Positions 1 through 64,000 of a stretch of 64,000 nt of DNA are shown in pieces (the first letter of the stretch is position 1; every line of letters starts with the position of its first letter). The position numbers and the translations under genes were made by a program. This DNA is from Myxococcota bacterium (GTDB lineage Bacteria > Myxococcota_A > Bradymonadia > UBA7976 > UBA1532), in the NCBI GenBank assembly GCA_963169045.1, contig CAUJDF010000105.1, forward strand, positions 9,086-73,085, in the 5' to 3' direction. Below the pieces are notes generated by a model that had not been told where the DNA came from, ran no database searches, and saw only the letters and a list, made by a program, of their open reading frames with translations.

Positions 1-208
1 GAGGCCCAGGCCGGCGAGCACGGGCGGCGCGTCGGTGTGCCGCAGCAGCTCGGCGAGCGCGTCGAGGCGGCGATTCGTCTCGCGGACGCGCTCCGCCTCG
101 GCCAGCAGCGCCGCCGCGGTCGGCGGAAACCACGGCGGCCGCGCCTCGTCCGCCCGGCACACGGTCGCGCTCGCCCACACCGCCAACCCCGCGATCCATC
201 GACGCATG
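1..208 (-). CDS. Partial CDS: the N-terminus of a secreted protein (MRRWIAGLAVWASATVCRA|DEA...). The gene continues past the left edge of the window.
   Basis: ATG at about 206-208 on the minus strand, followed by a signal-peptide-like hydrophobic stretch. It is absent from the ORF table because it runs off the window. There is no clear SD. Confidence 0.35.
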
Positions 209-1020
209 GCGCGGAGCATACACGCGCGCCGCGGACGCCGCGCCGGCGGCGAGCGCTCCCGCTGCTGCTGGTCCTGGCGGCGTGCGACGACGCGCCGACC
301 GGCGAGGTCGCCGACGCGGGGGGTGCCCGACGCGGCGTGGTTCGAGGGCGAGCGCTACGTGCTGCCGCGGTCGCACGCCAACGGGGTGCGCCGCATCCGG
401 TTCACGTCGCCCGTGGAACCCGGCGCGGCGCTCGGCTTCGACCTCGACGGGCGCACGAGCGCGCGCGGCGACCCGGAGAGCTGCGGCCACGGCGACCTGC
501 GGGACCCCGACGGCCGCGAGGGCATCGACAACCAGCTCGCGAAGATCTGGGCGCAGCTCGAGCCGCGATGCCGGCGGCGCGCGGGGCGACGGCGCCGGCC
601 AGTTCTCGTTCGACGTGCCGAAGGGCCGCTGCGCGACCTGCGAGGGCGAGGGGGTCGTCAGCGTGGAGCTGCTCTTCATGCCCAGCGTCTACGCCCCGTG
701 CCCCGCCTGTCACGGCGCGCGGTACGACGCCCGCACGCTCGAGGTCACCTGGCGGGGCCGGATGATGGCCGGCGTGCTGGGGCTGACGGTCGACGACGCC
801 TGCGCGGAGTTCGCCGACGACCCGGCGGTGCTGCGCCCGTTGCGTCTGTTGCAGGACATCGGCGTCGGGTACCTGCGCCTCGGCCAGCCGGCCACGGAGC
901 TGTCGGGCGGCGAGGCGCAGCGCATCAAGCTCGCCACGGAGCCGCAGCGCCCGCGGCGCGACGACACCCTGTACGTGCTCGGCGAGCCGACGACGGGCCT
1001 GCATCCGGCGGACGTCCGCC
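206..1020 (+). pseudogene. Degenerate UvrA-like (excinuclease ABC subunit A C-terminal half) remnant. It is frameshifted across three frames, preceded by a lipoprotein-like N-terminus (RRRRALPLLLVLAACDD), and truncated after the TTGLHPADV motif.
   Basis: Frame 0 (590-1020) reads GQFSFDVPKGRCATCEGEGVV...LSGGEAQRIKLA...LGEPTTGLHPADV, which matches the UvrA C-terminal Zn-finger and ABC signature region. Frame 2 (330-590) reads DLDGRTSARGDP, a decayed counterpart of the UvrA IGRTPRSNP region, with the Walker A motif lost. Frame 1 (235-330) carries the lipobox. A 6-G run near 325 coincides with one of the frame switches. Confidence 0.5.
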
Positions 1021-1049
1021 CACGCCGGGCGCCCGCCGCGGGGCGCGCC

Positions 1050-1586
1050 GAGGACGGGGAGGCACGTCCCGCGGGTGCCTTCGCCGTCACAGGCTTCACA
1101 TTGGTCGGCGCACGACCGGTCGCAGCAGACGCCGTCGGCGCAGGCGCCGCTGGCGCACTCTCGCGGCGACGCGCACGGTTCGCCGTCCCTGCGCAGGGGC
1201 GCGCAGGCGCCCGCATCGCAAGAGTGGCCCGCCGCGCAGTCGGCGTTCTCGCGAAAGTCCTCGCGGCACGCCGAATCCCCACACGCGTATGCGCCGCGGT
1301 CACGCGCGGGCGCGGCCGGGCAGTCGGCCGCCTCGCCGTCCCACGCCATGGCCGTCGACGCGACGCCGTCGACGCACGCGGCGGGCCGGCACGCGGTGCC
1401 CGCCGCGCGGCGCGCGTCGGCGGGGCAGGTCTTCGCGGCGCCGTCGCACGCTTCGGTGCCCGTCGCAGCGCTCTTCGACGTCGCACGGGCCTCCGGCCTC
1501 GCGGCACGGCACGTCGGCCGCCTGTACGACGTCGCCGGGGCATGCCATCGCGGTCCCGTCACAGAACTCGGGGAAGTCGCATGCAT
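1050..1586 (-). pseudogene. Possible remnant of a Cys-rich secreted-protein domain (CASPRECASGACADGVCCDRSCADQCEACDGEGTRGTC). It has no signal peptide and no stop in frame.
   Basis: GC3-rich codons and a cysteine spacing typical of myxobacterial extracellular Cys-rich modules. It sits inside a long stop-free minus ORF (402..1586) whose remainder is Arg/Ala-rich noise. Confidence 0.25.
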
Positions 1587-1661
1587 CCGTCGCCCGCCGG
1601 CACGGGGCGCCGGCGGGTCGGGGGCGTCATCCGGGCAGGACTTGCGCGGCGGCGTGGGGGC

Positions 1662-2087
1662 TCAGCCGCCGAACATCTGCTGCGCCTTCTCCTCGTCCCA
1701 GTACATCACCTCCCAGTGGTGGCCTTCCGGGTCGTAGAAGCTCCAGGCGTACATGAAGCCGTGGTCCTGCGCGTCCATCGCGGGCCGGCCGCCATTCTCG
1801 ACGGCGGTCTTCACCATGCGATCGACCTCCTCGCGGCTCTCGCAGGAGAACGCGAAGAGCGCCTCGGTGTGGGTCGAGGTGTCGCAAATCTGCCGCTTCG
1901 TGAAGTTCTTGAAGTGGGCTTCGGTGAGGAACATCACGAAGCCGTCCTCGCTGAGGGGCATGCAGGCGGCGTCGTCGTTCGTGAAGCGCGGGTCGTACCC
2001 GAAGCCGAGCTTCGCGAAGAAGTCCTTGGTGCGCGGCAGGTCTTTCACGCACAGATTGATGAAGACCTTGCGGGATCTGGCGGCCAT
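1662..2087 (-). CDS. VOC (glyoxalase/bleomycin-resistance/dioxygenase) family protein, 141 aa.
   Basis: MAARSRKVFINLCVKDLPRTKDFFAKLGFGYDPRF... has the typical VOC fold N-terminus. A strong SD (AAAGGAGGG) sits upstream. It lies 53 bp downstream of the sigma factor gene on the same strand. Confidence 0.85.
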   Translation of the reverse strand: MAARSRKVFINLCVKDLPRTKDFFAKLGFGYDPRFTNDDAACMPLSEDGFVMFLTEAHFKNFTKRQICDTSTHTEALFAFSCESREEVDRMVKTAVENGGRPAMDAQDHGFMYAWSFYDPEGHHWEVMYWDEEKAQQMFGG

Positions 2088-2140
2088 GGGGCCCTCCTTT
2101 CGGGTGGTTCCGGACGGTAGACGGCCCACGCCGCCCGGAC

Positions 2141-3100
2141 TCATCGGTCGTCGGCGAAGTTTCTCGCGAGCGGCAGGCCGAAGCGGGGGAACAGCGCCTC
2201 GACGTCGAGGAACGCGTTCCAGGCGGCGATGCGGTCCCCGCGCAGCTCGAGCACGAGGAGGGCCCACGCGCGGTGGCCCCCGTCCGCCGCCGCGCGGTAC
2301 TGGGCGAAGGCCGGCGACCCGCAGGCGGCGGTCGGCACGAGGCGCGATCCGCGGCAGCCGGCGCCCCGGCCGGCGAGCCACGCGGCGATGTCCGCCGGAC
2401 CCTGCAGCCACAGCGGGAACGGCGGCATCGAGAGCGTCGCGTCCTCGTGCAGCAGGCCGGCGAGCGCGTCGACGTCGTACCGCTCGAAGGCGGCCACGTA
2501 GCGGTCGAGCAGCGTCGACTGCGCGTCGGTCAGCGCGTCCGCCGCCGGCTCGAGGGCGCGGGCGGCCAGCGTCGCCCGGGCGCGCTGCAGGGCGCTGTTC
2601 ACGGCGGCGACCGTCGTGTCGAGGCCCTCCGCCACCTCGGCCACGGACCAGCCGAGGACCTCGGTCAGGAGGAGCGCCGCCCGCTGCTTCGGCGGCAGGT
2701 GCTGCAGCGCGGCCACGAACGCCAGCCGGATGCTCTGGCGCAGCGCCACGAGCGCCGCGGGATCGGCGTCGCCGGGCAGGGCGTGCGCGTCGGGGATCGG
2801 CTCGATCCAGCGCTCCGCCGGCAGCGGGACGAGCGTGTCATCGACGGTGCCCGCGGGGCCGAGCGCCATCGGGCGCTCGCGCCGGGAGCGCGCTTCGAGC
2901 GCGTCGAGACACACGCGCGTCGCGATGCGGTACAGCCACGTGCGCAGCGAGGCGCGCGCCTCGAACCGGTCGAGGCTGCGCCACGCGCGCACCATCGTCT
3001 CCTGGACGGCGTCGTCGGCCTCGGCGACCGAGCCGAGCATGCGGTAGCAGTGCCCGGTCAGCGCGCCGCGGTGCGTCTCGAGGTGCTCGGCGGTGACCAC
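2141..3100 (-). CDS. ECF sigma factor, ECF41 (SigJ-like) group, with a SnoaL-like C-terminal extension, 319 aa.
   Basis: Region 2 ([31 protein letters not shown]) and region 4 ([40 protein letters not shown]) are present. The ECF41 linker motif ([10 protein letters not shown], the YVGPWLPEP-like motif) and the C-terminal DGGHRA / NAFLD motifs are also present. A GTG start is inferred; the upstream 3100..4684 part of the table ORF is spurious. Confidence 0.85.
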
Positions 3101-3478
3101 CGCGCGGAACGTATCAGGTCCTTCCCGTAGCGGAAAGCGGGCACCCGCGGATCTGACTAGACGGCGTCCGCCCGGTTGGACCATCATGTGCCTCATGTGG
3201 CCGCGACGCGACGACTGCGTCAGGTCGCGAACGGCGAGCTGCTTCTGCCTCGCCGCGGCCGTCGTCGCCTCGCCCGACGCCTGCGCCTGCAGCCACCGCC
3301 CCAAGCCGTTCGAGCTGCTCGCCGCGCCCGGCGACGTGTTCCCGGCGAACCCGCAGCTCGTGATCCGCAATGAGACGTTCCGGCCGAGACGGCGGCCAGC
3401 TTCCCTCGTGTCCGAGGGGGGAGAATCCGGTATCTCCATCCGCACCGCGCCATGGCGCTCCGGCCCGAAGGTCGTCAC

Positions 3479-4660
3479 ATGAAGCCGAACGTTCGACTGC
3501 TTCCGCTCGTCATCGCGCTCGCGGCGTGCGGCGGCGAGGACGCCGCGGGTCGAGACGGCGGCGCGGCGGCGTCGCCCGACGGCGGACGGCCCGGCGACGC
3601 GCGGGTGGTGCCGGCGCCGGACGCCCGCGTCGCCGACGCCGCCGCGGTCGACGCCTCCGCGGTCGACGCCTCCGGCCGCGACGCCGCGCCCGCCGACGCC
3701 GCCGCGCCCGCCGACGCCGCCGCGCCCGCCGACGCCGCGCCCGCCGACGCCGCGCCGTCGCCCCCGGACGCGCGCGTCGAACCGGCCTGCCTCCCAAGCC
3801 CGCTCACCGGCACCTGGACGGGGGACGCGCACGCCACGGCGGACTGCGGCCCGTACGTGTTCGGGCGCGCCGACATCACGGGCGACCTGGTCGTCGACGA
3901 GGGCGTCGTCGTGCGCTTCGACGCGCTCACGACCGTCGCCGGCGACCTCCGCGTCGGACCCGGCGCCCGCCTGCTCTGCGTGTCCGGCGTGCCTACGAAC
4001 GCCGGCTTCCTGCGCGTGGAAGGCGCGAGCGCGGTGCGCGGCACGGGCGAGGCGCCGGTCGTCTTCGCGCGCGACGAGGTCGGCGGCGCGAACAACGGCT
4101 GCCTGGTGAACCTGGGCGCCGCCGACGTCGACCACGCGCGCTTCGCGTCGACGCCGGCGACGTTCGGCCCCGGCAGCAGCGTCCACGACTCGGTGTTCGA
4201 CCCGTCCGGCAACGAGGGCGACCGGACGTGGCTCAACGTGAGCCCCGGCACCGTGCTCGAGCACGATCGGTTCACGCGGGCGCAGATCCGGGGGCGCGGG
4301 TTCGTCGCGCGCTTCAACCACTTCGACGGTGTCGGCGACGAGACGTCGATCGAGATCTGCCAGCGCTGCGGCGACGGCGCCGACGCCTGCACCGGCACGC
4401 GCGCCGAGTCCGCCGACGTGGTCGTGACCGACAACGTCTTCGACACCGACCCGGACGACTCGGTGTTTCGCCTGGGCCGCACCTTCGGCGAGACGACGCT
4501 CCCGAACAACTACTTCTCGCGGGGGCGGCCGGATCGCCCCGACGCCTGGAGGGGCGCCCCGCGCGGCTGCGCCGACGACGAGCTCGGCGCGTATGGCGGC
4601 CCGCTCCACCTGACGCCGGTGGCCGCGGACCCGCCCGCCGTCTACGGACCGCGCCCCTGA
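3479..4660 (+). CDS. Lipoprotein with an Ala/Asp/Pro-rich linker and a probable beta-helix-like domain, 393 aa.
   Basis: [19 protein letters not shown] has a lipobox. An (AAPADA)n low-complexity linker comes from 18-bp DNA repeats at about 3688-3760. It is divergent from the ECF41 gene. Confidence 0.7.
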
Positions 4661-4900
4661 CGGGCGGGCCGCGACCGGCGACATCCCCTCGCTGGGCCTG
4701 GAGGGCGCCTATCCCCAGGCGACGTGCGTCGTCGGCTGCCAGACCCTGCTCGCCGAGTCCGATCGCTTCTTCGGGAGCAACGCGGCCGCTCCGCCCTATC
4801 CGTGGGCGCCGCCCGCGCTGCTCGGTCGGCGCGGCCGGTACGCCGTCTTCGCCGTGGGCGCCGGGCGGCGCGTGCGCGTCGGGCGCATCGGCCATTCGGA

Positions 4901-5824
4901 TCAGGCGGGGGCGTACAGCGGCGTGCTCAGGTACTTCATCCCGGAGTCGACCGCCACGGTCACGACCGTGTGACCGGATCCCAGGCGCGCCGCGATGCGC
5001 AGCGCCGCCGCCACGTTCGCGCCGGTCGAGGTGCCTGCGAAGAGGCCCTCCTCGCGGGCGAGCCGGCGCGCCGTCGTCATGGCTTCCGCCGTCGACACGG
5101 TCTGGATTTCGTCGGCGAGCCCTTCGGTCCACAGGGGCACCACGAACCCGGGGCCGGTGCCTTCGATGCCGTGGGAGCCGCTCGGGCGGCCCGACAGCAC
5201 CGCCGACTCCTCGGGCTCGACGGCGACGATGCGCACGCCGTCGTCGTGGGCCCGCAGACGCGTGGAGAGGCCCCGCAGGGACCCGCCCGTGCCGACGATC
5301 TGGACGAAGGCGCTCACCCGTCCGTCCGTCTGCTCCCGGATCTCCTCGGCCATCTTCTCGTAGCTGGGCAGGACGTCCCGGTTGTTGAACTGGTCCGTCC
5401 AGTAGCTCCCCGGGGCGGCGGCCAGGCGCCGGGCCGTCTCGATCATCTCGAGCGTCAGCGCCTTCGTCGTCCCGCCCGTGGGGCTGGGCACGAGGGTGAG
5501 GCGCGCCCCCAGCGCGGCCATGTGATTCCGCTTCTCGCTGCTGAACGCGTCCGACGTCACGATGTGCAGCGGGATGCGCTTCGCGGCGCACACGAAGGCC
5601 AGCGACACGCCCGTGCTCCCGCCCGTGTACTCGACCACGGAGCCGCCCGGCCGCAAGCGCCCGTCCGCCTCGGCCGCCGACACCATGGCGAGCGCCATGC
5701 GGTCCTTCATGCTTCCCGTCGGATTCTCGTACTCGAGCTTGACGAGGATCCGGGCGCTCCGCGCCGGGACGAGATGCCGCAGCGGAACCAGTCTCGTCCG
5801 CCCGATGGTGTCGAGCACGCTCAT
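4901..5824 (-). CDS. cysK: Cysteine synthase / O-acetylserine sulfhydrylase family PLP enzyme.
   Basis: The SMKDR PLP-lysine motif and the glycine-rich TGGS / GTGGS loops are present. The full-length 307-aa ORF is GC3-rich. Confidence 0.9.
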   Translation of the reverse strand: MSVLDTIGRTRLVPLRHLVPARSARILVKLEYENPTGSMKDRMALAMVSAAEADGRLRPGGSVVEYTGGSTGVSLAFVCAAKRIPLHIVTSDAFSSEKRNHMAALGARLTLVPSPTGGTTKALTLEMIETARRLAAAPGSYWTDQFNNRDVLPSYEKMAEEIREQTDGRVSAFVQIVGTGGSLRGLSTRLRAHDDGVRIVAVEPEESAVLSGRPSGSHGIEGTGPGFVVPLWTEGLADEIQTVSTAEAMTTARRLAREEGLFAGTSTGANVAAALRIAARLGSGHTVVTVAVDSGMKYLSTPLYAPA

Positions 5825-5920
5825 GCCTCACCCCCGCCCGGGTTCGATCGGGCCCGAGCATACATCGCGCCCGCCGGTCGCCGCCTCGGAGACCGGGCCT
5901 CGACGCTGGGCAATCGCACC

Positions 5921-6392
5921 TCACGACCCGAGTAGGACGCGAGTAAGGGAGTCCCTGTCCCACCAGGCACGGCGGCGTTTCGTGGCGATGCCGACCTTGC
6001 GGGACGTGTCCTTCTTCAGCAGGGCGAGAGCGACGCGGCGCAATGCCGCGAGATTGAGGGCGGAGTTGTCGCGGCGGACGCGGGAGCGGTCCTCGATGGT
6101 CCGCGCAATCTCGCGCTGGGTCCCGATCGAGCCAGCGCCCGAGCCGACTCGAGAGTTCAACGGCGTCGACCCTCCGGAAGACGCGGCCGAGCGTGTCGTG
6201 CGACGGGATGCCGTTCGGCAGCTCGAGGGACTCACGAAGCCACTTCTCGTTGGCGTCGCCGAACTCCTCGACGACGACCCAGTTGTCAGCGCCCCCGAGC
6301 GTGGCGATGAGCGCCCGCAGCACGATATCGGTCAGCTTGTGCAGCTTCGTGCGGTCGACGCGCGGGTCGGGGAGGTCCTCCAGGAAGGACAC
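5921..6392 (-). mobile_element. ISAs1-family transposase remnant. An N-terminal ~89 aa and a C-terminal ~70 aa are joined out of frame, so ~200 internal codons are deleted.
   Basis: The N-terminal part MSFLEDLPDPRVDRTKLHKLTDIVLRALIATLGG...NGIPSHDTLGRVF is the ISAs1/H-repeat signature. The C-terminal part NLAALRRVALALLKKDTSRKVGIATKRRRAWWDRDSLTRVLL is the ISAs1 C-terminus. The frames differ and the junction is at about 6126-6130. Confidence 0.7.
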
Positions 6393-6587
6393 GATGTGGA
6401 TGACGTCGTCGTTGCCGCTGCGACCGGTGCTCCTGGGCCTCTCCGCCCGGCCGCAAGTTCAGCGCGTGTCCGAGCCCCGGTCGTCGATCACGATCGACGT
6501 GCCACGTCAATGACGTTTCGATGCGGTCGCCCCCTCGCTGGCAAGGTGACCAGGACAGTCGGGGGGTCAACTGTCTACCATGGGGGC

Positions 6588-6815
6588 ATGGTCCGCAACG
6601 CCCTCCACCTGCTCGCCTTCGTCGCGCCGTGGCTCCTCGTGAACCGTGTGCTGGGGGTGAACCTCGCCGCCTGCGTCCTGCGCCAGGCGACGACGGGTGA
6701 CTGCCCCACCGACCAGGGCACGCTCGGCCTCGTGGCGTTCGCCGCCGCGGTGGTGGTCAGCGGCGCGACGTTCGCCCACTGGCTGCTGACGAACGACCGG
6801 CGCACGGCGTCGTAG
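6588..6815 (+). CDS. Small hypothetical membrane protein (75 aa, 2 TM helices).
   Basis: MVRNALHLLAFVAPWLLVNRVLG...GLVAFAAAVVVSGATFAHWLL. It is the in-frame tail of table ORF 5562..6815, with a G-rich stretch before the ATG. Confidence 0.4.
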   Translation: MVRNALHLLAFVAPWLLVNRVLGVNLAACVLRQATTGDCPTDQGTLGLVAFAAAVVVSGATFAHWLLTNDRRTAS

Positions 6816-6898
6816 GGGGTCGTGACGGCGCCGACGGCGCCCGCGGCATTGCCGAACGGCCTCGCCGCCATCGGTTTTCGCTGTAGCATGCGGGCCCG

Positions 6899-8470
6899 AT
6901 GCAGTCGTCCGTCCCGGTGCTGATCGGCCTGATCGTCGCGGCCACGCTGATGGCCATGGCCGCCAAGCGCATGCGCCTGCCGTACAGCGTGGCGCTCGTC
7001 GCCGGCGGCATGGCGATCGCCGTCTCGGGGCTGCTGCCCGTCGTGCCCCGGCTGGCGCCGGAGACGGTGTTCCTCGTGTGTCTGCCCGCGCTGCTCTTCG
7101 AGGGCGGCATCTCCGCCGACGTGCAGGGCATCCGCGCCAACGCCATCCCGATCGCCGTGCTGGCGGTGGTCGGCACCGGGATCGCCATCGGCGTGACCGC
7201 CGTCGCGCTGCACGCGTTCCTCGACCTGCCGTGGATCGCCGCGCTGTTGCTGGCGGCGCTGATGGGGGGCACCGATACCGTCTCGATTTTGTTCACCTTT
7301 CGGCGTCTCGTCGTGCCGTCGCGCCTGTCGGGCATCATGTCGGGCGAGACGCTCTTCAATGACGGCGCCACGCTCGTCGCCTACGCGGCGATCGCCGGCG
7401 TGCTGACCGAGGGGGTCGCGCCCGCGCCGGGGCCGATGGCCGGCGGACTCCTGTGGAGCACGGTCGGCGGCGCCGCCATCGGCCTGGCGCTGGCGGCGGT
7501 CGGCAGCATGTTGGTCCGCCGCACCGAGGATCCGCTCGCCGAGCTCATGGCCACGACGGCGATCGCCTATGGCGCCTACACCGCCGCCAACGAGGTCGGC
7601 GTCTCGGGGGCCATCGCCGCGGTCTCGGCGGGTCTGGTCGTCGGTGCGACCGCGCGCGCGCACCTGCCGCCGCAGAGCCGCATCGCGCTGTCCAGCTTCT
7701 GGGAGTACGTGGCCTTCGGCGTGAACACGTTCCTGTTCCTGCTGATCGGCCTCAGCACCGATCCGGTGTCGATCGGCAGCCACATCGGCGAGATCCTCGC
7801 CGGCTTCGCGTGCGTCCTCGGCGGCCGGGCGGCGGCGATCTACGTGCCGTTCCTCTTCGTGCGCTGGCTGCGCCCCGCTCACTGGGTGCCGATGCGCTGG
7901 CAGCACGTGTTCGTGTACGGGAACATCAAGGGCGCGCTGGCCGTGGCGCTCGCGCTGGGTCTGCCGCCCGAGACGCCCGAGCGGCAGGTCCTGGTCGACG
8001 TGGCCTTCGGCGTGAGCTTCGTCTCGCTGGTCTTCCAGGGCTCGACGCTGCCGGTGGTCGTGCGCTGGCTGGGGCTGTCGCTCCACGACCCGGTCGCGCT
8101 GGGGCTCGGCGAGCAACAGGCGCGACTCGTCGCCGCGCGGGCGGCGCGCCAGGAGCTCGACCAGCTGTTCGCGTCGGGCCTCGTGCCGCGGTCCGGCTAC
8201 GATCAGCTGCGCAGCGACTACCAGGTGGAGATCGCGCGGGCGGAGCGCACGCTGCGCAGCCTGCACGAGCGCCATCTGGCCCACGGCGCGATGCTGCTGC
8301 TCGCCACGCGGCGGCGGCTCGTCGACGCCGAGCGGACGGCTGTCGGCGCGGCGCAGCGGGCAGGGCTGGTGCCGACCGACGCCGCGGACCGCGTCCTGGC
8401 GGAGCTGGACGACGAAGTGCTGCGCATCGAGCGGGTGCTGGCCGGCGAAGCGCCGACGGAGGGGAGATGA
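6899..8470 (+). CDS. nhaP: Na+/H+ (cation:proton) antiporter, CPA1/NhaP-type.
   Basis: About 12 TM helices. CPA1 motifs are present (e.g. FLFLLIG, the NDG region ETLFNDGATLV), with a cytoplasmic C-terminal tail. Confidence 0.85.
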   Translation: MQSSVPVLIGLIVAATLMAMAAKRMRLPYSVALVAGGMAIAVSGLLPVVPRLAPETVFLVCLPALLFEGGISADVQGIRANAIPIAVLAVVGTGIAIGVTAVALHAFLDLPWIAALLLAALMGGTDTVSILFTFRRLVVPSRLSGIMSGETLFNDGATLVAYAAIAGVLTEGVAPAPGPMAGGLLWSTVGGAAIGLALAAVGSMLVRRTEDPLAELMATTAIAYGAYTAANEVGVSGAIAAVSAGLVVGATARAHLPPQSRIALSSFWEYVAFGVNTFLFLLIGLSTDPVSIGSHIGEILAGFACVLGGRAAAIYVPFLFVRWLRPAHWVPMRWQHVFVYGNIKGALAVALALGLPPETPERQVLVDVAFGVSFVSLVFQGSTLPVVVRWLGLSLHDPVALGLGEQQARLVAARAARQELDQLFASGLVPRSGYDQLRSDYQVEIARAERTLRSLHERHLAHGAMLLLATRRRLVDAERTAVGAAQRAGLVPTDAADRVLAELDDEVLRIERVLAGEAPTEGR

Positions 8471-9612
8471 AGATCGTGATCGCCGGCGGCGGGCGCATCG
8501 GGCGCGTGCTCGCCGCCCGCCTCGTGGCCGATCGCCACGCCGTCACCGTCATCGACAGCAGCCGCGAGGTCTGCGAACGCGTGTTCGACGATGTCGGGGC
8601 GGTCACCGTCTGCGGGGACGGCACCGACGCGCGCATCCTCGAGCGGGCCGGCATGCGCACCGCCGAGGTCGCCGCCGGCCTGCTGCCGCGCGACGCCGAC
8701 AACCTGGCGTTCGCGACGCTCACCCGATCGCTGTCGAGCGCGCGCGTGATGGTGCGCATGTTGGACGACAGCTACGCCGACGCCTACCGCCTCGCCGGCG
8801 TCCGCGAGATCATCCCCGAGGCCGACGTGGTCGTCGCCAAGATGGCGACTGCCATCGAGTTTCCGCAGGTGCTCAGCTCGATGCCGCTCGGGCTCGGCGA
8901 CGCGCTCCTGTTCGAGGCCGTGATCTCGCCCCGCTCGGCGGCGGCCAACCTGACGGTGCGCGCGGCGCGCGAGCTGCCCGGGCTGCCCGCCGACTGCCTG
9001 TTCGTCGGGCTCGTCGACCGCGAGGGCCACGTGGAGCTGCCCACCGGCCTCAGCGTGCTGCGGTCCGGCCACGTCGCGATCGTCATCGCCCGTCGCCCCC
9101 ACGTCGCGGCGGTCCTCGCCTGCCTCGCCACGCCGGTGGAGGGCCGCGCGCCCGACGCGGCGCTGGCCGCCACCTTGCGCCAGCTCGACTTCTTCGCGCC
9201 GCTCAGCGACGAGGAGCTCGCCGAGATCCTGCGCGGGATCGAGCTCATGCACGTCGAGGCGGAGCAGTCGATCTATGCCCGCGGCGCGTCGAGCGACGCG
9301 CTGTACATCGTGCTCACCGGTGAGGTGGAGCTCGTCGACGACGGGGGCCGCGTGCACGCGAGAGGCGGGCCCGGCGGCCTGTTCGGGGAGACGGCGCTGA
9401 TGACCGGCGGGACGCGCGCCACGAGCGCGCGCGCCGCGTCGCGCTGCGAGCTGGTCGTCGTCGGCCGCGAGGACTTCGCGCACGTGGCGATGGCCAATCC
9501 GGCGGTGGCGCTCGAGATGACGCGGCAGCTCGGACGGCGGCTCGCCGAGACGATGCAGCCTCCGGCGAAGAAGCAGCGCACCGGACTCTTCGGGCGCCGG
9601 CGCAACGCGTGA
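8467..9612 (+). CDS. RCK (TrkA-N + TrkA-C) regulatory protein fused to a cyclic-nucleotide-binding (CAP-effector) domain, 381 aa.
   Basis: MKIVIAGGGRIGRVLA is a Rossmann GxGxxG motif. The C-terminal cNMP phosphate-binding cassette reads GGLFGETALMTGGTRATSARAA. The ATG overlaps the nhaP stop (ATGA), and SD GGAGGGGAG precedes it. Confidence 0.8.
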   Translation: MKIVIAGGGRIGRVLAARLVADRHAVTVIDSSREVCERVFDDVGAVTVCGDGTDARILERAGMRTAEVAAGLLPRDADNLAFATLTRSLSSARVMVRMLDDSYADAYRLAGVREIIPEADVVVAKMATAIEFPQVLSSMPLGLGDALLFEAVISPRSAAANLTVRAARELPGLPADCLFVGLVDREGHVELPTGLSVLRSGHVAIVIARRPHVAAVLACLATPVEGRAPDAALAATLRQLDFFAPLSDEELAEILRGIELMHVEAEQSIYARGASSDALYIVLTGEVELVDDGGRVHARGGPGGLFGETALMTGGTRATSARAASRCELVVVGREDFAHVAMANPAVALEMTRQLGRRLAETMQPPAKKQRTGLFGRRRNA

Positions 9613-9634
9613 TGGGGAGCGGGTCGGCGTCGCG

Positions 9635-11338
9635 ATGAAGGCGTTCGTCAGCTACGTCATGGCGCTGCGTGGCGAGCGCGAGCTTCGCCGGAACATGCGC
9701 GGCCTGCTCAAGCTGCTCCTGCTGTTGACGGCGGTCGTCGCCGTCTACTCGGTGCTCTTCCACGTGATCATGTTGCGCGCCGAGGGGCGCGAGCACTCGT
9801 GGATCACCGGCATCTACTGGACGCTCACCGTGATGAGCACGCTCGGGTTCGGCGACATCACCTTTCAGTCGGACATCGGGCGGCTCTTCAGCATCGTCGT
9901 GCTCGTCTCGGGCGTGGTGCTGCTGCTCATCGTGCTGCCGTTCGCGTTCATCCGGCTCGTGTACGCGCCGTGGCTCGAGGCGCAGCTCCGCCTGCGCGCG
10001 CCCGGGAACGTGCCACCCGGCACGTCGGGTCACGTGGTGCTCTGCGAGCGGGACGCGCTCGCCGAGGGGCTCCTGCGCCAGCTGCGGCGCCTCGGCATCC
10101 CCTGCTTCGTGCTCGAGCGGGACCGGCGGCAGGCGGCCCTGCTCCACGGCGAGGGCGTGCCGGTGATCGCGGGCGATCCCGAGTCCGAGGCGACGTGGAG
10201 CGGGCTCGCCGTCCGCGACGCGCGCTGCGTCGTGGCGAACCTCGACGACGCGCCGAACACCAACGTCACGCTCACCGTGCGCGAGGTCGCCCCCGACGTC
10301 CCGGTGATCGCCGTCGTCGAGAGCGAGGACTCGCTCGACATCCTGGAGCTGAGCGGCGCGGCGCCGGTCTTCGCGCTCAAGCACCAGCTCGGCGCCCAGC
10401 TCGCCCACCGCGCCAGCGCCGGGCACGTGCGCACCCACGTCGTCGGCCGCTTCCGCGACCTGCTCATCGCCGAGCTGCCCGTCCACGGAACGCCCCTCGC
10501 CGGGCGCACCGTGCGCGAGACGGCCCTGCGGGAGCTCACCGGCGCCAGCGTCGTCGCCTACTGGGAGCGGGGCCGCCTGCTGCCCGCGCACGCGGACACC
10601 GTGCTCTCGGAGCACGCCGTCGCGGTCGTGATCGGCACGCCCGACCAGGTCGAGTACCTCGACGCGATGTTCGTGATCTACGCGCCGAACGAGAACCCGG
10701 TGCTGATCATCGGCGGCGGCCGCGTCGGCCAGGCGGCGGCGCGCGCGCTCAAGGCGCAGGGGGTTCCGGTACACCTCGTCGAGCGCGACGCGCAGGCGCG
10801 CGCCGAGTGCGCCGCCCACTGCGACCGCATCTTCGCCGGCGACGCCGCCGACCGGGCGACGCTCATGGCGGCCGGCCTCGATCGCGCGCCGTCCGTCCTG
10901 CTGACGACGAACGACGACGCGACGAACATCTACCTCGCCATCTACTGCCGCCGGCTCAACCCGGACCTGCGCATCGTCAGCCGCATCACCCACGAGCGGA
11001 ACCTCGAGGCCATCCACCGGGCCGGCGCCGACGTCGTGCTGAGCTACACGTCGCTCGGCGTGCGCCTCATCGTGTCGCACCTGCTCGGCCGCGAGCTGAT
11101 CGTGCTCGGCGAGGGGGCCGATCTCTTCCTCGCGCGCGTGCCGCCCACGCTGCAGGGCCGCACGCTGCGCGAGAGCGCGATTGGGGCGCGCACGGGGCTG
11201 AACGTGGTGGCCATCCAGACGCCGGACGGCGCGATGACCTCGAACCCGGCGGGCGACGCACGGCTGCCTGAAGACGCGGAGCTCGTGATGCTGGGGACGG
11301 CGGAGCAGCGAGCGGCGTTCGCGAAGCTCTATCGCTGA
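9635..11338 (+). CDS. 2-TM K+ channel (MthK/Kch-like) with two C-terminal RCK domains.
   Basis: The selectivity filter is TVMSTLGFGDI. Two GxGxxG Rossmann-like RCK domains are present (GGGRVGQAAARAL, among others). Confidence 0.85.
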   Translation: MKAFVSYVMALRGERELRRNMRGLLKLLLLLTAVVAVYSVLFHVIMLRAEGREHSWITGIYWTLTVMSTLGFGDITFQSDIGRLFSIVVLVSGVVLLLIVLPFAFIRLVYAPWLEAQLRLRAPGNVPPGTSGHVVLCERDALAEGLLRQLRRLGIPCFVLERDRRQAALLHGEGVPVIAGDPESEATWSGLAVRDARCVVANLDDAPNTNVTLTVREVAPDVPVIAVVESEDSLDILELSGAAPVFALKHQLGAQLAHRASAGHVRTHVVGRFRDLLIAELPVHGTPLAGRTVRETALRELTGASVVAYWERGRLLPAHADTVLSEHAVAVVIGTPDQVEYLDAMFVIYAPNENPVLIIGGGRVGQAAARALKAQGVPVHLVERDAQARAECAAHCDRIFAGDAADRATLMAAGLDRAPSVLLTTNDDATNIYLAIYCRRLNPDLRIVSRITHERNLEAIHRAGADVVLSYTSLGVRLIVSHLLGRELIVLGEGADLFLARVPPTLQGRTLRESAIGARTGLNVVAIQTPDGAMTSNPAGDARLPEDAELVMLGTAEQRAAFAKLYR

Positions 11339-11419
11339 CGTTCGCCGGCGCCGGTCTTCGGTCCGGCAGGCGCGACAACGCAACCGCGCGCCGCGCCCGG
11401 GCGGCGCCCCTCGGCGGGG

Positions 11420-11965
11420 TCAGTCGAGGGCGACCTCGCCGGCGGCGTCGTACACCGCGATCGACGCCGATGCGGGGATGGCGGCGCGGTCCGAGAGGAT
11501 GGCGAACTGCACGCCGATGGCGTCGCCCGGCGGCTCGGGTTGCGGGTTGAAGCCGCGGATGGAGCCGGGGTCGACGAAGCCGCCGAACGACGCCACGTCG
11601 ACCACGATCAGGTACGAGCGGCCGTCGGACGCGGTGGCGGTGAAGCGCAGCTCGGTGATGTCGGCGGCGTCGCGCGGCGCCCGGAAGGCGATGCGGTAGG
11701 CGCCGGTGGCGTCCTTCATGCCGATCGTCAGGCCGAAGACGTTGCCGCGACGGGCGACGGTCGCGAGGACGGGACGGCCCTCCTCGATGCGGACCTGGCC
11801 GTCGATGCCGGGCGGGTCGGGCTGCGGGTTGAAGCCGACGACGAGCGCCGGGTGGACGAAACGCGAGCCCGCGGCGACCGCCGGGGCGCGGAAGGTGTGG
11901 GTGTCGGCGAAGGCGGCGGCGCTCTGGAGCAGGACGAGCGCGGCGGCGAGACCGGTGCGGAACAT
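11420..11965 (-). CDS. Secreted hypothetical protein (181 aa) with a duplicated GFNPQP[DE]PPG motif.
   Basis: Signal peptide MFRTGLAAALVLLQSAAAFA. A perfect SD (AAGGAGG) precedes it. It lies 247 bp downstream of the giant PPC lipoprotein on the same strand. Confidence 0.75.
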   Translation of the reverse strand: MFRTGLAAALVLLQSAAAFADTHTFRAPAVAAGSRFVHPALVVGFNPQPDPPGIDGQVRIEEGRPVLATVARRGNVFGLTIGMKDATGAYRIAFRAPRDAADITELRFTATASDGRSYLIVVDVASFGGFVDPGSIRGFNPQPEPPGDAIGVQFAILSDRAAIPASASIAVYDAAGEVALD

Positions 11966-12212
11966 GGGCGACCTCCTTGCGAGTGCAGGCCCAACGCTAG
12001 GGCGGCCTCGGCGAGCGCGCAGTCCCCGGAACGGGGGGGCGAGCCGCTCCTGTCCGCCCCGCGACGACGAGCCCCCGCGCCGCGCGCTGACGACCGAGCG
12101 TTTGATCGGGACGGACGGTCCGAGGACGGTGCGCGAGCTCGTCGTCACGCCGCGCGCCGGCGGCGGCACACGCATCGAGGGGATGCAGCGGTCCGTGTCG
12201 GGCGCCGGGCGC

Positions 12213-15200
12213 TCACTCCGCCCGGTTGATGGCCAGCGTGTAGCGCCGGCTTGCGCCGTAGCGGTCGTTGAACGTGCCGGCGCGCACGAAGTAGGTGCCG
12301 TCGGCGGGCGCGACCCACTCGATGAGGCTCGACGCGTCGCCGGGCGCACGATCGTCGTTGAAGTCGAGCGCCGTGGCGCCGTCGACGTCGAGCAGGGTGA
12401 GCGTCGAGTCGTCGCTGCCGGCGAGGTCCCGCGTCTCGATGACGTAGGTCTCGCCGGCGACGGCGTCGAACCGCACCCAGTCCTCGTCCTGGCAGTGACG
12501 CCGCGCCTGAGGCGCGCCGCCGACCTCGAACGGCCGCGCGTCGGCCGGCTCGTCGTCGTGCTCGAACTCGTCGTCCTGGCAGGTCGACCGCACGCCCACG
12601 GAGTAGCTCAGGTCGCCCGTCGCGCCGAGGAAGCTCGAGACGCGCACGTAGTAGATGCCCGCCGCCGGCGGCTGCCAGTTGGCGATGAGGCTCGCGAGGC
12701 CGTCGTCGCCGCCGTCGTCGTTGCTGGCCAGCTGGACGCCGTTCGCGTCGAACAACGTGAGGAGCGTGTCGGCGCCCGCGGACAGGTTGAACGTCTGCAC
12801 GTCGTACCGCGTCTGGCCGCCGGCGTTGAACCGGAACCAGTCCGCGCCGTCGTCGCAGAAATTCAGGCCGACGAAACGCCGGTTCACCTCGAGCGGCCGC
12901 GCGGCGTCGAGCGCGTCGTCCTCTTCGTTGGCGTCGGGCACGCAGGCGACGGGGGCCGGCTCGCATTCGCCCTCGACGCAGAGCTCGCCCTCGCCGCAGT
13001 CCTCGTCGGCGGCGCACGCCGGCGCGGCGACGCAGGCGCCCTCGACGCAGATCTCGCCCTCGCCACAGTCCTCGTCGCCGGCGCAGCCGACCGCGCAGGG
13101 CCCCGGCGTGACGTCGAGGACGTAGTCGCCCTCGCGCACGCCGCCGTCCGCCGGCGAGAAGCCGTCGACGAACACGAAGTAGACGATCCCGGGCTCGACC
13201 GACAGCGTCAGGGCCGACCGGAGCCCGCCCGCCGCGTCGTCGTCGTCGTTGCAGGCCGCCTCCGCCTCACGGCGGGCGCAGTCGGCGGCGCGGACGTAGA
13301 GCACGGTGTCGTAGGCGCTGCCCGCGAGGTTGAGGCAGATCTCGCCGCCCACGTCGAAGGCCATCGCGTACACGGCCTCGCCGCTCTGCGCGCCGCCGCC
13401 GCACGTGCCGCCGTGGACGCCGTCGCGGTCGGCGGTGGTGCCCTCGATCGCGCCGAAGGCCCCGATGAAGAAGGGCGCCTCGCACGTGCCGTCCGGCGCG
13501 GCGACGCACCGGCCCTCGGCGCAGACGTCGCCGGCGAGGCAGTCGTCGTCCGACTCGCAGCCGCAGCCTTCGACCTGCAGCTCGAGCGCGTAGGTGTTCT
13601 CGGCGTCGCGGAAGCCGTGCACGCGCACGTATAGCGGCCCGTCGACCGCCGCGCGCGCCCGGGCCTCCTCGAGGTCGCCCACGCCCGCCGAGCGGGCGAG
13701 CTCGGCGCCGGCGGCGTCGTGCAGCGCGAGGTCGAGGTCGCCGGTCGCGTGCGCGAAGATCGCGCGGGCGGTGAGCACGCCGCCGGCGCACACCTCGACG
13801 GCGAACCAGTCGTCGTCGCCGGCGCACACCGCCAGGCCCTCGGCGAGACCCGGCGCCGCCTCGGCGGCGGTCTCGAGCGTGTCGTTGTCCTCCGCGCCGT
13901 CGTCCTCGCAGGCGACGGGCGCGCAGCCGTCGACCGCCACGTTCAGGCCGTATGCGTTCTCCGCGCCGGCGAAGCCGTAGACGCGCACGAATACGACCGC
14001 GTCCGCCTCGGCGGCGTGCTCGACGCGCTCGTCGTCGTCCGAGGAGTCGGACGTGTCGAGCACGTCGCCGCCGGCGTCCAGCAGCTCGACGTCGAGGTCG
14101 CCGCCCGCGTGGGCGAACGTCACGTCGACCGCCACCGCGCCGCCCGCGCAGACGGCGACGGCGTACCAGTCCTCGTCGTCGGCGCACACGGCCAGGCCGC
14201 CGTACGCGCCGGGCGCGGCGGGGATCGCCGCTTCGAGCGCGTCGTTGTCCTCGGCGGCGTCGTCCTGGCAGACGGGCGCCGCGACGCAGGCGCCCTCGGC
14301 GCAGCGCTGCCCGGCGGGGCAGTCGTCGTCCGTCTCGCAGCCGCAGCCCGCGAGCTCGACCTCGAGCGCGTAGGTGTTCTCGGCGTCCTGGTAGCCGAAG
14401 ACGGCGATGTTCACCGTGCCCGCAGCCGGGGCGGCGTAGCGCGCCTCCTCGACGTCGCCGACGCCCCGCGACGCCGCGAGCTCCTCGCCCGCCGCATCGA
14501 CGAGCGCGAGGTCGACGTCGCCGTCGGCGTGCCGGAAGCGCGTGCGCACCGTGAGGACGCCGCCGGCGCAGACGTCCACCGCGTACCAGTCCTGGTCGCC
14601 GGCGCACACCGCCAGGCCGTCGCCGCGCCCCGGCACGATCGGCGTCGCCGTGTCCGGCCCGTCGTTGTCCTCGAGCGCGTCGTCGGCGCAGAAATCGGCG
14701 TCGCAGCCGTCCACCGCCACGTTGAGCGCGTAGGCGTTCTCGGCGCCGCCGAAGCCGTACACGGCGAGGGAGAGCCGCTGCGCCGCCGCGCTCGCGTAGA
14801 CGAGCCGCTCGCCGTCGTCCGCCGTCTCCGCCCGGACGAGCGGCGTCCCATCCCCGCCGAACAGCACCGCGTCGACGTCGCCGGCCGCGTGGGTGAAGGC
14901 CACGTCCACCGTGACCGTGCCGCCGGCGCAGACCTCGACCCCATACCAGTCGAGGTCGCCGGCGCAGACCTGCAGCCCCGCGTATGCGCCCGGCGCCAGC
15001 GCCCGCGCCGCCGCCGGATCGTCGTTCTCCTCGAGCGCGTCGTCCTCGCAGACCGGCCGGTCCACGCACGCGCCCTCGGCGCACACCTGGCCCGCCGGGC
15101 AGTCGCGGTCGTCGACGCAGCCGCAGCCGTCGAGCGTGATCTCGAGGTCATAGTCGTTCTGCGCGCCCTGGTAGCCATAGACGCGCACGTATGCCGTCGC

Positions 15201-18200
15201 CGCGGCCTCGGCGGAGACGCGGAGCGCCTCCTCGTCGCCGACGCCCTGCGAGATGTCGACCCGCGTCCCGTCGGCGTCGTGGATCGAGAGATCCAGGTCG
15301 CCGTCGGCGTGGGTGAACCTCGTCCGCACCGTGAGCACGCCGCCGGCGCACACGTCGACCGCGTACCAGTCGTCGTCCGCGCTGCAGATGGCGCGGCCCC
15401 GGTAGACGCCCGCCGGCACCGCCGCGGCGTTTTCGAGCGCGTCGTTCTCCTCGAGGTCGTCGTCGACGCAGACCGGCCCCTCGCAGCCTTCCACGGTCAC
15501 GTTCAGGTCGTAGGCGTTGACGGCCCCGCCGAAGCCGTACACGGCGAGGTACACGCGCTCGTCGGCGTCGGACGCGCGCTCGAGGCGCTCGGCGTCCGCG
15601 ACGGTGGCCGAGCGCACGAGGACGGTGCCGTCCGCCGCCAGCAGCGCCGCGTCGACGTCGCCGTCGGCGTGGGTGAAGGTCACGTCCACGGCGAGCGTGC
15701 CGCCCGCGCAGACATCGACCGCGAACAGGTCGAGGTCGCCGCTGCACACCTGGAGCCCCGGGTACGCGCCCGGGACGAGGTCGGCGGCGGTCTCGAGGAG
15801 GTCGTTGTCCTCGAACGCGTCGTCGACGCAGGCCGGCGGCGCGACGCACGCGCCGTCGGCGCAGATCTGGCCGGCCGGACAGTCGGCGTCCTCGGCGCAG
15901 CCGCAGCCGTCGAGCGCGATCTCGAGGTCGTACGCGTTCTCGGCGCCCCCGAAGCCGTAGACGCGCACGAGGACGGTGCCCGCGCCCTCGGCCTGGTGGC
16001 GCAGGCGCTCCTCGTCGCTCGTCGAGGCCGAGGTCATCAGCACCGCGCCCTCGGCGTCGACGAGCTGCACGTCGACGTCGCCCAGGTCGTGCTCGAAGCG
16101 GACGGTCGTCGTGAGCACGCCGCCGGCGCAGACGTCGACCGCGTACCAGTCCTCGTCGCCCGCGCAGATCGCCAGGCCGGCGGCCGCGCCGGGAAGCACC
16201 GGCAGCGCGGCGTCGATCGTGTCGTTGTCCTCGCCGAGGTCGTCGACGCAGACCGGGCCGGCGTCGCAGCCGTCGACCACCACGCCGAGGTCGTAGGCGC
16301 CCTCCGCGCCGCGGAAGCCGTACACGCGCACCCAGAGGCGGCGCGCCGACTGCGCCGCGAGCTCGACGCGCTCCTCGTCGCCGACGCCCTGCGAGCGGGC
16401 CAGCACCGCTCCGTCGTCGCCGTGCAGCGCCAGGTCGAGGTCGCCGTCGGCGTGCGTGAAGGCCAGCCCGACGGACAGCGTGCCGCCGGCGCAGACGTCG
16501 ACGACGTACCAGTCGTCGTCGCCCGCGCACACCTGCAGGCCCGCCACGTCGCCGGGCTCCGCCGGCGTGGCCGCTCCCGCCGCGTCGTTGTCTTCGAGCC
16601 CGTCGTCGACGCACGGCTCGGGGGCGACACACGCGCCCTCGACGCAGGCCTGGCCCGCCGGGCAGTCGCCGTCGACCTCGCAGCCGCAGTCGGCGACCTC
16701 GATCGCCAGCGAGTAGGTGTTGCCCAGGTCGCCGAAGCCGTACACGCGGACGAAGAGCTCGGCCTCGCCCTCCACCGGGATCTCGAGGGCCTCGACGTCC
16801 TCGAGCGAGTCGGAGGTGCCGAGCGCGTTGCCCTCCGCGTCGAACACCTGCAGGTCGATGTCGCCGTCGGCGTGCGCGAAGGCCGCCGTCACGCGCAGCG
16901 TGCCTCCGGCGCAGGCGCGCACGGCGTACCAGTCCTCGTCCGCCGGGCACAGCACGCGGTCCTCGAAGAGCGCGTCGCCGCCCACGGGGGTCGCCGTGGC
17001 CGGCGTGTCGTCGGCCTCGTGGTCGTCCTCGACGCAGACCGGCTCGTCGACGCAGCCCTCGATCGCGACGTCGAGGCCGTAGGTGGTGCCGGCGCCGCCG
17101 AAGCCGTACACCACGACGAAGACCTCCTCGGCCGCCACCGCGGTGTGCGCGAGGTGCTCGCCGTCGTCGGTGCCCTCGCTGGTCGCGAGCTCGCCGCCGC
17201 GCGCGTCGAGGAGCGCGGCGTCCAGGTCGCCGTCGGCGTGGGTGAAGCGGACGTCCACCGTCAGCGTGCCGCCGGCGCAGAGCGCCACGCGGAAGCCGTC
17301 CACGTCGCCGGCGCAGATGCGCAGGTCGTCGATCGAGCCCGCCTCGAGGGGGGTGGCCGAGCCGGCGTCGTCGTTGTCCTCGAAGGCGTCGTCCTCGCAG
17401 GCCGGCACGTCGACGACGCAGGCGCCGTCGACGCAGACCTCGCCCGCGGCGCAGTCGAGGTCCTCGGCGCACGGCGCGACGCAGCCGTCGACGTCCACGT
17501 CGATCGCATAGGCGTTGTGCGCCCCCCGGAAGCCGTACACCCGCAGGAGGACGGTCTCGGGGCCCGCCGGCGCGTAGGACACCTGCTCGCCGTCCTGCGA
17601 CGAGTTGCTCGTGTCGAGCGTGTCGCCCGCGGCGTCGAGCAGCTCGACGTCGAGGTCGCCGTCGTCGTGCTCGAAGGCCAGGGCGACGGTCAGCGTGCCG
17701 CCGGCGCAGACGTCGATGGCGAACCAGTCCTCGTCGTCGGCGCAGACCTGCAGGTCGTCGCGCGCGCCGGTTCCGAGGGGCGCGGCGCCGCCGGCCGCAT
17801 CGTTGTCCTCGAAGGCGTCGTCGAGGCAGCCGACGGGCTCGCAGGCGCCGGCGACGCAGACCTCGCCGGCGTCGCAGTCCGCATCCTCGACGCAGGCCGG
17901 GGCGCCCTCGCAGGCGCCGGCGACGCAGACCTCGCCGGCGGCGCAGTCGGCGTCGTCGAGGCAGCCGACGGGCTCGCAGACGCCGGCGACGCAGACCTCG
18001 CCGGCGGCGCAGTCGGCGTCCTCGACGCAGGCCGGGGCGCCCTCGCAGGCGCCCGCGACGCAGCGCTCGCCGGCGGCGCAGTCCGCATCCTCGACGCAGG
18101 CCGGGGCGTCCTCGCAGGCGCCCGCGACGCAGCGCTCGCCGGCGGCGCAGTCCGCATCCTCGACGCAGGCCGGCTCGGCCACGCACGCGGAGTCCACGCA

Positions 18201-18842
18201 GCGCTCGTCGGCAGCGCAGTCCTCGTCGCCCGCGCAGCAACCCGCCGGCAGCTCGGCGTCGCACACGGTGCGCGTGCCGCTCTGGTCGCACGCGGTGGTG
18301 CCCTGCGCGGCGCACGCGCCCTCGCCGCGCGTGCACGGCTCGCCGAGGCCGAGGAACTCCTCGTCCGTCGACCCGTCGCAGTCGTCGTCGAGGCCGTTGC
18401 ACTCCTCGGCCGGCGCGGCGCACGGGCCAAAGGCCCCCCCGGCGCAGGTCTGCACCGAGCCCGGGCATGCGGCCTCTTCCCCGGGGCACGGCCGCGTCTG
18501 TCCGTCCTCGCAGTCGGCGCCCTGGTCGGGGTCGATCGCACCGTCGCGCGCCCCGCCGTCAGGCGGGCTCGCGTCGCCGCGCGCCGCGTCGGGACCGCCG
18601 CCGCCGTCGCGCGCCCCGCCGTCGGGCGGGCTCGCGTCGCCGCGCGCCGCGTCGGGACCGCCCCCGCCGTCGCCCGGACGCGCATCATCGCCGGGCGTGC
18701 TCGCGTCGCGCACCGGACCGACGCCACCGTCGTCGTCCCCGCCGCCGCTCGCCGCCGTGCCGCCGTCGGCGCACGCCGCGAGCGCTGACGCGAGCGTCAG
18801 CGCCCACCAGGCGCGGCGTCCCTTCACACTGCCGTTCGTCAT
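12213..18842 (-). CDS. Giant lipoprotein (2209 aa) with about 12 tandem pre-peptidase C-terminal (PPC) domains. They are separated by Cys-rich CVEDADCAAGE[RV]CVAGACE linkers, and an N-terminal Myxo Cys-rich repeat is also present.
   Basis: MTNGSVKGRRAWWALTLASALAAC has a lipobox. The repeated unit is DDAFEDND...ICAGDEDWYAVDVCAGGTLTV..FTHADGDLDL.L.DA.G..L..S....DEE.L...A......YVRVYGFGGA.N.YDL.V..DGC. DNA-level tandem repeats of about 450 bp run across 12.7-18.0 kb. Confidence 0.85.
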   Translation of the reverse strand: MTNGSVKGRRAWWALTLASALAACADGGTAASGGGDDDGGVGPVRDASTPGDDARPGDGGGGPDAARGDASPPDGGARDGGGGPDAARGDASPPDGGARDGAIDPDQGADCEDGQTRPCPGEEAACPGSVQTCAGGAFGPCAAPAEECNGLDDDCDGSTDEEFLGLGEPCTRGEGACAAQGTTACDQSGTRTVCDAELPAGCCAGDEDCAADERCVDSACVAEPACVEDADCAAGERCVAGACEDAPACVEDADCAAGERCVAGACEGAPACVEDADCAAGEVCVAGVCEPVGCLDDADCAAGEVCVAGACEGAPACVEDADCDAGEVCVAGACEPVGCLDDAFEDNDAAGGAAPLGTGARDDLQVCADDEDWFAIDVCAGGTLTVALAFEHDDGDLDVELLDAAGDTLDTSNSSQDGEQVSYAPAGPETVLLRVYGFRGAHNAYAIDVDVDGCVAPCAEDLDCAAGEVCVDGACVVDVPACEDDAFEDNDDAGSATPLEAGSIDDLRICAGDVDGFRVALCAGGTLTVDVRFTHADGDLDAALLDARGGELATSEGTDDGEHLAHTAVAAEEVFVVVYGFGGAGTTYGLDVAIEGCVDEPVCVEDDHEADDTPATATPVGGDALFEDRVLCPADEDWYAVRACAGGTLRVTAAFAHADGDIDLQVFDAEGNALGTSDSLEDVEALEIPVEGEAELFVRVYGFGDLGNTYSLAIEVADCGCEVDGDCPAGQACVEGACVAPEPCVDDGLEDNDAAGAATPAEPGDVAGLQVCAGDDDWYVVDVCAGGTLSVGLAFTHADGDLDLALHGDDGAVLARSQGVGDEERVELAAQSARRLWVRVYGFRGAEGAYDLGVVVDGCDAGPVCVDDLGEDNDTIDAALPVLPGAAAGLAICAGDEDWYAVDVCAGGVLTTTVRFEHDLGDVDVQLVDAEGAVLMTSASTSDEERLRHQAEGAGTVLVRVYGFGGAENAYDLEIALDGCGCAEDADCPAGQICADGACVAPPACVDDAFEDNDLLETAADLVPGAYPGLQVCSGDLDLFAVDVCAGGTLAVDVTFTHADGDVDAALLAADGTVLVRSATVADAERLERASDADERVYLAVYGFGGAVNAYDLNVTVEGCEGPVCVDDDLEENDALENAAAVPAGVYRGRAICSADDDWYAVDVCAGGVLTVRTRFTHADGDLDLSIHDADGTRVDISQGVGDEEALRVSAEAAATAYVRVYGYQGAQNDYDLEITLDGCGCVDDRDCPAGQVCAEGACVDRPVCEDDALEENDDPAAARALAPGAYAGLQVCAGDLDWYGVEVCAGGTVTVDVAFTHAAGDVDAVLFGGDGTPLVRAETADDGERLVYASAAAQRLSLAVYGFGGAENAYALNVAVDGCDADFCADDALEDNDGPDTATPIVPGRGDGLAVCAGDQDWYAVDVCAGGVLTVRTRFRHADGDVDLALVDAAGEELAASRGVGDVEEARYAAPAAGTVNIAVFGYQDAENTYALEVELAGCGCETDDDCPAGQRCAEGACVAAPVCQDDAAEDNDALEAAIPAAPGAYGGLAVCADDEDWYAVAVCAGGAVAVDVTFAHAGGDLDVELLDAGGDVLDTSDSSDDDERVEHAAEADAVVFVRVYGFAGAENAYGLNVAVDGCAPVACEDDGAEDNDTLETAAEAAPGLAEGLAVCAGDDDWFAVEVCAGGVLTARAIFAHATGDLDLALHDAAGAELARSAGVGDLEEARARAAVDGPLYVRVHGFRDAENTYALELQVEGCGCESDDDCLAGDVCAEGRCVAAPDGTCEAPFFIGAFGAIEGTTADRDGVHGGTCGGGAQSGEAVYAMAFDVGGEICLNLAGSAYDTVLYVRAADCARREAEAACNDDDDAAGGLRSALTLSVEPGIVYFVFVDGFSPADGGVREGDYVLDVTPGPCAVGCAGDEDCGEGEICVEGACVAAPACAADEDCGEGELCVEGECEPAPVACVPDANEEDDALDAARPLEVNRRFVGLNFCDDGADWFRFNAGGQTRYDVQTFNLSAGADTLLTLFDANGVQLASNDDGGDDGLASLIANWQPPAAGIYYVRVSSFLGATGDLSYSVGVRSTCQDDEFEHDDEPADARPFEVGGAPQARRHCQDEDWVRFDAVAGETYVIETRDLAGSDDSTLTLLDVDGATALDFNDDRAPGDASSLIEWVAPADGTYFVRAGTFNDRYGASRRYTLAINRAE

Positions 18843-19102
18843 GGACCGCTCCCCCGAGAATCGCTGGTGTTCCGGTTTCGGCGCGCATCGGAAGCCCCGG
18901 GCCGCGAAAACATCAAGCGAAAAGCGACCGTCGCATCTGTATTCGACCGCGCTGCTCCGTCCGGGCGCCCCGGCGGTGCGGGCCGCGCCCCGCCGGCATC
19001 CCATCGCTCCGAAGCGCGCAGCCGGCGGCGCCGAGCGTGGGCCGGCGGGGGGTCAGGGAGACATCCCATGGGCGTCGGCGGCTCCCTCCTTGAAGCGCGC
19101 CG

Positions 19103-23002
<3,900 letters not shown>

Positions 23003-23093
23003 CGGGCGCAGTGTACCGCCAAGGTGGCGTTCGGTCGGCGCGCCGGTCCACGATGGGAGACCGGCGGAGGGCGACCCGCCGCCAGGGAGGCGC

Positions 23094-23684
23094 ATGAAGG
23101 CTCCGCACTACGGCCCCTTCGCCCCGGTCTTCGAGAGCGGCGAGCTCGACGTGCCCGGACACGTCTGCCTGCTGAACCTCGGCCACGAGTCGCACGCCCG
23201 GACGGTGATCGGGCGCGTGCGCGACGCGCTGGCCGCCGAGGAGCCGGGGCCATGGGTCGAGCGCATGCTCGGCCAGCCCAACTGGCGCCCGCACCTCGTC
23301 GCGGCGGTGGCGTACCTGGCGGACGACGCCCGCCGGCTGGCGATCGAGCCGCTGTGGCGGCGGCTCGAGGACGGCTCGTGGGTCAGCCCGCAGCTGGCGG
23401 TCGCCGCGTTCTTCGTGGATCCGGCGTTCCCGGAGCGCTTCCGGGCGCGGCCGCTCCCCGCGAACGCGAAGACGGTGGCGGCCCTCATCGGCGCCGCGTC
23501 GCTGGCAGACGAGCTGGCGGCGGAGGCCGCGCGGGCGCGCCACGAGCCGGAGATCGCGCCCCTGCTCGCGAAGGATGCCTCCTTTGACCGGAGCGATGAC
23601 ATCGTCCGGTCCTGGGCCGCCGCGATCGCCGCGCGCTTCGCCGAGCTCGGTCTGCCCCTGCAGCGGCGTTGGGCGGGGCCGTGA
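23094..23684 (+). CDS. Hypothetical cytoplasmic protein, 196 aa, divergent from the Topo III-RecQ gene.
   Basis: An ATG with SD GGGAGG 6 nt upstream, and GC3-rich codons. I recognise no domain. Confidence 0.55.
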   Translation: MKAPHYGPFAPVFESGELDVPGHVCLLNLGHESHARTVIGRVRDALAAEEPGPWVERMLGQPNWRPHLVAAVAYLADDARRLAIEPLWRRLEDGSWVSPQLAVAAFFVDPAFPERFRARPLPANAKTVAALIGAASLADELAAEAARARHEPEIAPLLAKDASFDRSDDIVRSWAAAIAARFAELGLPLQRRWAGP

Positions 23685-23763
23685 TCGCGAGGCATGAGCC
23701 GCGGCGCGCTTGACTCGCCGAAGAGCCATCGACTATGGAGCCTGAAGGCTGGCGAGGGTCGCG

Positions 23764-25002
23764 ATGGGTGTGTCTTCTCGGCGTCTCGCGGTGTGGACCG
23801 GCGGCGCCCTGGTCTTCTGGATGGCGTCCGGCTGCGGCGAGACGTCGAGGGAAGCGGCAGACGGCGCGCCGTCCGCCGACGCGCGGACGGTGGACGGCGG
23901 CGCCGCGGCGTCGGACGCGGACCGCGGCGACGACGCGGCGCGCGCAGCCGACGCCGGCGCCATGGTCCCCGCCGACGGGGCCACGACGAGCGACGCGGCG
24001 CCCGCGGCCGACGCGGCGCCCGAGCCCGACGCGGCGCCCGCGTCCGACGCGGCGCCCGAGCCCGACGCGGCGCCGGCGGCGGACGGCGGCCCCGCGCCGC
24101 CGCCCTGCGAGCTCGGACCGGACGCGCCGCTTGTCCTGCTCTACGCCTCCGTAGGCGGCGACGACAACCTGCGCTTCCTGCACGACGACTGCGCCGCCGA
24201 GGTCGTCGTCGGCGAGAAGCGCGCCGCCGGACCGCGCAGCGTCATGAAGCGCCCCGCGGCGCGCGCGATGGGCGGCCGCACCGGCTTCGTCTCCGATCTG
24301 TTCGGCCGCCGCATCGCCGAGGCCCTGCGCCGCGAGGACGGCGTGCAGCGCACGGCGGCGGAGTTCCGGGCCATCCTCGACGCCGGCTACGACTACATCA
24401 TCATCGACGAGATCACCGCCGCCGCCGACTGGGCCGACGGCGCCCTCGTCAACCAGCGCTTCCGCCGCCTGCTCGAGGTCCTGCCGCCGCGGAAGGTCAT
24501 CGCCTACGTCAGCCTGGATCTGACGATGGCGGCCGACGGCGGCGCGCGCATGAACGACCGCCGGCAGCTGTTGTATGCGCTGCTGCAGCGCGGGCGCGCC
24601 ATCGCGCTCGAGGTGTATCTGCACACGGGGCAGGTGCGTGCCGGCCAGGCGCCCGACGCGCTCCGGCGCGCCGCCGTCCGCCTGCGCAACGCGGTGCTCG
24701 ACCTGCCCGGCGGCGGGCACGTCAACCGGCGCGCGATCACCGTGCTCGGTCTGTCGATGCACGAGCCTTCGCCCTACGACTACCTCGACGATCCGCGCCA
24801 CGACCTCGCCGCGGTCCGCACCCAGGCGCGCACGCTGCGCACGTTCGGCGCGCTGCTGCCGGAGCAGCGCGGCATCGGCTACTACTTCGTGAGCCATTCC
24901 GACATCGTGCCCGCCGCGGGCGCGCCCTATGACTTCGACGATCTGATCGACGTCATCGCCGAGGAGGCACACCTCTCGGCGCTGGCGGCTGGCGGGGAGT
25001 GA
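23764..25002 (+). CDS. Lipoprotein with a Asp/Ala/Pro-rich linker, hypothetical, 412 aa.
   Basis: LVFWMASGC has a lipobox. The linker (DAAPEPDAAPASDAAPEPDAAPAAD) comes from 24-bp DNA repeats at about 23990-24080. SD GAGGG precedes it. Confidence 0.7.
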   Translation: MGVSSRRLAVWTGGALVFWMASGCGETSREAADGAPSADARTVDGGAAASDADRGDDAARAADAGAMVPADGATTSDAAPAADAAPEPDAAPASDAAPEPDAAPAADGGPAPPPCELGPDAPLVLLYASVGGDDNLRFLHDDCAAEVVVGEKRAAGPRSVMKRPAARAMGGRTGFVSDLFGRRIAEALRREDGVQRTAAEFRAILDAGYDYIIIDEITAAADWADGALVNQRFRRLLEVLPPRKVIAYVSLDLTMAADGGARMNDRRQLLYALLQRGRAIALEVYLHTGQVRAGQAPDALRRAAVRLRNAVLDLPGGGHVNRRAITVLGLSMHEPSPYDYLDDPRHDLAAVRTQARTLRTFGALLPEQRGIGYYFVSHSDIVPAAGAPYDFDDLIDVIAEEAHLSALAAGGE

Positions 25003-25007
25003 CGACG

Positions 25008-28000
25008 ATGGGAAGCGGCCTTCGAAGAGCGTCGGTCGTCTGCGCGGTGGTGGTCTCGGCCGGCACGGCGGGCGCCACGCCCGAGTTCGTGAACCACGTC
25101 CGCCTGTTCGAAGTGACGCAGCCCGGCGGCCTCGTGCGCAGCGTGCCGGCCGTGGAGATGTCGCGGACCGCCGCCGAGTTCTACGACTACCGCAGCGCAT
25201 CGAGCCACACCGGCTTCGAGCGGGCGCGGCGCTCGCTCCTCTTCTTGCACCGCGATCTGCGCGACGACCGGCTGAGCCTCGTGATCACCCATGGCATCGA
25301 CGGCATGGGTCAGCCGGCGGCGGAGCGACAGCCGACCGCCCGCGTCGACTTCGACCTCGAGGGGGTGCCGCCCGGCGCGGTCGTCGCCGCCGCCGACGAC
25401 GACGCCGGCGAGCTCCAACTCGGGCGCGATCCCGAGGGCCGATGGGACTTCGCCGACAACACGGACGGCGGTGTGATCGCCGGCCTGCCGATCGACGCCG
25501 ACTGGGCGATCACCATCGCGGCGCAGTTCATCACCGGCATCGACGCGTGGGCCTACCACTTCGCCGATGGCACCAGCGTCGAGCTCGATCTCGCGCAGCC
25601 GGTGACGATCCGGTCGCGCGGCGCGTCGGTGCGCGACGGCGAGATCCGCAGCGACGAGGGCACGCCCATCACGCTGTGCGTCCTCGCGACCGACGCCCGC
25701 GCCGACGTGGACCTCCTCTTCTATGCCATCGACTGGGCCGACGGCAGCGTGCCGACGCGCGACACCGCGCCCCCGGGGACGCTCCACTGCGCCGAGCACA
25801 CCTACGCCGACGACGCGCGGTATGCCATCCGCGTGACCGCGGGCAACGCGTTCAACGAGGAGGCGGCCAAAGAGGTGCCGGCCCTCATCGCCAACGTCGT
25901 GCCGACGGTGGCGGCCGGCGGGCCGTACGACGGCGACGAGGGCGAAGCGGTGCTGCTGCGCGCGTCGCTCGTGGCCGATCCCGGCGCGGGCGACACGCAC
26001 CGCGTGCGTTGGGACTTCGACGCCGACGGCGTCTGGGACACCGCGCTCGACGACGCGCTCGCCGTCGAGCACCGCTTCCCGAACGACGGCGTGCATCGCG
26101 TGCGGGTGGAGATGCGGGACGACGACGACGGGGCCGGCACGGCGGAGACCGTGGTGACCGTCCGCAACCTGCCGCCCGCGTTCACGAGCGCGCCCCCGCT
26201 CACCGTGCACGTCGGACACACGTGGAGCTATGCGCCCACCGCGGCGGATCCCGGGGGCGACCCCGTGACCTTCGCCGTGCTCGACGCGCCCGCAGGTGTC
26301 GCGCTCGAAGACGGCGTCGTCCGTTGGACGCCCGCCGCGGTCGACGTCGGCGAGCACGCCTTCCAGCTCGTCGCGCTCGACGACGCGGACGGCGCCGCCG
26401 CGCAGGACGTGACGATCACCGTGCTCCCGAACGAGCCTCCGACGCCGGCGATCGAGCCCGCGCAGCCCGACGTCGGCGAGGGCGACCGGCTGGTCGTCGA
26501 CTCGTCGTCCACCCTCGATCCGGAGGGCGACGCGCTGACGTTCGCGTGGGCGTGCGAGGGCGGCCTGCCGATCGAGGCGGACGGCGCGCGCCTCGCCGTC
26601 GACGCCGCCGCGCTCGACGGGCCCGCCGAGCCCGCGGCGTTCCCGTGCCGGCTGACCGTCGACGACGGCACGAACGCGCCGGTCGTCGTGCCCTTCACGG
26701 TGCGTGTGCACAACGTCACGCCGGTCGTCGAGGCGGTCGAGGTCGTCGGCGCGGCGGAGGGGGCGCCCGCCGTGGTGCGCTTCCTCGCCGGCGACGCCGC
26801 CGCGGCCGACACCTTCACCTACGGCGTCGACTGCGACGACGACGGCACGCTCGATGTCATCGACGCCGACACGCCGGATCTGACGTGCACGTTCGCCGAC
26901 AGCGGCGAACACACGGTGACGGTGGTGGTCACCGACGACGACGGCGCTTCGGGCTCGGCGCGCAGTCTGCCGTTCGTGGTGGCCAACCGACCGCCCGTGA
27001 TCGAGGCGCCCGACTGTCCACCGGCGATCGAAGGCATCCCGCTCGCGCTGCCGGTGCACGTCTCCGATCCGGCCGGCGCGCGCGACACGGTCCGCTGCTC
27101 GCTGGCCGATCCGGTCCCCGAGGGGGTGGACGTCGACGCGGACCTCTGCGACGTGCGCTGGGTGCCGACCTACGCGCAGGCCGTCGCCGGCTCGGTCGTC
27201 TTCGAGTTCCGCGCCGCCGACGAGGACGGCGGGACGGCGGCGCTGCGCCTCGCGTGTCCGGTGCGCTACCTCGACGAGGACGGCGACGGCCTGCCCGACA
27301 CCTGGGCCGGCGACCACGGCCTGGCCGGCGGGTGCGACGACGACCCGGACGGTGACGGCCGGACCAACTGCGAGGAGTTCGACGGCGGCACCGATCCCAA
27401 CGCCTTCGAGGGCCCCGAAGCGCCGGTCCCCGTGGCGCCCGCGGACGGCGCCGTCGTCGACACCGCCACGCCGTCGCTCGTGGTGCGCGGCGGCGACGAC
27501 CCCTTCGGCCGGCCGCTGTCGTACGAGTACACCGTCTCCGCCGACGCCGACGGCGCCCGGACGGTCGTCACGTCGGACCTCGTGCCCGAGACGCCCGACG
27601 AGACGGCCTGGACGCTGCCCGCGGCGACGCTCGAGGAGGGGGCGACGTACTGGTGGTCGGCGCGCGCCCACGCCGGGCGCGCCTTCGGTCCCCCGTCGGC
27701 GCGGGTCGCGTTCACGGTCGACGCGGTGGACGAGGCGCCCTCCACGCCGACCATCCGGCGCCCCGAGGACGGCGATCGCGTGGCCGAGCGCGCGCCGTCG
27801 CTGGTCGTCGACGGCGCGGTGGACCCGGATCCCGACGACGCGCTGCGCTACGCGTGCGAGGTGGCGACCGACGCCGCCTTCGCCGACGTGGTGCGCGCGC
27901 CCGCCGGCGCCGGCACGCCCGCGACGCTGCCGATCGAGCCAGAGCTCGATGAAAACACGCGGTATTTCGCGCGCTGCCGCGCCGTCGACGCCGCGGGCAA

Positions 28001-28913
28001 CACGAGCGACTGGTCGGCGGTCGTCGGCTTCACCATCGACACCGGCAACGACGCGCCCTCGGCCCCGACGATCATCGCCCCCGAACACCGCGCCGTCGTC
28101 GGGACGCCCGAGGTCACGCTGGTCGCCGGCGCGGCGGACGACCCGGATGGCGATCCGCTGACGTACGCGTTCTGGGTGAGCGACGATCCCACGTTCCCGC
28201 CGGCGCGGACGCGCGCCTCCGACGAGCTGCCGGCCGCGGACGACGGGCGGGTGACCTGGACGGTGCCCGACGCGCTCCCCGACGAGACGCTGTGGTTCTG
28301 GCGGGTACGCGCGCGCGACGCCGACGCCGCCGGTCCCTTCGCCACGGCGCGCTTCCGCGTCGATCTCGGGAACGCCGCGCCCAGCGCGCCCGTTCCGCTC
28401 GAACCGGCGGCGGGCGCGACGGCGGGGGCGGCGCCGCGCTTCGTGTGGCAGGCGGCGACGGACCCCGAGGGCGAGGCGCTGACCTACCGCGTCGAGCTGT
28501 TCGCCGCGGGCGAGGCGGCCCCCATCTGGTCGACGGAGACGGGCGAGCTGACGGCCGGCCACCCGGGTGGTCTGTCGCCGGGTCCCCATGCCTGGCGCGT
28601 GCGGGCGACGGACGCCTCGGGCGCCGCCTCCGGCTGGTCGGCCGACACGCCGTTCGCCGTCGCCGGGCCGGCCGACGCGGGCCTCGATCCCGACGCGGGC
28701 GCCGCGGCGGATGCCATGCCCGACGCGGCGGCCGATGCGGCGTCCGACGCGGCGGCCGATGCGGCGTCCGATGCCACGTCAGACCCGCTCTCGGGGACCG
28801 GCGATGCGGCCGGCGCCGCCGCCGACGGGTGCGACTGCGACGCCGCCGGCGGCGCCGGCCCGTTCCCGCTCCTGCTGCTCGCGCTGCTCGGCGTCGCCCG
28901 CCGGCGCCGGTGA
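25008..28913 (+). CDS. Large secreted surface protein (1301 aa) with PKD-like, cadherin-like/Ig-like and fibronectin-III-like repeats and a C-terminal MYXO-CTERM sorting signal.
   Basis: Signal peptide MGSGLRRASVVCAVVVSAGTAGA. Repeated DPDGDPLTY / DPEGEALTY motifs. The C-terminus GCDCDAAGGAGPFPLLLLALLGVARRRR is a Cys motif plus TM plus Arg cluster, i.e. MYXO-CTERM. Confidence 0.8.
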   Translation: MGSGLRRASVVCAVVVSAGTAGATPEFVNHVRLFEVTQPGGLVRSVPAVEMSRTAAEFYDYRSASSHTGFERARRSLLFLHRDLRDDRLSLVITHGIDGMGQPAAERQPTARVDFDLEGVPPGAVVAAADDDAGELQLGRDPEGRWDFADNTDGGVIAGLPIDADWAITIAAQFITGIDAWAYHFADGTSVELDLAQPVTIRSRGASVRDGEIRSDEGTPITLCVLATDARADVDLLFYAIDWADGSVPTRDTAPPGTLHCAEHTYADDARYAIRVTAGNAFNEEAAKEVPALIANVVPTVAAGGPYDGDEGEAVLLRASLVADPGAGDTHRVRWDFDADGVWDTALDDALAVEHRFPNDGVHRVRVEMRDDDDGAGTAETVVTVRNLPPAFTSAPPLTVHVGHTWSYAPTAADPGGDPVTFAVLDAPAGVALEDGVVRWTPAAVDVGEHAFQLVALDDADGAAAQDVTITVLPNEPPTPAIEPAQPDVGEGDRLVVDSSSTLDPEGDALTFAWACEGGLPIEADGARLAVDAAALDGPAEPAAFPCRLTVDDGTNAPVVVPFTVRVHNVTPVVEAVEVVGAAEGAPAVVRFLAGDAAAADTFTYGVDCDDDGTLDVIDADTPDLTCTFADSGEHTVTVVVTDDDGASGSARSLPFVVANRPPVIEAPDCPPAIEGIPLALPVHVSDPAGARDTVRCSLADPVPEGVDVDADLCDVRWVPTYAQAVAGSVVFEFRAADEDGGTAALRLACPVRYLDEDGDGLPDTWAGDHGLAGGCDDDPDGDGRTNCEEFDGGTDPNAFEGPEAPVPVAPADGAVVDTATPSLVVRGGDDPFGRPLSYEYTVSADADGARTVVTSDLVPETPDETAWTLPAATLEEGATYWWSARAHAGRAFGPPSARVAFTVDAVDEAPSTPTIRRPEDGDRVAERAPSLVVDGAVDPDPDDALRYACEVATDAAFADVVRAPAGAGTPATLPIEPELDENTRYFARCRAVDAAGNTSDWSAVVGFTIDTGNDAPSAPTIIAPEHRAVVGTPEVTLVAGAADDPDGDPLTYAFWVSDDPTFPPARTRASDELPAADDGRVTWTVPDALPDETLWFWRVRARDADAAGPFATARFRVDLGNAAPSAPVPLEPAAGATAGAAPRFVWQAATDPEGEALTYRVELFAAGEAAPIWSTETGELTAGHPGGLSPGPHAWRVRATDASGAASGWSADTPFAVAGPADAGLDPDAGAAADAMPDAAADAASDAAADAASDATSDPLSGTGDAAGAAADGCDCDAAGGAGPFPLLLLALLGVARRRR

Positions 28914-28914
28914 G

Positions 28915-29886
28915 TCACAGCGGCCGCTGCCGTCGGTTCGACCGGCGTTGCTCGACCTGCGCCACGAGGAAGTCGACGACCCGCTCGAACGGGTCGAAGC
29001 CGAAGGCCTGCGCGATCGAAGGGCGCAGGTTGGAGTTGGCGTTCACATCGTAGAACACACGGCGGCCGTCGATGCCATCGAGGTACTCGATGCCACCGAC
29101 GTCGAGGCGCGCCGCCTGGACGACGCGCTTCGCCTGCTCGACGGCCTCGGCGGGCACCTCGGGGTAGGGGTAGAACTCGACGGGCGGCGCCTGCGTCGAT
29201 GGCAGTTCGCAGACGCCCTCGCCGCCGTCCTCGGGATTGCAGACCGGGGCGGGGCAGAGGTTGAAGCGGCCGTGGGAGACGACGCGCATGGCATACAGCA
29301 GCTCGCCGCCGAGGAACTCGAGGCGCACGATGCCGCGGGCGGGATCGGCGGGCACGTACTCCTGCACGAGCAACAGGTTGTCGGGCAGCCAGGTGTCCGG
29401 ACGCTCGGCGAGGATGCGCGCGACGTCGTCGACACCCTCGACGAGCTCGATGCGGGCGCCGCTGCCGCCCTGCTCGGGCTTGATGAGCGCCGGCCAGATC
29501 ATGTCGGCGGCCCGCGCCCGCAGGCCGTCGACGCTGTTGAACGCGATCGTCTTCGGCGTGGGCACGCCGATGCGGCGGAGCAAGGACGCCTGGGCCGACT
29601 TCGACAGCTCGAACGCGAAGACGTCGGCGCCGTTGAGCACGCGGGCGCCGGCGATCTCGAGCGAGCGCATGAAGGCGAGGGCGTAGGGGACGGCGCGCGT
29701 GTTGCCGCGGACGTACGCGCTCGGGCTCGCCTGGTTGAAGTAGACCGCCGCCTGCGGCACGTCGTCGTTGCCGAACGCGGCGGACTTCAGGTCGTAGGGG
29801 GCGAAGCGCACGCCGCGCCGCTCGAGGGCGGCGAAGAGCGGCTTCTGCCACTCGGGGTGCTCGTAGAGGACGACGACGTCGTACAT
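28915..29886 (-). CDS. ATP-grasp ligase, RimK/alpha-L-glutamate-ligase-like, with a Cys-containing insert (CPAPVCNPEDGGEGVC), 323 aa.
   Basis: ATP-grasp motifs are present (WPALIKPEQGGSGARIELVEG; LLLVQEYVP; GGIEYLDG). SD GGAGA precedes it. It is convergent with the MYXO-CTERM gene, with a 1-bp gap. Confidence 0.8.
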   Translation of the reverse strand: MYDVVVLYEHPEWQKPLFAALERRGVRFAPYDLKSAAFGNDDVPQAAVYFNQASPSAYVRGNTRAVPYALAFMRSLEIAGARVLNGADVFAFELSKSAQASLLRRIGVPTPKTIAFNSVDGLRARAADMIWPALIKPEQGGSGARIELVEGVDDVARILAERPDTWLPDNLLLVQEYVPADPARGIVRLEFLGGELLYAMRVVSHGRFNLCPAPVCNPEDGGEGVCELPSTQAPPVEFYPYPEVPAEAVEQAKRVVQAARLDVGGIEYLDGIDGRRVFYDVNANSNLRPSIAQAFGFDPFERVVDFLVAQVEQRRSNRRQRPL

Positions 29887-29956
29887 CGGATCTCCGGGTC
29901 GGGGTCTTCGCGGCGCATGGTAACCCCGGCGCGGCGCCGCACGCGACGTCGCCGCG

Positions 29957-30538
29957 TTGGCGCCGCGCCGCCACCCTGCTAGCGTGGCCGCCGTGAGCGC
30001 CCGACGCACCAAACGCCAGCGCGCCGCCGCGCCCGCGCCGCCGCCCGCGACGCAGGTCGCGGGGCTGGGCGGCGCGGCCCTGCTCCTCGTCGTGGGCCTC
30101 GTCCTCTGGTACGCCGGCGGCGGCGCCGCGCTGCAGCGACTGCTCGAGAACGGGCCGATCGCGACGATGACGCTCGGCGGCGCGGCGCTCGTGTTCGTCG
30201 CCGCGCTGTCCCGCGGGCGCAAGCTGGCCTCGCCGAAGCGCGCGCTCGGCGACGCGCTCCTCGCGGGCGCGTCGGCGGCGCTCTTCCTCGTCTCGGCGGC
30301 AGGGCTGGTCAACCGGCACTTCGATCCCTCGAAGGCGGCGACGGCGCGATCGGCGGTCGTCGGCGTGCACCCCGCGAAGCGAGGGCCCGACCAGATCGCC
30401 GTGGCGTGGAGGGGGGGCGCCGTGCGCATCCCCCGGGACCTGCTGGAGGGGTGTCCGAAGGGCGCGCCGGTCACCCTGTCGGTGCGGCGCGGCCTGCTGG
30501 GGGCGGCGTGGGTGGAGAGCGCGTCGTGTGACGAGTAG
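29957..30538 (+). CDS. Hypothetical membrane protein (about 3 TM helices) with a C-terminal soluble domain. The start is uncertain (TTG at 29957, or GTG at about 29984/29993).
   Basis: The hydrophobic segments are LGGAALLLVVGLVLWYAGG, MTLGGAALVFVAAL and ALLAGASAALFLVSAAGLV. It is divergent from the ATP-grasp gene, with a 70-bp spacer. Confidence 0.5.
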   Translation: MAPRRHPASVAAVSARRTKRQRAAAPAPPPATQVAGLGGAALLLVVGLVLWYAGGGAALQRLLENGPIATMTLGGAALVFVAALSRGRKLASPKRALGDALLAGASAALFLVSAAGLVNRHFDPSKAATARSAVVGVHPAKRGPDQIAVAWRGGAVRIPRDLLEGCPKGAPVTLSVRRGLLGAAWVESASCDE

Positions 30539-30703
30539 TGGGGTGCCCCCGAAGTTCCGCACGCTTCGTCGCGGCCCTCGGCCCCCAGGTCTGCGTTGGA
30601 CCTCCTCCGCGTAGGACAAGGCTACGCGTTCGTCGGCCCGCCTTGCCCTGGGGGCCGATGGCTCGCGCCTCGGGCGCGCGAACTTCGGGGGCACCCCCCT
30701 AGG
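30539..30703. repeat. About 165-bp imperfect palindrome exactly filling the space between two convergent gene ends. Outer arms are GGGGTGCCCCCGAAGTTC / GAACTTCGGGGGCACCCCCC; inner arms are GCCCTCGGCCCCCAGG / CCTGGGGGCCGATGGC.
   Basis: The reverse-complement match is read directly from the sequence. It is a candidate bidirectional terminator or a REP/MITE-like element. Confidence 0.5.
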
Positions 30704-31969
30704 CTAGTCGCAGACGTCGTCGAAGTTGCAACTGCCGGAGCAGCAGTCGCTCGAGAAGTCGCAGCTGTCGCCGGAGGAGATGCAGTCGTCACCGCCGCCG
30801 CCTTCGCCCCCCGAGCCGCCCGAGCCGCCGCCGGCGCCGCCGCCCGAGCCGCCGCCGTCCCCACCGGAACCGCCGCCGCCGCCGCCCTGACCGCCGCTGC
30901 CGCCCTGACCGCCGCCGCCGTTCGTGCAGAGGCCCCACTCGCGGTGGACGCAGATCTTGGCGTGGTTGCCGCTGTCGCCGAGCACGTCGGCGCAGACCCA
31001 GTTGCCGTCCTGGCTGCACGGATCACCGACGTCGGTGTTGCGCAGGCTGCTGCACATGAGCGTGCAGACGCACTCGCCGTTGCCGAAGTTGATGAACGTG
31101 CCGTCGCCGCAGTTCGTGGGCGCGCGGCCGTTGCATTCGTGGCCCATGCGGCCTTCGCCGCTCACGACGGCGTTCTGGCCGAGCGTGAAGTCGCCGTAGC
31201 ACTGATTGCCGCCGCCGCCGCCCGGGCCGCCGCCGCCGGCGCCGCCGCCCTGGCCGCCGCCGGCGCCGCCGCCCTGGCCGCCACCGGCGCCGCCGCCCTG
31301 GCCGCCGCCGGCGCCGCCGCCCTGGCCGCCGCCGGCGCCGCCGCCGAAGCCGCCACCGGCGCCGCCGCCCTGGCCGCCGCCGGCGCCGCCGCCCTGGCCG
31401 CCACCGGCGCCGCCGCCCTGGCCGCCACCGCCGCCGCCCTGCACGGCGACGCACTCGCCGGCCGCCTGGCCACCGCCGTCGCCGCCGTCGCCGCGGCCGG
31501 GACCGCCGCCACCGCCCGCGCCGCCGGCGCCGCCGCCCTGGCCGCCACCGGCGCCGCCGCCGAAGCCGCCACCGGCGCCGCCGCCAGCGCCGCCGCCGAA
31601 GCCGCCGCCGGCGCCGCCGCCGAAGCCGCCACCGGCGCCGCCACCCTCGCCGCCGAAGCCGCCGCCGGCGCCGCCGCCCTCGCCGCCGAAGCCGCCTTCG
31701 CCGCCGCTGCCGCCCGCGCCCCCGCCGCACTGCGCCGCGCACACCTCGGCACACTGCGGGAAGCCCGTCTGCTCGCACTCGGCGATGCACTGGGCCTCGC
31801 AGTCTCCGTTCTGCGCGGAGCGGAGGTTCGCGACGGAGCACCGAAAGCCCTGACCGCAGTCGCTGTTGTCGTTGCAGGGCTCACCGCCGCCACCGCCACC
31901 CCCGCCGCCGCAGGAGAGGGCCGTGAGCGCCACGGACAGGGACAGGAAACGCACGTATCTCGTCTGCAT
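30704..31969 (-). CDS. Lipoprotein with a very long Gly-rich low-complexity core ((GGGAGGGQ/F)n) flanked by Cys-rich N- and C-terminal modules, 421 aa.
   Basis: MQTRYVRFLSLSVALTALSCGG has a lipobox. 24-bp tandem DNA repeats (ggcgccgccgccctggccgccgcc) lie at about 31200-31700. Confidence 0.75.
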   Translation of the reverse strand: MQTRYVRFLSLSVALTALSCGGGGGGGGGEPCNDNSDCGQGFRCSVANLRSAQNGDCEAQCIAECEQTGFPQCAEVCAAQCGGGAGGSGGEGGFGGEGGGAGGGFGGEGGGAGGGFGGGAGGGFGGGAGGGAGGGFGGGAGGGQGGGAGGAGGGGGPGRGDGGDGGGQAAGECVAVQGGGGGGQGGGAGGGQGGGAGGGQGGGAGGGFGGGAGGGQGGGAGGGQGGGAGGGQGGGAGGGQGGGAGGGGPGGGGGNQCYGDFTLGQNAVVSGEGRMGHECNGRAPTNCGDGTFINFGNGECVCTLMCSSLRNTDVGDPCSQDGNWVCADVLGDSGNHAKICVHREWGLCTNGGGGQGGSGGQGGGGGGSGGDGGGSGGGAGGGSGGSGGEGGGGDDCISSGDSCDFSSDCCSGSCNFDDVCD

Positions 31970-32014
31970 GGGTCACCCCGGGTCGATGTGTGTCTCGTGA
32001 GTTGGCGGGGGCGC

Positions 32015-32043
32015 ACCATATCGGGGCGCCGAATAGCTGGCAA
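32015..32043 (-). promoter_or_regulatory. Candidate sigma70-like promoter for the Gly-rich lipoprotein gene. On the minus strand it reads -35 TTGCCA, a 17-nt spacer, then -10 TATGGT.
   Basis: Read on the minus strand about 45 nt upstream of the ATG. The local dip in GC supports it. Confidence 0.3.
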
Positions 32044-32063
32044 TGGCTAAAGATGGGTCCCGA

Positions 32064-33911
32064 TCAGAGATCGACGGACCACTTCACGATGGCGCCGGTG
32101 TCCACCTTCGCGCTGTCGACGACCTTCAGCTTCCAGGCGCCCTTCGTCGAGACGCCGGCGAACGCGTCGCTCGACAGCGCGAGGTTCAGGTTGTCGGCGC
32201 CGCCGCCCGTGCGCTCGTGCAGCACGAGCTTCCGGCCGCCGTGCTCGAGCGTGACGAGCAGGTCGCCGACGTAGGTGTGCTCGACGGCCACCTGGATCTT
32301 CACCTGGCTCGCCGGGCGGTCCACGTCGACCTCGATGACGCTCTCGGCGCCCGCCGCCGCGTTGTCGGGGATGGCGACGCGCGTCGCGCTCTCGAAGCGC
32401 TTCGTCTCGCCGGCCGGCGGCGTCGGCACGTCGGGCCGGATGCCGGGCTTCCAGCGGTTCGTGCGCACGCCGCTGACCCCGTAGATCTCCGGATCGGGGT
32501 ACTGCGTGCGCTGCCGGGCGCGCACCTCGGCGTGGTCGTTCATGTATTTGACCAGGTTGTTCCACGAGTACCCGTCGGCATTCCCGCCGGTGAGCACCGC
32601 GGACGCGCCCTTGAAGATGTTGTGATAGAGGATCTCCGCCGTCCGCTCGCTGCCGGTGATGCCCGGCTCCGTGTTGTTGATCACGTCGACGAGCGCATAG
32701 CCCTCGGGATCGCCCTCGGTGGCGCGGTTCCGGAAGATCTGCTTGGTGTAGTAGGCATACGACCAGCAGGCATCCATGAACATGATCTGGTAGCGGTCCT
32801 GCGGATACACCGACGGATCGTCGAGGACGGTCAGCGAGCCGTAGAAGGCGTGGCCGTTGTAATAGACGATCTCGTGGTCGCGGATGGCATCCTGGAACCG
32901 CTTGTTCGCATCCTCGCGCGGCACGTTGTCGGCGAAGAGCACCGGCGTGTACATCGTGAGGCTGACCTTCAGGCCGCCCGGATAGGTCTTCTCGAGGCGG
33001 TGTCCCTGCCGCTCGGGGAAGCGCTCCTTCACCGCGAAGCCGTGGCCCTGGAACGCCCGCGACAGGCTGTCGAAGGCGATGAAACCCCAGTCGTTCGACT
33101 TCAGCTCGCCGTGCTCGATCTGACCGAACAGCGCCACCATGTCGATGCGCTTGTCGGCGACGAGCTTGTCGTACTCGGGGTAGACCGTCGGCGCGTCGAG
33201 GGACGACTCGACCGCGTAGGCGGCCGTGACGAGGTCGGCGTCCTGCAGGGGGCACCCCTCCTGCTCGGGTGCGAAGTAGTAGAAGAGATTGTGGCCGCCG
33301 AGCTCCGACTCGGCCGGCGCGGCGCCGAGGTCGGGATCGAACGCGCACTTGTTGCCGGTGCGGTCGAACAGACCGGCGGGCACGAGCGGCAGCTTCGGCG
33401 CGATGGTGCGGCCGACGAGGTCGGCGGGCGTCAGGCCCTGCCCCTCGAGCGCCTTGAACTTCACGAGCGACTCGACCCGCACCCGATAGTGCAGCTCGAG
33501 GCCGCCCTCGATGACCAGGACGTCGTCGAACTCGGGCGAGCCGCCCTCGAGGTTGAGGTCGAGCTTCTCGGCCTTCAGCGCATTGCGGGCGTACTTGAGC
33601 TGCTCGGTGACGTGCGCGGTGATGTCGCGGTGCGACCAGTCGCCCGGGTCCGCCTGCAGCGCCCTCGCGAGCGCCTGGAGCTCGCTGTCGGTCTTGCCGG
33701 GCAGCATCACGCGGACGTGGCCGGTGAAGGTGGCCTCGAGCTCCGCGGCGCGGGTGCCGACGTAGCCCGTGTCCTCCTTGCCGCCGAGGTAGTCCTCGAA
33801 CTCCGGGATGTCGACGACCTCGGGCTCCTCGGACGCCGCGCCGCCGGCGCCCTCGCCGCACGCCGCCAGCGTCATCGCGCCGAGTCCGAGCCACCACTGC
33901 CAACGCTTCAT
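32064..33911 (-). CDS. Lipoprotein (615 aa) with a C-terminal proprotein-convertase P-domain. There is no recognisable subtilase catalytic triad.
   Basis: MKRWQWWLGLGAMTLAACGEG has a lipobox. The C-terminus (IEVDVDRPASQVKIQVAVEHTYVGDLLVTLEHGGRKLVLHERTGGGADNLN...KGAWKLKVVDSAKVDTGAIVKWSVDL) is P-domain-like. Confidence 0.8.
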   Translation of the reverse strand: MKRWQWWLGLGAMTLAACGEGAGGAASEEPEVVDIPEFEDYLGGKEDTGYVGTRAAELEATFTGHVRVMLPGKTDSELQALARALQADPGDWSHRDITAHVTEQLKYARNALKAEKLDLNLEGGSPEFDDVLVIEGGLELHYRVRVESLVKFKALEGQGLTPADLVGRTIAPKLPLVPAGLFDRTGNKCAFDPDLGAAPAESELGGHNLFYYFAPEQEGCPLQDADLVTAAYAVESSLDAPTVYPEYDKLVADKRIDMVALFGQIEHGELKSNDWGFIAFDSLSRAFQGHGFAVKERFPERQGHRLEKTYPGGLKVSLTMYTPVLFADNVPREDANKRFQDAIRDHEIVYYNGHAFYGSLTVLDDPSVYPQDRYQIMFMDACWSYAYYTKQIFRNRATEGDPEGYALVDVINNTEPGITGSERTAEILYHNIFKGASAVLTGGNADGYSWNNLVKYMNDHAEVRARQRTQYPDPEIYGVSGVRTNRWKPGIRPDVPTPPAGETKRFESATRVAIPDNAAAGAESVIEVDVDRPASQVKIQVAVEHTYVGDLLVTLEHGGRKLVLHERTGGGADNLNLALSSDAFAGVSTKGAWKLKVVDSAKVDTGAIVKWSVDL

Positions 33912-34012
33912 GTTCCGCCCCCGCTCGAGAGATTTCGCGGGCGACGGAATCAAGAGGCGTGCCAACTGTGCGCGCCCGTAGGAAGCGAGCGCACCCATGG
34001 CAACTGCGGTGG

Positions 34013-35191
34013 TCAGGCCTCCGCGACTTCCGCAAGGTCGGTGGCGATCTCGATGGCGCGCGCCACCGCGAACTCGGGGTCCGGGCAGAGATTGGTCCCG
34101 CCGAGCTCGTCGCCGAGGGCGTGGTCGCGGATGCGCAGGAAGAGCTTGCTGTTGGTCACGCAGAGCACGAGGTCGGCGCTGCGATCCCGCAGGACCTTGA
34201 TCGAGCTGACGAGGCCCATGAGGTTGTTGTCGTCGAGATCGACGTCCTCGGCGAGGATGAGCATCACCACCTGGGACTGGGCGCCGATGCGCTCGGCGAG
34301 CCGGCCGAGGTCGGGCGCCCGGCTGCGCCGCTGCCCCTCGCTGCGGATGCGATAGACGCCGACGCCCGGCGGCAGCAGGCCGACGTCGATGCCGAACCTC
34401 GTCAGCTCCTGGTCCTCTTGCTTGTGGTCGACGTGCTGGAGGTTGGCGATGGGCTGCACCACGTCGAGCACGATGAGGAAGCCGAGGAAGCCGATGGGAC
34501 CGGCGAGGCACAGGATGCCGAAGCGGTCGTACGTCGACACGCCGAGCCCGGCGCCGACGAGGAACGACAGCCAGATCGAGAGCAGCAGCACGAGGCGCTG
34601 GACGGACGGGTGCCGTGACGAGAGCCGGAAGGCGCGCCAGAACCGCTCCCACGGCTTGCCCTTGGGCTGGTCGCGCAGCCAGTAGAGCAGCTGGACGCTC
34701 TCGAGGCCGAGGTCGGTGATCACGCCGGTGACATGCGTCGTGCGGACGACGGCGCCGGCGATCTGGGTGATCGTCGCGTTCTGCAGGCCCATGGCCACCG
34801 CGGCGATCGCGACGAGCAGGCTCTGCTGCCACCCCTCGGCGTGCGGGGTCTCCCAGGCGAGCACGCCGAAGACGGACAGCAGCACCACCTCGAAGCTCAG
34901 CGCGAGCGCGTACGTCGACTTGATGCCGATGCGCCCGCCGCCGACGGTGAGGAGGCCGCTGAGAAAGGCCCCCGCGAAGAACATCGCGATGGGGAAACCC
35001 AGCCTGCCGACGGAGGACCAGTCGCCGTGGCCGAGCCCGGCGCCGAGCAGCGCCGTGTTTCCGGTCATGTGCGACGTGAAGATCTTGAAGACGACGACGA
35101 AGCCGACCGCGTCGACGAACCCGCCGATCCACGCGAGTGACACGGCGAGGCGCGCCTTGCGGCGGAGGGTGTAGGCGGACGCGGCGAACAC
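34013..35191 (-). CDS. Membrane protein of the YoaK/DUF1275 family fused to a C-terminal STAS domain, 392 aa. A GTG start is inferred.
   Basis: The DUF1275 signature is LAWIGGFVDAVGFVVVFKIFTSHMTGNTALLG. The STAS-like tail is VVMLILAEDVDLDDNNLMGLVSSIKVLRDRSADLVLCVTNSKLFLRI. The upstream part of the table ORF (to 35542) is Ser/Pro-rich noise. Confidence 0.7.
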   Translation of the reverse strand: MFAASAYTLRRKARLAVSLAWIGGFVDAVGFVVVFKIFTSHMTGNTALLGAGLGHGDWSSVGRLGFPIAMFFAGAFLSGLLTVGGGRIGIKSTYALALSFEVVLLSVFGVLAWETPHAEGWQQSLLVAIAAVAMGLQNATITQIAGAVVRTTHVTGVITDLGLESVQLLYWLRDQPKGKPWERFWRAFRLSSRHPSVQRLVLLLSIWLSFLVGAGLGVSTYDRFGILCLAGPIGFLGFLIVLDVVQPIANLQHVDHKQEDQELTRFGIDVGLLPPGVGVYRIRSEGQRRSRAPDLGRLAERIGAQSQVVMLILAEDVDLDDNNLMGLVSSIKVLRDRSADLVLCVTNSKLFLRIRDHALGDELGGTNLCPDPEFAVARAIEIATDLAEVAEA

Positions 35192-35228
35192 GTGAACCTC
35201 GAAAATCCGCGGCCTTATAGCACAGGCG

Positions 35229-37427
35229 TCAGCGGAGTCGAGCCTCGAAGCCGGCGGAGAGGACGAACCAGCCGCGGCGCACGAGGGGCGCGACGGGGAA
35301 GGTGGGCACGACGCGGATCTCTTGCAGGGAGGGGGCGAGCTCGCCGTAGACGTCCGGGCCGACGACGATGGGATCGATGGGCAGCGACAATCCGTTGCCG
35401 ATGGCCTCCTGGACCTTCGGCCACACGATGCCGGCGACGAGCGGGCCGAGCGTGTCCGGCGGCAGGATGGGGCGGTCGCCGCCGGCGCGGACGAGCGCGG
35501 CCTTGATGTCGGGCATCTCCGCGATGCCGAAGCGGATGCCACCGTCGCCCACTTCGAGCGTCAGGCCGGCGCGGATGCTCAGCACATAGTGGTCGGGCTC
35601 GGCGTTGCGCGGGCTGGTGGCGAACAGATCGAGCTCGCCGGCCTGCAGCTCGAAGAAGTACGGGCTGCCGGGCGGCGTGGCGACGACGAGCGGCTGCAGG
35701 CGGCCGTCGACGCGGGCCTCGCGAATGAGGCCCATGACCTGCGCCGGCAGCACGCTCGTCACGTCGATGCGCAGCGCGCCCTGGCGCCAGACCTCGTGCA
35801 GCAGCGCGTTGACGGCGACGAGCCGCGCGCCGATGGCGAGGCCGGCGCCGGCGGGGTAGGGCGGCGGCTCGTCCAGGCCCTCGGCGGGGATGCCGGGGTC
35901 CGGGTGCGGCGGCTGCACCTCCATGCGCTGGTCGATGCGGCCGGTGATGCCGAGCTCGAGCGCGTCGCGGGCCTGCGGGCGCGGCTCGCCGAGCACGAAG
36001 CCGACGTCGAGGTGGATCGGCGGCACCGGCGGCTCCTCGTCGACGTCGAGCGGGATGTGTCGCAGCACGCCGAGCGCGTCGTCGAGCGTGCCCTCGAGGA
36101 AGTTCGGCACCTGGTCGCTGATGAGATCGTCGACGGTGTCTTCGGCGAAGCGCTCGATGACACCCCGCAACAGACTGCCGAACGTGTCGAGCACCGCCTG
36201 GGCCGTCGAGTCGTCCATGCGGCCGCCGAGGTTCTCGATGGCGACGCCGACGTCCTCGAGCAGCAACTGCGGGCGGCCCTCGGCGTCGGCTTCGATGCGC
36301 ACGCGGGCGAACGCCGCCGCCGTGACGAAGACGGTGCCCGACAGGTCGAAGCGCTCGCCCTCGACGAGCAGCGCGCCCTGCGTGTCGATCTCGAGGTTGT
36401 CGAGGCGCAGGAAGGCCTCGAGGCCGTCGTCGGAGAGGATGAGCGAGGCGTCCGGCGTGCCGGGGCGGATGGCGGTCACCCGGAGCGAGAGCGGGTCGCC
36501 CTCGGCCAGCACCGGATCGGGCACGAGGCCGAGCGGCTCGGCGCGCGACAGGAAGCCTTCGAGCAGGCCGGCGATGTCGCCCACCGCGAGCACGCCCATC
36601 TCGTCCGGCGCCGGCAGCTGGGCGCCCTGGTCGAGCAGGCCCTGGGCGAGGCGGACGACGACCGACTCGGGCAGGTCGACGCCGCGGGCGTCGGCGCGCA
36701 GCGACTGCGGCGCCCAGAGGACCTCCATCACGACGCGGGCCGGCGGGCGGCGCACGCCGTCGTCGGCGATGACGTCGATGCGGTTGAGGCCGAAGGTGGC
36801 CGGCAGGGTGTGCTCGAAGCTGCCGTCGGCGGCGTTGCGCGAGACCGGCTCGTCGTTCACGAAGACCCGCACGTCACCGCTGTCGACGGCGGTGCCGCGG
36901 ACGGTGATCGAGGGGGCGTCGCCGACCACGAGCGACGCGCGCTCCGGCGAGGTGACGGTCAGCACCGGCGGCGCGTCGTCGACGAAGAAGCTCACGCGGC
37001 CGCAGACGTCGGGGCCGGCGCACGCGCGCACCGCGCCCTGGCCCTCGCGCTGGAACGTCAGGCGCTGCGCGCCGTCGATCGTCCCCGCGCCGGGGGGCTG
37101 GACGTCCCAGCTCAGCCTCGCGCCTTCGACGACGTCGCCGTAACGGTCGTAGACGACGGCGGTCGCCTGCGGGTGCTCTTCGCGCGTGAACAGCGGCTGC
37201 CGCGGCGCCAGCGCCATCTCGACGTACGCGGGCACGCCGGTCGGATCGGGCGCGGCGTCGCGACGCCAGCCGGGCGGGAGCGCGTCGTCGTCGGCGGGGC
37301 CCGCGTCGGCAGGCGGCGCCTCGGCCATGTCGGGCGCGGGCGCGGCGTCGAGGCCGTCGTCGCCGCGGCCGGCGGTGCTGTCGTCGCAGGCCGCGAGGGC
37401 CAGCGCGAGGAGCATGAACCTACGCAT
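35229..37427 (-). CDS. Lipoprotein (732 aa), hypothetical, and a paralog-like partner of the upstream gene.
   Basis: MRRFMLLALALAACDD has a lipobox. SD GGGAGGG precedes it. Its ATG overlaps the stop of the upstream gene (TGATG). Confidence 0.75.
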   Translation of the reverse strand: MRRFMLLALALAACDDSTAGRGDDGLDAAPAPDMAEAPPADAGPADDDALPPGWRRDAAPDPTGVPAYVEMALAPRQPLFTREEHPQATAVVYDRYGDVVEGARLSWDVQPPGAGTIDGAQRLTFQREGQGAVRACAGPDVCGRVSFFVDDAPPVLTVTSPERASLVVGDAPSITVRGTAVDSGDVRVFVNDEPVSRNAADGSFEHTLPATFGLNRIDVIADDGVRRPPARVVMEVLWAPQSLRADARGVDLPESVVVRLAQGLLDQGAQLPAPDEMGVLAVGDIAGLLEGFLSRAEPLGLVPDPVLAEGDPLSLRVTAIRPGTPDASLILSDDGLEAFLRLDNLEIDTQGALLVEGERFDLSGTVFVTAAAFARVRIEADAEGRPQLLLEDVGVAIENLGGRMDDSTAQAVLDTFGSLLRGVIERFAEDTVDDLISDQVPNFLEGTLDDALGVLRHIPLDVDEEPPVPPIHLDVGFVLGEPRPQARDALELGITGRIDQRMEVQPPHPDPGIPAEGLDEPPPYPAGAGLAIGARLVAVNALLHEVWRQGALRIDVTSVLPAQVMGLIREARVDGRLQPLVVATPPGSPYFFELQAGELDLFATSPRNAEPDHYVLSIRAGLTLEVGDGGIRFGIAEMPDIKAALVRAGGDRPILPPDTLGPLVAGIVWPKVQEAIGNGLSLPIDPIVVGPDVYGELAPSLQEIRVVPTFPVAPLVRRGWFVLSAGFEARLR

Positions 37428-40261
37428 CACTGGCCCTCCCGGAAGTTGCCGTCGAGCTTCCAGTACGCGGCGTCGCCGTTCAGGCGCGCGTCGAACAGAC
37501 CCAGCAGCCGCCCCACGGGCAGGTCGTACTGGCCGAGGCTCTGCGGGATCTCGAAGGTGGGGATGGGGATCACGGGCAGGCCGTCGTTGAGCGCCCGGTC
37601 GATCATGCTGCGCAGCACGCGGGTGAGCGTGTCCTCGAGCACGTTGCGCGCGCGCTCGCTCACCGCCGCGCCGCCGAAGGCCAGGTGCAGCGCCTCGACG
37701 TCGACGCCCTCGAAGACGAGGTCCCGCTCGTTCTGCAGGCGGACGGTCGCCGACAGCTCGCCGGCCAGGTACACGCGGAACGCGTCCTCGAACAGGCCCG
37801 GGTAGACCACGCCCGCCGTCACCGGCCCCAGGAAGACGCGGATCGTGGGCTGGTTCGGCGCGCCGATCACCACGGGCGGCGTCGGCAGCGAGAGGAACAC
37901 CTCGGTGCCCTCGGGCAGGTCGCCGGCGACGTTGCCGACGAGGCCGCCGACCTCGGTGTCGAAGTAGCCGGCGCGCCAGAGGCGGTGGAGCGCCTGATTG
38001 AGCACCGCGAGGCCCACGGCGGCGCCGACGGTGCGGTCCGCGGGCAGGTCGGGGCGCCCTGTGCCCGGCGGCAGCGGCACGCCGGGGCTGCGCGCCGCGA
38101 TGCGCGCCGGACCGGACATCTTGGCCTCGATGCCGAGGAGCGCCCGACCCTGCGCGAAGTCCACGGTCGACAGGCCCACCTGCAGCGTCATGCGCACCGG
38201 CTCGCCGCCGGTGAGGCTCGGCACGTCGAAGCCCTGCGCGAGCGCGCCGACGTCGAGGTTGCCGAGCAGGTCCTCGAGCGCGCTGTCGATGTTGTCGTCG
38301 AGGAAGTCGCGCAGCGCGTCGACGATCGTGCGGCGGATGAGGCCCTCGAACGCCTCGAACACGAGCTCGAGGATGAAGCCCGTCAGGAAGCCGGAGAAGT
38401 CGCTGTCGAGGTCGCCGACGCTCACCTCGTCGACGCTGCGCAGGCGGACCTCCGGGTTGCCGTCGAAGCGGCGGCCGACGTCGAACGTGAGCCCGATCGT
38501 GATGTGCGACGCGGAGATGTGCGCGCGGTTGCCGAGCGTGCCCTGCAGCTGCGCGAAGACGTTGAGGTCGCGGATGCTCGCCCGCACCCGCAGCCCCCGG
38601 TCGACGATCGTCAGCTCGAGCGTGTTGCGGCCGCCGATCTGCAGGTCGCGGTACTCGACGCCGATGCGGAACAGACAGACGCCGAGCACGTCGACGCGGC
38701 ACTCGTTGGGCACGATGGGGTTCTGCGCGAGCGCGGCCTGGTGGACGGTGTCGCGCAGGCCACGGCTGTTCACGACCCGGCGCAGGATGTCGGCGATGCT
38801 CTGCAGCGGGCGGTCCGGCTCGCCCTCGTCGAGCGCGCCCTGGCCGAGCCGCAGCACGAGCGCGTCGGTGAGCGACTGGTTCTCGTCGAGGTACTCGTCG
38901 GCGGCGAAGTAGGCGCAGAAGGTACTGTTCTCGTTGCCGTTCTCGTCGACGGCGACCACGTCGTGCACGTTCAGGCCCCACTCGGCCTCGCGATCCGCCC
39001 GCCAGCTACCGTCGGGGCGCAGGTCCACCGGCTGCCCGTCGACGAGCACCCGCTGGATGGCCGCCACGTCGGCGACGCGTCCCTCGAGCGCGAGGTGGCC
39101 GCCCTCCGGGCGACGGATCCACTCGCCGGGGGCGGGGAACTCGCAGGCGATGCCGGGTCCGCCGAAGTCGACGAGGATCTCGCGCTCGGCGTGGAGGACG
39201 CGGTCGTCCTGCGTGGGCCCGGGGACGTCGACGATGAGGCGGTAGCGGCCCTCGGGGCGCAGGCGGTAGCGGCCGGCGCCGAACGTCTCGAGCGGCGGGT
39301 CGCTGCCGAAGACGAGGGCCGCGTCGGGCACCGGGTTGTCGAAGCGGTCCGTCACGCTGGCGACGAGCTCGACGACGGAGCCGACGCGATAGACGGGCCG
39401 GTCCGGGAAGAGGCCGACGGCGAGGCGGGCCGGCAGGCCGGGGCGGACGCGCAGCGCCTGGCTCGGCGCGGGCTCGGCGCCGGGCAAGGTGCAGGTCACC
39501 TCGTAATCGCCCGTCTTTTCGAAGATATAGCGGCCCTCACCGATGCGGCGCAGGTCCGGCGGGGGCGGGCGCACGCGCACCTCGAAGCCGCTCTCCTCCA
39601 CGGGGATGACGTTGCCCGCCTCGTCGAAGGCCTCGCACGTGATGCCGACGTCGCCGCCCGCCGCGATCTCGTCGTCGTCCATCACGGTGACGACGGTGCG
39701 CGCGGGCCCGGGCAGGACCGTCCACTCGGCGGGCGTCGGGTCGCGCAGGCCCAGGTCGGGGGCGGTGCAGACGATGCGGTAGTCGCGGGCGATGACGCCG
39801 ACGACGCCCACCTCGGTGCGCTCGAAGCCCGAGTCGGGGTGGATCTCGACGACGGTGCGGTGGCCGGGGATGGGCGCGCCCTGCTGGTCGAGCACCTCGC
39901 AGGTGACGCGATTCTCGAGGCCGACCGGGGTGTTGCGGTCGCCGACGCGCGTCTCGATCGCGAACGGGACCTGATCGAAGTCGGCGGCGTCTCTCTCGCC
40001 CTCTCGCGGTGGCGTTCCGCAACCGCTGTCGGAATCGCAGGGTCCCGCGTCGGTCTCGGGCGCCGCGTCGCCCTCCGCTTCTGCGTCGCCCGCCTCGGGC
40101 CCGGCGTCGGGCGCCGCGCCGTCGACGCGCGGCCGCGGCCCCACGTCCGGCAGGGTGATGATCCCCCCGTTCGAGTCGTCGGGCGCGCGCTGCGCCGTCT
40201 CGTCGCACGCCGCCAGCGCGAACACCGCGGCCGCCAACAGCAAATGGCTGCTACGTCGCAT
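37427..40261 (-). CDS. Lipoprotein (944 aa) with N-terminal Ig-like repeats, hypothetical.
   Basis: MRRSSHLLLAAAVFALAACDE has a lipobox. SD GGGGGAG precedes it. The full ORF is GC3-rich, and its C-terminal half is related in architecture to the downstream gene. Confidence 0.75.
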   Translation of the reverse strand: MRRSSHLLLAAAVFALAACDETAQRAPDDSNGGIITLPDVGPRPRVDGAAPDAGPEAGDAEAEGDAAPETDAGPCDSDSGCGTPPREGERDAADFDQVPFAIETRVGDRNTPVGLENRVTCEVLDQQGAPIPGHRTVVEIHPDSGFERTEVGVVGVIARDYRIVCTAPDLGLRDPTPAEWTVLPGPARTVVTVMDDDEIAAGGDVGITCEAFDEAGNVIPVEESGFEVRVRPPPPDLRRIGEGRYIFEKTGDYEVTCTLPGAEPAPSQALRVRPGLPARLAVGLFPDRPVYRVGSVVELVASVTDRFDNPVPDAALVFGSDPPLETFGAGRYRLRPEGRYRLIVDVPGPTQDDRVLHAEREILVDFGGPGIACEFPAPGEWIRRPEGGHLALEGRVADVAAIQRVLVDGQPVDLRPDGSWRADREAEWGLNVHDVVAVDENGNENSTFCAYFAADEYLDENQSLTDALVLRLGQGALDEGEPDRPLQSIADILRRVVNSRGLRDTVHQAALAQNPIVPNECRVDVLGVCLFRIGVEYRDLQIGGRNTLELTIVDRGLRVRASIRDLNVFAQLQGTLGNRAHISASHITIGLTFDVGRRFDGNPEVRLRSVDEVSVGDLDSDFSGFLTGFILELVFEAFEGLIRRTIVDALRDFLDDNIDSALEDLLGNLDVGALAQGFDVPSLTGGEPVRMTLQVGLSTVDFAQGRALLGIEAKMSGPARIAARSPGVPLPPGTGRPDLPADRTVGAAVGLAVLNQALHRLWRAGYFDTEVGGLVGNVAGDLPEGTEVFLSLPTPPVVIGAPNQPTIRVFLGPVTAGVVYPGLFEDAFRVYLAGELSATVRLQNERDLVFEGVDVEALHLAFGGAAVSERARNVLEDTLTRVLRSMIDRALNDGLPVIPIPTFEIPQSLGQYDLPVGRLLGLFDARLNGDAAYWKLDGNFREGQ

Positions 40262-40405
40262 CGCTCCCCCAATCGAGTCGCGAGGATAGCAGCATCGCCG
40301 GGGGCGTGCGCCAGCGCGGCGCGTGTCGCATGCAATGGCAGGCCGACGGCGTCGCCGCAGTCTCCGCGGTGGCGAGCCTCGGGCAGAAGCCCGAGTGCGC
40401 TCGGC

Positions 40406-41071
40406 TCAAACGAGGGCGAGGACGGCGTCGACCATCTTCTTGAGGCCGGCGCGCACGAGGTGCGGGCGGGCGTCGCCGTACATGTACGCGGGCGTCGAGA
40501 CGACGCGGTGCGCGACGTCGACGACGATCTCATCGACGGCGCGGGCGACGTGCTCGGCGCCCATGGCGGTGAGCGCGGCGACGGCGCCGTCGTCGGCGGC
40601 GCCCACGGTGAGCTGGACCCCGCGGACGCCGGCGTCGCGGAAGATGGCGGCGGCCATGGCCGGCGCGATGCACGCGAACCCCAGGGGCTTGCGCGCCGCC
40701 TTCATCGCGAGCACGAGGCGCGCGACATCCGGGCGGACCGTGCAGTCGGCGCCCTTCACGGCGAAGTCGCACAGGTTCTTGGCGACGCCGAAGCCGCCGG
40801 GGAAGACGAGCGCGTCGAGCTCGCCCGCCTGCGAGATCTCGACGACCTTGCCGCGGGCGATGCGCGCCGCCTCGACCAGCACGTTGCGCTGCTCGCCGCC
40901 GGCCACGTCGCCGCGCGCGTGGTCGACCACGTGCATCTGCTCGACGTCCGGCGCGAGGAACACATACTCCGCGCCGGCCTCGTCGAGCGCGAGCATCGTG
41001 AACACGGCCTCGTGGATCTCCGCGCCGTCGTAGACGCCGCAGCCGCTCAGCACCACCCCTACGCGTGCCAT
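40406..41071 (-). CDS. elbB: Isoprenoid biosynthesis glyoxalase ElbB (DJ-1/PfpI superfamily), 221 aa.
   Basis: MARVGVVLSGCGVYDGAEIHEAV...GFACIAPA matches ElbB. A strong SD (GGGAGGGGG) precedes it. Confidence 0.85.
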   Translation of the reverse strand: MARVGVVLSGCGVYDGAEIHEAVFTMLALDEAGAEYVFLAPDVEQMHVVDHARGDVAGGEQRNVLVEAARIARGKVVEISQAGELDALVFPGGFGVAKNLCDFAVKGADCTVRPDVARLVLAMKAARKPLGFACIAPAMAAAIFRDAGVRGVQLTVGAADDGAVAALTAMGAEHVARAVDEIVVDVAHRVVSTPAYMYGDARPHLVRAGLKKMVDAVLALV

Positions 41072-41084
41072 CGCCCCCTCCCGA

Positions 41085-41882
41085 TCAAATGGGGAAAACC
41101 GTGCCCCAGTGGGCCTGTCCGCCGTCGACACACACCGTCTCGCCGGTCACGTAGCGCCCCGACGGACCGGCGAGATAGACCACCGCCCACGCGACGTCGT
41201 CCTCGGTGCCGAGCCGTTTGAGCGGGATGTGTTTGGGCACCTCGGTCTCGATCTGACTGCGAACGAAGTCGGGATAGGTGTCGAGGCCGCTCGACCGGAT
41301 GATCCCGGGGGCGACCGCGTTCACCAGCACGCCGTGCTTCGCCCACTCGAGCGCCAGCGTCTTCGTGAGGTTCACGACGCCGGCGCGCGCGGCGCCGGTG
41401 TGCGCCATGCCGGGGAAGCCGCGCCACATGTTGGCGACGATGCTGATGATGCGTCCTCCGCCCGCGGCGATCATGCGCTTGCCGACCACCTGGCTCATGT
41501 GGAACGTGCCGTTGAGGTTCGTGTCGATGACGGCCTGCCATCCCTTGGCCGAGATGTCGGCCGCCGCCGAAGGGAACTGGCCGCCGGCGTTGTTCACGAG
41601 CACGTCGATCCTGCCGAAACGCTCGCAGACCTGCGCCACCCACGCCTCGACCGCGTCTCGCTGGCGGATGTCGAGGGGCGCGTGGAACACCTCGATGCCT
41701 TCGCCCGCGAGCTCGGCGGCGGCCGCGCCGAGCCGCTCGGCCTTGCGCGCGCCGAGCGCGAGCTTCGCGCCGAGCCGGCCGCACTCGCGCGCGATGGCCA
41801 GCCCGATGCCGGAGCCGCCGCCGGTGACGACGACGACCTGGTCGCGCAACAGCCCCTCACGGAACACTTCGCTCGCCTTCAT
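41085..41882 (-). CDS. SDR-family short-chain dehydrogenase/reductase.
   Basis: The cofactor motif is VVVVTGGGSGIGLAIA (TGxxxGxG), with the NNAG motif present. It sits 13 bp upstream of elbB on the same strand. Confidence 0.9.
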   Translation of the reverse strand: MKASEVFREGLLRDQVVVVTGGGSGIGLAIARECGRLGAKLALGARKAERLGAAAAELAGEGIEVFHAPLDIRQRDAVEAWVAQVCERFGRIDVLVNNAGGQFPSAAADISAKGWQAVIDTNLNGTFHMSQVVGKRMIAAGGGRIISIVANMWRGFPGMAHTGAARAGVVNLTKTLALEWAKHGVLVNAVAPGIIRSSGLDTYPDFVRSQIETEVPKHIPLKRLGTEDDVAWAVVYLAGPSGRYVTGETVCVDGGQAHWGTVFPI

Positions 41883-42030
41883 GTGGCTGCACTACCGCGA
41901 GCAGCGCGCCGCGGTCAACCCGGCGCCACCTGTCGCGGCGGCGGCTCGTCGTCGGCGCAACTTCCGGAAACGTGTCGCGCGCTCTCGAGAACCGCCGGAG
42001 CTTGCGGACGGTCTTCGAGAGTCCGCAGCC

Positions 42031-42876
42031 TCAGTTGCCGATGTGCGGGGCGTTGCCGGGCTGGGCGGCGCCGGGCGTGCGGTCGGGCTGGACGGCGTTC
42101 GGATCGCCCTTCGGCGGCGAGCCGCCGGTCTCCGACGGCTGCCCATCGGCGGTCTGGCGTTTGATGTCGGAGGCCCAGTGCGAGCCGTCGACGGTCGAGT
42201 AGGCGATGCTGACGTTCTGCCCGGGCTGCAGCGCCTCGATCTGCGCGGGGTGGGCGCGCAGGTCGACGCCGCCGACGCGCAGCGTGCCCGCCTCGGCGTC
42301 GAGCTTCACCACCTTCCCGGTCAGGGTGCCGGCGGTGCCGTAGCGCTCGGAGAGGGCCGGTCCGGGCTGCGCTGCCGAGAGCCAGGCCTCGCCGCCGAAG
42401 TAGCCGACCGAAAGGACGACCGCCTGACCCTGGCGCAGGTTCGCCAGCGCGCCGGGCGTCGCCCGCAGCTTGCGCAGGCCGCCGTCGGAGCGGATGCCGA
42501 GCTTGCCGGCGCCGACGTCGATGCTCTCGACGATGCCCTGCACCTGCCCGGCGGCGGGCTGGTCGGCGGCGGCGCCGACCTGACCGGCATCGCCGCCCCC
42601 CTGGACGCTGTCCGTCTGTCGCGCCGCCCGGTCCTGCGCCCGCTCGGTCTGGTAGCGCCGTTGGTCGTCGGGCAGGGTCGTCCCCGGCGGGAGTGTCCCT
42701 TTCTGCGCCAGCACGGGGCTCTCCTCCAGGCCCTTCCGACTGTCCTGGGGGTCCCACGGGCTCTGCGCCGCGGAGGACGCCTCCTTCGCCGCTTCGTCGT
42801 CGGGACCCTTGCAGCCCACGAGCGCCGCGAGCCCGGCGAGCCACCAGCCCCGCGTCCTTCGGATGTCGATCGGCAT
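42031..42876 (-). CDS. Lipoprotein, hypothetical (281 aa).
   Basis: MPIDIRRTRGWWLAGLAALVGCKG has a lipobox. Confidence 0.7.
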   Translation of the reverse strand: MPIDIRRTRGWWLAGLAALVGCKGPDDEAAKEASSAAQSPWDPQDSRKGLEESPVLAQKGTLPPGTTLPDDQRRYQTERAQDRAARQTDSVQGGGDAGQVGAAADQPAAGQVQGIVESIDVGAGKLGIRSDGGLRKLRATPGALANLRQGQAVVLSVGYFGGEAWLSAAQPGPALSERYGTAGTLTGKVVKLDAEAGTLRVGGVDLRAHPAQIEALQPGQNVSIAYSTVDGSHWASDIKRQTADGQPSETGGSPPKGDPNAVQPDRTPGAAQPGNAPHIGN

Positions 42877-42988
42877 CGCTGCTGACCTCGTCGTCTACCC
42901 GGTGGCGGAGGCGGTGCAGCGGGCATGCCACGCGCTCAGGGCTTCGCCGGTGAGGGCCAGCAGGCGTGGCGAACGGGGGGCGTACGGT

Positions 42989-44140
42989 TCACTTCCGCAG
43001 GTAGATCGCGTCCTTGCGCCACAGGTGGCGCAGGAAGCGGCGCGCCCAGCGCTCGACGAGGGCCGGCGGCCCCTGCAGGCCCGAACGCGCGATGCACGCG
43101 CGCACGGACGCCTGCCCGTCGATGGTGCGATAGAGCGCCTCCTGCGCCGCGTCGCGCGGGTCCCACGGCAGCGGCGGGTGGCGCAGGCCCGGCGGGAAGC
43201 GGCGGCCGGGGATCGCGTCGAGCAGATCGTCGGCGTCGAAGTCGAGGCGCCACGGGTCCGGCCGGTCGGGGCGGCAGGCGACGAACAGGTGGTCGAGCGG
43301 CGCCGAGACGCGCTCCATCGCTGCCCACACGTGCGGAGGCTCGAGGCCGTCGAGCAGCCCGAACAGCGGGTGCTCCGGCGGGAACTGGCCGTCCGGGTGA
43401 TACGGCGCGTTCGTGAACCAGCCCTGGAACGTCAGGCCGGCGGCGCGCACCAGGTCCAGCACGCCGGGGACGTCGTAGGCGGTGTCGCGCGCCGGCAGCC
43501 AGGTGTCGACGACGTGGCTGTCGAAGGGCGCGCGCTCGCCGGTGCCCGCGAGCCAGGCTTGCGCCGGGTGGTGCGGCGGCAGGGCGGCGAGCGTCGCGCG
43601 CACGGCGGCGACGTCGGACGGGGCGCGGCCGAGGCCCAGCGCGCGAAAGAGGTCCTGCAGGACGCGGACGCCGGCGCGCGCGTGGGCTCCGTAGACCGCT
43701 GCGCACACGACGCCCGACGGGCGAAGCACGGCGCCGAGCGCCGCGAGGCCGCGCGCGGGATCGGCGAGGTGGTGGAGCACTCCGGCGACGCTGACGAAGT
43801 CGAACGCCTGCCCCAGCGCCGCCACCTGCTCGAGCGGCAGCTGCACGAGCGTCAGGTTGCCGATGCCGTGGGCCGAGGCGAGCGCGCGCTGGTGGGCGAG
43901 CGCGGCGGCGCTGACGTCGATGCCGACCACCCGGGCCGCGGGGTTGCGCAGCGCGAGGGCGGCGGCCTCGGACGTCCCGCAGCCGGCGACGAGCACGTCG
44001 AGGTCGGCCCGCGGCGGCAGCGACGGCCAGTACAGGAAGGCGTAGGCCGACGGGTCGTTCCAGCAGACGCGGTGCTCGATCCCGATCGCCGGATCGGGCC
44101 AGGCCCAGCGCTCGTACTGCTGCGCGACGGGGTCGTCCAT
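42989..44140 (-). CDS. Class I SAM-dependent methyltransferase with a C-terminal extension, 383 aa.
   Basis: Motif I is VLVAGCGTSEAAALALRNPAARVVGIDVS. The ATG at 44140 is chosen over the upstream in-frame ATG. Confidence 0.75.
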   Translation of the reverse strand: MDDPVAQQYERWAWPDPAIGIEHRVCWNDPSAYAFLYWPSLPPRADLDVLVAGCGTSEAAALALRNPAARVVGIDVSAAALAHQRALASAHGIGNLTLVQLPLEQVAALGQAFDFVSVAGVLHHLADPARGLAALGAVLRPSGVVCAAVYGAHARAGVRVLQDLFRALGLGRAPSDVAAVRATLAALPPHHPAQAWLAGTGERAPFDSHVVDTWLPARDTAYDVPGVLDLVRAAGLTFQGWFTNAPYHPDGQFPPEHPLFGLLDGLEPPHVWAAMERVSAPLDHLFVACRPDRPDPWRLDFDADDLLDAIPGRRFPPGLRHPPLPWDPRDAAQEALYRTIDGQASVRACIARSGLQGPPALVERWARRFLRHLWRKDAIYLRK

Positions 44141-44199
44141 CGGCGGCAGTGTCGGCCGCCCTCCGCCGGCGTGGCAAGAAGCGTGTACCCTGCCGACCG

Positions 44200-44856
44200 A
44201 TGAATCCACGCGAAGTCCTCGACAGCGCCACCACGCCCGACGGCAAGTCGCTCGAGCTCTTGCGCGAGCAGGGCCACCTCATCGTGCGGGTCGGCGGCCG
44301 GTCGCTCATGTGCAGCGGCGCGCACGGCTCCGAGGAGGCGATGGCGCACGTGGCGGCGAAGGTCCGCGGCGCGGCGGCGCGTGTCCTCGTCGGCGGCCTC
44401 GGCCTCGGGTACACGCTGCGCGCGGCGCTCGACGCCTTCCCCGCGGCCGAGGTGACCGTCGCCGAGCTGCTGCCGCCGATCATCACGTGGAACCGCGGCG
44501 TGCTCGCGGAGCTCGCGGAGCGGCCGCTCGAGGACCCGCGCGCGCGCCTGTTCGAGGGCGACGTGCGGCTCGCGCTGGGGCAGGGCGGCTGGGACGTCGT
44601 CCTGCTCGACGTCGACAACGGCCCCGAGGCGTTCACCGTGAAGCAGAACGAGGGCCTGTACGACGAGCTCGGCGCGGCGATGCTGGCGCGGTCGCTTTCG
44701 CCGGGCGGCGTCGCGGTCGTCTGGTCGGCGGGGCCGAGCACGGCCTACGAGCGCCGGCTGCGGGCCGTCGGCCTGAGGGTCGAGACGCGCCAGGCGCGCG
44801 CGCGCGGGCGCAAGGGCGGGCGCCACGTCCTGTTCGTCGCCGTCCGAAAGGGTTGA
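44200..44856 (+). CDS. Spermidine-synthase-like (aminopropyltransferase fold) protein, 218 aa.
   Basis: The sequence LVGGLGLGYTLRAALDAFP...VTVAELLPPIITWNRG...VVLLDVDNGP matches that fold. It is divergent from the methyltransferase gene, with a 59-bp spacer. Confidence 0.7.
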   Translation: MNPREVLDSATTPDGKSLELLREQGHLIVRVGGRSLMCSGAHGSEEAMAHVAAKVRGAAARVLVGGLGLGYTLRAALDAFPAAEVTVAELLPPIITWNRGVLAELAERPLEDPRARLFEGDVRLALGQGGWDVVLLDVDNGPEAFTVKQNEGLYDELGAAMLARSLSPGGVAVVWSAGPSTAYERRLRAVGLRVETRQARARGRKGGRHVLFVAVRKG

Positions 44857-45597
44857 TCAGCGCCCGCAGACCTCGGAGACGCCGAGCTGGCAGGCGCGGG
44901 CGCGCAGCTTCGCGGCGCCCTCGGGGTTGGCGGCGACGCCCCGGCCCGTCTTCATCGCCTCGGAGAGCAGGAAGCAGCCGGGGCCGTAACCACCCTTACA
45001 GGCGCGGGCGAACAGCTCGGCCGCCTGCCTTGCGTCACCGCCCTCCGCGCGCACCACGCCGAGCGCGCCGCACGCGCTGGGCGAGCCGCCGTCGCAGCCT
45101 TTCTGCAGCAGATTCGCGGCCTTGTCGGCGTCGCCAGGCACGCCCTCGCCCTGCCGGTACATGAAGCCGAGCGCCCCGCAGGCGAACGCGTCGCCGGCCC
45201 GGCACGCCTTCTCGTACAGCGCCGCCGCCTTCACCGCGTCGCGCGGCACGCCCTCGCCGTCCTGGTAGAACGCGGCGAGGTTGGCGCAGCCCGGCGCGTC
45301 GCCGCCGTCGCACGCCTTCTGGAAGAGCGCGCGGGCCTCGCCCAGATCGCGCGCGCCGCCGGCGACGAGGCGAAAGGCGACCTTCGTGCAGCCCTTGGCG
45401 ACGCCGACCTCGCAGGCCTTGCGGAAGGCGGCGAGCGCGGCCTTGCCGTCGGTCTTCGCGAGCGCGTCGCCGGCGGCCAGGCAGGCCGCGCCCTCGCCCT
45501 TGTCGCAGCGGGCGCGGCACTCGTCGGGGGCCGCGCAGGGAGCCGCGGCGGCGACGCCGGCGGCGAGCATGAAGGCCGAGAAGAAGAGAGTTCGCAT
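44857..45597 (-). CDS. Secreted Sel1-repeat (TPR-like) protein.
   Basis: Signal peptide MRTLFFSAFMLAAGVAAAAP. Repeated KACDGGDAPGCANLAAFYQDGEGVPRDAVKAAALYEKAC units. Confidence 0.8.
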   Translation of the reverse strand: MRTLFFSAFMLAAGVAAAAPCAAPDECRARCDKGEGAACLAAGDALAKTDGKAALAAFRKACEVGVAKGCTKVAFRLVAGGARDLGEARALFQKACDGGDAPGCANLAAFYQDGEGVPRDAVKAAALYEKACRAGDAFACGALGFMYRQGEGVPGDADKAANLLQKGCDGGSPSACGALGVVRAEGGDARQAAELFARACKGGYGPGCFLLSEAMKTGRGVAANPEGAAKLRARACQLGVSEVCGR

Positions 45598-45679
45598 GGC
45601 GGCAGTCTACGCCACCATGGATCTTCGTTGAATCGGACGGGCGAATCTTGCGTCGCCTCCCGTTGTTCGAGAGGGAACG

Positions 45680-46747
45680 ATGAACACCGACACGCTCCGC
45701 CTGGCGCCCCGCATGCTCTCGGCCTCGCCGCTCCTCGGCGCCTGGACGCGCGCCCTGCCGCCGCTGCTCGCGCTGGCGGGGACGGCCGGCGTGTACGCGC
45801 TGGCGACGGCGCTGCTGCCCCGGGACGGCCGGCTGGCGGCGCTGCTGCTCGACCGTGGCTTCTGCCAGCCCCTGACGATGGGCCTGTTCTTCTGGGGCCT
45901 CGGCCACGCGCTGCGACGCGTGCTCGTCCAGGCCGGCGAGCGCCAGGCGCTGGGCGGCTGCCGGGCGCTGCTCGTCGAGGGCCTCGACCGCGACCAGATC
46001 AACAACCACGCCGCGGCGCTCCTGCCCATCCGCGACAGCCTCGCGGCGCCGGTGCTCGGCTCGATCCTCAACTACTTCCGCAACGCGCGTCCGAGCCGCG
46101 ACGAGGTGCTCAAGGTCGCCGAGACGCAGCTCGACCGCGCCTACGACCGCATCGAGAGCGAGTACAAGGCGCTCACCGCGGTGATGTGGCTGCTGCCGCT
46201 CACCGGCTTCCTCGGCACCGTCTTCGGCATGGCCCAGGCCATCGAGGGCATGGAGGGCGTGATCGCCAGCGGCGGCGCGGACCTGATGGCCCTGACGCCG
46301 ACGGTGAACGGCCTGTCGATCGCGTTCGACACGACGCTGCTGGCGCTCGTGCTGGTGCTGCCGCTGAAGCTCGTCGAGGTCGGGCTCGAGGCGCGGGACC
46401 GGCGGCTGCTCGACGCCATCGACGCCACCGTCGGCGCGGGCCTCGTGGGCCACCTCGACCTCGGCACGCTCGCGCAGCAGACCCCCGAGGAGCGGGCGCT
46501 CGACCGCGTGAACGAGAGCGTGGAGCGCATGGAGCGCAACCTGCGCCGCGTCGACGAGGCGCTCGGCCGGGTGGCGACGCGCATGGCCGAGGCCGCCGCG
46601 TTCACCGACGGCCTGGGCGAGATCGTGGAGGCGGCGCGGGCCACGCGGCGCGCGCTGCCCGAGGTCCAGGGCGAGCTGCGCAAGCTGCGCGAGCAGGGCG
46701 ACGCGCCGCTGACGGTCGTCCGCACGCGCCGCGGAGACGGGACGTGA
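45680..46747 (+). CDS. MotA/TolQ/ExbB-family proton-channel protein with a C-terminal coiled-coil tail, 355 aa.
   Basis: Three TM helices. The family signature is MWLLPLTGFLGTVFGM...NGLSIAFDTTLLALVLVLP. Confidence 0.8.
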   Translation: MNTDTLRLAPRMLSASPLLGAWTRALPPLLALAGTAGVYALATALLPRDGRLAALLLDRGFCQPLTMGLFFWGLGHALRRVLVQAGERQALGGCRALLVEGLDRDQINNHAAALLPIRDSLAAPVLGSILNYFRNARPSRDEVLKVAETQLDRAYDRIESEYKALTAVMWLLPLTGFLGTVFGMAQAIEGMEGVIASGGADLMALTPTVNGLSIAFDTTLLALVLVLPLKLVEVGLEARDRRLLDAIDATVGAGLVGHLDLGTLAQQTPEERALDRVNESVERMERNLRRVDEALGRVATRMAEAAAFTDGLGEIVEAARATRRALPEVQGELRKLREQGDAPLTVVRTRRGDGT

Positions 46748-47784
46748 AGCGCCGCCGCCGCGGGCGCGACCACGGCGAGAGCTTCGGCACGTCGCTGGCC
46801 GACATCCTGACGACGGCGCTCGGCTGCGTGCTGCTGCTGTTCCTCGTCGTGGTGCTCAACGTGCGCGCCTCGCTGTCGAAGGCGACCGAGGCGCAGTCGG
46901 CGGAGCAGGCGAAGCGCGAGGCGGCGCAGCGCGCGATGCTGCAGGAGGCCGCCGAGAAGGGGCAGGCGGAGCGCGCGCTGAAGGCGCAGAGCGATCAGGT
47001 GCGCGCGCTCGAGGAGGCGCTGCGCCAGGCGACGGCGGCCGCCGACGCCCGCGGCACGGAGCTCGCGGCGCTCCGCGGCGCCGCGGCGGCGACGCTCGCC
47101 GACCTCGACCCGCACACCGCGAGCCCCGTGGACGTGATGCTGGTGGTCGACGGCACCCGCTCCATGGCGCCGAGCCTCGAAGCGGCGCGCCGCGACCTCA
47201 AGGCGACGGTGAAGGCGCTGCGTGTGGTGAGCCCGACGGCGCGCGTCGGCGTCGTCGTGTTCCGCGACCGGCGCGAGCCGGGCGGCCTGCGCCTGCAGGT
47301 GCAGCCGCTGACGGCGGAAGTGTCCGATCTGCAAGCCTTTCTCGATGACATCCAGGCGACGAGCACCGCGGTGGACGTCGACCGCCCCGAGTGGCTGTGC
47401 GGCGGCATCGGCGCGGCGGCGGGCGCCGCGTGGCGCCCCGAGGCCATCCGCCTGATGCTCGTCGTCTCGGACGCCGCCGACCACGACCCGTCGGCGCGCG
47501 ACTGCGTCGAGGAGGTCGGCGCGTTCCAGCGGGCCGGCGGTCGGGTCCACGTGCTGACGACCCACCCGTCCGGCTTCGGCGTGCGCCACGACGTCACGCA
47601 GGACTACGAGGACGTGGTGCTGCCCCAGCACCGTCTCATCGCCGAGGCCGGCGGCGGCTTGCACCTCGAGGGCGCCGACGCCGACGCGCTGCTGACGGAG
47701 GTGCTCGGGGCGGCGTTCCGCTCGCGCACGGCGGCGCCCGTGGACCGCCTGCGGCGCGCCCTCGACCCGCCGCCCGCGGAGTGA
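46744..47784 (+). CDS. ExbD/TolR/MotB-like TM plug fused to a coiled coil and a periplasmic von Willebrand factor A (vWA) domain, 346 aa. The GTG start overlaps the upstream stop (GTGA).
   Basis: The TM segment SLADILTTALGCVLLLFLVVVLNV carries a conserved Asp. The vWA MIDAS reads VDVMLVVDGTRSMAP...VGVVVFRD. Confidence 0.7.
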   Translation: MKRRRRGRDHGESFGTSLADILTTALGCVLLLFLVVVLNVRASLSKATEAQSAEQAKREAAQRAMLQEAAEKGQAERALKAQSDQVRALEEALRQATAAADARGTELAALRGAAAATLADLDPHTASPVDVMLVVDGTRSMAPSLEAARRDLKATVKALRVVSPTARVGVVVFRDRREPGGLRLQVQPLTAEVSDLQAFLDDIQATSTAVDVDRPEWLCGGIGAAAGAAWRPEAIRLMLVVSDAADHDPSARDCVEEVGAFQRAGGRVHVLTTHPSGFGVRHDVTQDYEDVVLPQHRLIAEAGGGLHLEGADADALLTEVLGAAFRSRTAAPVDRLRRALDPPPAE

Positions 47785-47819
47785 CTACACTCGCGCCGCC
47801 TCATGCCGGAGAGCGAACG

Positions 47820-48866
47820 ATGCGAACGTGGTGGCTGGCCCTCTCCCTGCTCGTCCTGCCGCTTGCCGCGCCGGCCCAGGACGCGAGCCTGCAGTACCGC
47901 CTCACCGAGGTGGTGACCGACGGCACCCCGGCGACGCTGACGCTGGTGGCCAACGCGGACCTCGGCGACGTCTCGGTGACGCTGTCCCCCGACAAGGGCA
48001 AGGGGCGCACGTTCAAGGTCGGCAAGCTGCTGGCCGGCGAGCAGAAGGAGCTGACGTTCCCCGTGCCGAAGGGCGAGAGCCGCTGGCGGGCGGCGCTCGC
48101 GTGGCGCGAGGGCGCCGCGAAGGGCGAGAGCAACGCCGAGCTCGTGATCAACAGCCTGCCGCGCTTCGACGTCCAGATGGACAAGAAGGACATCCAGCTC
48201 GAAGAGCGGCGCGCGGTCGCGACGCCGACGCGCGCGCTGTCGGCGGTCGAGATCGTCATCCGCGACCGCAGCGGCGAGATCGCCGTCGAGCGCCGCGTCG
48301 ATCTGCCCGACAGCGAGGCCGGCAAGCCCGTGGAGATCCGCTGGGACATGCCGGCGGGCACCGAGGCCGCGGTTGCCGACTTCAAGTTCCACGACCAGCA
48401 CGAGTTCTGGACGGCGGTCCGCGTGGCGGTCTGGTCGATCGACATCCCGCACGAGGACGTCGTCTTCGAGACGGCGAAGTGGGACGTCCGCGCCGAAGAG
48501 GCCCACAAGCTCGACCAGGCCATTCAGCTCGCGCGCAAGGAGATGGCCCGCTTCGAGCGCGACCTCGGCAAGGCCGGCATCAAGGTCGAAGGCGCCGTCT
48601 ACGTCGCCGGCTACACCGACACCGTGGGCGGCAGCGGCGACAACCTGGCGCTGAGCGAGAAGCGCGCCCGTGCCATCGCCGAGTACTTCAAGAAGCATGG
48701 CATCGGCCTGCCGGTGTATTACCAGGGCTTCGGGGAGTCGGTGCTCGCGGTGTCGACCGCCGACGAGACGGACGAGGCGAAGAACCGCCGCGCCGCATAC
48801 GTGCTGGCGAGCGCGCCGCCGTCGGGCGGGCAGTTCCCCGGCGCCGCGTGGCGGCCGCTCCGCTGA
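47820..48866 (+). CDS. Periplasmic OmpA-family (peptidoglycan-binding) protein with an N-terminal domain, 348 aa.
   Basis: Signal peptide MRTWWLALSLLVLPLAAPAQDA. The OmpA C-terminal domain reads VYVAGYTDTVGGSGDNLALSEKRARAIAEYF...NRRAAYVL. SD GGAGAG precedes it. Confidence 0.8.
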   Translation: MRTWWLALSLLVLPLAAPAQDASLQYRLTEVVTDGTPATLTLVANADLGDVSVTLSPDKGKGRTFKVGKLLAGEQKELTFPVPKGESRWRAALAWREGAAKGESNAELVINSLPRFDVQMDKKDIQLEERRAVATPTRALSAVEIVIRDRSGEIAVERRVDLPDSEAGKPVEIRWDMPAGTEAAVADFKFHDQHEFWTAVRVAVWSIDIPHEDVVFETAKWDVRAEEAHKLDQAIQLARKEMARFERDLGKAGIKVEGAVYVAGYTDTVGGSGDNLALSEKRARAIAEYFKKHGIGLPVYYQGFGESVLAVSTADETDEAKNRRAAYVLASAPPSGGQFPGAAWRPLR

Positions 48867-48914
48867 CGGGGTCTTCCCACAAGACTGAGACGCCCGGCGC
48901 TGTGAGACACCCGC

Positions 48915-50417
48915 CTATGGCGGCGGGTACTCGCACCTTCGCGGCTGCCCGGGCAGCGCGCCGCCGCGACAGCGCAGCGGCGCGCTGCAGTCGTCGTCGC
49001 CGCGGCACGCGCGGAACACACAGACGCCGAGCTCGTCCCCGTTGCGCGTGAGCGGGGAGATGTGATCCGGGTCGTCGGGGCAGGTCGGGTTCACCGCGGT
49101 GTTCCAGAGGCTGGCGCAGATGCCCTGGGTGGGATCGGCGCCGACGCGCAGGCAGGCGCCGCGGCAGGGCACCGCGGGCGGGAAGTTGCCCTCGGCCGCC
49201 AGCGTGCAGGGCTCGCCGTCGGGCAGCGCGTCGAGATCGACCGGCGCGCCGCAGCCGCCGTGACGCGGGTTGCAGACGGTGGTCGGCGGGCAGTCGGCGT
49301 CGTCGACGCAGTAGGGAAAGCAGCCCGGCTGGTCGGGCTGCGCCTGGGGCTGCAAGAACCAGAAGCCGGTGCAGATCTGTCCGCGGGCGCAGTCGTCGCC
49401 GCCCGGCGTGCACGTCGACGTGCAGTAGGGGCCGCCGACGCCGTTCAGGCACGTCGTGCCGGGGCCGCCGCACGCCGCCGCCTCCTCGAGGCGGTCGAGC
49501 GAGGGGGGGCAGGGCGCCGTGCAGCGGCCGCCGGGCGCGCGCGCGTCGCAGACGAGCGCGGCGTCGGCGCAGTCGTCGTCATTGTCGCACTGGGCGCCGG
49601 CGGCGGGGGCGGCGGCGCGCGGGCGCTCGGGCGGGGCGTCGCGGCCGGGCGCCGCCTCGCAGGGGAGGGCGTCGGCGGCGGGTGCCATCGTGCTGCGGCG
49701 CAGGTACACGGTGACGACGCGCTCGTACCGCTGCGACGGCGCCGGCCACTCGTCCCCGCTCCGCGCGCGGGTGTGGCAGGCGGTGCGGGCGTCGCCGTTC
49801 GCCGCGTCCGTCCCCTCGCAGGCGCGGTCGCACGGTCCGACCACCTGCAGGCCACACCGGTTGCCCGGCAGCGTACAGGCCCGGAACGTCAGCGACAGCG
49901 GGTCGTCGCCCGTCCCGCGGCAGGCATACTCCCGCGGCGGGTCGGTGAACATGTTGCCGAAGAAGGCGCCCTCTTCGATGGGATAACGCCGCAGGTCGTC
50001 GACGCTCTCGGTGAGCGCCGGGTGGGTGCCGCGGGCGTGGATGATCACCGGGATGCCATAGGCGTTGGCCCGCGCGAACATGCACGCCGACACCCACTCC
50101 TGGCACTCGACGTCACACGGCGCGTCGGCCCACGCCGGCGCGAGGCCGATGCCACCGTGGAAGGTCGTCGGCTCCGGCTCGGTGGGCAGCGTCACCGACT
50201 GGTCGGCCTCGAGCGCGCACTCGACGAGGTGGTGAACGAAGGTCCACGTGGAGGGATCGAACTGCACCGCCTCGACGAGCCCCGGCAGCATCGCGAGCGC
50301 GTCGGTGGCGAGCGGCGCGGTCGCCATCTGTTGGACGGGGCCGCCGTTCGTCCAGAGGTCGGCGAGCGCCGCGCGAGACAGCAAGAGACAGACCAGCAGG
50401 GACGTGGCGCGCTTCAC
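48915..50417 (-). CDS. Secreted Cys-rich hypothetical protein (about 500 aa). A GTG start is inferred before the signal peptide.
   Basis: The signal peptide is VKRATSLLVCLLLSRAALA. The C-terminal half is rich in paired cysteines. The upstream in-frame extension (to 50840) has no protein-like features. Confidence 0.6.
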   Translation of the reverse strand: MKRATSLLVCLLLSRAALADLWTNGGPVQQMATAPLATDALAMLPGLVEAVQFDPSTWTFVHHLVECALEADQSVTLPTEPEPTTFHGGIGLAPAWADAPCDVECQEWVSACMFARANAYGIPVIIHARGTHPALTESVDDLRRYPIEEGAFFGNMFTDPPREYACRGTGDDPLSLTFRACTLPGNRCGLQVVGPCDRACEGTDAANGDARTACHTRARSGDEWPAPSQRYERVVTVYLRRSTMAPAADALPCEAAPGRDAPPERPRAAAPAAGAQCDNDDDCADAALVCDARAPGGRCTAPCPPSLDRLEEAAACGGPGTTCLNGVGGPYCTSTCTPGGDDCARGQICTGFWFLQPQAQPDQPGCFPYCVDDADCPPTTVCNPRHGGCGAPVDLDALPDGEPCTLAAEGNFPPAVPCRGACLRVGADPTQGICASLWNTAVNPTCPDDPDHISPLTRNGDELGVCVFRACRGDDDCSAPLRCRGGALPGQPRRCEYPPP

Positions 50418-50496
50418 CCGCCGGACCGTAGCACTCCGCCGGGGGGCGGACAATCGGCCTTTGACGGGCGGGCGCGGCGCGGTGTATGGACGACCC

Positions 50497-50856
50497 ATGC
50501 GCCGCCTGCTCGTCACATTGCCGGTGCTGTTCGCCGCGTGCGGCGACGGCGGCGCGCGCGCCGGCGCGGGCGACGCGCGGCCGCCCGATGCGACCGCCGC
50601 GACCGACGCGGCGGTCGCCGCGCCCGACACATCGGTGCCGGGCTGCCGCTGCGACCCCGTCGAAGACTGCGCCGCGTGCTTCGCGAACATCGGCCGCTGC
50701 TGCGCCGACGACCCCGCCCTCGCCGGGCAGACGCCGCGCCTCGCCGCCGCCTGCGAGGGCAACCCCTCCTGCGCGGTGTGTTGTGCCGAGTGCGCGGCGA
50801 AGTCCTGCGAGCGGCTGCGCGCCGACGGCGAGTGCCCCAACGAAGAGCCGCGCTGA
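50497..50856 (+). CDS. Small Cys-rich lipoprotein (119 aa).
   Basis: MRRLLVTLPVLFAACGDGG has a lipobox. There are 14 Cys in the 60 C-terminal residues. Confidence 0.6.
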   Translation: MRRLLVTLPVLFAACGDGGARAGAGDARPPDATAATDAAVAAPDTSVPGCRCDPVEDCAACFANIGRCCADDPALAGQTPRLAAACEGNPSCAVCCAECAAKSCERLRADGECPNEEPR

Positions 50857-50899
50857 CCGGCGGGAAGGAATCGGCGGCCCGGCGCGGTTCGGGGGCGCG

Positions 50900-51376
50900 A
50901 TGAGGTGCTTCGCCGCCCTGCTGTTCCTCGCCTTCGCGTGGCCCGCCCACGCCGCCGATCCGTGCGCGGACCGCGGCACGTCGATCGTCGTCCTCACGGC
51001 GCAGCGCGTCCTGCACCGCTGCGAGGAGGGGCGCACGACCGGCACGTACCCCGTCGCGCTCGGCCGCGGCGGCCTCGGCAAGGAGCGCGAGGGCGACGGC
51101 CGCACGCCGCTCGGCACCTACCCGCTCGGCGCGCCGCGGGCCTCGGCGAAGTTCTGGACGTTCATCCCGCTGGCCTACCCGACGCCGGCGCAGCGAAGGC
51201 TCGGCTTCACCGGCGGCGCCGTCGGCGTCCACGGCCCGCCGAGGAAGCTCGGCGGCTGGTTCGGGCGGCTGTTCGACTGGACGAAAGGCTGCGTGGCGGT
51301 GGCGACCCGGGCCGAGATCGAGGAGATCGCGGCGTGGGCGCGCCGGGTGCGCCCCCGCGCCATCCACCTCGAGTGA
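50900..51376 (+). CDS. Secreted L,D-transpeptidase (YkuD) catalytic-domain protein, 158 aa.
   Basis: Signal peptide MRCFAALLFLAFAWPAHA. The motifs are GRTPLGTY...HGPP...TKGCVAV (the catalytic His and Cys). Confidence 0.75.
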   Translation: MRCFAALLFLAFAWPAHAADPCADRGTSIVVLTAQRVLHRCEEGRTTGTYPVALGRGGLGKEREGDGRTPLGTYPLGAPRASAKFWTFIPLAYPTPAQRRLGFTGGAVGVHGPPRKLGGWFGRLFDWTKGCVAVATRAEIEEIAAWARRVRPRAIHLE

Positions 51377-53440
51377 CTACTCGAGCTCGTTCTCGGTGTA
51401 GAGGCCGGCGCCGCCGTTGACGTTGCCCTGGGCGTCGATGGTCCCGACGCGCTCGAACGTCGCGTAGACGCCGTCGCAGTCGAGGTCGCCGATGGCGCGC
51501 GCGGTGAACGCGGCGTCCGGGCCGGTGCCGGAGGAGATGAACTCGTAGCGATAGCGGTGGGGCGACTCGACGGCGAAGTTCAACGCCTTCCAGGCCGGGT
51601 GGCGCCAGGCGTCCGGGTCGGGCTCGTAGCGGTCGCGCCCCTGCTTGCAGAAGTCCTCGGCGGGCGTGAGCGGGGCGCTCGGGGGGAACTGGCGCGGCAG
51701 CCGGTTGCCCTCCGCGTCGACCTGGTCCTCGTTGTAGGCGAACACCGCGCTGTCGAAGAGCTTGCGGAGGTTCATCGTCGCCTCGCTCGTCTTCGAGCGG
51801 CGCTGGTACTTGAGGAACGAGGGGATGGCGACGGCGGCGGCGATGCCGGTCATCGCCGCGACGGTGACCCCGCCGCTGCTGCCACCGGTCTTCAGGCCCT
51901 GGTCGTCGAGCTCGACGGTCGCGGCGAAGCCCTCGGACGGCAGGTACTTCTTCATGAGCTCGAGCTCGCCGGCGCCGAGCTCGCCGCCGGCGTTGGCGAG
52001 CGCGGCGTCCATCCAGCCGGCGCCGACGCCCATCGCGTAGATGGCGTCGCCGTCGAGCGCCTTGCCGGCGGGCGTGCCGGACAGGTCGTCCGCGCGGTCG
52101 AGCGCCGCCTCCACGGTGGCCGGGTCGAGCGCGGCGAGCATCACGTCGCCTGCGCGCACGACCGTCGTCGTCGCGCTGCCCCGGGTGATCCGGTAGCCGG
52201 GGTGGCCCTTGATCTCCAGCGCCTCGGACTCGACGCCGCCGTCCTTCGCGCGGCCGAGCAGCGCCTTGACGACCGTGTCGGCCTTCTCCTTGTCGGCGAC
52301 GCCGATGACCACGAGGATCTTCGGCGTCTGCGCGGGCGCCTTGGGCACCTCCATGCCGAGCGCGACGTGGCCCGTGAAGCCGGCGGCGAGGTCGTCGTAG
52401 GACGCGCCGATGGCCATCGGCAGGAAGTTCTTGCCGAGCAGGATCTGGCCCTTGATGTCGCCCTTCGACGGGGGGATGAGCGCCTGGATGCCATCGAACA
52501 GGTCCGTCAGGTTGATGCTCAGGCGCGAGACGGCCCAGCCCTCCTTCGGGAAGTAGCGCGACATCTTCGGCGCGCTGCGGCGCGGCACGGCGATCTGGCG
52601 CAGCGCCTTGGCGCCCTCGCCGTCGGTGAGCAGGCGGAAGCTGCCCGCCTTCGGCCCGAAGCTGAACGCCAGCGCCCGGAAGCGCTGCGTGTAGAACGAG
52701 ACGATGTCCGCGGGCGCCTCGTCCTTCAGGCCCGGCAGCTGCGCGACGCCCGCCGAGGAGGCGAACGTCCACACGCGCGGCCGCGGCGCGCCGTCCTTCA
52801 GCGCGGCGCGAAACGCCTCGTCGCCGGCCAGCGCCGGCCCGGATCCGCCGAGGAACGCGTCGAACTGCGCGCGGAGCGCGGCCTCGTCCGCGCCCTTCGC
52901 GAGCGGCATCACGACCGTCATGTCGCCGCGCTTGCCCCACAGCATCCGCTCGTCGCTCGACGTGGCGATCTCGCTCGGCCCCTTCTGATCGGCGAAGGCG
53001 AAGCTCGCCCCCTTCGCGTTGAGCGCCGCCACGAGCTTCTCGCGGTCGGTGATGCGCGCCAGGATCAGCGGGATGGGCTCCTTGCCGCGCATGAACCGCG
53101 CGTCGACGGCGACGGCGACGCCCGCGGCGGGGTCGACGCCGATCGACTGCCAGCCCTGGGCCGTCGTGGGATCGAAGCCGAGCTTCTCGTTGCGCTTCGC
53201 GGGGTCGAGCAGCTCCGGCGGCGCGTCCTTGCGCAGCGCCTCGGGGAGCTCCCGCAGCAGCGAGTCGGCCTCCTTCGCGAGCTGGTCGAGGTCCTCCGCG
53301 CCGACGACCGCGACGGTGTGCGGGGCGTCGAGCGCCGCCGCGAGGGACGGCGCGCCGCCGCCGCCCGTCCTCTGCACGATGAACCAGGCCGCCGTGGCCG
53401 CGGCGCCGACGAACAGCGTCGCGAAGATCGCCTTCTTCAC
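51377..53440 (-). CDS. 687-aa protein: an N-terminal signal/anchor, a large periplasmic domain, then a C-terminal type-IV-pilin-like domain that lacks the canonical G|FTLIE processing site. GTG start.
   Basis: The C-terminal ...GVTVAAMTGIAAAVAIPSFLKYQRRSKTSEATMNLRKLFDSAVFAY... closely parallels the myxobacterial pilin N-region (AIPNFIKFQARSKQSEAKTNLKAL), and a pilin-like GDLDCDG tail follows. SD GGGAGG precedes the GTG. Confidence 0.75.
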   Translation of the reverse strand: MKKAIFATLFVGAAATAAWFIVQRTGGGGAPSLAAALDAPHTVAVVGAEDLDQLAKEADSLLRELPEALRKDAPPELLDPAKRNEKLGFDPTTAQGWQSIGVDPAAGVAVAVDARFMRGKEPIPLILARITDREKLVAALNAKGASFAFADQKGPSEIATSSDERMLWGKRGDMTVVMPLAKGADEAALRAQFDAFLGGSGPALAGDEAFRAALKDGAPRPRVWTFASSAGVAQLPGLKDEAPADIVSFYTQRFRALAFSFGPKAGSFRLLTDGEGAKALRQIAVPRRSAPKMSRYFPKEGWAVSRLSINLTDLFDGIQALIPPSKGDIKGQILLGKNFLPMAIGASYDDLAAGFTGHVALGMEVPKAPAQTPKILVVIGVADKEKADTVVKALLGRAKDGGVESEALEIKGHPGYRITRGSATTTVVRAGDVMLAALDPATVEAALDRADDLSGTPAGKALDGDAIYAMGVGAGWMDAALANAGGELGAGELELMKKYLPSEGFAATVELDDQGLKTGGSSGGVTVAAMTGIAAAVAIPSFLKYQRRSKTSEATMNLRKLFDSAVFAYNEDQVDAEGNRLPRQFPPSAPLTPAEDFCKQGRDRYEPDPDAWRHPAWKALNFAVESPHRYRYEFISSGTGPDAAFTARAIGDLDCDGVYATFERVGTIDAQGNVNGGAGLYTENELE

Positions 53441-53530
53441 CTTCGCCTCCCTTCGGATCGAAGGCTCGTCGTCGCACAGCTTCGGCCCCGCTGTCGAGCC
53501 ACTCTCGGTCGCGGCCGCGCGCTCGCCGCT

Positions 53531-54412
53531 TCAGGCGCCTCGGACGCCCGTCAGCAGCAGGTCGTACTTGCCGGTCACATAGGTGCGGAAGCGGTGCTGA
53601 TGCAGGTAGCGCCGATAGAACGCCAGCTCCGTCACCACCGTCGACAGATCGGGTTCGCGCAGGTTGCGCATCCGGGCGCCGTAGACGACCTCGCCGTCGC
53701 GGAAGCGCGAGTTCGGGAAGCCGAACACCAGCGCGCCGGTGGGCTCGAGGTGCTGCTGCACGAGACGGTGGAGCAGCGCTCGGTCCTCGACGCCGGGGCT
53801 CTGCAACGCGCCGATGCACAGGACGAGGTCGAAGCGTCCGAGGTCGTCGGAAAGCGCGTTCAGATCGGCGACCTCGAAGCGCTGGCCGGGGAAGCGGGCG
53901 CGCGCCGCCTCGATGGCGCTCGGCGCATGGTCGACGCCGACGACGCGCGTCTGTGGCGGCAGCGCCTCGAGCTCGTCGCCGCGGTTCACGCCGAGGACGA
54001 GCGCGCGCGCCGGCGGCGGGACGCGGTCGATCGCCTCGAGCAGCGGCAGCAGGAAGCCGGCGTCCTCGAGCTTGCGCACGCGGGCGAATTCCGAGTCGGT
54101 TCCGTACTTTTCGCACCGGTCGCCCTCGGCCGGGCCGTGCCACGGGGCCTCGGGGCCGAGGCGCTCGAAGGTGAGCGCGACATGCGTCTCGCCCGCCGGG
54201 CGCGGCGTGCGCAGGCGGCAGCCGAGGCACTCGGCGAGGTCGCACCACTGGCGCAACGGTCGGTGCACGAGCCCGCCCACCACCTCGCCGGCGTACAGCC
54301 CGCGGCCGAGATCCGGATCGGGCACCTCGATCGTGGCCGGGCCGGCGGCGACGGCCGCGCGCAGGTGGCGGACGATGTCGAGGAGCGGCTCGCGGGTGAA
54401 GCGGATCGGCAC
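53531..54412 (-). CDS. Class I SAM-dependent methyltransferase with an N-terminal extra domain, 293 aa.
   Basis: Motif I is RALVLGVNRGDELEAL...VVGVDHAPSAIEAARARF, followed by FDLVLCIGALQ. Confidence 0.7.
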   Translation of the reverse strand: MPIRFTREPLLDIVRHLRAAVAAGPATIEVPDPDLGRGLYAGEVVGGLVHRPLRQWCDLAECLGCRLRTPRPAGETHVALTFERLGPEAPWHGPAEGDRCEKYGTDSEFARVRKLEDAGFLLPLLEAIDRVPPPARALVLGVNRGDELEALPPQTRVVGVDHAPSAIEAARARFPGQRFEVADLNALSDDLGRFDLVLCIGALQSPGVEDRALLHRLVQQHLEPTGALVFGFPNSRFRDGEVVYGARMRNLREPDLSTVVTELAFYRRYLHQHRFRTYVTGKYDLLLTGVRGA

Positions 54413-54558
54413 GGCGGCCAGTGTAAGCCCGCGCCCCGTCCGATGGCCACCGCGCTGGCCACCGGCCGCTGCGCCCGTCCGCTCGCGGCCCTTGTCCGGC
54501 GGGGCGTGCGCGTGGCACGTTTCTTGTTGAGGGGCTGCCGCGACTCAGGGAGCGGAAC

Positions 54559-56301
54559 ATGATGCGCGCTGCGAAGTGGATGCTGTGGCTGCTCGTGCTG
54601 GCGGGCTGCGAGGCGACGCCGACGGGCGAGACCATCGCGCCGGGCCCCGAGGAGGACGGCAAGGCCTTCTTCGAGCCGGCGGCCGAGCCGGACGCGAAGG
54701 AAGACAGCCTGCTCGGCCAGAAGGGCCTGCCGGTCGGCGCCGATCGGACCGACACGGCGGTCTGGGAGGTCAAGAACGCCTGGGAGGACGTCGACACCGC
54801 CGCCGCGCGCAAGGCGGGCGTCGCGTGGCCCGCCGACTCGGGCCTCGACTGGAACGCCAAGTACGCCCTGTGGATCAAGTCGATGCCCCGCATCGACGGC
54901 GAGTGGGGCTACCCGACCTACCAGATGACGACGCCCTACGGGAAGACGCTGCCGGCGCCGGCCATCGAGTGCGCCGAGACGGCCATCTTCCTGCGCGCGA
55001 CGTTCGCCAGCTGGTACCAGCTGCCGTTCTTCCTCGAGGCGACCGACGCGCGCGGCAACCGCCTGTACCTCGGCCACTTCGGCTTCCGCACCGCCGCCGG
55101 TCGCTACGCCGACACGCCGCGCTTCAAGGCGCTCTACGCCGACCACTCGTCGAAGGCCGCCACCTGGCAGGCCGAGGGCTGGCCGAGCGACGCGAAGCTG
55201 CGCGGCCGCAAGCTCGGCGGCAGCCAGGACGATGCGCAGGAGTTCCTCTTTGCCGGAGCACGCGCAGGTGCCTACTTCGACGAGCTCTTCCTCAACAAGC
55301 GCGTCGGCTACTTCATGATCTTCGCGCTGAGCTACTTCGGCTCCATCAACCTGGCCGACCCGAAGAACACCTTCAACCTGGCGCCCGAAGCCACCCGCGA
55401 GGGCGACGTGCTGATCGAGCGCTGGCAGCGCCGAGGCATCGGACACACCCTCGTCGTGAAGAACGTCGAGAAGCCGGTGGCCGACGTGCTCGCCGTCGAG
55501 CTCATCAGCGGCTCGATGCCGCGCCGCCAGGCCAAGTGGGACAGCGCCGAGGCCAGCCGCCACTACCTGACGAACATGTACACCGGCGGTCCGGACGTCG
55601 GCGACGACGGCGTGCCCTACGCGAAGCTCGGCGGCGGCATGAAGCGGTGGCGCAGCGCCAAGGCCGTCGACGGCCGCTGGGTGAACGTGGTCACCGCCGC
55701 CGACCGCGCCGCGTTCGTCGACGCCAGCGACACGGCGAAGATCGCCGCGCGCGTCGCCCGCTTCGAGGAGATCCTGCGCGAGGTCGGCCCCGAGGAGAAG
55801 CGCGACGTCCTGCTCGCCCAGATCGAGGACGCCCGCGCGCACCTGCGCCGCTTCCCGGCGAGCTGCTCCGCCCGCATCCGCCGCGAGGAGGCCTTCTCGG
55901 CGCTCTACGACCTCGAGAGCGACGCCTTCGGCCGCACGCGCCATGCCGTCGACGCCGAGTTCCGCGAGCTCGAGGACTTCGTGCTCGCCGAGCTCGAGTA
56001 CACGAAGAGCAAGACGTGCTGCTGGAACAGCAGCAACGCCGCCATGTACGACATCGTGATGCGCATGGCTTCGGAAGAGATCGCCGCCGAGGGGGAGTGC
56101 CGCGCGCCGACCGTGTTCCGGGCGCAGGGCGGCGGCTACCAGCGCTGGGCCGACTACGCGGCGAGCATCGGCCGCGCCGGCGACTGGAAGGCGTGGAGCG
56201 AGGACGAGCCCTGCGCCCAGCGCGACGTCGTCGACGACACCGAGGCCGAGCACGAGTGGACGCCGTGGTGCGAGGTCGCCGCCGAGATCCAGCCCGAGTG
56301 A
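54559..56301 (+). CDS. Lipoprotein, hypothetical (580 aa).
   Basis: MMRAAKWMLWLLVLAGCEA has a lipobox. The ORF is clean and GC3-rich. Confidence 0.8.
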   Translation: MMRAAKWMLWLLVLAGCEATPTGETIAPGPEEDGKAFFEPAAEPDAKEDSLLGQKGLPVGADRTDTAVWEVKNAWEDVDTAAARKAGVAWPADSGLDWNAKYALWIKSMPRIDGEWGYPTYQMTTPYGKTLPAPAIECAETAIFLRATFASWYQLPFFLEATDARGNRLYLGHFGFRTAAGRYADTPRFKALYADHSSKAATWQAEGWPSDAKLRGRKLGGSQDDAQEFLFAGARAGAYFDELFLNKRVGYFMIFALSYFGSINLADPKNTFNLAPEATREGDVLIERWQRRGIGHTLVVKNVEKPVADVLAVELISGSMPRRQAKWDSAEASRHYLTNMYTGGPDVGDDGVPYAKLGGGMKRWRSAKAVDGRWVNVVTAADRAAFVDASDTAKIAARVARFEEILREVGPEEKRDVLLAQIEDARAHLRRFPASCSARIRREEAFSALYDLESDAFGRTRHAVDAEFRELEDFVLAELEYTKSKTCCWNSSNAAMYDIVMRMASEEIAAEGECRAPTVFRAQGGGYQRWADYAASIGRAGDWKAWSEDEPCAQRDVVDDTEAEHEWTPWCEVAAEIQPE

Positions 56302-56366
56302 CCCGCCCGTCCGCTTGACACCCACGAGACATGCCATGCACCTTGCCCGCGCGGGGGAGGTGAGCG

Positions 56367-58295
56367 ATGCGTTCGTCGGGGTGGGTCCTGCCGTGGTGGT
56401 TCGTGCTCGTGGCGTGCGGCGAGGAAGGCGGCGGCGCGCGCCCCGTCGGTGAGGGCGACTGCCGGCAGGCGGAGCTGGCGTGCGCCGACGGGTTCCGGTG
56501 CCGGGCCGACGCGGACGGCCGCTGGGGCTGCGCGCCCGACGAGCGGGGCGGCGGCGACGACGGGAGCGCGACGCCGCCCGACGCGCACGTCGCCGGCGAC
56601 GCAGGGGCCGCCGGCGACGCAGGGGCCGCCGACGCGCGGGTCGCCGGCGACGCCGCCGCGCCCGACGCGAGCGGCGGCGACGCATCCGCGCCGGGCCGCG
56701 GTCCCGCCGAGGCCTGCGGCGCCGACGAGCAGTGCGCCAGCGGCGAGTGCGGGGCGGCGCCCGACGGCTACTGCGTCCTGACCTGCGACGACGACGTCGC
56801 GTGCGCCCGCGGCACGGTCTGCGGACGCGGGCCCGACGGGCGCCGCGTCTGCCTCGTCCCCTGCGCCGGCAGCGCGCAGTGCCGCAAGGGCTGGGTCTGC
56901 CTCGCGAGCAGCGACGGCGCCAACACGTGCCAGCCGAGCTGCGTCGAGGTGGGCTGCCCCGCCGGCCGCGCGTGCGAAGCCGCGACGGGCGCGTGCGTCG
57001 ACGCCGGCTGCCAGCCGCGTCCCGAGCGGTGCGACGGCCGGGACGACGACTGCGACGGGGTCGCCGACGAGGGCGTGTCGAACGCGTGCGGCACCTGCGG
57101 CGACGTCCCCGAGGAGCGGTGCAATGGCACCGACGACGACTGCGACGGCGCGATCGACGAGGGCGTGGTCAACGCGTGCGGCGCCTGCGGCGACGTCGCC
57201 GACGAGCGCTGCAACGACGAGGACGACGACTGCGACGGCGCGATCGACGAGGGGGTGACGAACGCGTGCGGCGCGTGCGGCGCCACGCCCCGCGAGCAGT
57301 GCAACGGCGAGGACGACGACTGCGACGGCGAAGTCGACGAGGGGGTGACGAACGCGTGCGGCGCGTGCGGTCCCGTGCCCCGCGAGGTCTGCAACCGGCG
57401 CGACGACGACTGCGACGGGCTCGTCGACGACGACGCGACGTGCCCGGCCGGCGAGCGCTGCGAGCGCGGGGCGTGCGTGCCCCGCTCGGGCCCCGCGGGC
57501 GCCTGCCGCGAGGACGCCGACTGCCTCGCCGGCAGCTGCCTGCCCGACGTCCCCGGCGGCTTCTGCGCCGTCGACTGCCGCGAAGACGGGGACTGCGGCG
57601 ACGCGGGCTGTTTCGACCTGGGCGGCGGACAGACGACGTGCCTCGAGCTGTGCGCGGTCGACGCGGACTGCAGGCAGTCGTGGATATGCGCGTGGGTCGG
57701 CGCCTGCGTGCCGCACTGCGAGGTGTCGGGCTGCGACGACGGGTTCGTCTGCACGGCCGCGGGCACCTGCGAGGTGCCCGTCTACACGGTCCGCCTCGGC
57801 ACCGTGACCCTTCGCCCTTACATCGACGCCGACCGCACGAACTGGGACGGCTTCGGCAGCGCGACCGCCGACACCGTCCAGCGCGTCACCGGCGCGCTGC
57901 TCGGCCCCGATCCCTACCTGGCGCTCGTGAACGTCATCGCGAGGCTGGCGATCGACGCGACGGCCGCGCCCGACGCCTTCGGCCAGGCCTCGCTGACGCT
58001 CGACGGCGCGCTCGTCCGCGCCGTGCCGCTGTGGGTGATCGACAACGAGTACCGCCCGTTCTGGGGCAACGTCGTCTGGCAGGGGGTGCCGCTGCAGCCC
58101 GGCGCGGACCTGCGCCTCGAGCTGAACCTGACCGACGAGGACGCCGCCTTCGACGACTCGATCGGCCGCGTCGTCGTCGGCACCGAGGACCTGCGCGACG
58201 CCGCTTTCGCCGGCGAGCCCTGGCCGGTCGACACGAGCGCCCAGGGCAGCCGGAACATCCTGTTCGTCGAGGTGGAGTTGATCCCCGAGAACTGA
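56367..58295 (+). CDS. Lipoprotein with five tandem Myxococcus-type cysteine-rich repeats (CxxCxxDDDCDGxxDEGVxNACGxCG) and a C-terminal beta-rich domain.
   Basis: MRSSGWVLPWWFVLVACGEEGG has a lipobox. The repeats lie at about 57000-57450. Confidence 0.8.
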   Translation: MRSSGWVLPWWFVLVACGEEGGGARPVGEGDCRQAELACADGFRCRADADGRWGCAPDERGGGDDGSATPPDAHVAGDAGAAGDAGAADARVAGDAAAPDASGGDASAPGRGPAEACGADEQCASGECGAAPDGYCVLTCDDDVACARGTVCGRGPDGRRVCLVPCAGSAQCRKGWVCLASSDGANTCQPSCVEVGCPAGRACEAATGACVDAGCQPRPERCDGRDDDCDGVADEGVSNACGTCGDVPEERCNGTDDDCDGAIDEGVVNACGACGDVADERCNDEDDDCDGAIDEGVTNACGACGATPREQCNGEDDDCDGEVDEGVTNACGACGPVPREVCNRRDDDCDGLVDDDATCPAGERCERGACVPRSGPAGACREDADCLAGSCLPDVPGGFCAVDCREDGDCGDAGCFDLGGGQTTCLELCAVDADCRQSWICAWVGACVPHCEVSGCDDGFVCTAAGTCEVPVYTVRLGTVTLRPYIDADRTNWDGFGSATADTVQRVTGALLGPDPYLALVNVIARLAIDATAAPDAFGQASLTLDGALVRAVPLWVIDNEYRPFWGNVVWQGVPLQPGADLRLELNLTDEDAAFDDSIGRVVVGTEDLRDAAFAGEPWPVDTSAQGSRNILFVEVELIPEN

Positions 58296-58733
58296 TCAGC
58301 GGGCGTACTTGGCGCCGAGGATCTCGAGGCAGCGGGTGGCGAAGCCGTCGTCGATGCCGAGCAGGCGCTGCATCGTCTCGAGCAGGGCGTCCTCGGACTC
58401 GTCGACGTCGCCGGAGGACATGGCGATGTCGGCGGCCACGACGAAGAGCTTCTTCTTCACGACCGGGCTCGAGATCTCGCCGAGCGCCTTGACCGACTCC
58501 TTCAGGTTCCCGTGCTTGTGGACGATCTTGTTCGCCTGCTGCAGCAGGTCGCCGAAGTCCTTCCCCTGGAACTCGGGCAGCGTGAAGAAGTAGGCCTGGA
58601 CGGTCTGGATCTCCTTCTGCTCGATCTGGCCGTCGGCGCCGGCCATGAGCAGCATGCCGTGGAGCAACAGGACGTCGTCGCTGGCCTTCTTGGCCGGGGT
58701 GACGCTGCCGACGAGACGCGAGAGCAGGCCCAT
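58296..58733 (-). CDS. TerB-like (tellurite-resistance TerB family) small protein, 145 aa.
   Basis: LLLHGMLLMAGADGQIEQKEIQTVQAYF...KKKLFVVAADIAMSSGDVDESEDALLETM matches the TerB family. SD CGGAGGT precedes it. Only the C-terminal part of table ORF 58296..61013 is real. Confidence 0.75.
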   Translation of the reverse strand: MGLLSRLVGSVTPAKKASDDVLLLHGMLLMAGADGQIEQKEIQTVQAYFFTLPEFQGKDFGDLLQQANKIVHKHGNLKESVKALGEISSPVVKKKLFVVAADIAMSSGDVDESEDALLETMQRLLGIDDGFATRCLEILGAKYAR

Positions 58734-58813
58734 GTGTACCTCCGGGGTGTCGGGTGAGCCGCGGGCATGGTCCGTCGGGCGGGCCCTCAATGCAACAGGA
58801 ACGCGTCGCTGAG

Positions 58814-60994
58814 TCAGAGCGCGCGCAGCGCGTGGTAGGGCCCCGGGTTCAGGCGCAGACCGAGCGGCGACACTCCGGCTCGCTCGACGAACACGTGCTC
58901 CAGCATCTGCTGCTCGAGGCGCCGATCCGCGGCGGACCACTTCGCTCCCCGCGTGCGGACGTCGGCGGCGATGCGGTCGCGGATCTCCTGTCGCCAGAGC
59001 CTGATGACCTCGTGTGCCAGCGTGAAGCCCAGGACGCGCTCCGCCTCGGCGCGCACGCCGTCCGCGTTCATGAAGGTGTCGCGTCCCTCGACGCCGTGCG
59101 CGGGATCGGCGGCGACGCGGATCCCCTCGATGGGTGACGAGTACGTCGTCAGCGCCTCCCGCGGGACGCCGCCCTCGAGGCGCACCCTGTGGACCAGGCG
59201 GCCCTCCCAGCGCTGGACCTCGACGTCGTGCGACCACGTCGCGAGCTCGCTCCGCGCCAGGTCGGCGGCGGGCGCCTGCCGCAGCAGCGCGTCGTGGGCC
59301 TCCACTGCGGCGTCGTACTCGGCGCGCAGCGCCGCCTCGTGGGCGCCGAAGGCCTGCGCGGCGGTGTCGTTGGTCGTGGTGACGGTGCGGACGACGCCGA
59401 CCCCGCGGCGGTCCGCGCCCTCGCCGCGCAGCTCGATGTCCTGGAACGTCGTCTCCGACGTGGTCGCCTCGGGCGCGCCGTACGACCGCCAGACGCCGAG
59501 CGCGTGCGCCTTCTCGTCGACCCTGCCCCGCGCGGCGCGCACCTGCGCCTGCCAGGCCGCCCACGCCGGGTTGGCCGACGTGCCCTCGCGCTGAAACGTC
59601 GCCATCTCGCGCCGCAGCGTGACCCGGGGCGCGTAGGTGAACTCGGCGACGTCCGCGGAGACCCGCAGGCGCGTCTCGGCGAACCTGGTCCATACGTGGG
59701 CCTGTCCGAGCGAGAGGCCGACCTCGGTCAGGCCCATCTCGTTGCCCTGGGCGTGCCAGAACAGCTCGACGATCTGCCCACGGAGGTGCGGCCAGTCGGG
59801 GCCGTCGAGCGCGGGCACGTACACCCGCGCGAGGCGCATGAGCCCGGTGCGGTCCGCCTCGTCCGGCGGGGGGCTCGCCCCGAGGAGCCGCTCGGCGTCG
59901 ACGTAGGGCACGTCTGACTCGGGGCGGGCGCCGATGTTCGCCGTGAGGCGCAGCAGGGCGGCGGCGGTGGCGAAGCGGCCCTCGCGGGACGCCGCCTGCC
60001 GCGCGACGTCGAGCTGCCGGCCGACGTCGTGGATCACCGGTCGCAGCCGCGCGCGCTGCTCGTCCGTGGGGGCGCGGCCGAGGCGCCTCATCTCCTCGAG
60101 CGCGGCGGCGACCGCCCCGATCGCCTGCAGGTCGTCGGGGGTCGCCTCGAGCGTCCCGATCAGCCCGTCGAGGGCCGCGCGCTCCTCCGCGACGGCGGCG
60201 AGCTCCGGCGCCAGCCACGCCGCCTCCGCGGGGGACCCGACGATGCCCAGGATCTCCGCCTGCGCCCACGCGCCGCCGCCGCCGGCGCGCGCGTGCTCGA
60301 GCGCCCGCTCCACGGCCACTCGCGAGACGAGCTGCAGCGGCGGCTCGGTGGGGTGGGGGGCAAAGTCCGACGCCTCGCCCTCGTCGAAGCGCGCGTTGGG
60401 CCAGTAGAGGTGCCGGTCGAGGACACGGATGACGCGCCGTACGCGGTCGCCGTCGAGCACGACGAAGGTCCCCCAGCGCGTGGTGGCGTGCACCGGCTCG
60501 AACGTCGGCAGCTCGGAGGCGCCGTACCGACCCCAGTCGCGGACGTCGGGGGCGCGCAGCAGCACGCCCACGAGCTCGCCGACCTCGAGGCCCAGCGCGG
60601 CCGCGTGCTCGCGCCAGTCGCCGTAGGTCCGCGTCGGCCGGGGCCGGCCGATGACGACGGCGCGCGCGTACCACTCCACGGCTTCGAGATCGCCGGCGGG
60701 CAGCCCGTCGACGCCGGTATAGGCGCCGTCCCAGCCCGCCGCGAAGCTCGCCCCCGCGAGGCGCCCGGCGGCGACCTCCGCCTGCAACAGCTGGGGCCAG
60801 CCGTCGCGCTTCGACATCTCCTCCAGCGCGGCCTCGGCGGCGGCGTGGTCGGGCGACGCCTCCGGCGCCTCGCGGAAGAGCGCGAGCGTGTTCACGAGGT
60901 CGAGCCGCGGCGGCGGCTGGGGCTTCAGCTCGCGAGCGCACGCCGCGAGGCCGGCGAGGAGGAGGAGGGCGGTCAGCGCGCGAAGGGGTGGCAT
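58814..60994 (-). CDS. Lipoprotein, hypothetical (726 aa).
   Basis: MPPLRALTALLLLAGLAACARE has a lipobox. Confidence 0.75.
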   Translation of the reverse strand: MPPLRALTALLLLAGLAACARELKPQPPPRLDLVNTLALFREAPEASPDHAAAEAALEEMSKRDGWPQLLQAEVAAGRLAGASFAAGWDGAYTGVDGLPAGDLEAVEWYARAVVIGRPRPTRTYGDWREHAAALGLEVGELVGVLLRAPDVRDWGRYGASELPTFEPVHATTRWGTFVVLDGDRVRRVIRVLDRHLYWPNARFDEGEASDFAPHPTEPPLQLVSRVAVERALEHARAGGGGAWAQAEILGIVGSPAEAAWLAPELAAVAEERAALDGLIGTLEATPDDLQAIGAVAAALEEMRRLGRAPTDEQRARLRPVIHDVGRQLDVARQAASREGRFATAAALLRLTANIGARPESDVPYVDAERLLGASPPPDEADRTGLMRLARVYVPALDGPDWPHLRGQIVELFWHAQGNEMGLTEVGLSLGQAHVWTRFAETRLRVSADVAEFTYAPRVTLRREMATFQREGTSANPAWAAWQAQVRAARGRVDEKAHALGVWRSYGAPEATTSETTFQDIELRGEGADRRGVGVVRTVTTTNDTAAQAFGAHEAALRAEYDAAVEAHDALLRQAPAADLARSELATWSHDVEVQRWEGRLVHRVRLEGGVPREALTTYSSPIEGIRVAADPAHGVEGRDTFMNADGVRAEAERVLGFTLAHEVIRLWRQEIRDRIAADVRTRGAKWSAADRRLEQQMLEHVFVERAGVSPLGLRLNPGPYHALRAL

Positions 60995-61022
60995 GCGGCG
61001 AGTGTAGCCACACGCCGTGCGT

Positions 61023-62144
61023 TTACGCGCGCTCGGCGAGGAGCAGCGTGTTGCGCGGCGTCACCTCGCGCGCGCAGAAGGTGCCGACCTCGACGCGGTA
61101 GCCGTGCTCGGTCAGGAGCGCGGCGCGGTCGAGCACCAGCCACGCCTCGAGCGGCGCCCGGAAGATCGCGCGCACGCGGTCGCGGGCGAGCACGCGCTGC
61201 AATCGATCGGCGCCGGCGCGCTCGAAGCGGGCGAGGTCGCCCCCCGGCAGGTCGAGCGCGTCGATCTCGGCGAACCGACGACAGAACGCGTCGAAGGGCA
61301 GCGCGAGCCACGCCCTCGGGAACGGCGGCATGGAGCGATACGCGTCGACGCCGCGCACCTCGCGCTGCAGGAGGTCGTAGCCGAGGCGGCGCGCCATCTC
61401 GAGGTGCGTGCGCGCGCGCTCCGCCGGGCCGGCGACGACCTGCTCGCGATGGACGAGGTCGAGGTCGTCGGCGTCGAGCGTCAGGCCCGCGGCGGCGCCG
61501 GCCCGAGACAGGGCGCCGGGCGCGCCGCGGTTGTAGCAGCACGGCGCGAGCGCCAGCCCCGCGACGCCGCGCGCGACGGCCGCGCGCAGCAGCGCCGCGT
61601 GCAGGTCGCCGCACGCGTGCAGCGCCACGACGAAGCCCTCGAGCACCTCGGCCGCCTCGGGGCGCAGGGCGTCGGCGCACACGAAGCGGGCCGGCACGCC
61701 GGCGGCGTCGCAGAGCGCCTGGCCAGCGCGGCACAGCGCCGCGTCCCACTCCAGCGCCGTCAGCGTGGCGCCGGACAGGCGCGCCAGCGTGCGTCCAAGG
61801 TGCCCCTTGCCTGCGCACCAATCGACGAGCGCCGGGGCCGCCGGGCAGGCCGCCGCGAACCCCGCGATCTGCATCGCCTTCCGGCCCGGAAGGCCGCGCG
61901 TCCACCGCGGGTCGAGCCGCACCGCCGGCGGGAAGGCCGGCATCGCCGCGAGCCGCCGCGTCTGCGCCTCCCAGGCGCGCCAGACCGCCGGCTCGGGCCC
62001 CGCGCCGTCGACGAACGCCGCGACGTCCGGGTGGTCGGCCTCCCACGGGACCGGCAGCTCGCAGAACGGCCGCGGCCGCCAGACGTGCGCGTGTCGGGCG
62101 AGGAACGCCCCGAGGGCGTCGAACTGGTCGGCGGACGACGACAC
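61023..62144 (-). CDS. Putative SAM-dependent methyltransferase-like protein (373 aa).
   Basis: A glycine-rich nucleotide-binding-like motif reads LVDWCAGKGHLGRTLA. It sits 28 bp upstream of the lipoprotein gene on the same strand. Confidence 0.6.
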   Translation of the reverse strand: MSSSADQFDALGAFLARHAHVWRPRPFCELPVPWEADHPDVAAFVDGAGPEPAVWRAWEAQTRRLAAMPAFPPAVRLDPRWTRGLPGRKAMQIAGFAAACPAAPALVDWCAGKGHLGRTLARLSGATLTALEWDAALCRAGQALCDAAGVPARFVCADALRPEAAEVLEGFVVALHACGDLHAALLRAAVARGVAGLALAPCCYNRGAPGALSRAGAAAGLTLDADDLDLVHREQVVAGPAERARTHLEMARRLGYDLLQREVRGVDAYRSMPPFPRAWLALPFDAFCRRFAEIDALDLPGGDLARFERAGADRLQRVLARDRVRAIFRAPLEAWLVLDRAALLTEHGYRVEVGTFCAREVTPRNTLLLAERA

Positions 62145-62275
62145 GGCGCGCTCTCCTGATCGCGGGTTTCTGCCAGAAGCCGGCGAAAAAAACGATGGGC
62201 GCCGTCAGAACGCGCGGCCGGCCGGCGAATGCCATTGCGAGCCCACACACACTGCCATCACAGAGGAGGTCCGCC

Positions 62276-64000
62276 ATGCGTCGTCTGTTGCTCGTCACCG
62301 GTCTGTCTGCCGTCCCCGCCGCCGCGCTCGCCGCCGCCGCGCCCGATCCCGTGCCGGCCGACGAGGTCCGGCTCGCCGGCGTCCAGCCGTCCGCGGCGCC
62401 GGCGCCGTTCACCGCGCAGCAGCGCGCCGCCGTCGAGGCTGACGAGGGCACGCTGTCGGCGCGTCCCATCCGTCAGACGAACGTCGGGACGTGGACCCGC
62501 TACACCGCGCTGGATCCGGTGCGCACCTACGACGCCGTCGCGGTGCCCGTGGGCACCCTGCCGGTGCGGATGTCGGCGGCGGACGTCATGCTGAACTACA
62601 ACCAGCGCAAGGTCGCGCTGCGCATCAACGACGGCCTCGACCGCGTCGGCGCCGACGTGCCGCCGGAGCTCGTCGACGCGTTCGGCCTCGACCACCTCGA
62701 CCTGATCGGCTCGCTGAAGCTCTACGAGTACGTCGGCAACTGCAACACGTACCGCCTGAAGCTGCGCAATGTGTTCATCGAGGTGCCGCTCACGAGCCGC
62801 TCGGTGGACGGACACTTCGAGACCGGCCGCGAGGTGAAGAGCGACTTCGACGTGCCCGGCGCGGTGGCCCACGCCGAGCTCGAGTGGACCATCACCGACA
62901 ACGGCTGCTTCATCGACATCATCCCGTCGATGGACATCGAGGCGTCCTTCACCGTCTCGGACTTGAGCGGGCACCTCGATGCCACCCTCGGCACGGATGG
63001 CGATGCCATCCAGATCGACGACATCGACTCGGTGTCGCTGACGGTCGGCGACTTCGACTGGGCGGTGAACTCCTGGTTCTTGAACACGGTCATCGCGTGC
63101 GGCTTCGCGCTCTACGACCTGTTCGACTTCTCGTGCTCCGGGCAGGCCGACTGCCTGACCGAGGCCGTCAACGAGTACGCGCTCGACGAACCGGAGCTCA
63201 TCGACGCCCTCGCCGGCGTGGTGAACGATGCCATCGACGCGCCGCTGTCGATCAGCTCCGGGACGAGCACCGACGGCTTCTCGATGGGCATCAACGTCGA
63301 CCTCGCCAGCATCAAGAGCTCGACGACGCACGACACGCTGACCTCGCTGTGGAACGTGACGCTCAGCTCGACCGGCGTCGCGGACGCTTGCGCCAGCCGA
63401 CTGACCGCCCGCGCCTACGCGTTCGAGGGCAGCACCGGCGACGCGTCGCTGACGGGCGACGACCTCGAGCTCGAGCTGCCGTTCCATCTCATCAGCCGCG
63501 CGGCGTACTTCGCCGGCCAGCAAGGGGTGTTCTGCCAGTCGTTCTCGAAGGTGGTGGGCGCGCGGTTCTATCGCTTCTCGCTGGCGCCGGTCGGATCGGT
63601 CGCCATCGCCGGCGCCGCCGCCGGCGAGCCCGAGAACACGTTGAAGCTGTCGATGCCCGTCGAGATCACCGCCAACGCCGCCGGCAGCGGCGGGGTGATC
63701 ACCGGCACGGTGACCGTGACCGGCCGCCTCGAGGTCGACGGCGGGCAGGACCTGGTGTTCTCGCCCACGACCGCCGACGTCTCCGGCATCGCCGGCACGA
63801 TCACCATCGGCGCGCTGTCCTTCCCGGCGGCGTCCCTCGAGGCGCAGATCGACGCCGCCGCCGGCGACATCGTGGGTGACCTCGGCGACCTCGAGCTGCT
63901 CAACGCCGTGGTCGACACGGGCATCGGCAGCCTCTCCGTCTCGATCGGCGAAGACATCCTGACGAGCGGGGCGGCGCTGGTGGTGGGGCTGGACCTGGAT
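62276..64000 (+). CDS. Partial CDS: a secreted hypothetical protein (more than 575 aa) that runs off the right edge.
   Basis: An ATG with an excellent SD (AGAGGAGG, 7 nt upstream). Signal peptide MRRLLLVTGLSAVPAAALAAAAP. GC3-rich. It is not in the ORF table because there is no stop in the window. The overlapping table ORFs (62491..63879 +, 62258..63523 -) are off-frame or antisense. Confidence 0.65.
   Translation, partial: MRRLLLVTGLSAVPAAALAAAAPDPVPADEVRLAGVQPSAAPAPFTAQQRAAVEADEGTLSARPIRQTNVGTWTRYTALDPVRTYDAVAVPVGTLPVRMSAADVMLNYNQRKVALRINDGLDRVGADVPPELVDAFGLDHLDLIGSLKLYEYVGNCNTYRLKLRNVFIEVPLTSRSVDGHFETGREVKSDFDVPGAVAHAELEWTITDNGCFIDIIPSMDIEASFTVSDLSGHLDATLGTDGDAIQIDDIDSVSLTVGDFDWAVNSWFLNTVIACGFALYDLFDFSCSGQADCLTEAVNEYALDEPELIDALAGVVNDAIDAPLSISSGTSTDGFSMGINVDLASIKSSTTHDTLTSLWNVTLSSTGVADACASRLTARAYAFEGSTGDASLTGDDLELELPFHLISRAAYFAGQQGVFCQSFSKVVGARFYRFSLAPVGSVAIAGAAAGEPENTLKLSMPVEITANAAGSGGVITGTVTVTGRLEVDGGQDLVFSPTTADVSGIAGTITIGALSFPAASLEAQIDAAAGDIVGDLGDLELLNAVVDTGIGSLSVSIGEDILTSGAALVVGLDLD

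Follow-up and report, generated by a model that had tools for sequence, protein, structure and literature searches.

Our data point, with modest confidence, to a surface-anchored, non-enzymatic adhesin or matrix-binding lipoprotein, stabilised by putative Ca2+ sites and disulfides, in an uncultured Myxococcota bacterium with a 75% GC genome; this reading draws on sequence comparisons and structural models of a single large gene in the window, i.e. the whole stretch of 64,000 nucleotides that was analysed. The encoded protein carries 14 modules of the PPC fold—11 of a 116-aa subtype, one divergent domain and two canonical PPC domains at the C-terminus—and is organized as follows.

12213..18842, minus strand: coding sequence of the 2209-aa lipoprotein precursor, with the stop codon at 12213..12215 (open reading frame list and translation)
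18849..18855, minus strand: Shine-Dalgarno-like GGGGGAG, 6 nt upstream of ATG 18842 (read from the sequence)
18771..18842, minus strand: signal peptide with lipobox L-A-A-C, aa 1-24 (translation)
18483..18770, minus strand: low-complexity acidic Gly/Asp/Pro tether, aa 25-120 (translation)
18240..18482, minus strand: Cys-rich N-terminal region with a weak MopE-like CNGxDDDCDG motif, aa 121-201
17829..18239, minus strand: six tandem 4-Cys linker units (Myxo_Cys_RPT / DUF7107), aa 202-338, forming a 69-bp array in the DNA (pattern matches)
17481..17828, minus strand: PPC-type module M1, aa 339-454
inside 17400..17480, minus strand: Cys linker after M1, aa 458-475
13491..17399, minus strand: five super-repeats of ~260 aa (780 bp) each, holding modules M2-M11
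16614-17399, 15831-16613, 15051-15830, 14271-15050 and 13491-14270, minus strand: boundaries of the five super-repeat units
13095..13484, minus strand: divergent Cys-rich PPC-fold domain, aa 1787-1916
12963..13085, minus strand: two extra 4-Cys linker units, aa 1920-1960 (pattern matches)
12216..12962, minus strand: two canonical C-terminal PPC domains, aa 1961-2086 and aa 2087-2209

The stretch 12213..18842 on the minus strand is a real gene. Its reading frame is unbroken over 6.6 kb, GC by codon position is 0.78/0.52/0.97, as is typical of a real gene in a 75% GC genome, and a protein identical to the 2209-aa product (P0001) is present in NCBI-derived data. In its longest form the open reading frame spans 12213..19004 (minus strand, 2263 aa); the start of the 2209-aa form at ATG 18842 is supported by the GGGGGAG 6 nt upstream together with an AT-richer intergenic gap (18856..19102) that separates the lipoprotein gene from the topoisomerase-RecQ gene. 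The N-terminus, MTNGSVKGRRAWWALTLASALAAC, contains the lipobox L-A-A-C as read from the translation, with Cys24 as the predicted site of lipidation; N-termini of the lipobox type are seen as well in the homologues P0002 (LSAC) and P0018 (LAGC). The first-pass annotation had described a 2209-aa lipoprotein with a lipobox and a Myxo Cys-repeat, and this description is borne out by the LAAC motif, the GC3 of 0.97 and the matches to Myxo_Cys_RPT (TIGR04201, NCBIfam) in nine stretches. The Arg-Arg in the n-region of the signal peptide leaves some room for export by Tat, but the 123 cysteines of the protein argue for Sec export. The mature lipoprotein has a pI of ~4, 21% Asp+Glu, no Lys, 5.6% Cys and a net charge of ~-371. 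Other secreted proteins of the window are acidic too, and part of this charge reflects a general trait of the secreted proteins of this genome.

The strand opposite to this gene also holds a long open frame.

13719..18788, plus strand: 1689-aa antisense open frame, not a gene

That this frame is present and yet not real had been recognized before, and its GC by codon position (0.97/0.52/0.80) is indeed the mirror of that of the sense gene. It had also been ascribed to the DNA repeats, an origin that our data contradict: when the sense codons were shuffled, which destroys the repeats, antisense open runs still reached 1355 +/- 312 codons as compared with 1717 observed, and among nine non-repetitive neighbouring genes an antisense open frame covers 100% in seven, 97% in one and 51% in one. 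The first base of each antisense codon pairs with the third base of a sense codon, and only 23 of 2210 sense codons end in A, so that elsewhere antisense stop codons cannot form, and the antisense frame holds only two stops across the whole lipoprotein gene. The antisense open frame is a shadow of the GC3 and codon bias in the sense gene, not of its repeats.

The proposed build from PPC modules is confirmed by the Pfam PPC family (PF04151), which scores 204.9 bits over 10 stretches of the whole lipoprotein, the best of these at aa 2119-2187. DUF7107 (Pfam) matches in six stretches with the best at aa 1920-1960, and the scores of PPC, DUF7107 and Myxo_Cys_RPT all exceed their respective cut-offs. 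A single internal module alone reaches 22.5 bits against Pfam PPC, i.e. less than the 25.9-bit cut-off, and the internal modules thus represent a divergent PPC subtype; the C-terminal segment alone (12216..12962) matches PF04151 with 69 bits in two stretches. Pfam, NCBIfam and segment searches found no catalytic family in the lipoprotein, all parts of which are accounted for, in agreement with the earlier statement that a catalytic domain is absent.

The layout of the array differs from that given in the first-pass annotation, i.e. about 12 modules of ~150 aa alternating with Cys-linkers and based on a DNA repeat of ~450 bp. Instead, the array comprises 11 modules that measure 116 aa (117 aa in one case) in addition to the divergent domain and the two canonical PPC domains; in the body of the protein, linkers come after pairs of modules rather than in one-to-one alternation, and direct repeats in the gene are spaced alternately by 360 and 420 bp, with families of 780-bp spacing found too. 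The repeat proper measures 260 aa and joins a pair of modules to a single linker, in the order module A, a connector of 4-5 aa, module B and a 4-Cys linker. The five super-repeat units show 51-58% identity on alignment, and the split into A and B modules is the best among 252 possible partitions. Altogether 14 linker units were mapped by pattern matches along the lipoprotein—a tandem of six at the N-terminus, a single one separating M1 from M2, one behind every pair and two ahead of the C-terminal pair—and the linker sequence reported earlier, CVEDADCAAGERCVAGAC, was found in exact copies at aa 226-243 and aa 249-266.

By contrast, the modules cannot be called 'near-identical', as they had been: module-module identity is 38-65% (mean 51%) for the protein and 61-74% (mean 67%) for the DNA, and the longest exact word common to two modules is 27 nt. 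Tandem Repeats Finder did not detect the module array at all, and each module is about as similar to modules in proteins of other species as to its own neighbours. Judging by these sequences, the modules are old, diverged copies, which makes the PPC array an implausible site of assembly collapse and a poor substrate for homologous recombination. The suspicion that the repeats are recombinogenic and prone to collapse, which does not apply to the PPC array, holds only for two short repeats.

17838..18222: 69-bp linker array, 5.6 copies with 87% matches (Tandem Repeats Finder)
18541..18673: 63-bp tandem repeat inside the acidic tether, 2.1 copies with 97% matches (Tandem Repeats Finder)

The six-linker array also contains the longest exact repeat of the gene (64 nt). 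Together with the origin of the contig from a metagenome-type assembly, these two almost identical short arrays could suggest that the entire array is an assembly artefact, i.e. that a repeat collapsed or expanded in assembly or that the reading frame is chimeric. This seems extremely unlikely, however, since modules that share at most 27 nt exactly are resolved by ordinary k-mer sizes, the high-GC3 frame is intact throughout, and homologues from independent assemblies show the same pair-plus-linker layout with 9 to 21 modules. The array probably grew long ago through duplication of the 260-aa unit of two modules and a linker, and would be stable now.

At the level of the fold, the AlphaFold2 model of an A-B unit consists of two 8-strand beta-sandwiches (pLDDT 85.6) with a pTM of only 0.51, so that any rigid-rod geometry is tentative. 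The top Foldseek match of this unit is the Ca2+-bound tandem collagen-binding domain of ColG (5IKU, E 5e-17), and a single module domain matches 5SV5 with a TM of 0.76 and an rmsd of 2.2 Å. A module sequence profile compared with the PDB also has the collagen-binding domains of ColG and ColH as best matches, over the full module length. Four Cys as well as D4, E7, N9, D10, D32, D34, D58, D60, D79, E81 and Y107 are conserved, being present in 90% or more of the 71 modules compared from six other proteins, at an overall module identity of only ~50%, and the four invariant Cys of each 116-aa module probably form two disulfides. The profile alignment with ColG covers the E-x-N-D segment, and the acidic cluster of the module lies opposite the presumed double Ca2+ site in the collagen-binding domain of clostridial collagenases; D32 is shifted by one residue, since the modules have DxD where the ligand pattern of ColG reads DxxD. 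On the basis of this alignment, Ca2+ would stiffen the modules. Y98 and F100 stand opposite the Y-K-Y of ColG, presumably its collagen-binding hot spot. The divergent domain (aa 1787-1916) has no Pfam match, but its profile matches 2LUW (E 2e-4), which was deposited as a metalloprotease and which we take to be a PPC domain; its AlphaFold2 model (pLDDT 90.5) matches 5SV5 and collagen-binding domain 3b of ColG in Foldseek, and further giant proteins, encoded in metagenome-assembled genomes (MAGs), contain separate arrays of this domain.

An acidic cluster conserved in each of the 11 modules, the high net charge and Asp+Glu content, the weak MopE-type metal-binding motif and the copper-binding surface protein CorA among the distant fold matches of the divergent domain (rank 43) might also fit a cation sink or mineral nucleator, whose main role would be to take up large amounts of Ca2+ or other metals on the cell surface, be it for buffering, for biomineralisation or to capture metal, and not to bind a polymer. 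We consider this very unlikely, because the Ca2+ site with which the acidic cluster aligns is presumably a structural and not a storage site, the MopE match in the Cys-rich N-terminal region (PF11617, E 0.0034, 18 bits) is below its 27-bit cut-off, and other secreted proteins of the window are acidic as well.

For the favoured adhesin or matrix-binding lipoprotein, the following picture can be proposed. The precursor would be exported and lipidated at the lipobox Cys24, with the lipid holding the protein on the membrane, probably facing outward. The acidic Gly/Pro/Asp tether of ~100 residues, together with six 4-Cys knots that form a stalk, would bear the 14 beta-sandwich modules in the order of 11 paired 116-aa modules, one divergent domain and two canonical PPC domains at the distal end. 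Each 116-aa module would be held by its four invariant cysteines, probably as two disulfides, and Ca2+ bound at its acidic cluster (D4, E7, N9, D10, D32, D34) would stiffen the module and the junction. The product would be a long, very acidic, Lys-free, protease-resistant fibre showing many PPC-type binding faces, i.e. a multivalent adhesin or matrix binder whose insoluble polymer target could be a protein fibre, a polysaccharide or the surface of prey or particles. Binding to insoluble polymers would be in line, by analogy, with the role of PPC domains in secreted proteases, where they bind insoluble collagen (PMC6168687). The occurrence of a two-PPC fragment of Myxococcus xanthus FibA in the extracellular matrix and the spore cuticula (PMC3236237) also speaks for this reading.

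In both the spore cuticula and the extracellular matrix, the FibA fragment is a dominant protein (PMC3236237). The lipoprotein or its fragments might likewise be a structural block that self-assembles into a surface layer, an extracellular matrix or a spore or cyst coat, as could also be suggested by its extreme acidic, Cys-rich and Lys-free composition and by several other large acidic secreted repeat proteins encoded in the window. We regard this as unlikely, since the lipobox anchor and the long tether suit a tethered fibre better than a lattice and there are no coat or matrix genes among the neighbours.

As a rule, the PPC domains of proteases are removed by cleavage, and they influence the localisation, activity or stability of the enzyme (PMC3236237); the homologues P0017 and P0016 fuse PPC arrays to an M4 peptidase or a P-domain (P_proprotein, PF01483). 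In this sense, the lipoprotein could be a precursor or partner of secreted proteases, either cut at its linkers into PPC units or docking or regulating separate proteases as PPC pro-domains do. Such a role appears quite unlikely, as there is no peptidase domain in the lipoprotein or among the neighbouring open reading frames scanned, and as disulfide-knotted linkers and zero Lys suggest resistance to cleavage rather than designed cleavage. The homologue loci compared have no conserved neighbour in common from which a pathway could be read.

With respect to known systems, the adhesin or matrix-binding lipoprotein we favour is an ordinary member of a large class, uncharacterised in the literature as far as found: the module profile retrieves 13,684 cluster representatives, 1765 of them multi-copy representatives at E <= 1e-30, and the copy number in one protein reaches 55. 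The same 116-aa 4-Cys module occurs in multi-PPC or 'Cys-rich repeat' giants of Myxococcota, Planctomycetota and other MAGs (P0002, P0003 = MBU0552206.1, P0004, P0123), and the closest of these (P0002, P0003, P0004, L001-L003) also agree in their pair-plus-linker layout and have N-termini of the lipobox type. Outside this genome, identity to the best homologue is no more than 39-46%; modules of the 116-aa subtype number 11 here and 9-21 in close relatives, and the C-terminal set of a divergent module, two linkers and two canonical PPC domains is only partly present in the giants.

With the collagen-binding domains of ColG and ColH (PF04151; ColG s3a-s3b 5IKU, 1NQD/1NQJ, 3JQW) the modules share the beta-sandwich fold, at ~16% sequence identity, and with ColG s3a-s3b also the tandem-pair arrangement, the N-terminal E-x-N-D and D-x-D-aromatic segments at the presumed Ca2+ site and the aligned aromatic pair. 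However, the lipoprotein has 14 modules instead of one or two, no collagenase or other catalytic module, four invariant Cys per module and disulfide-knot linkers, both of which ColG lacks, and a predicted lipid anchor, whereas ColG and ColH are freely secreted. The PPC domains of secreted Gram-negative proteases (M4 vibriolysin-type, S8 subtilases, M. xanthus FibA) belong to the same Pfam family, to which the C-terminal pair (69 bits) and, via 2LUW, the divergent-domain profile connect; these proteases, too, are located outside the cell, where they attach to insoluble substrates or matrix (PMC6168687, PMC3236237). They carry only one or two PPC domains behind the peptidase, often cleaved off, whereas here PPC modules make up the whole protein.

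Animal CUB-EGF-CUB proteins (C1r/C1s, MASP-2, PCPE-1, with cubilin as a further modular protein of this type) offer an analogy only, in that Ca2+-binding beta-sandwiches lie amid small disulfide knots. In the Foldseek ranking, CUB pairs and CUB-EGF-CUB structures come directly behind ColG (E 1e-10 to 1e-8), but with a TM of only ~0.25-0.3 over the pair, no detectable sequence relationship and an EGF domain in place of the 18-20 residue 4-Cys linker, and we do not claim membership. Finally, Gram-negative adhesins of the LapA, SiiE and MpIBP type are surface-attached chains of Ca2+-rigidified tandem beta-sandwiches with distal binding domains, and the lipoprotein would likewise be a long chain of this kind, with acidic Ca2+-type junction sites and, as proposed, distal binding domains. 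These adhesins, however, use type I secretion, RTX-type C-termini, BIg-type folds and near-identical repeats without cysteines, whereas the lipoprotein combines a lipobox with the PPC fold, its repeats have diverged and its cysteines number 123.

The minus-strand open reading frame that runs from 19004 to 12213 comprises 2263 amino acids when counted from its first ATG. ATG 18842, the start put forward in the first-pass annotation, is the credible start within this frame, since GGGGGAG at a 6-nt spacing, an AT-richer, intergenic-looking stretch upstream and a textbook lipoprotein signal, MTNGSVKGRRAWWALTLASALAA-C, come together there. The product then has 2209 amino acids, and an identical, unnamed protein (P0001) is already present in NCBI-derived data. 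In a window with a GC content of 75% throughout, the GC of the gene by codon position (0.78/0.52/0.97) is the mark of a genuine gene in this genome. With a positively charged n-region, a hydrophobic core and a lipobox of the form [LVI][ASTVI][GAS]C among the first 35 or so residues, the N-terminus up to C24 has the pattern of a signal peptidase II substrate, so the lipoprotein precursor claimed earlier is well supported as a prediction. A membrane anchor of the MYXO-CTERM type was considered and rejected, as the C-terminus (...RYTLAINRAE) belongs to a PPC domain and has no hydrophobic segment, and the NCBIfam scan gave no family of this kind. Scans for promoters (0 promoter-like sites) and terminators (two terminator-like sites, both on the wrong strand) are uninformative in DNA this rich in GC.

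The entire length of the precursor can be assigned to recognizable parts, which are given here in order.

Layout of the 2209-aa precursor encoded by 12213..18842 (-), in amino acid positions
aa 1-24: signal peptide and lipobox
aa 25-120: acidic Gly/Asp/Pro tether, in which 21 aa are duplicated (63 bp x 2.1, 97% matches)
aa 121-201: Cys-rich stretch containing a MopE-like motif below threshold
aa 202-338: six tandem 4-Cys units (DNA period 69 bp, 5.6 copies, 87% matches)
aa 339-1760: array of eleven 116-aa modules (117 aa in one case) whose four Cys, at module positions 1, 29, 41 and 116, are invariant
aa 1787-1916: divergent Cys-rich domain without a Pfam match
aa 1920-1960: two further linkers
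aa 1961-2209: two canonical PPC domains (69 bits, PF04151)

In total, the protein thus holds 14 PPC-fold modules and 14 linker units. Over its whole length it scores 204.9 bits with PF04151 in 10 stretches, far above the gathering cut-off of 25.9 bits, and the HMMER check proposed for the PPC assignment therefore bears it out. The C-terminal pair alone accounts for 69 bits, whereas one internal module alone reaches 22.5 bits, slightly under the cut-off, which is why the internal modules are best described as a divergent PPC subtype. The linkers belong to TIGR04201 (Myxo_Cys_RPT; 51 bits against a cut-off of 25, in 9 stretches) and to PF23416 (DUF7107; 59 bits against 24.6, in 6 stretches), and all 14 units match the pattern C-x(2-4)-D-x(1-2)-C-x(2-3)-[GDE]-x(1-3)-C-x(2-4)-C. 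Two further family matches were rejected. A T9SS sorting domain (TIGR04183/PF18962) scored 23.1 bits against a cut-off of 23, yet the match at aa 2018-2069 lies inside a PPC domain and 140 residues short of the C-terminus, and we read it as cross-matching among beta-sandwich domains. The MopE-type motif (PF11617) at aa 145-161 resembles its family but remains under threshold (18 bits against 27, E 0.0034).

Pfam and NCBIfam scans found no peptidase or other catalytic family in the protein, and since assigned parts also cover its whole length, the earlier statement that it has no catalytic domain holds. PPC domains take their name from a position C-terminal to a secreted peptidase domain, a setting that is absent here, as the scanned neighbouring ORFs of the window contain no peptidase either; this is a matter of context and no requirement for membership in the domain family. 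That the protein is a precursor or partner of secreted proteases we consider improbable.

At the level of structure, the PDB entries that best match a profile of the eleven modules, along the whole module, are 5IKU, the tandem collagen-binding domain s3a-s3b of the clostridial collagenase ColG (E 2e-4), and 3JQW of ColH (E 6e-3). Direct phmmer searches of PDB sequences with the whole protein or a two-module unit gave nothing useful; the modules are tied to solved structures by profiles and fold searches only. An AlphaFold2 model of one unit of modules A and B with their linker (pLDDT 85.6) predicts two eight-stranded beta-sandwiches and a small hairpin linker, and its best Foldseek match is again 5IKU, with both domains aligned (E 5e-17), although a pTM of 0.51 makes the relative orientation of the two modules unreliable. 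For one modelled module, superposition on a PPC domain from a Bacillus anthracis collagenase gives a TM score of 0.76 and an rmsd of 2.2 Å, and the top Foldseek matches, i.e. 5IKU, 5SV5 (TM 0.76-0.77) and 1NQJ, place the predicted fold among PPC and collagen-binding domains.

Collagen-binding domains of clostridial collagenases carry a double Ca2+ site formed by N-terminal E-x-E-x-N-D and D-x-x-D segments. In the profile alignment, E7, N9, D10 and D34 of the module fall on ColG residues that we take to belong to this site, with D32 offset by one position, and Y98 and F100 on the Y-K-Y of ColG, which is presumably part of the collagen-binding face. The aligned acidic residues, the four Cys, D58, D60, D79, E81 and Y107 are invariant in the eleven modules, and among 71 modules of six other proteins, with an overall identity of about 50%, conservation at these positions is at least 90%; E7, N9, D10 and D34 are conserved to at least 90% in 82 modules. 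Such a pattern would be expected of structural Ca2+ sites and disulfides.

The divergent domain at aa 1787-1916 (13095..13484 (-)), a Cys-rich unit of some 130 residues with the motifs GxSCGG, DTVLYVR, CNDD and FVDGF that falls into no Pfam family, is by profile and model of PPC fold as well. Its profile matches 2LUW (E 2e-4), which is deposited as a metalloprotease and which we take to be a PPC domain, and its AlphaFold2 model (pLDDT 90.5) gave matches to 5SV5 and to collagen-binding domain 3b of ColG. Elsewhere, in further giant proteins encoded by metagenome-assembled genomes of Myxococcota (P0009, P0012, P0023, P0026 and others), this domain forms arrays of its own, with 7-12 copies alternating with DUF7107 linkers, and it may represent an uncurated domain family.

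The main array has a higher-order periodicity, and its eleven modules are not parted singly by linkers. The first module (M1) and a linker are followed by five units of about 260 aa, each consisting of a module A, a connector of 4-5 residues, a module B that ends in GCGC and, after it, a linker. The copies in the DNA are accordingly spaced by 360, 420, 360 and 420 bp in alternation, with families at a spacing of 780 bp too, and modules are more similar within type than across types (53.8% against 49.2% identity), which is the largest gap among all 252 possible 5/5 partitions.

The first-pass annotation had called about 12 of these modules near-identical and saw in their DNA repeats a substrate of recombination and a likely site of assembly collapse. 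Neither view can be maintained. Pairwise identities are 38-65% for protein (mean 51%) and 61-74% for DNA (mean 67%), the longest exact word common to two modules is 27 nt, and Tandem Repeats Finder misses the module array. Homologous recombination requires tens of bases of perfect identity; the array, with exact matches this short, is a poor recombination substrate and an unlikely place for collapse. The best match of each module within the protein (47-65%) is about equal to its best match in proteins of other species; as modules resemble those of other species about as closely as their own neighbours, the duplications are old and without recent homogenization, and recent expansion or concerted evolution was rejected on these grounds. 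An exact repeat of 64 nt, longer than any other in the gene, lies in the 69-bp linker array, and only this array (17838-18222) and the 63-bp tether duplication (18541-18673) are risky stretches. The PPC array itself is no assembly hazard, and long-read confirmation is needed only for these linker and tether repeats of about 0.5 kb. That the repetitive protein is an assembly artefact is extremely improbable. The duplicated 21-aa tether segment also contains an RGD tripeptide in each copy (aa 67-69 and 88-90), which is probably due to chance.

The 1689-aa open frame on the opposite strand (13719..18788 (+)) does exist and, as noted before, is not a real gene; its attribution to the DNA repeats, however, has to be replaced by an explanation based on GC3 and codon usage. 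Position 1 of its codons lies opposite position 3 of the sense codons, and since only 23 of 2210 sense codons have A in third position, antisense stops, which start with T, are hardly possible: just two occur in this frame along the whole gene. When sense codons were shuffled, which destroys the repeats and keeps the codon usage, antisense open runs still extended over 1355 +/- 312 codons, against 1717 observed, and the observed value was reached in 16% of the shuffles. Among nine non-repetitive genes of the window that served as controls, the antisense open frame covers 100% of the gene in seven and 97% in one, with 58814-61060 (51%) as the exception. Genuine genes tested here (GC3 >0.9) are mostly shadowed over their full length by an antisense frame and often by a further frame on the same strand. 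For gene calling in this 64-kb window, with its 107 open frames of 300 codons or more, length alone is therefore useless, whereas GC by codon position separates frames cleanly; neither the 1689-aa antisense ORF nor the dozens of similar frames should be called genes.

The genes that adjoin the target are unrelated to it: a topoisomerase-RecQ fusion gene lies upstream on the same strand across a gap of 260 nt, and a gene for a TrkA-type K+ channel is convergent downstream. A conserved partner gene was sought at the target and its homologue loci and not found, no flanking gene being common to any two of them; the homologues are instead flanked by genes for an AI-2E transporter, an AAA ATPase, a VWA protein or polyphosphate kinase. 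The upstream gene, 19103..23107 (-), is a single ORF of 1334 aa whose N-terminal part is a type IA topoisomerase (aa 39-630, with Toprim and Topoisom_bac; 369 bits) and whose C-terminal part (aa 681-1328) is a complete RecQ helicase with DEAD, Helicase_C, RecQ_Zn_bind and HRDC. Topo III and RecQ, the 'dissolvasome' partners, are thus united in a single polypeptide; our literature search found no paper on a natural fusion of this kind. Large acidic, Lys-poor genes of secreted type are abundant in the window and include a 1326-aa PKD/Ig-repeat protein (24933..28913 (+)) and a protein of 643 aa that has a Cys content of 9.2% and a MopE motif over the cut-off (56364..58295 (+)), both acidic and nearly free of Lys. 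In addition, a frame of 422 codons at 30704..31972 (-) with a gene-like GC3 of 0.92 has a product of 44% Gly, 6.4% Cys and a pI of about 4, whose sole match is a borderline one at its C-terminus to the small cystine-knot toxin family PF06357 (22.4 against 22 bits).

The target protein is an ordinary representative of enzyme-free PPC arrays, which form a very large class, and a specialist would find nothing surprising in the locus itself. Its nearest relatives are uncultured Myxococcota proteins named 'hypothetical protein', 'Cys-rich repeat protein' or 'PPC domain-containing protein', and the closest locus among GTDB species representatives, which do not include the source genome, is 46% identical. 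Together with the Myxo_Cys_RPT match, the homologues mark the host as Myxococcota-like. The same pair-plus-linker layout recurs in the homologous proteins P0002 (21 modules and 3 weaker ones), P0003 (13) and P0004 (11) and at the homologue loci L001 (at least 10), L002 (9) and L003 (9). Against 1.84 billion cluster representatives, the module profile matched 13,684 proteins at E <= 1e-3 and, with the stricter limit of E <= 1e-30, 1765, with the largest array counting 55 copies in a protein of 6725 aa. The class, with 1765 multi-copy cluster representatives, is common in uncultured Myxococcota and Planctomycetota, and our literature search found no experimental study of it. The biochemistry of a single A-B unit, i.e. 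Ca2+ binding, disulfides and ligand, would inform thousands of 'hypothetical' giant proteins. Beyond the Myxococcota, relatives of the 116-aa module occur in several Planctomycetota, at L020 (JAIZWK010000001.1) of 'Candidatus Harpocratesius repetitus', which we take to be an Asgard archaeon, and at L079 in the complete genome of Saltatorellus ferox strain Poly30. The latter is the only entry in the locus list that is not a metagenome-assembled genome, and this cultured strain is a possible experimental entry point.

What could such a protein do? After export and lipidation at Cys24, it would be exposed on the cell surface, where the tether and a stalk of six knots may hold out a chain of beta-sandwich modules stabilized by Ca2+ and disulfides, and this chain could bind, in multivalent fashion, to some insoluble polymer or surface. 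We lean towards this reading, by analogy, with a little more than even confidence, its binding part being drawn from the behaviour of PPC domains in other proteins: those of clostridial and Grimontia collagenases bind triple-helical collagen (PMC6168687), and a two-PPC fragment of M. xanthus FibA is present in the extracellular matrix and the spore cuticula (PMC3236237). The location of the FibA fragment would also fit a self-assembling matrix or coat component, which we regard as an unlikely alternative to a surface-displayed binder. The mature protein (12216..18770 (-)) has a pI of about 4, 21% Asp plus Glu, a net charge of about -371, 5.6% Cys and no Lys in 2185 residues, and the low Lys is partly a property of the genome, as other secreted proteins of the window are low in Lys too; a Ca2+ or metal sink, with which such acidity would be compatible, seems very improbable.

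Of known systems, the tandem collagen-binding domain of ColG appears to come closest to the proposed binder, being alike in predicted fold, in pairing and in the aligned acidic motif. Animal CUB-EGF-CUB proteins provide the next-best fold matches, a parallel that is one of analogy only. As a long shot, one might imagine 4-Cys PPC modules and knot linkers as a bacterial counterpart of the CUB-EGF or cadherin-like Ca2+-dependent matrix proteins of animals, i.e. as a lipid-anchored, Ca2+-switched, extensible fibre that would serve cell-cell cohesion or prey capture in marine Myxococcota and other array-rich bacteria, with the A-B pair as the ligand-binding unit just as in the ColG tandem.

Follow-up and report, generated by a model that had tools for sequence, protein, structure and literature searches.

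Two adjoining genes in the window (the whole 64,000-nucleotide stretch of Myxococcota DNA analyzed here) encode a channel subunit of the TolQ/ExbB fold and a partner protein in which a trans-pore helix is predicted to continue through a long coiled coil into an integrin-like vWA head. We regard it as about an even bet (probability roughly 0.5) that the pair is a two-component, 5:2-type motor that is driven by the proton-motive force and acts on a periplasmic ligand. The observations behind this reading are the folds of the two proteins, their key residues, their strict pairing, a stalk locked to whole heptads and a disulfide-type pair of cysteines; what we infer is that the complex has a 5:2 stoichiometry and rotates, that its ligand lies in the periplasm, and in which direction its output goes. 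All three open reading frames reported by a preliminary description of this DNA are present on the + strand, and the features discussed below are as follows.

44857 to 45597, - strand: divergent gene for a secreted, Cys-rich Sel1-repeat protein of 246 aa (Pfam Sel1, E=1.2e-20)
45680 to 46747, + strand: gene 1, TolQ/ExbB-fold channel (A) subunit of 355 aa (Pfam MotA_ExbB, AF2, Foldseek)
46169 to 46393, + strand: TM2-loop-TM3 core of gene 1, with GFLGTVFGM (T180) and AFDTTLLAL...P (T219, P228) (alignment)
46484 to 46744, + strand: C-terminal cytoplasmic helical hairpin and tail of gene 1 (AF2 secondary structure, homolog alignment)
46744 to 47784, + strand: gene 2, B subunit of 346 aa, comprising trans-pore helix, coiled-coil stalk and vWA head
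46783 to 46863, + strand: trans-pore helix of gene 2, FGTSLADILTTALGCVLLLFLVVVLNV (family conservation, alignment)
46864 to 47118, + strand: predicted coiled-coil stalk of gene 2, residues 41-125, about 13 nm (AF2, family lengths, hydrophobicity)
47125 to 47763, + strand: vWA domain of gene 2, with the MIDAS DGTRS (47149-47163), T208, D243 and the Cys219/Cys254 pair (Foldseek, profiles, conservation)
47820 to 48866, + strand: gene 3, secreted protein of 348 aa with an Ig-like region and an OmpA peptidoglycan-binding domain (Pfam)

The Channel Subunit

Gene 1 matches Pfam MotA_ExbB (E=5.1e-11; 42.8 bits against a cutoff of 22.9), and hydropathy analysis places three TM segments at residues 28-47, 164-185, and 208-238. 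The top Foldseek PDB matches of its AF2 single-chain model (pLDDT 84.4) are the TolQ and ExbB chains 9kq0, 9ddm, and 6tyi (probability 1.0, target TM-score 0.57-0.69), whereas MotA and ZorA rank far below these (target TM-score 0.33-0.42 for MotA). Of the pore-lining residues, T180 and T219 align with T145 and T178 of E. coli TolQ and with T148 and T181 of ExbB, while P228 aligns with TolQ P187, and all three residues are invariant across 21 homologs.

Beyond this core, the tail of about 90 aa is modeled as a hairpin of two helices (residues 269-306 and 313-341, AF2 secondary structure) and includes P343 and R348, both invariant in the homolog alignment. The 266-273 aa A subunits of a related, kinase-linked family lack the hairpin. 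Such an extra cytoplasmic element would suit an output on the cytoplasmic side, as in an alternative where the pair is a ligand-anchored stator that works like Mot or Zorya: the vWA heads would grip a peptidoglycan-fixed partner (here the gene 3 protein) and so hold the B dimer still, the ring would turn, and its five hairpins would act on a cytoplasmic target. We consider this unlikely, and no cytoplasmic partner gene is conserved across the related loci.

The Trans-Pore Helix and Stalk

The N-terminal TM helix of gene 2 (FGTSLADILTTALGCVLLLF) contains Asp20, encoded at 46801-46803, near its cytoplasmic end, as in the B helices of TolQR and ExbBD. The conserved TM Asp noted in the preliminary description is borne out, as Asp20 is invariant in all 63 family members, and both MotB D32 and the Asp of distant relatives fall at the same alignment position; Cys28 is kept in 62 of the 63. 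The helix has no His or SHLS motif. The N-terminal stretch of gene 2 is basic (MKRRRRGR), which indicates that its topology is N-in. The only B-type profiles that match gene 2 are those of ZorB, with ZorB1 matching weakly (PADLOC, E=2e-4, residues 3-74), which would again favor an anchored stator. A plug of the ExbD/TolR type, as had been proposed for this protein, was not recovered: no ExbD, MotB_plug or OmpA profile matches it in Pfam, and in the AF2 single-chain model (pLDDT 83.6) one unbroken helix runs from residue 19 to residue 121, from the membrane into the coiled coil.

Across the family, stalks vary in length (up to about 20 nm in relatives, versus about 13 nm here), and the distance from Asp20 to the MIDAS equals 116+7n residues in 52 of 56 sequences, that is, it changes in whole-heptad steps. 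The strongest period in the family-averaged hydrophobicity of the stalk is 3.5 residues (power 24.3 versus a median of 2.3). Together, the continuous helix, the 3.5-residue period and the heptad-step lengths suggest a stalk that acts as a rigid shaft and holds head and pore helix in a fixed rotational register. A shaft that is phase-locked in this way would be needless for a plain anchor, which argues against the anchored stator.

The vWA Head

The preliminary description had assigned a MIDAS-containing vWA domain to gene 2. By profile alone the protein itself falls marginally under the Pfam cutoffs (23.7 versus 23.8 bits for VWA, 26.1 versus 27 for VWA_2); its homologs, however, score positively, and the AF2 model together with Foldseek confirms the fold. 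The head matches TEM8, anthrax receptor, and integrin I and beta-I domains with E-values around 1e-8, including TEM8 (3n2n), ANTXR2 (8fz4), and the integrin alpha1 I domain (1qc5) at target TM-scores of 0.67-0.76, and a PDB profile search with gene 2 retrieved the integrin beta-3 beta-I domain (E=4.5e-4). The earlier view of a stator-like A/B pair, in which a periplasmic MIDAS vWA domain replaces the peptidoglycan-binding domain, is supported.

The MIDAS is a variant, D136-x-T138-x-S140 with T208 and D243, in which Thr replaces the first MIDAS serine. Conservation of this predicted metal site is high, with DxTxS and D243 each present in 63/63 family sequences and T208 in 59/63. Cys219 and Cys254 occur together in 50 sequences and are both missing in eight, and Cys219 never occurs alone. 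Their co-occurrence is that expected of a disulfide-type pair and, together with the basic N-terminus, fits a periplasmic vWA head.

Conservation of the Gene Pair

The GTG start of gene 2 overlaps the stop of gene 1 (GTGA, 46744-46747), and the same 4-bp overlap was found in 5/5 gene-called loci. The two genes adjoin in 22 of 22 genome or contig loci and in all three metagenome loci with upstream DNA, so that the pairing is seen in 25/25 related loci, with identities as low as about 40%, far beyond chance. These roughly 25 loci all belong to uncultured Myxococcota or Bradymonadia, and our scan returned the pair from only about 18 GTDB species representatives, a patchy distribution. The neighbors of the pair differ in every genome, and no ligand gene or conserved third gene was found beside it across the related loci. 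Each locus, including that in the window, has one vWA gene. Around the pair in the window, no second B-type gene is present over about 8 kb upstream and 5.5 kb downstream. Pfam searches of the neighbors between 37.4 and 54.4 kb detected no ExbD or MotB domain, the stand-alone OmpA-type protein of gene 3 apart, and no TolR, ZorC, ZorD, TolA or TonB gene is nearby.

Profiles built from homologs of either gene favor distant clusters that encode a TolQ-like subunit and a trans-pore-helix vWA (TPH-vWA) protein. That of gene 1 reaches 53-71 bits on A subunits beside distant TPH-vWA genes, against only 8, 6, and 3 bits for TolQ, ExbB, and MotA of E. coli; that of gene 2 reaches 95-100 bits on the B subunits of these clusters, whereas MotB, ExbD, and TolR score below 0. 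Therefore, the two subunits appear to have evolved together, diverging in parallel. The idea that genes 1 and 2 encode unrelated membrane proteins that are neighbors by chance is effectively refuted by these comparisons: it would have to accommodate the invariant adjacency, the recurrent overlap and the parallel divergence, as well as a channel subunit that has no other B-type partner and adjoins a protein with a B-type Asp helix.

Neighboring OmpA and Sel1 Genes

Gene 3 is a secreted protein with an OmpA domain, as had been described: it has a signal peptide, a C-terminal Pfam OmpA match (E=5.2e-10), a weak FlgD_ig match and an intact OmpA-type peptidoglycan-binding motif (GYTD...NLALSEKRA, read from the sequence). 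It begins 35 nt downstream of gene 2 on the same strand with no terminator-like site between them, an arrangement that, with the intact motif, would suit the anchored stator. However, no homolog of gene 3 lies beside the pair in the approximately 25 related loci, and the proposed membership in a common module is not supported; gene 3 is lineage-specific and outside the conserved module, and its absence beside the pair in every other locus weighs against the anchored stator. Translational coupling of genes 2 and 3 had been suggested from a GTGA, which is indeed present at the gene 2 stop (GTG at 47781). The ATG at 47820 is better supported, as it has a GGAGAG Shine-Dalgarno sequence, opens directly on the signal peptide and is chosen by public gene calls; the secure overlap is that of genes 1 and 2.

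The divergent Sel1 gene, put forward earlier as a possible conserved neighbor, likewise has no homolog beside the pair in the related Myxococcota loci. Since neither the OmpA nor the Sel1 gene ever recurs there, the conserved system consists of two genes rather than of three as first thought. Only in this genome is the Sel1 protein a candidate for a periplasmic partner; it resembles the periplasmic Sel1 region of kinases located beside distant relatives of the pair (E=1e-15), but Sel1 repeats are generic. The ligand here may be one of these two products, the OmpA protein (co-directional with the pair) or the Sel1 protein, neither of which is conserved.

Relatives in Phospho-Signaling Clusters

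The nearest detectable relatives of both subunits occur in gene clusters with Ser/Thr kinases, FHA proteins and PP2C phosphatases (our loci L032, L033, L038/L039, L034, and L040). Their gene order is MotA_ExbB - FHA - PP2C - FHA - TPH-vWA, and on the flanks lie genes for Ser/Thr kinases that cross the membrane once and have a Sel1, FGE-sulfatase or WD40 domain in the periplasm; we found no description of clusters of this composition (TolQ-like, FHA, PP2C, FHA, TPH-vWA and kinase) in the literature searched. They share with the Myxococcota pair a trans-pore helix with its Asp, a helical stalk and a vWA head, with a DxTxS MIDAS in 91 of 111 members and DxSxS in 20. Unlike the Myxococcota pair, they carry phospho-signaling genes and their stalk lengths are not quantized in heptads. 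SIR2-like and Fic genes lie beside two of the distant clusters, and an analogue in Phycisphaerales adjoins a serine recombinase and a TraG/VirD4-like gene.

Outside the family, the most similar vWA heads belong to FHA-TM-vWA proteins. Along with the kinase/FHA/PP2C neighborhoods, this points to signaling rather than mechanical work, and thus to an alternative in which the pair is a transmembrane sensor, a stripped-down offshoot of these clusters in which ligand binding at the MIDAS would be relayed through the coiled coil and gate either ion flow through the TolQ-like ring or its conformational state. A phase-locked coiled coil would suit such a conformational relay. However, no FHA or PP2C gene was found near any Myxococcota locus, where kinases occur at about background frequency, and the complete retention of the proton-relay residues Asp20, Thr180, and Thr219 argues for an active motor. 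We judge such a sensor quite unlikely.

Comparison With Known Systems

The general architecture is not new, as TolQ-like pentamers paired with "trans-pore-helix vWA" proteins were predicted in silico in 2025 with AF3 models (PMC12204202). That family was seeded on proteins of Idiomarina loihiensis and is reported mainly as heterologous vWA gene pairs from Proteobacteria and Verrucomicrobia (predominant, not obligatory), with disordered regions near the vWA domain. The machine powered by the proton-motive force and engaging a ligand through its vWA domain, as envisaged in the preliminary description, agrees with this prediction. In common with the TPH-vWA class, the Myxococcota pair has a TM-tethered vWA gene tightly beside a tolQ-like gene, no tolR, exbD or motB gene in the cluster, and a trans-pore Asp that is predicted to face a Thr ring with no SHLS/His motif. 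It differs in having a single vWA gene rather than a heterologous pair, a heptad-locked coiled-coil stalk, an additional C-terminal hairpin on the channel subunit and a distribution confined to uncultured Myxococcota and Bradymonadia. The pair is a distinct variant of the class, in which it is placed by the described features and not by homology to the seed sequence.

Gene 1 is like TolQR and ExbBD in its fold, its three TM segments and its GxxGTVxG motif, and it also retains their second pore Thr and the Pro. The TolQ equivalog was rejected (NCBIfam, 18.8 bits against a cutoff of 221), gene 2 lacks the ExbD/TolR periplasmic domain, no TolA or TonB partner is nearby, and the effector head is borne by the B subunit itself. 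In GldLM/PorLM, the motor of type IX secretion and gliding, output is carried away from the membrane by the B-type subunit, whose long and rigid periplasmic dimer serves as the shaft, although the periplasmic region of GldM is multi-domain rather than a coiled coil plus a vWA domain. No hits linked our pair to GldLM/PorLM by sequence or domain, and the likeness is confined to the long shaft. MotAB/PomAB and ZorAB are also built from an A and a B subunit, the latter with an Asp in its helix. Gene 1 is structurally nearer to TolQ/ExbB than to MotA or ZorA, and no flagellar genes are present. A flagellar MotAB stator was rejected, as gene 2 lacks a plug and an OmpA domain and gene 1 has three TM segments, not four. 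Zorya was also rejected: PADLOC returned only ZorA2 (E=0.004) and the ZorB1 match given above, the gene 1 tail is short, and there are no ZorC-G genes. The missing partner genes and these scores bear out the earlier statement that the pair falls outside the canonical Mot, Tol and Exb systems and outside Zorya.

A conflict system remotely like Zorya, in which the vWA head would sense envelope perturbation and the motor or channel would trigger a protective or abortive anti-phage response, could account for the weak ZorA and ZorB matches, for a self-contained module with varying neighbors and a patchy distribution, and for the recombinase, TraG/VirD4-like, SIR2-like and Fic genes beside distant relatives. 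We nevertheless consider it highly improbable, given that no ZorC-G or nuclease effector gene is associated with the pair, that the PADLOC scores are far from significance for any system, that the gene 1 tail is short in comparison with ZorA, and that no relatives of the pair were found in viral contigs or plasmids.

Proposed Mechanism

In the proton-driven motor that we favor, five gene 1 subunits would form a ring in the inner membrane and two gene 2 N-terminal helices would occupy its central pore, with Asp20 facing the Thr180/Thr219 ring. By analogy with MotAB, ExbBD, TolQR, GldLM, and ZorAB, proton flow would rotate the ring relative to the gene 2 dimer. The helices would continue as a parallel coiled coil into the periplasm and there present two integrin-like MIDAS vWA heads, which may grip an envelope protein by one of its acidic residues, at the level of the peptidoglycan or farther out. 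The proton-motive force would thereby be converted into torque or tension on the ligand, a function nearer to that of TonB/TolA or the GldM shaft than to that of a peptidoglycan-anchored flagellar stator.

We further propose, tentatively and as possible rather than probable, that the pair represents a rotary actuator of a new, periplasmic type, in which a TolQ-like ring would spin, or be spun, against a torsionally rigid, phase-locked coiled-coil driveshaft with two MIDAS heads, and that it may have been derived by loss of the kinase, FHA and PP2C parts of a widespread and previously undescribed envelope system that wires a 5:2 motor to Ser/Thr phospho-signaling.

Significance

Flagella, Ton and Tol transport, gliding, and Zorya defense all run on ion-driven 5:2 motors, and with each newly found output module a further route has come to light by which energy from the inner membrane reaches the envelope. 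In the pair described here, the pore-inserted subunit is itself predicted to be the rigid shaft, with an integrin-type adhesion domain at its end. The finding is tempered by the earlier in silico proposal of the general architecture and by the confinement of the family to uncultured bacteria. A compact two-gene system of this kind would suit the study of how rotation is turned into force on a defined ligand, and the heptad-locked stalk predicts that insertions of seven residues would be tolerated and those of three to four residues would not. Finally, given the kinship with the kinase/FHA/PP2C clusters, some 5:2 motors may be coupled to phospho-signaling.

Gene Layout of the Region

The region 45680-48866 of the window, whose G+C content is ~74%, is filled by three co-directional open reading frames, with a Sel1-repeat gene lying divergently upstream:

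44857-45597, minus strand: Sel1-repeat protein, Cys-rich and secreted, encoded divergently from gene 1
45680-46747, plus strand: gene 1, 355 aa, Pfam MotA_ExbB (E=5.1e-11; score 42.8 bits, cutoff 22.9)
46744-47784, plus strand: gene 2, 346 aa, vWA-bearing, GTG start overlapping the gene 1 stop (GTGA)
47820-48866, plus strand: gene 3, 348 aa, signal peptide, weak Ig-like match, C-terminal OmpA domain (Pfam, E=5.2e-10)

The stator-like arrangement recognised in the preliminary description is real. Its proposal that genes 2 and 3 are coupled through a GTGA overlap is not supported: a second GTGA is indeed formed at the gene 2 stop with a GTG at 47781, but a GGAGAG Shine-Dalgarno sequence serves the ATG at 47820, the signal peptide starts exactly there and public gene calls use the same start. 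Gene 3 is probably co-transcribed with the pair in the window. Scans for promoters, terminators, Rfam families and tRNAs found no feature in or near the region. Copies of the locus in public data come from metagenome assemblies.

Convergent with gene 3 is a gene for a ~500-aa cysteine-rich secreted protein without a Pfam match (48915-50417, minus strand). At 51377-53440 (minus strand) a 687-aa protein with a weak DUF3352 match is encoded. Near residue 525 the latter carries the segment ...AAVAIPSFLKYQRRSKTSEATMNLRKLF..., which we take to resemble the helix at the start of type IV pilin-like proteins; here it sits in the C-terminal quarter of the protein and not at its N-terminus.

Conservation of a Two-Gene Pair in Uncultured Myxococcota

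When twelve window proteins were searched (tblastn) against 22 loci from GTDB genomes and public contigs, genes 1 and 2 lay side by side in all 22, while these loci yielded no homolog of any other neighbour, the Sel1 protein and the N-terminal part of gene 3 included. OmpA-domain matches occur in only two of the 22, 5-6 kb away, and five further metagenome loci give the same picture. The 4-bp overlap between genes 1 and 2 is identical in five loci (public gene calls). Given this adjacency in the absence of other shared neighbours, the conserved system is a two-gene pair. The core interpretation of the preliminary description is reasonable, but its three-gene unit is not supported, and the adjacent Sel1 gene that it had offered as a possible conserved neighbour has no homolog beside the pair in related loci. 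Gene 3 and the Sel1 gene were both rejected as core partners, as only genes 1 and 2 were recovered across 27 related loci (tblastn); the OmpA gene is a lineage-specific addition.

Immediate neighbours differ from genome to genome. Across 13 loci they include large secreted repeat proteins, lipoproteins, a GTPase and a kinase, with no consistent functional theme. For example, in two comparison loci (L014, 105-5519, and L016, 59-5773) the gene 70-190 nt upstream of the pair, on its own strand, encodes a secreted protein of 1800-1900 aa with repeated units, Cys-rich linkers and a recurring 'AEW(I/F)ELYN' motif, which we presume to be lamin-tail-domain-like. All carriers of the pair are uncultured Myxococcota, Bradymonadia or unclassified metagenome-assembled genomes (MAGs), and none is a cultured myxobacterium. 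No relatives of this Myxococcota family were found in plasmid and viral collections, and viral matches to the more distant family described below span only part of the vWA domain.

A TolQ-Like Channel Subunit

Gene 1 is far in sequence from curated families; on the NCBIfam TolQ equivalog, for instance, it reaches 18.8 bits where the cutoff is 221. When PDB sequences were searched with the profile of its family, the search returned no solved motor subunit, only designed coiled coils matching the tail, so a fold search was needed. The AF2 model, built with 21 homologs as input, is confident (pLDDT 84.4), and its best solved-structure matches in Foldseek are the TolQ and ExbB chains of TolQRA, TolQR and ExbBD complexes (probability 1.0, target-normalised TM-scores 0.57-0.69); MotA, PomA and ZorA rank far below. 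Hydropathy likewise gives three TolQ-like transmembrane segments. When aligned with TolQ and ExbB of E. coli MG1655, the G-x-x-G-T-V-x-G motif and a second pore threonine are invariant, and T180, T219 and P228 of gene 1 correspond to T145, T178 and P187 of TolQ. Downstream of the third segment, gene 1 continues into a helical hairpin (269-306, 313-341), and P343 and R348 in the tail that follows are invariant.

A Pore Helix, a Heptad Stalk and a vWA Head

The gene 2 product has a strongly basic N-terminus, one very hydrophobic helix, an Ala/Glu/Gln-rich helical region and a region matching vWA. For 62 full-length homologs identity is 42-57%, and the helix FGTSLADILTTALGCVLLLF is the most conserved stretch of the protein. 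The transmembrane aspartate pointed out in the preliminary description, Asp20, is present in 63/63 sequences. In the AF2 model (pLDDT 83.6) the helix runs unbroken from residue 19 to 121 and leads into an alpha/beta domain that Foldseek matches to TEM8, anthrax toxin receptor 2 and integrin I and beta-I domains (E ~1e-8, target TM-scores 0.67-0.76). The vWA assignment is thereby upheld, though Pfam scores fall marginally short of threshold (VWA, 23.7 against 23.8 bits; VWA_2, 26.1 against 27), and the gene 2 profile also retrieves the integrin beta-3 beta-I domain from PDB sequences (E=4.5e-4). The MIDAS reads DxTxS where the canonical motif is DxSxS, with D136, T138, S140 and D243 in 63/63 sequences and T208 in 59/63. 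Asp20 aligns with MotB D32. Pfam ExbD and MotB_plug profiles did not match gene 2.

Judged by its basic N-terminus, the protein is oriented N-in, C-out like all B subunits. In the vWA domain, Cys219 and Cys254 occur together in 50 sequences and are both missing in eight, with C219 alone in none; a disulfide, and hence a periplasmic domain, would be expected to give this pattern.

Between Asp20 and the first MIDAS aspartate, family members have 116, 123, 137, 144, 151, 158 or 165 residues. In 52 of 56 sequences this number leaves a remainder of 4 when divided by 7 (chance ~1/7). The periodicity of stalk hydrophobicity, averaged over the family, is strongest at exactly 3.5 residues, where its power is 24.3 (median 2.3). 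Thus, the stalk is a heptad coiled coil whose length changes only by whole heptads, which would keep the pore helix and the head in rotational register. The window protein belongs to the shortest class, with a stalk of ~85 residues or roughly 13 nm. Owing to the abundance of Ala, Gln and Glu in the stalk, heptad scoring of the window sequence by itself does not convince; we take family-level periodicity and indel quantisation as decisive on this question.

Place Among Known Systems

As the preliminary description had proposed, the pair is not a canonical Mot, Tol, Exb or Zorya system: membership of the Tol, Ton, Mot and Zorya families was ruled out because their defining features were tested and failed. 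The only B-subunit profiles matching gene 2 are ZorB1 models (E=2e-4, residues 3-74), and that the pair is a defence module strikes us as very improbable.

The closest published counterpart is a class of membrane-tethered vWA proteins in tight association with tolQ-like genes, without tolR or exbD (PMC12204202, 2025). They possess a trans-pore helix with a conserved Asp, which AF3 models place inside a TolQ-like pentamer, facing a Thr ring; the vWA protein was proposed to transduce force through rotation within the pentamer, and the function of the class is not known (PMC12204202). In gene order, trans-pore Asp and Thr ring the window pair shares the architecture of this class, except for the predominant 'heterologous pair'; it is likened to the class by architecture, not by the sequence of the Idiomarina seed. 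Its architecture had been proposed before, and among the papers searched we found no other account of such trans-pore-helix vWA (TPH-vWA)/TolQ-like systems.

Distant Relatives in Phospho-Signalling Clusters

A profile search for gene 2 relatives over 1.84 billion representatives gave 16 close cluster representatives (E <1e-80) and, after a wide gap, full-length relatives at E ~1e-25. The latter belong to a distant family of at least 285 proteins, in long and short forms, with an N-terminus of the type RSRExNxFxMSALDLF..., a helical stalk and a MIDAS of DxTxS (91/111) or DxSxS (20/111) type. Five of their loci were examined:

L032, 83-9401: distant cluster
L033, 275-9547: distant cluster
L034, 2157-7107: distant cluster
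L038/L039, 1-7870: distant cluster
L040, 5523-15083: distant cluster

In these, a TolQ-like MotA_ExbB gene comes first, then genes for a small FHA protein, a PP2C phosphatase and a bitopic FHA protein, and last the TPH-vWA gene, which overlaps the FHA gene by 4 bp. Single-pass Ser/Thr kinases are encoded on the flanks of the clusters, with Sel1 repeats, an FGE-sulfatase domain or WD40 as their extracytoplasmic part. Among the papers searched we found no account of such kinase-linked clusters, or of a 5:2-type motor (five A and two B subunits) wired to phospho-signalling.

Scored with the gene 1 family profile, distant-cluster A subunits reach 53-71 bits, whereas TolQ, ExbB and MotA of E. coli reach 8, 6 and 3; with the gene 2 family profile, the B subunits of these clusters reach 95-100 bits and MotB, ExbD and TolR stay below 0. 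Both subunits therefore diverged together, in a lineage apart from the classical motors. The two families nonetheless differ, as stalk length in the distant family is not heptad-quantised and its A subunits lack the C-terminal hairpin of gene 1.

Outside both families, the closest vWA heads belong to proteins of 585-705 aa (P0127, P0131, P0136 and P0152) with an N-terminal FHA domain of the Yop-YscD type, a transmembrane segment and a C-terminal vWA domain, an architecture that links the gene 2 vWA subtype to FHA-based transmembrane signalling. A signalling device could be read from these relatives, and we hold it to be quite unlikely for the Myxococcota pair: no FHA or PP2C genes were found near the Myxococcota loci, and kinases, near four of them, are at about the background rate for the phylum. 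The window Sel1 protein is 32% identical (E=1e-15) to the periplasmic Sel1 region of kinases beside distant TPH-vWA clusters, and kinase-Sel1 fusions recur in L032, L038 and L040; this likeness might point to Sel1 repeats as partners of vWA heads, or be simply generic repeat similarity.

An analogous pair was observed in a Phycisphaerales MAG (L027, 2199-10893):

6023-6931: MotA-like gene
7001-8191: gene for a TM-Asp helix, coiled coil and vWA domain

On one side of the pair lies a large serine recombinase and on the other a TraG/VirD4-like gene, a setting which suggests that an integrative or conjugative element carries it. The A subunit of this pair has no detectable relation to gene 1 (2 bits).

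A Proposed Proton-Driven Motor

Overall, the Myxococcota pair is most likely a 5:2-type proton-driven motor; a stator anchored through a ligand seems to us unlikely. Folds, key residues, the pairing of the genes, the geometry of the stalk and the distribution of the cysteines are shown by the data, whereas stoichiometry, rotation, ligand and the site of work are inferred. Asp20 of a gene 2 dimer would cycle against the Thr180/Thr219 ring that five gene 1 subunits form, and the rigid, phase-locked coiled coil would carry the relative rotation to two MIDAS heads. These heads may hold a periplasmic or outer-membrane-proximal protein; the motor may work in the periplasm or, through the gene 1 hairpin, in the cytoplasm.
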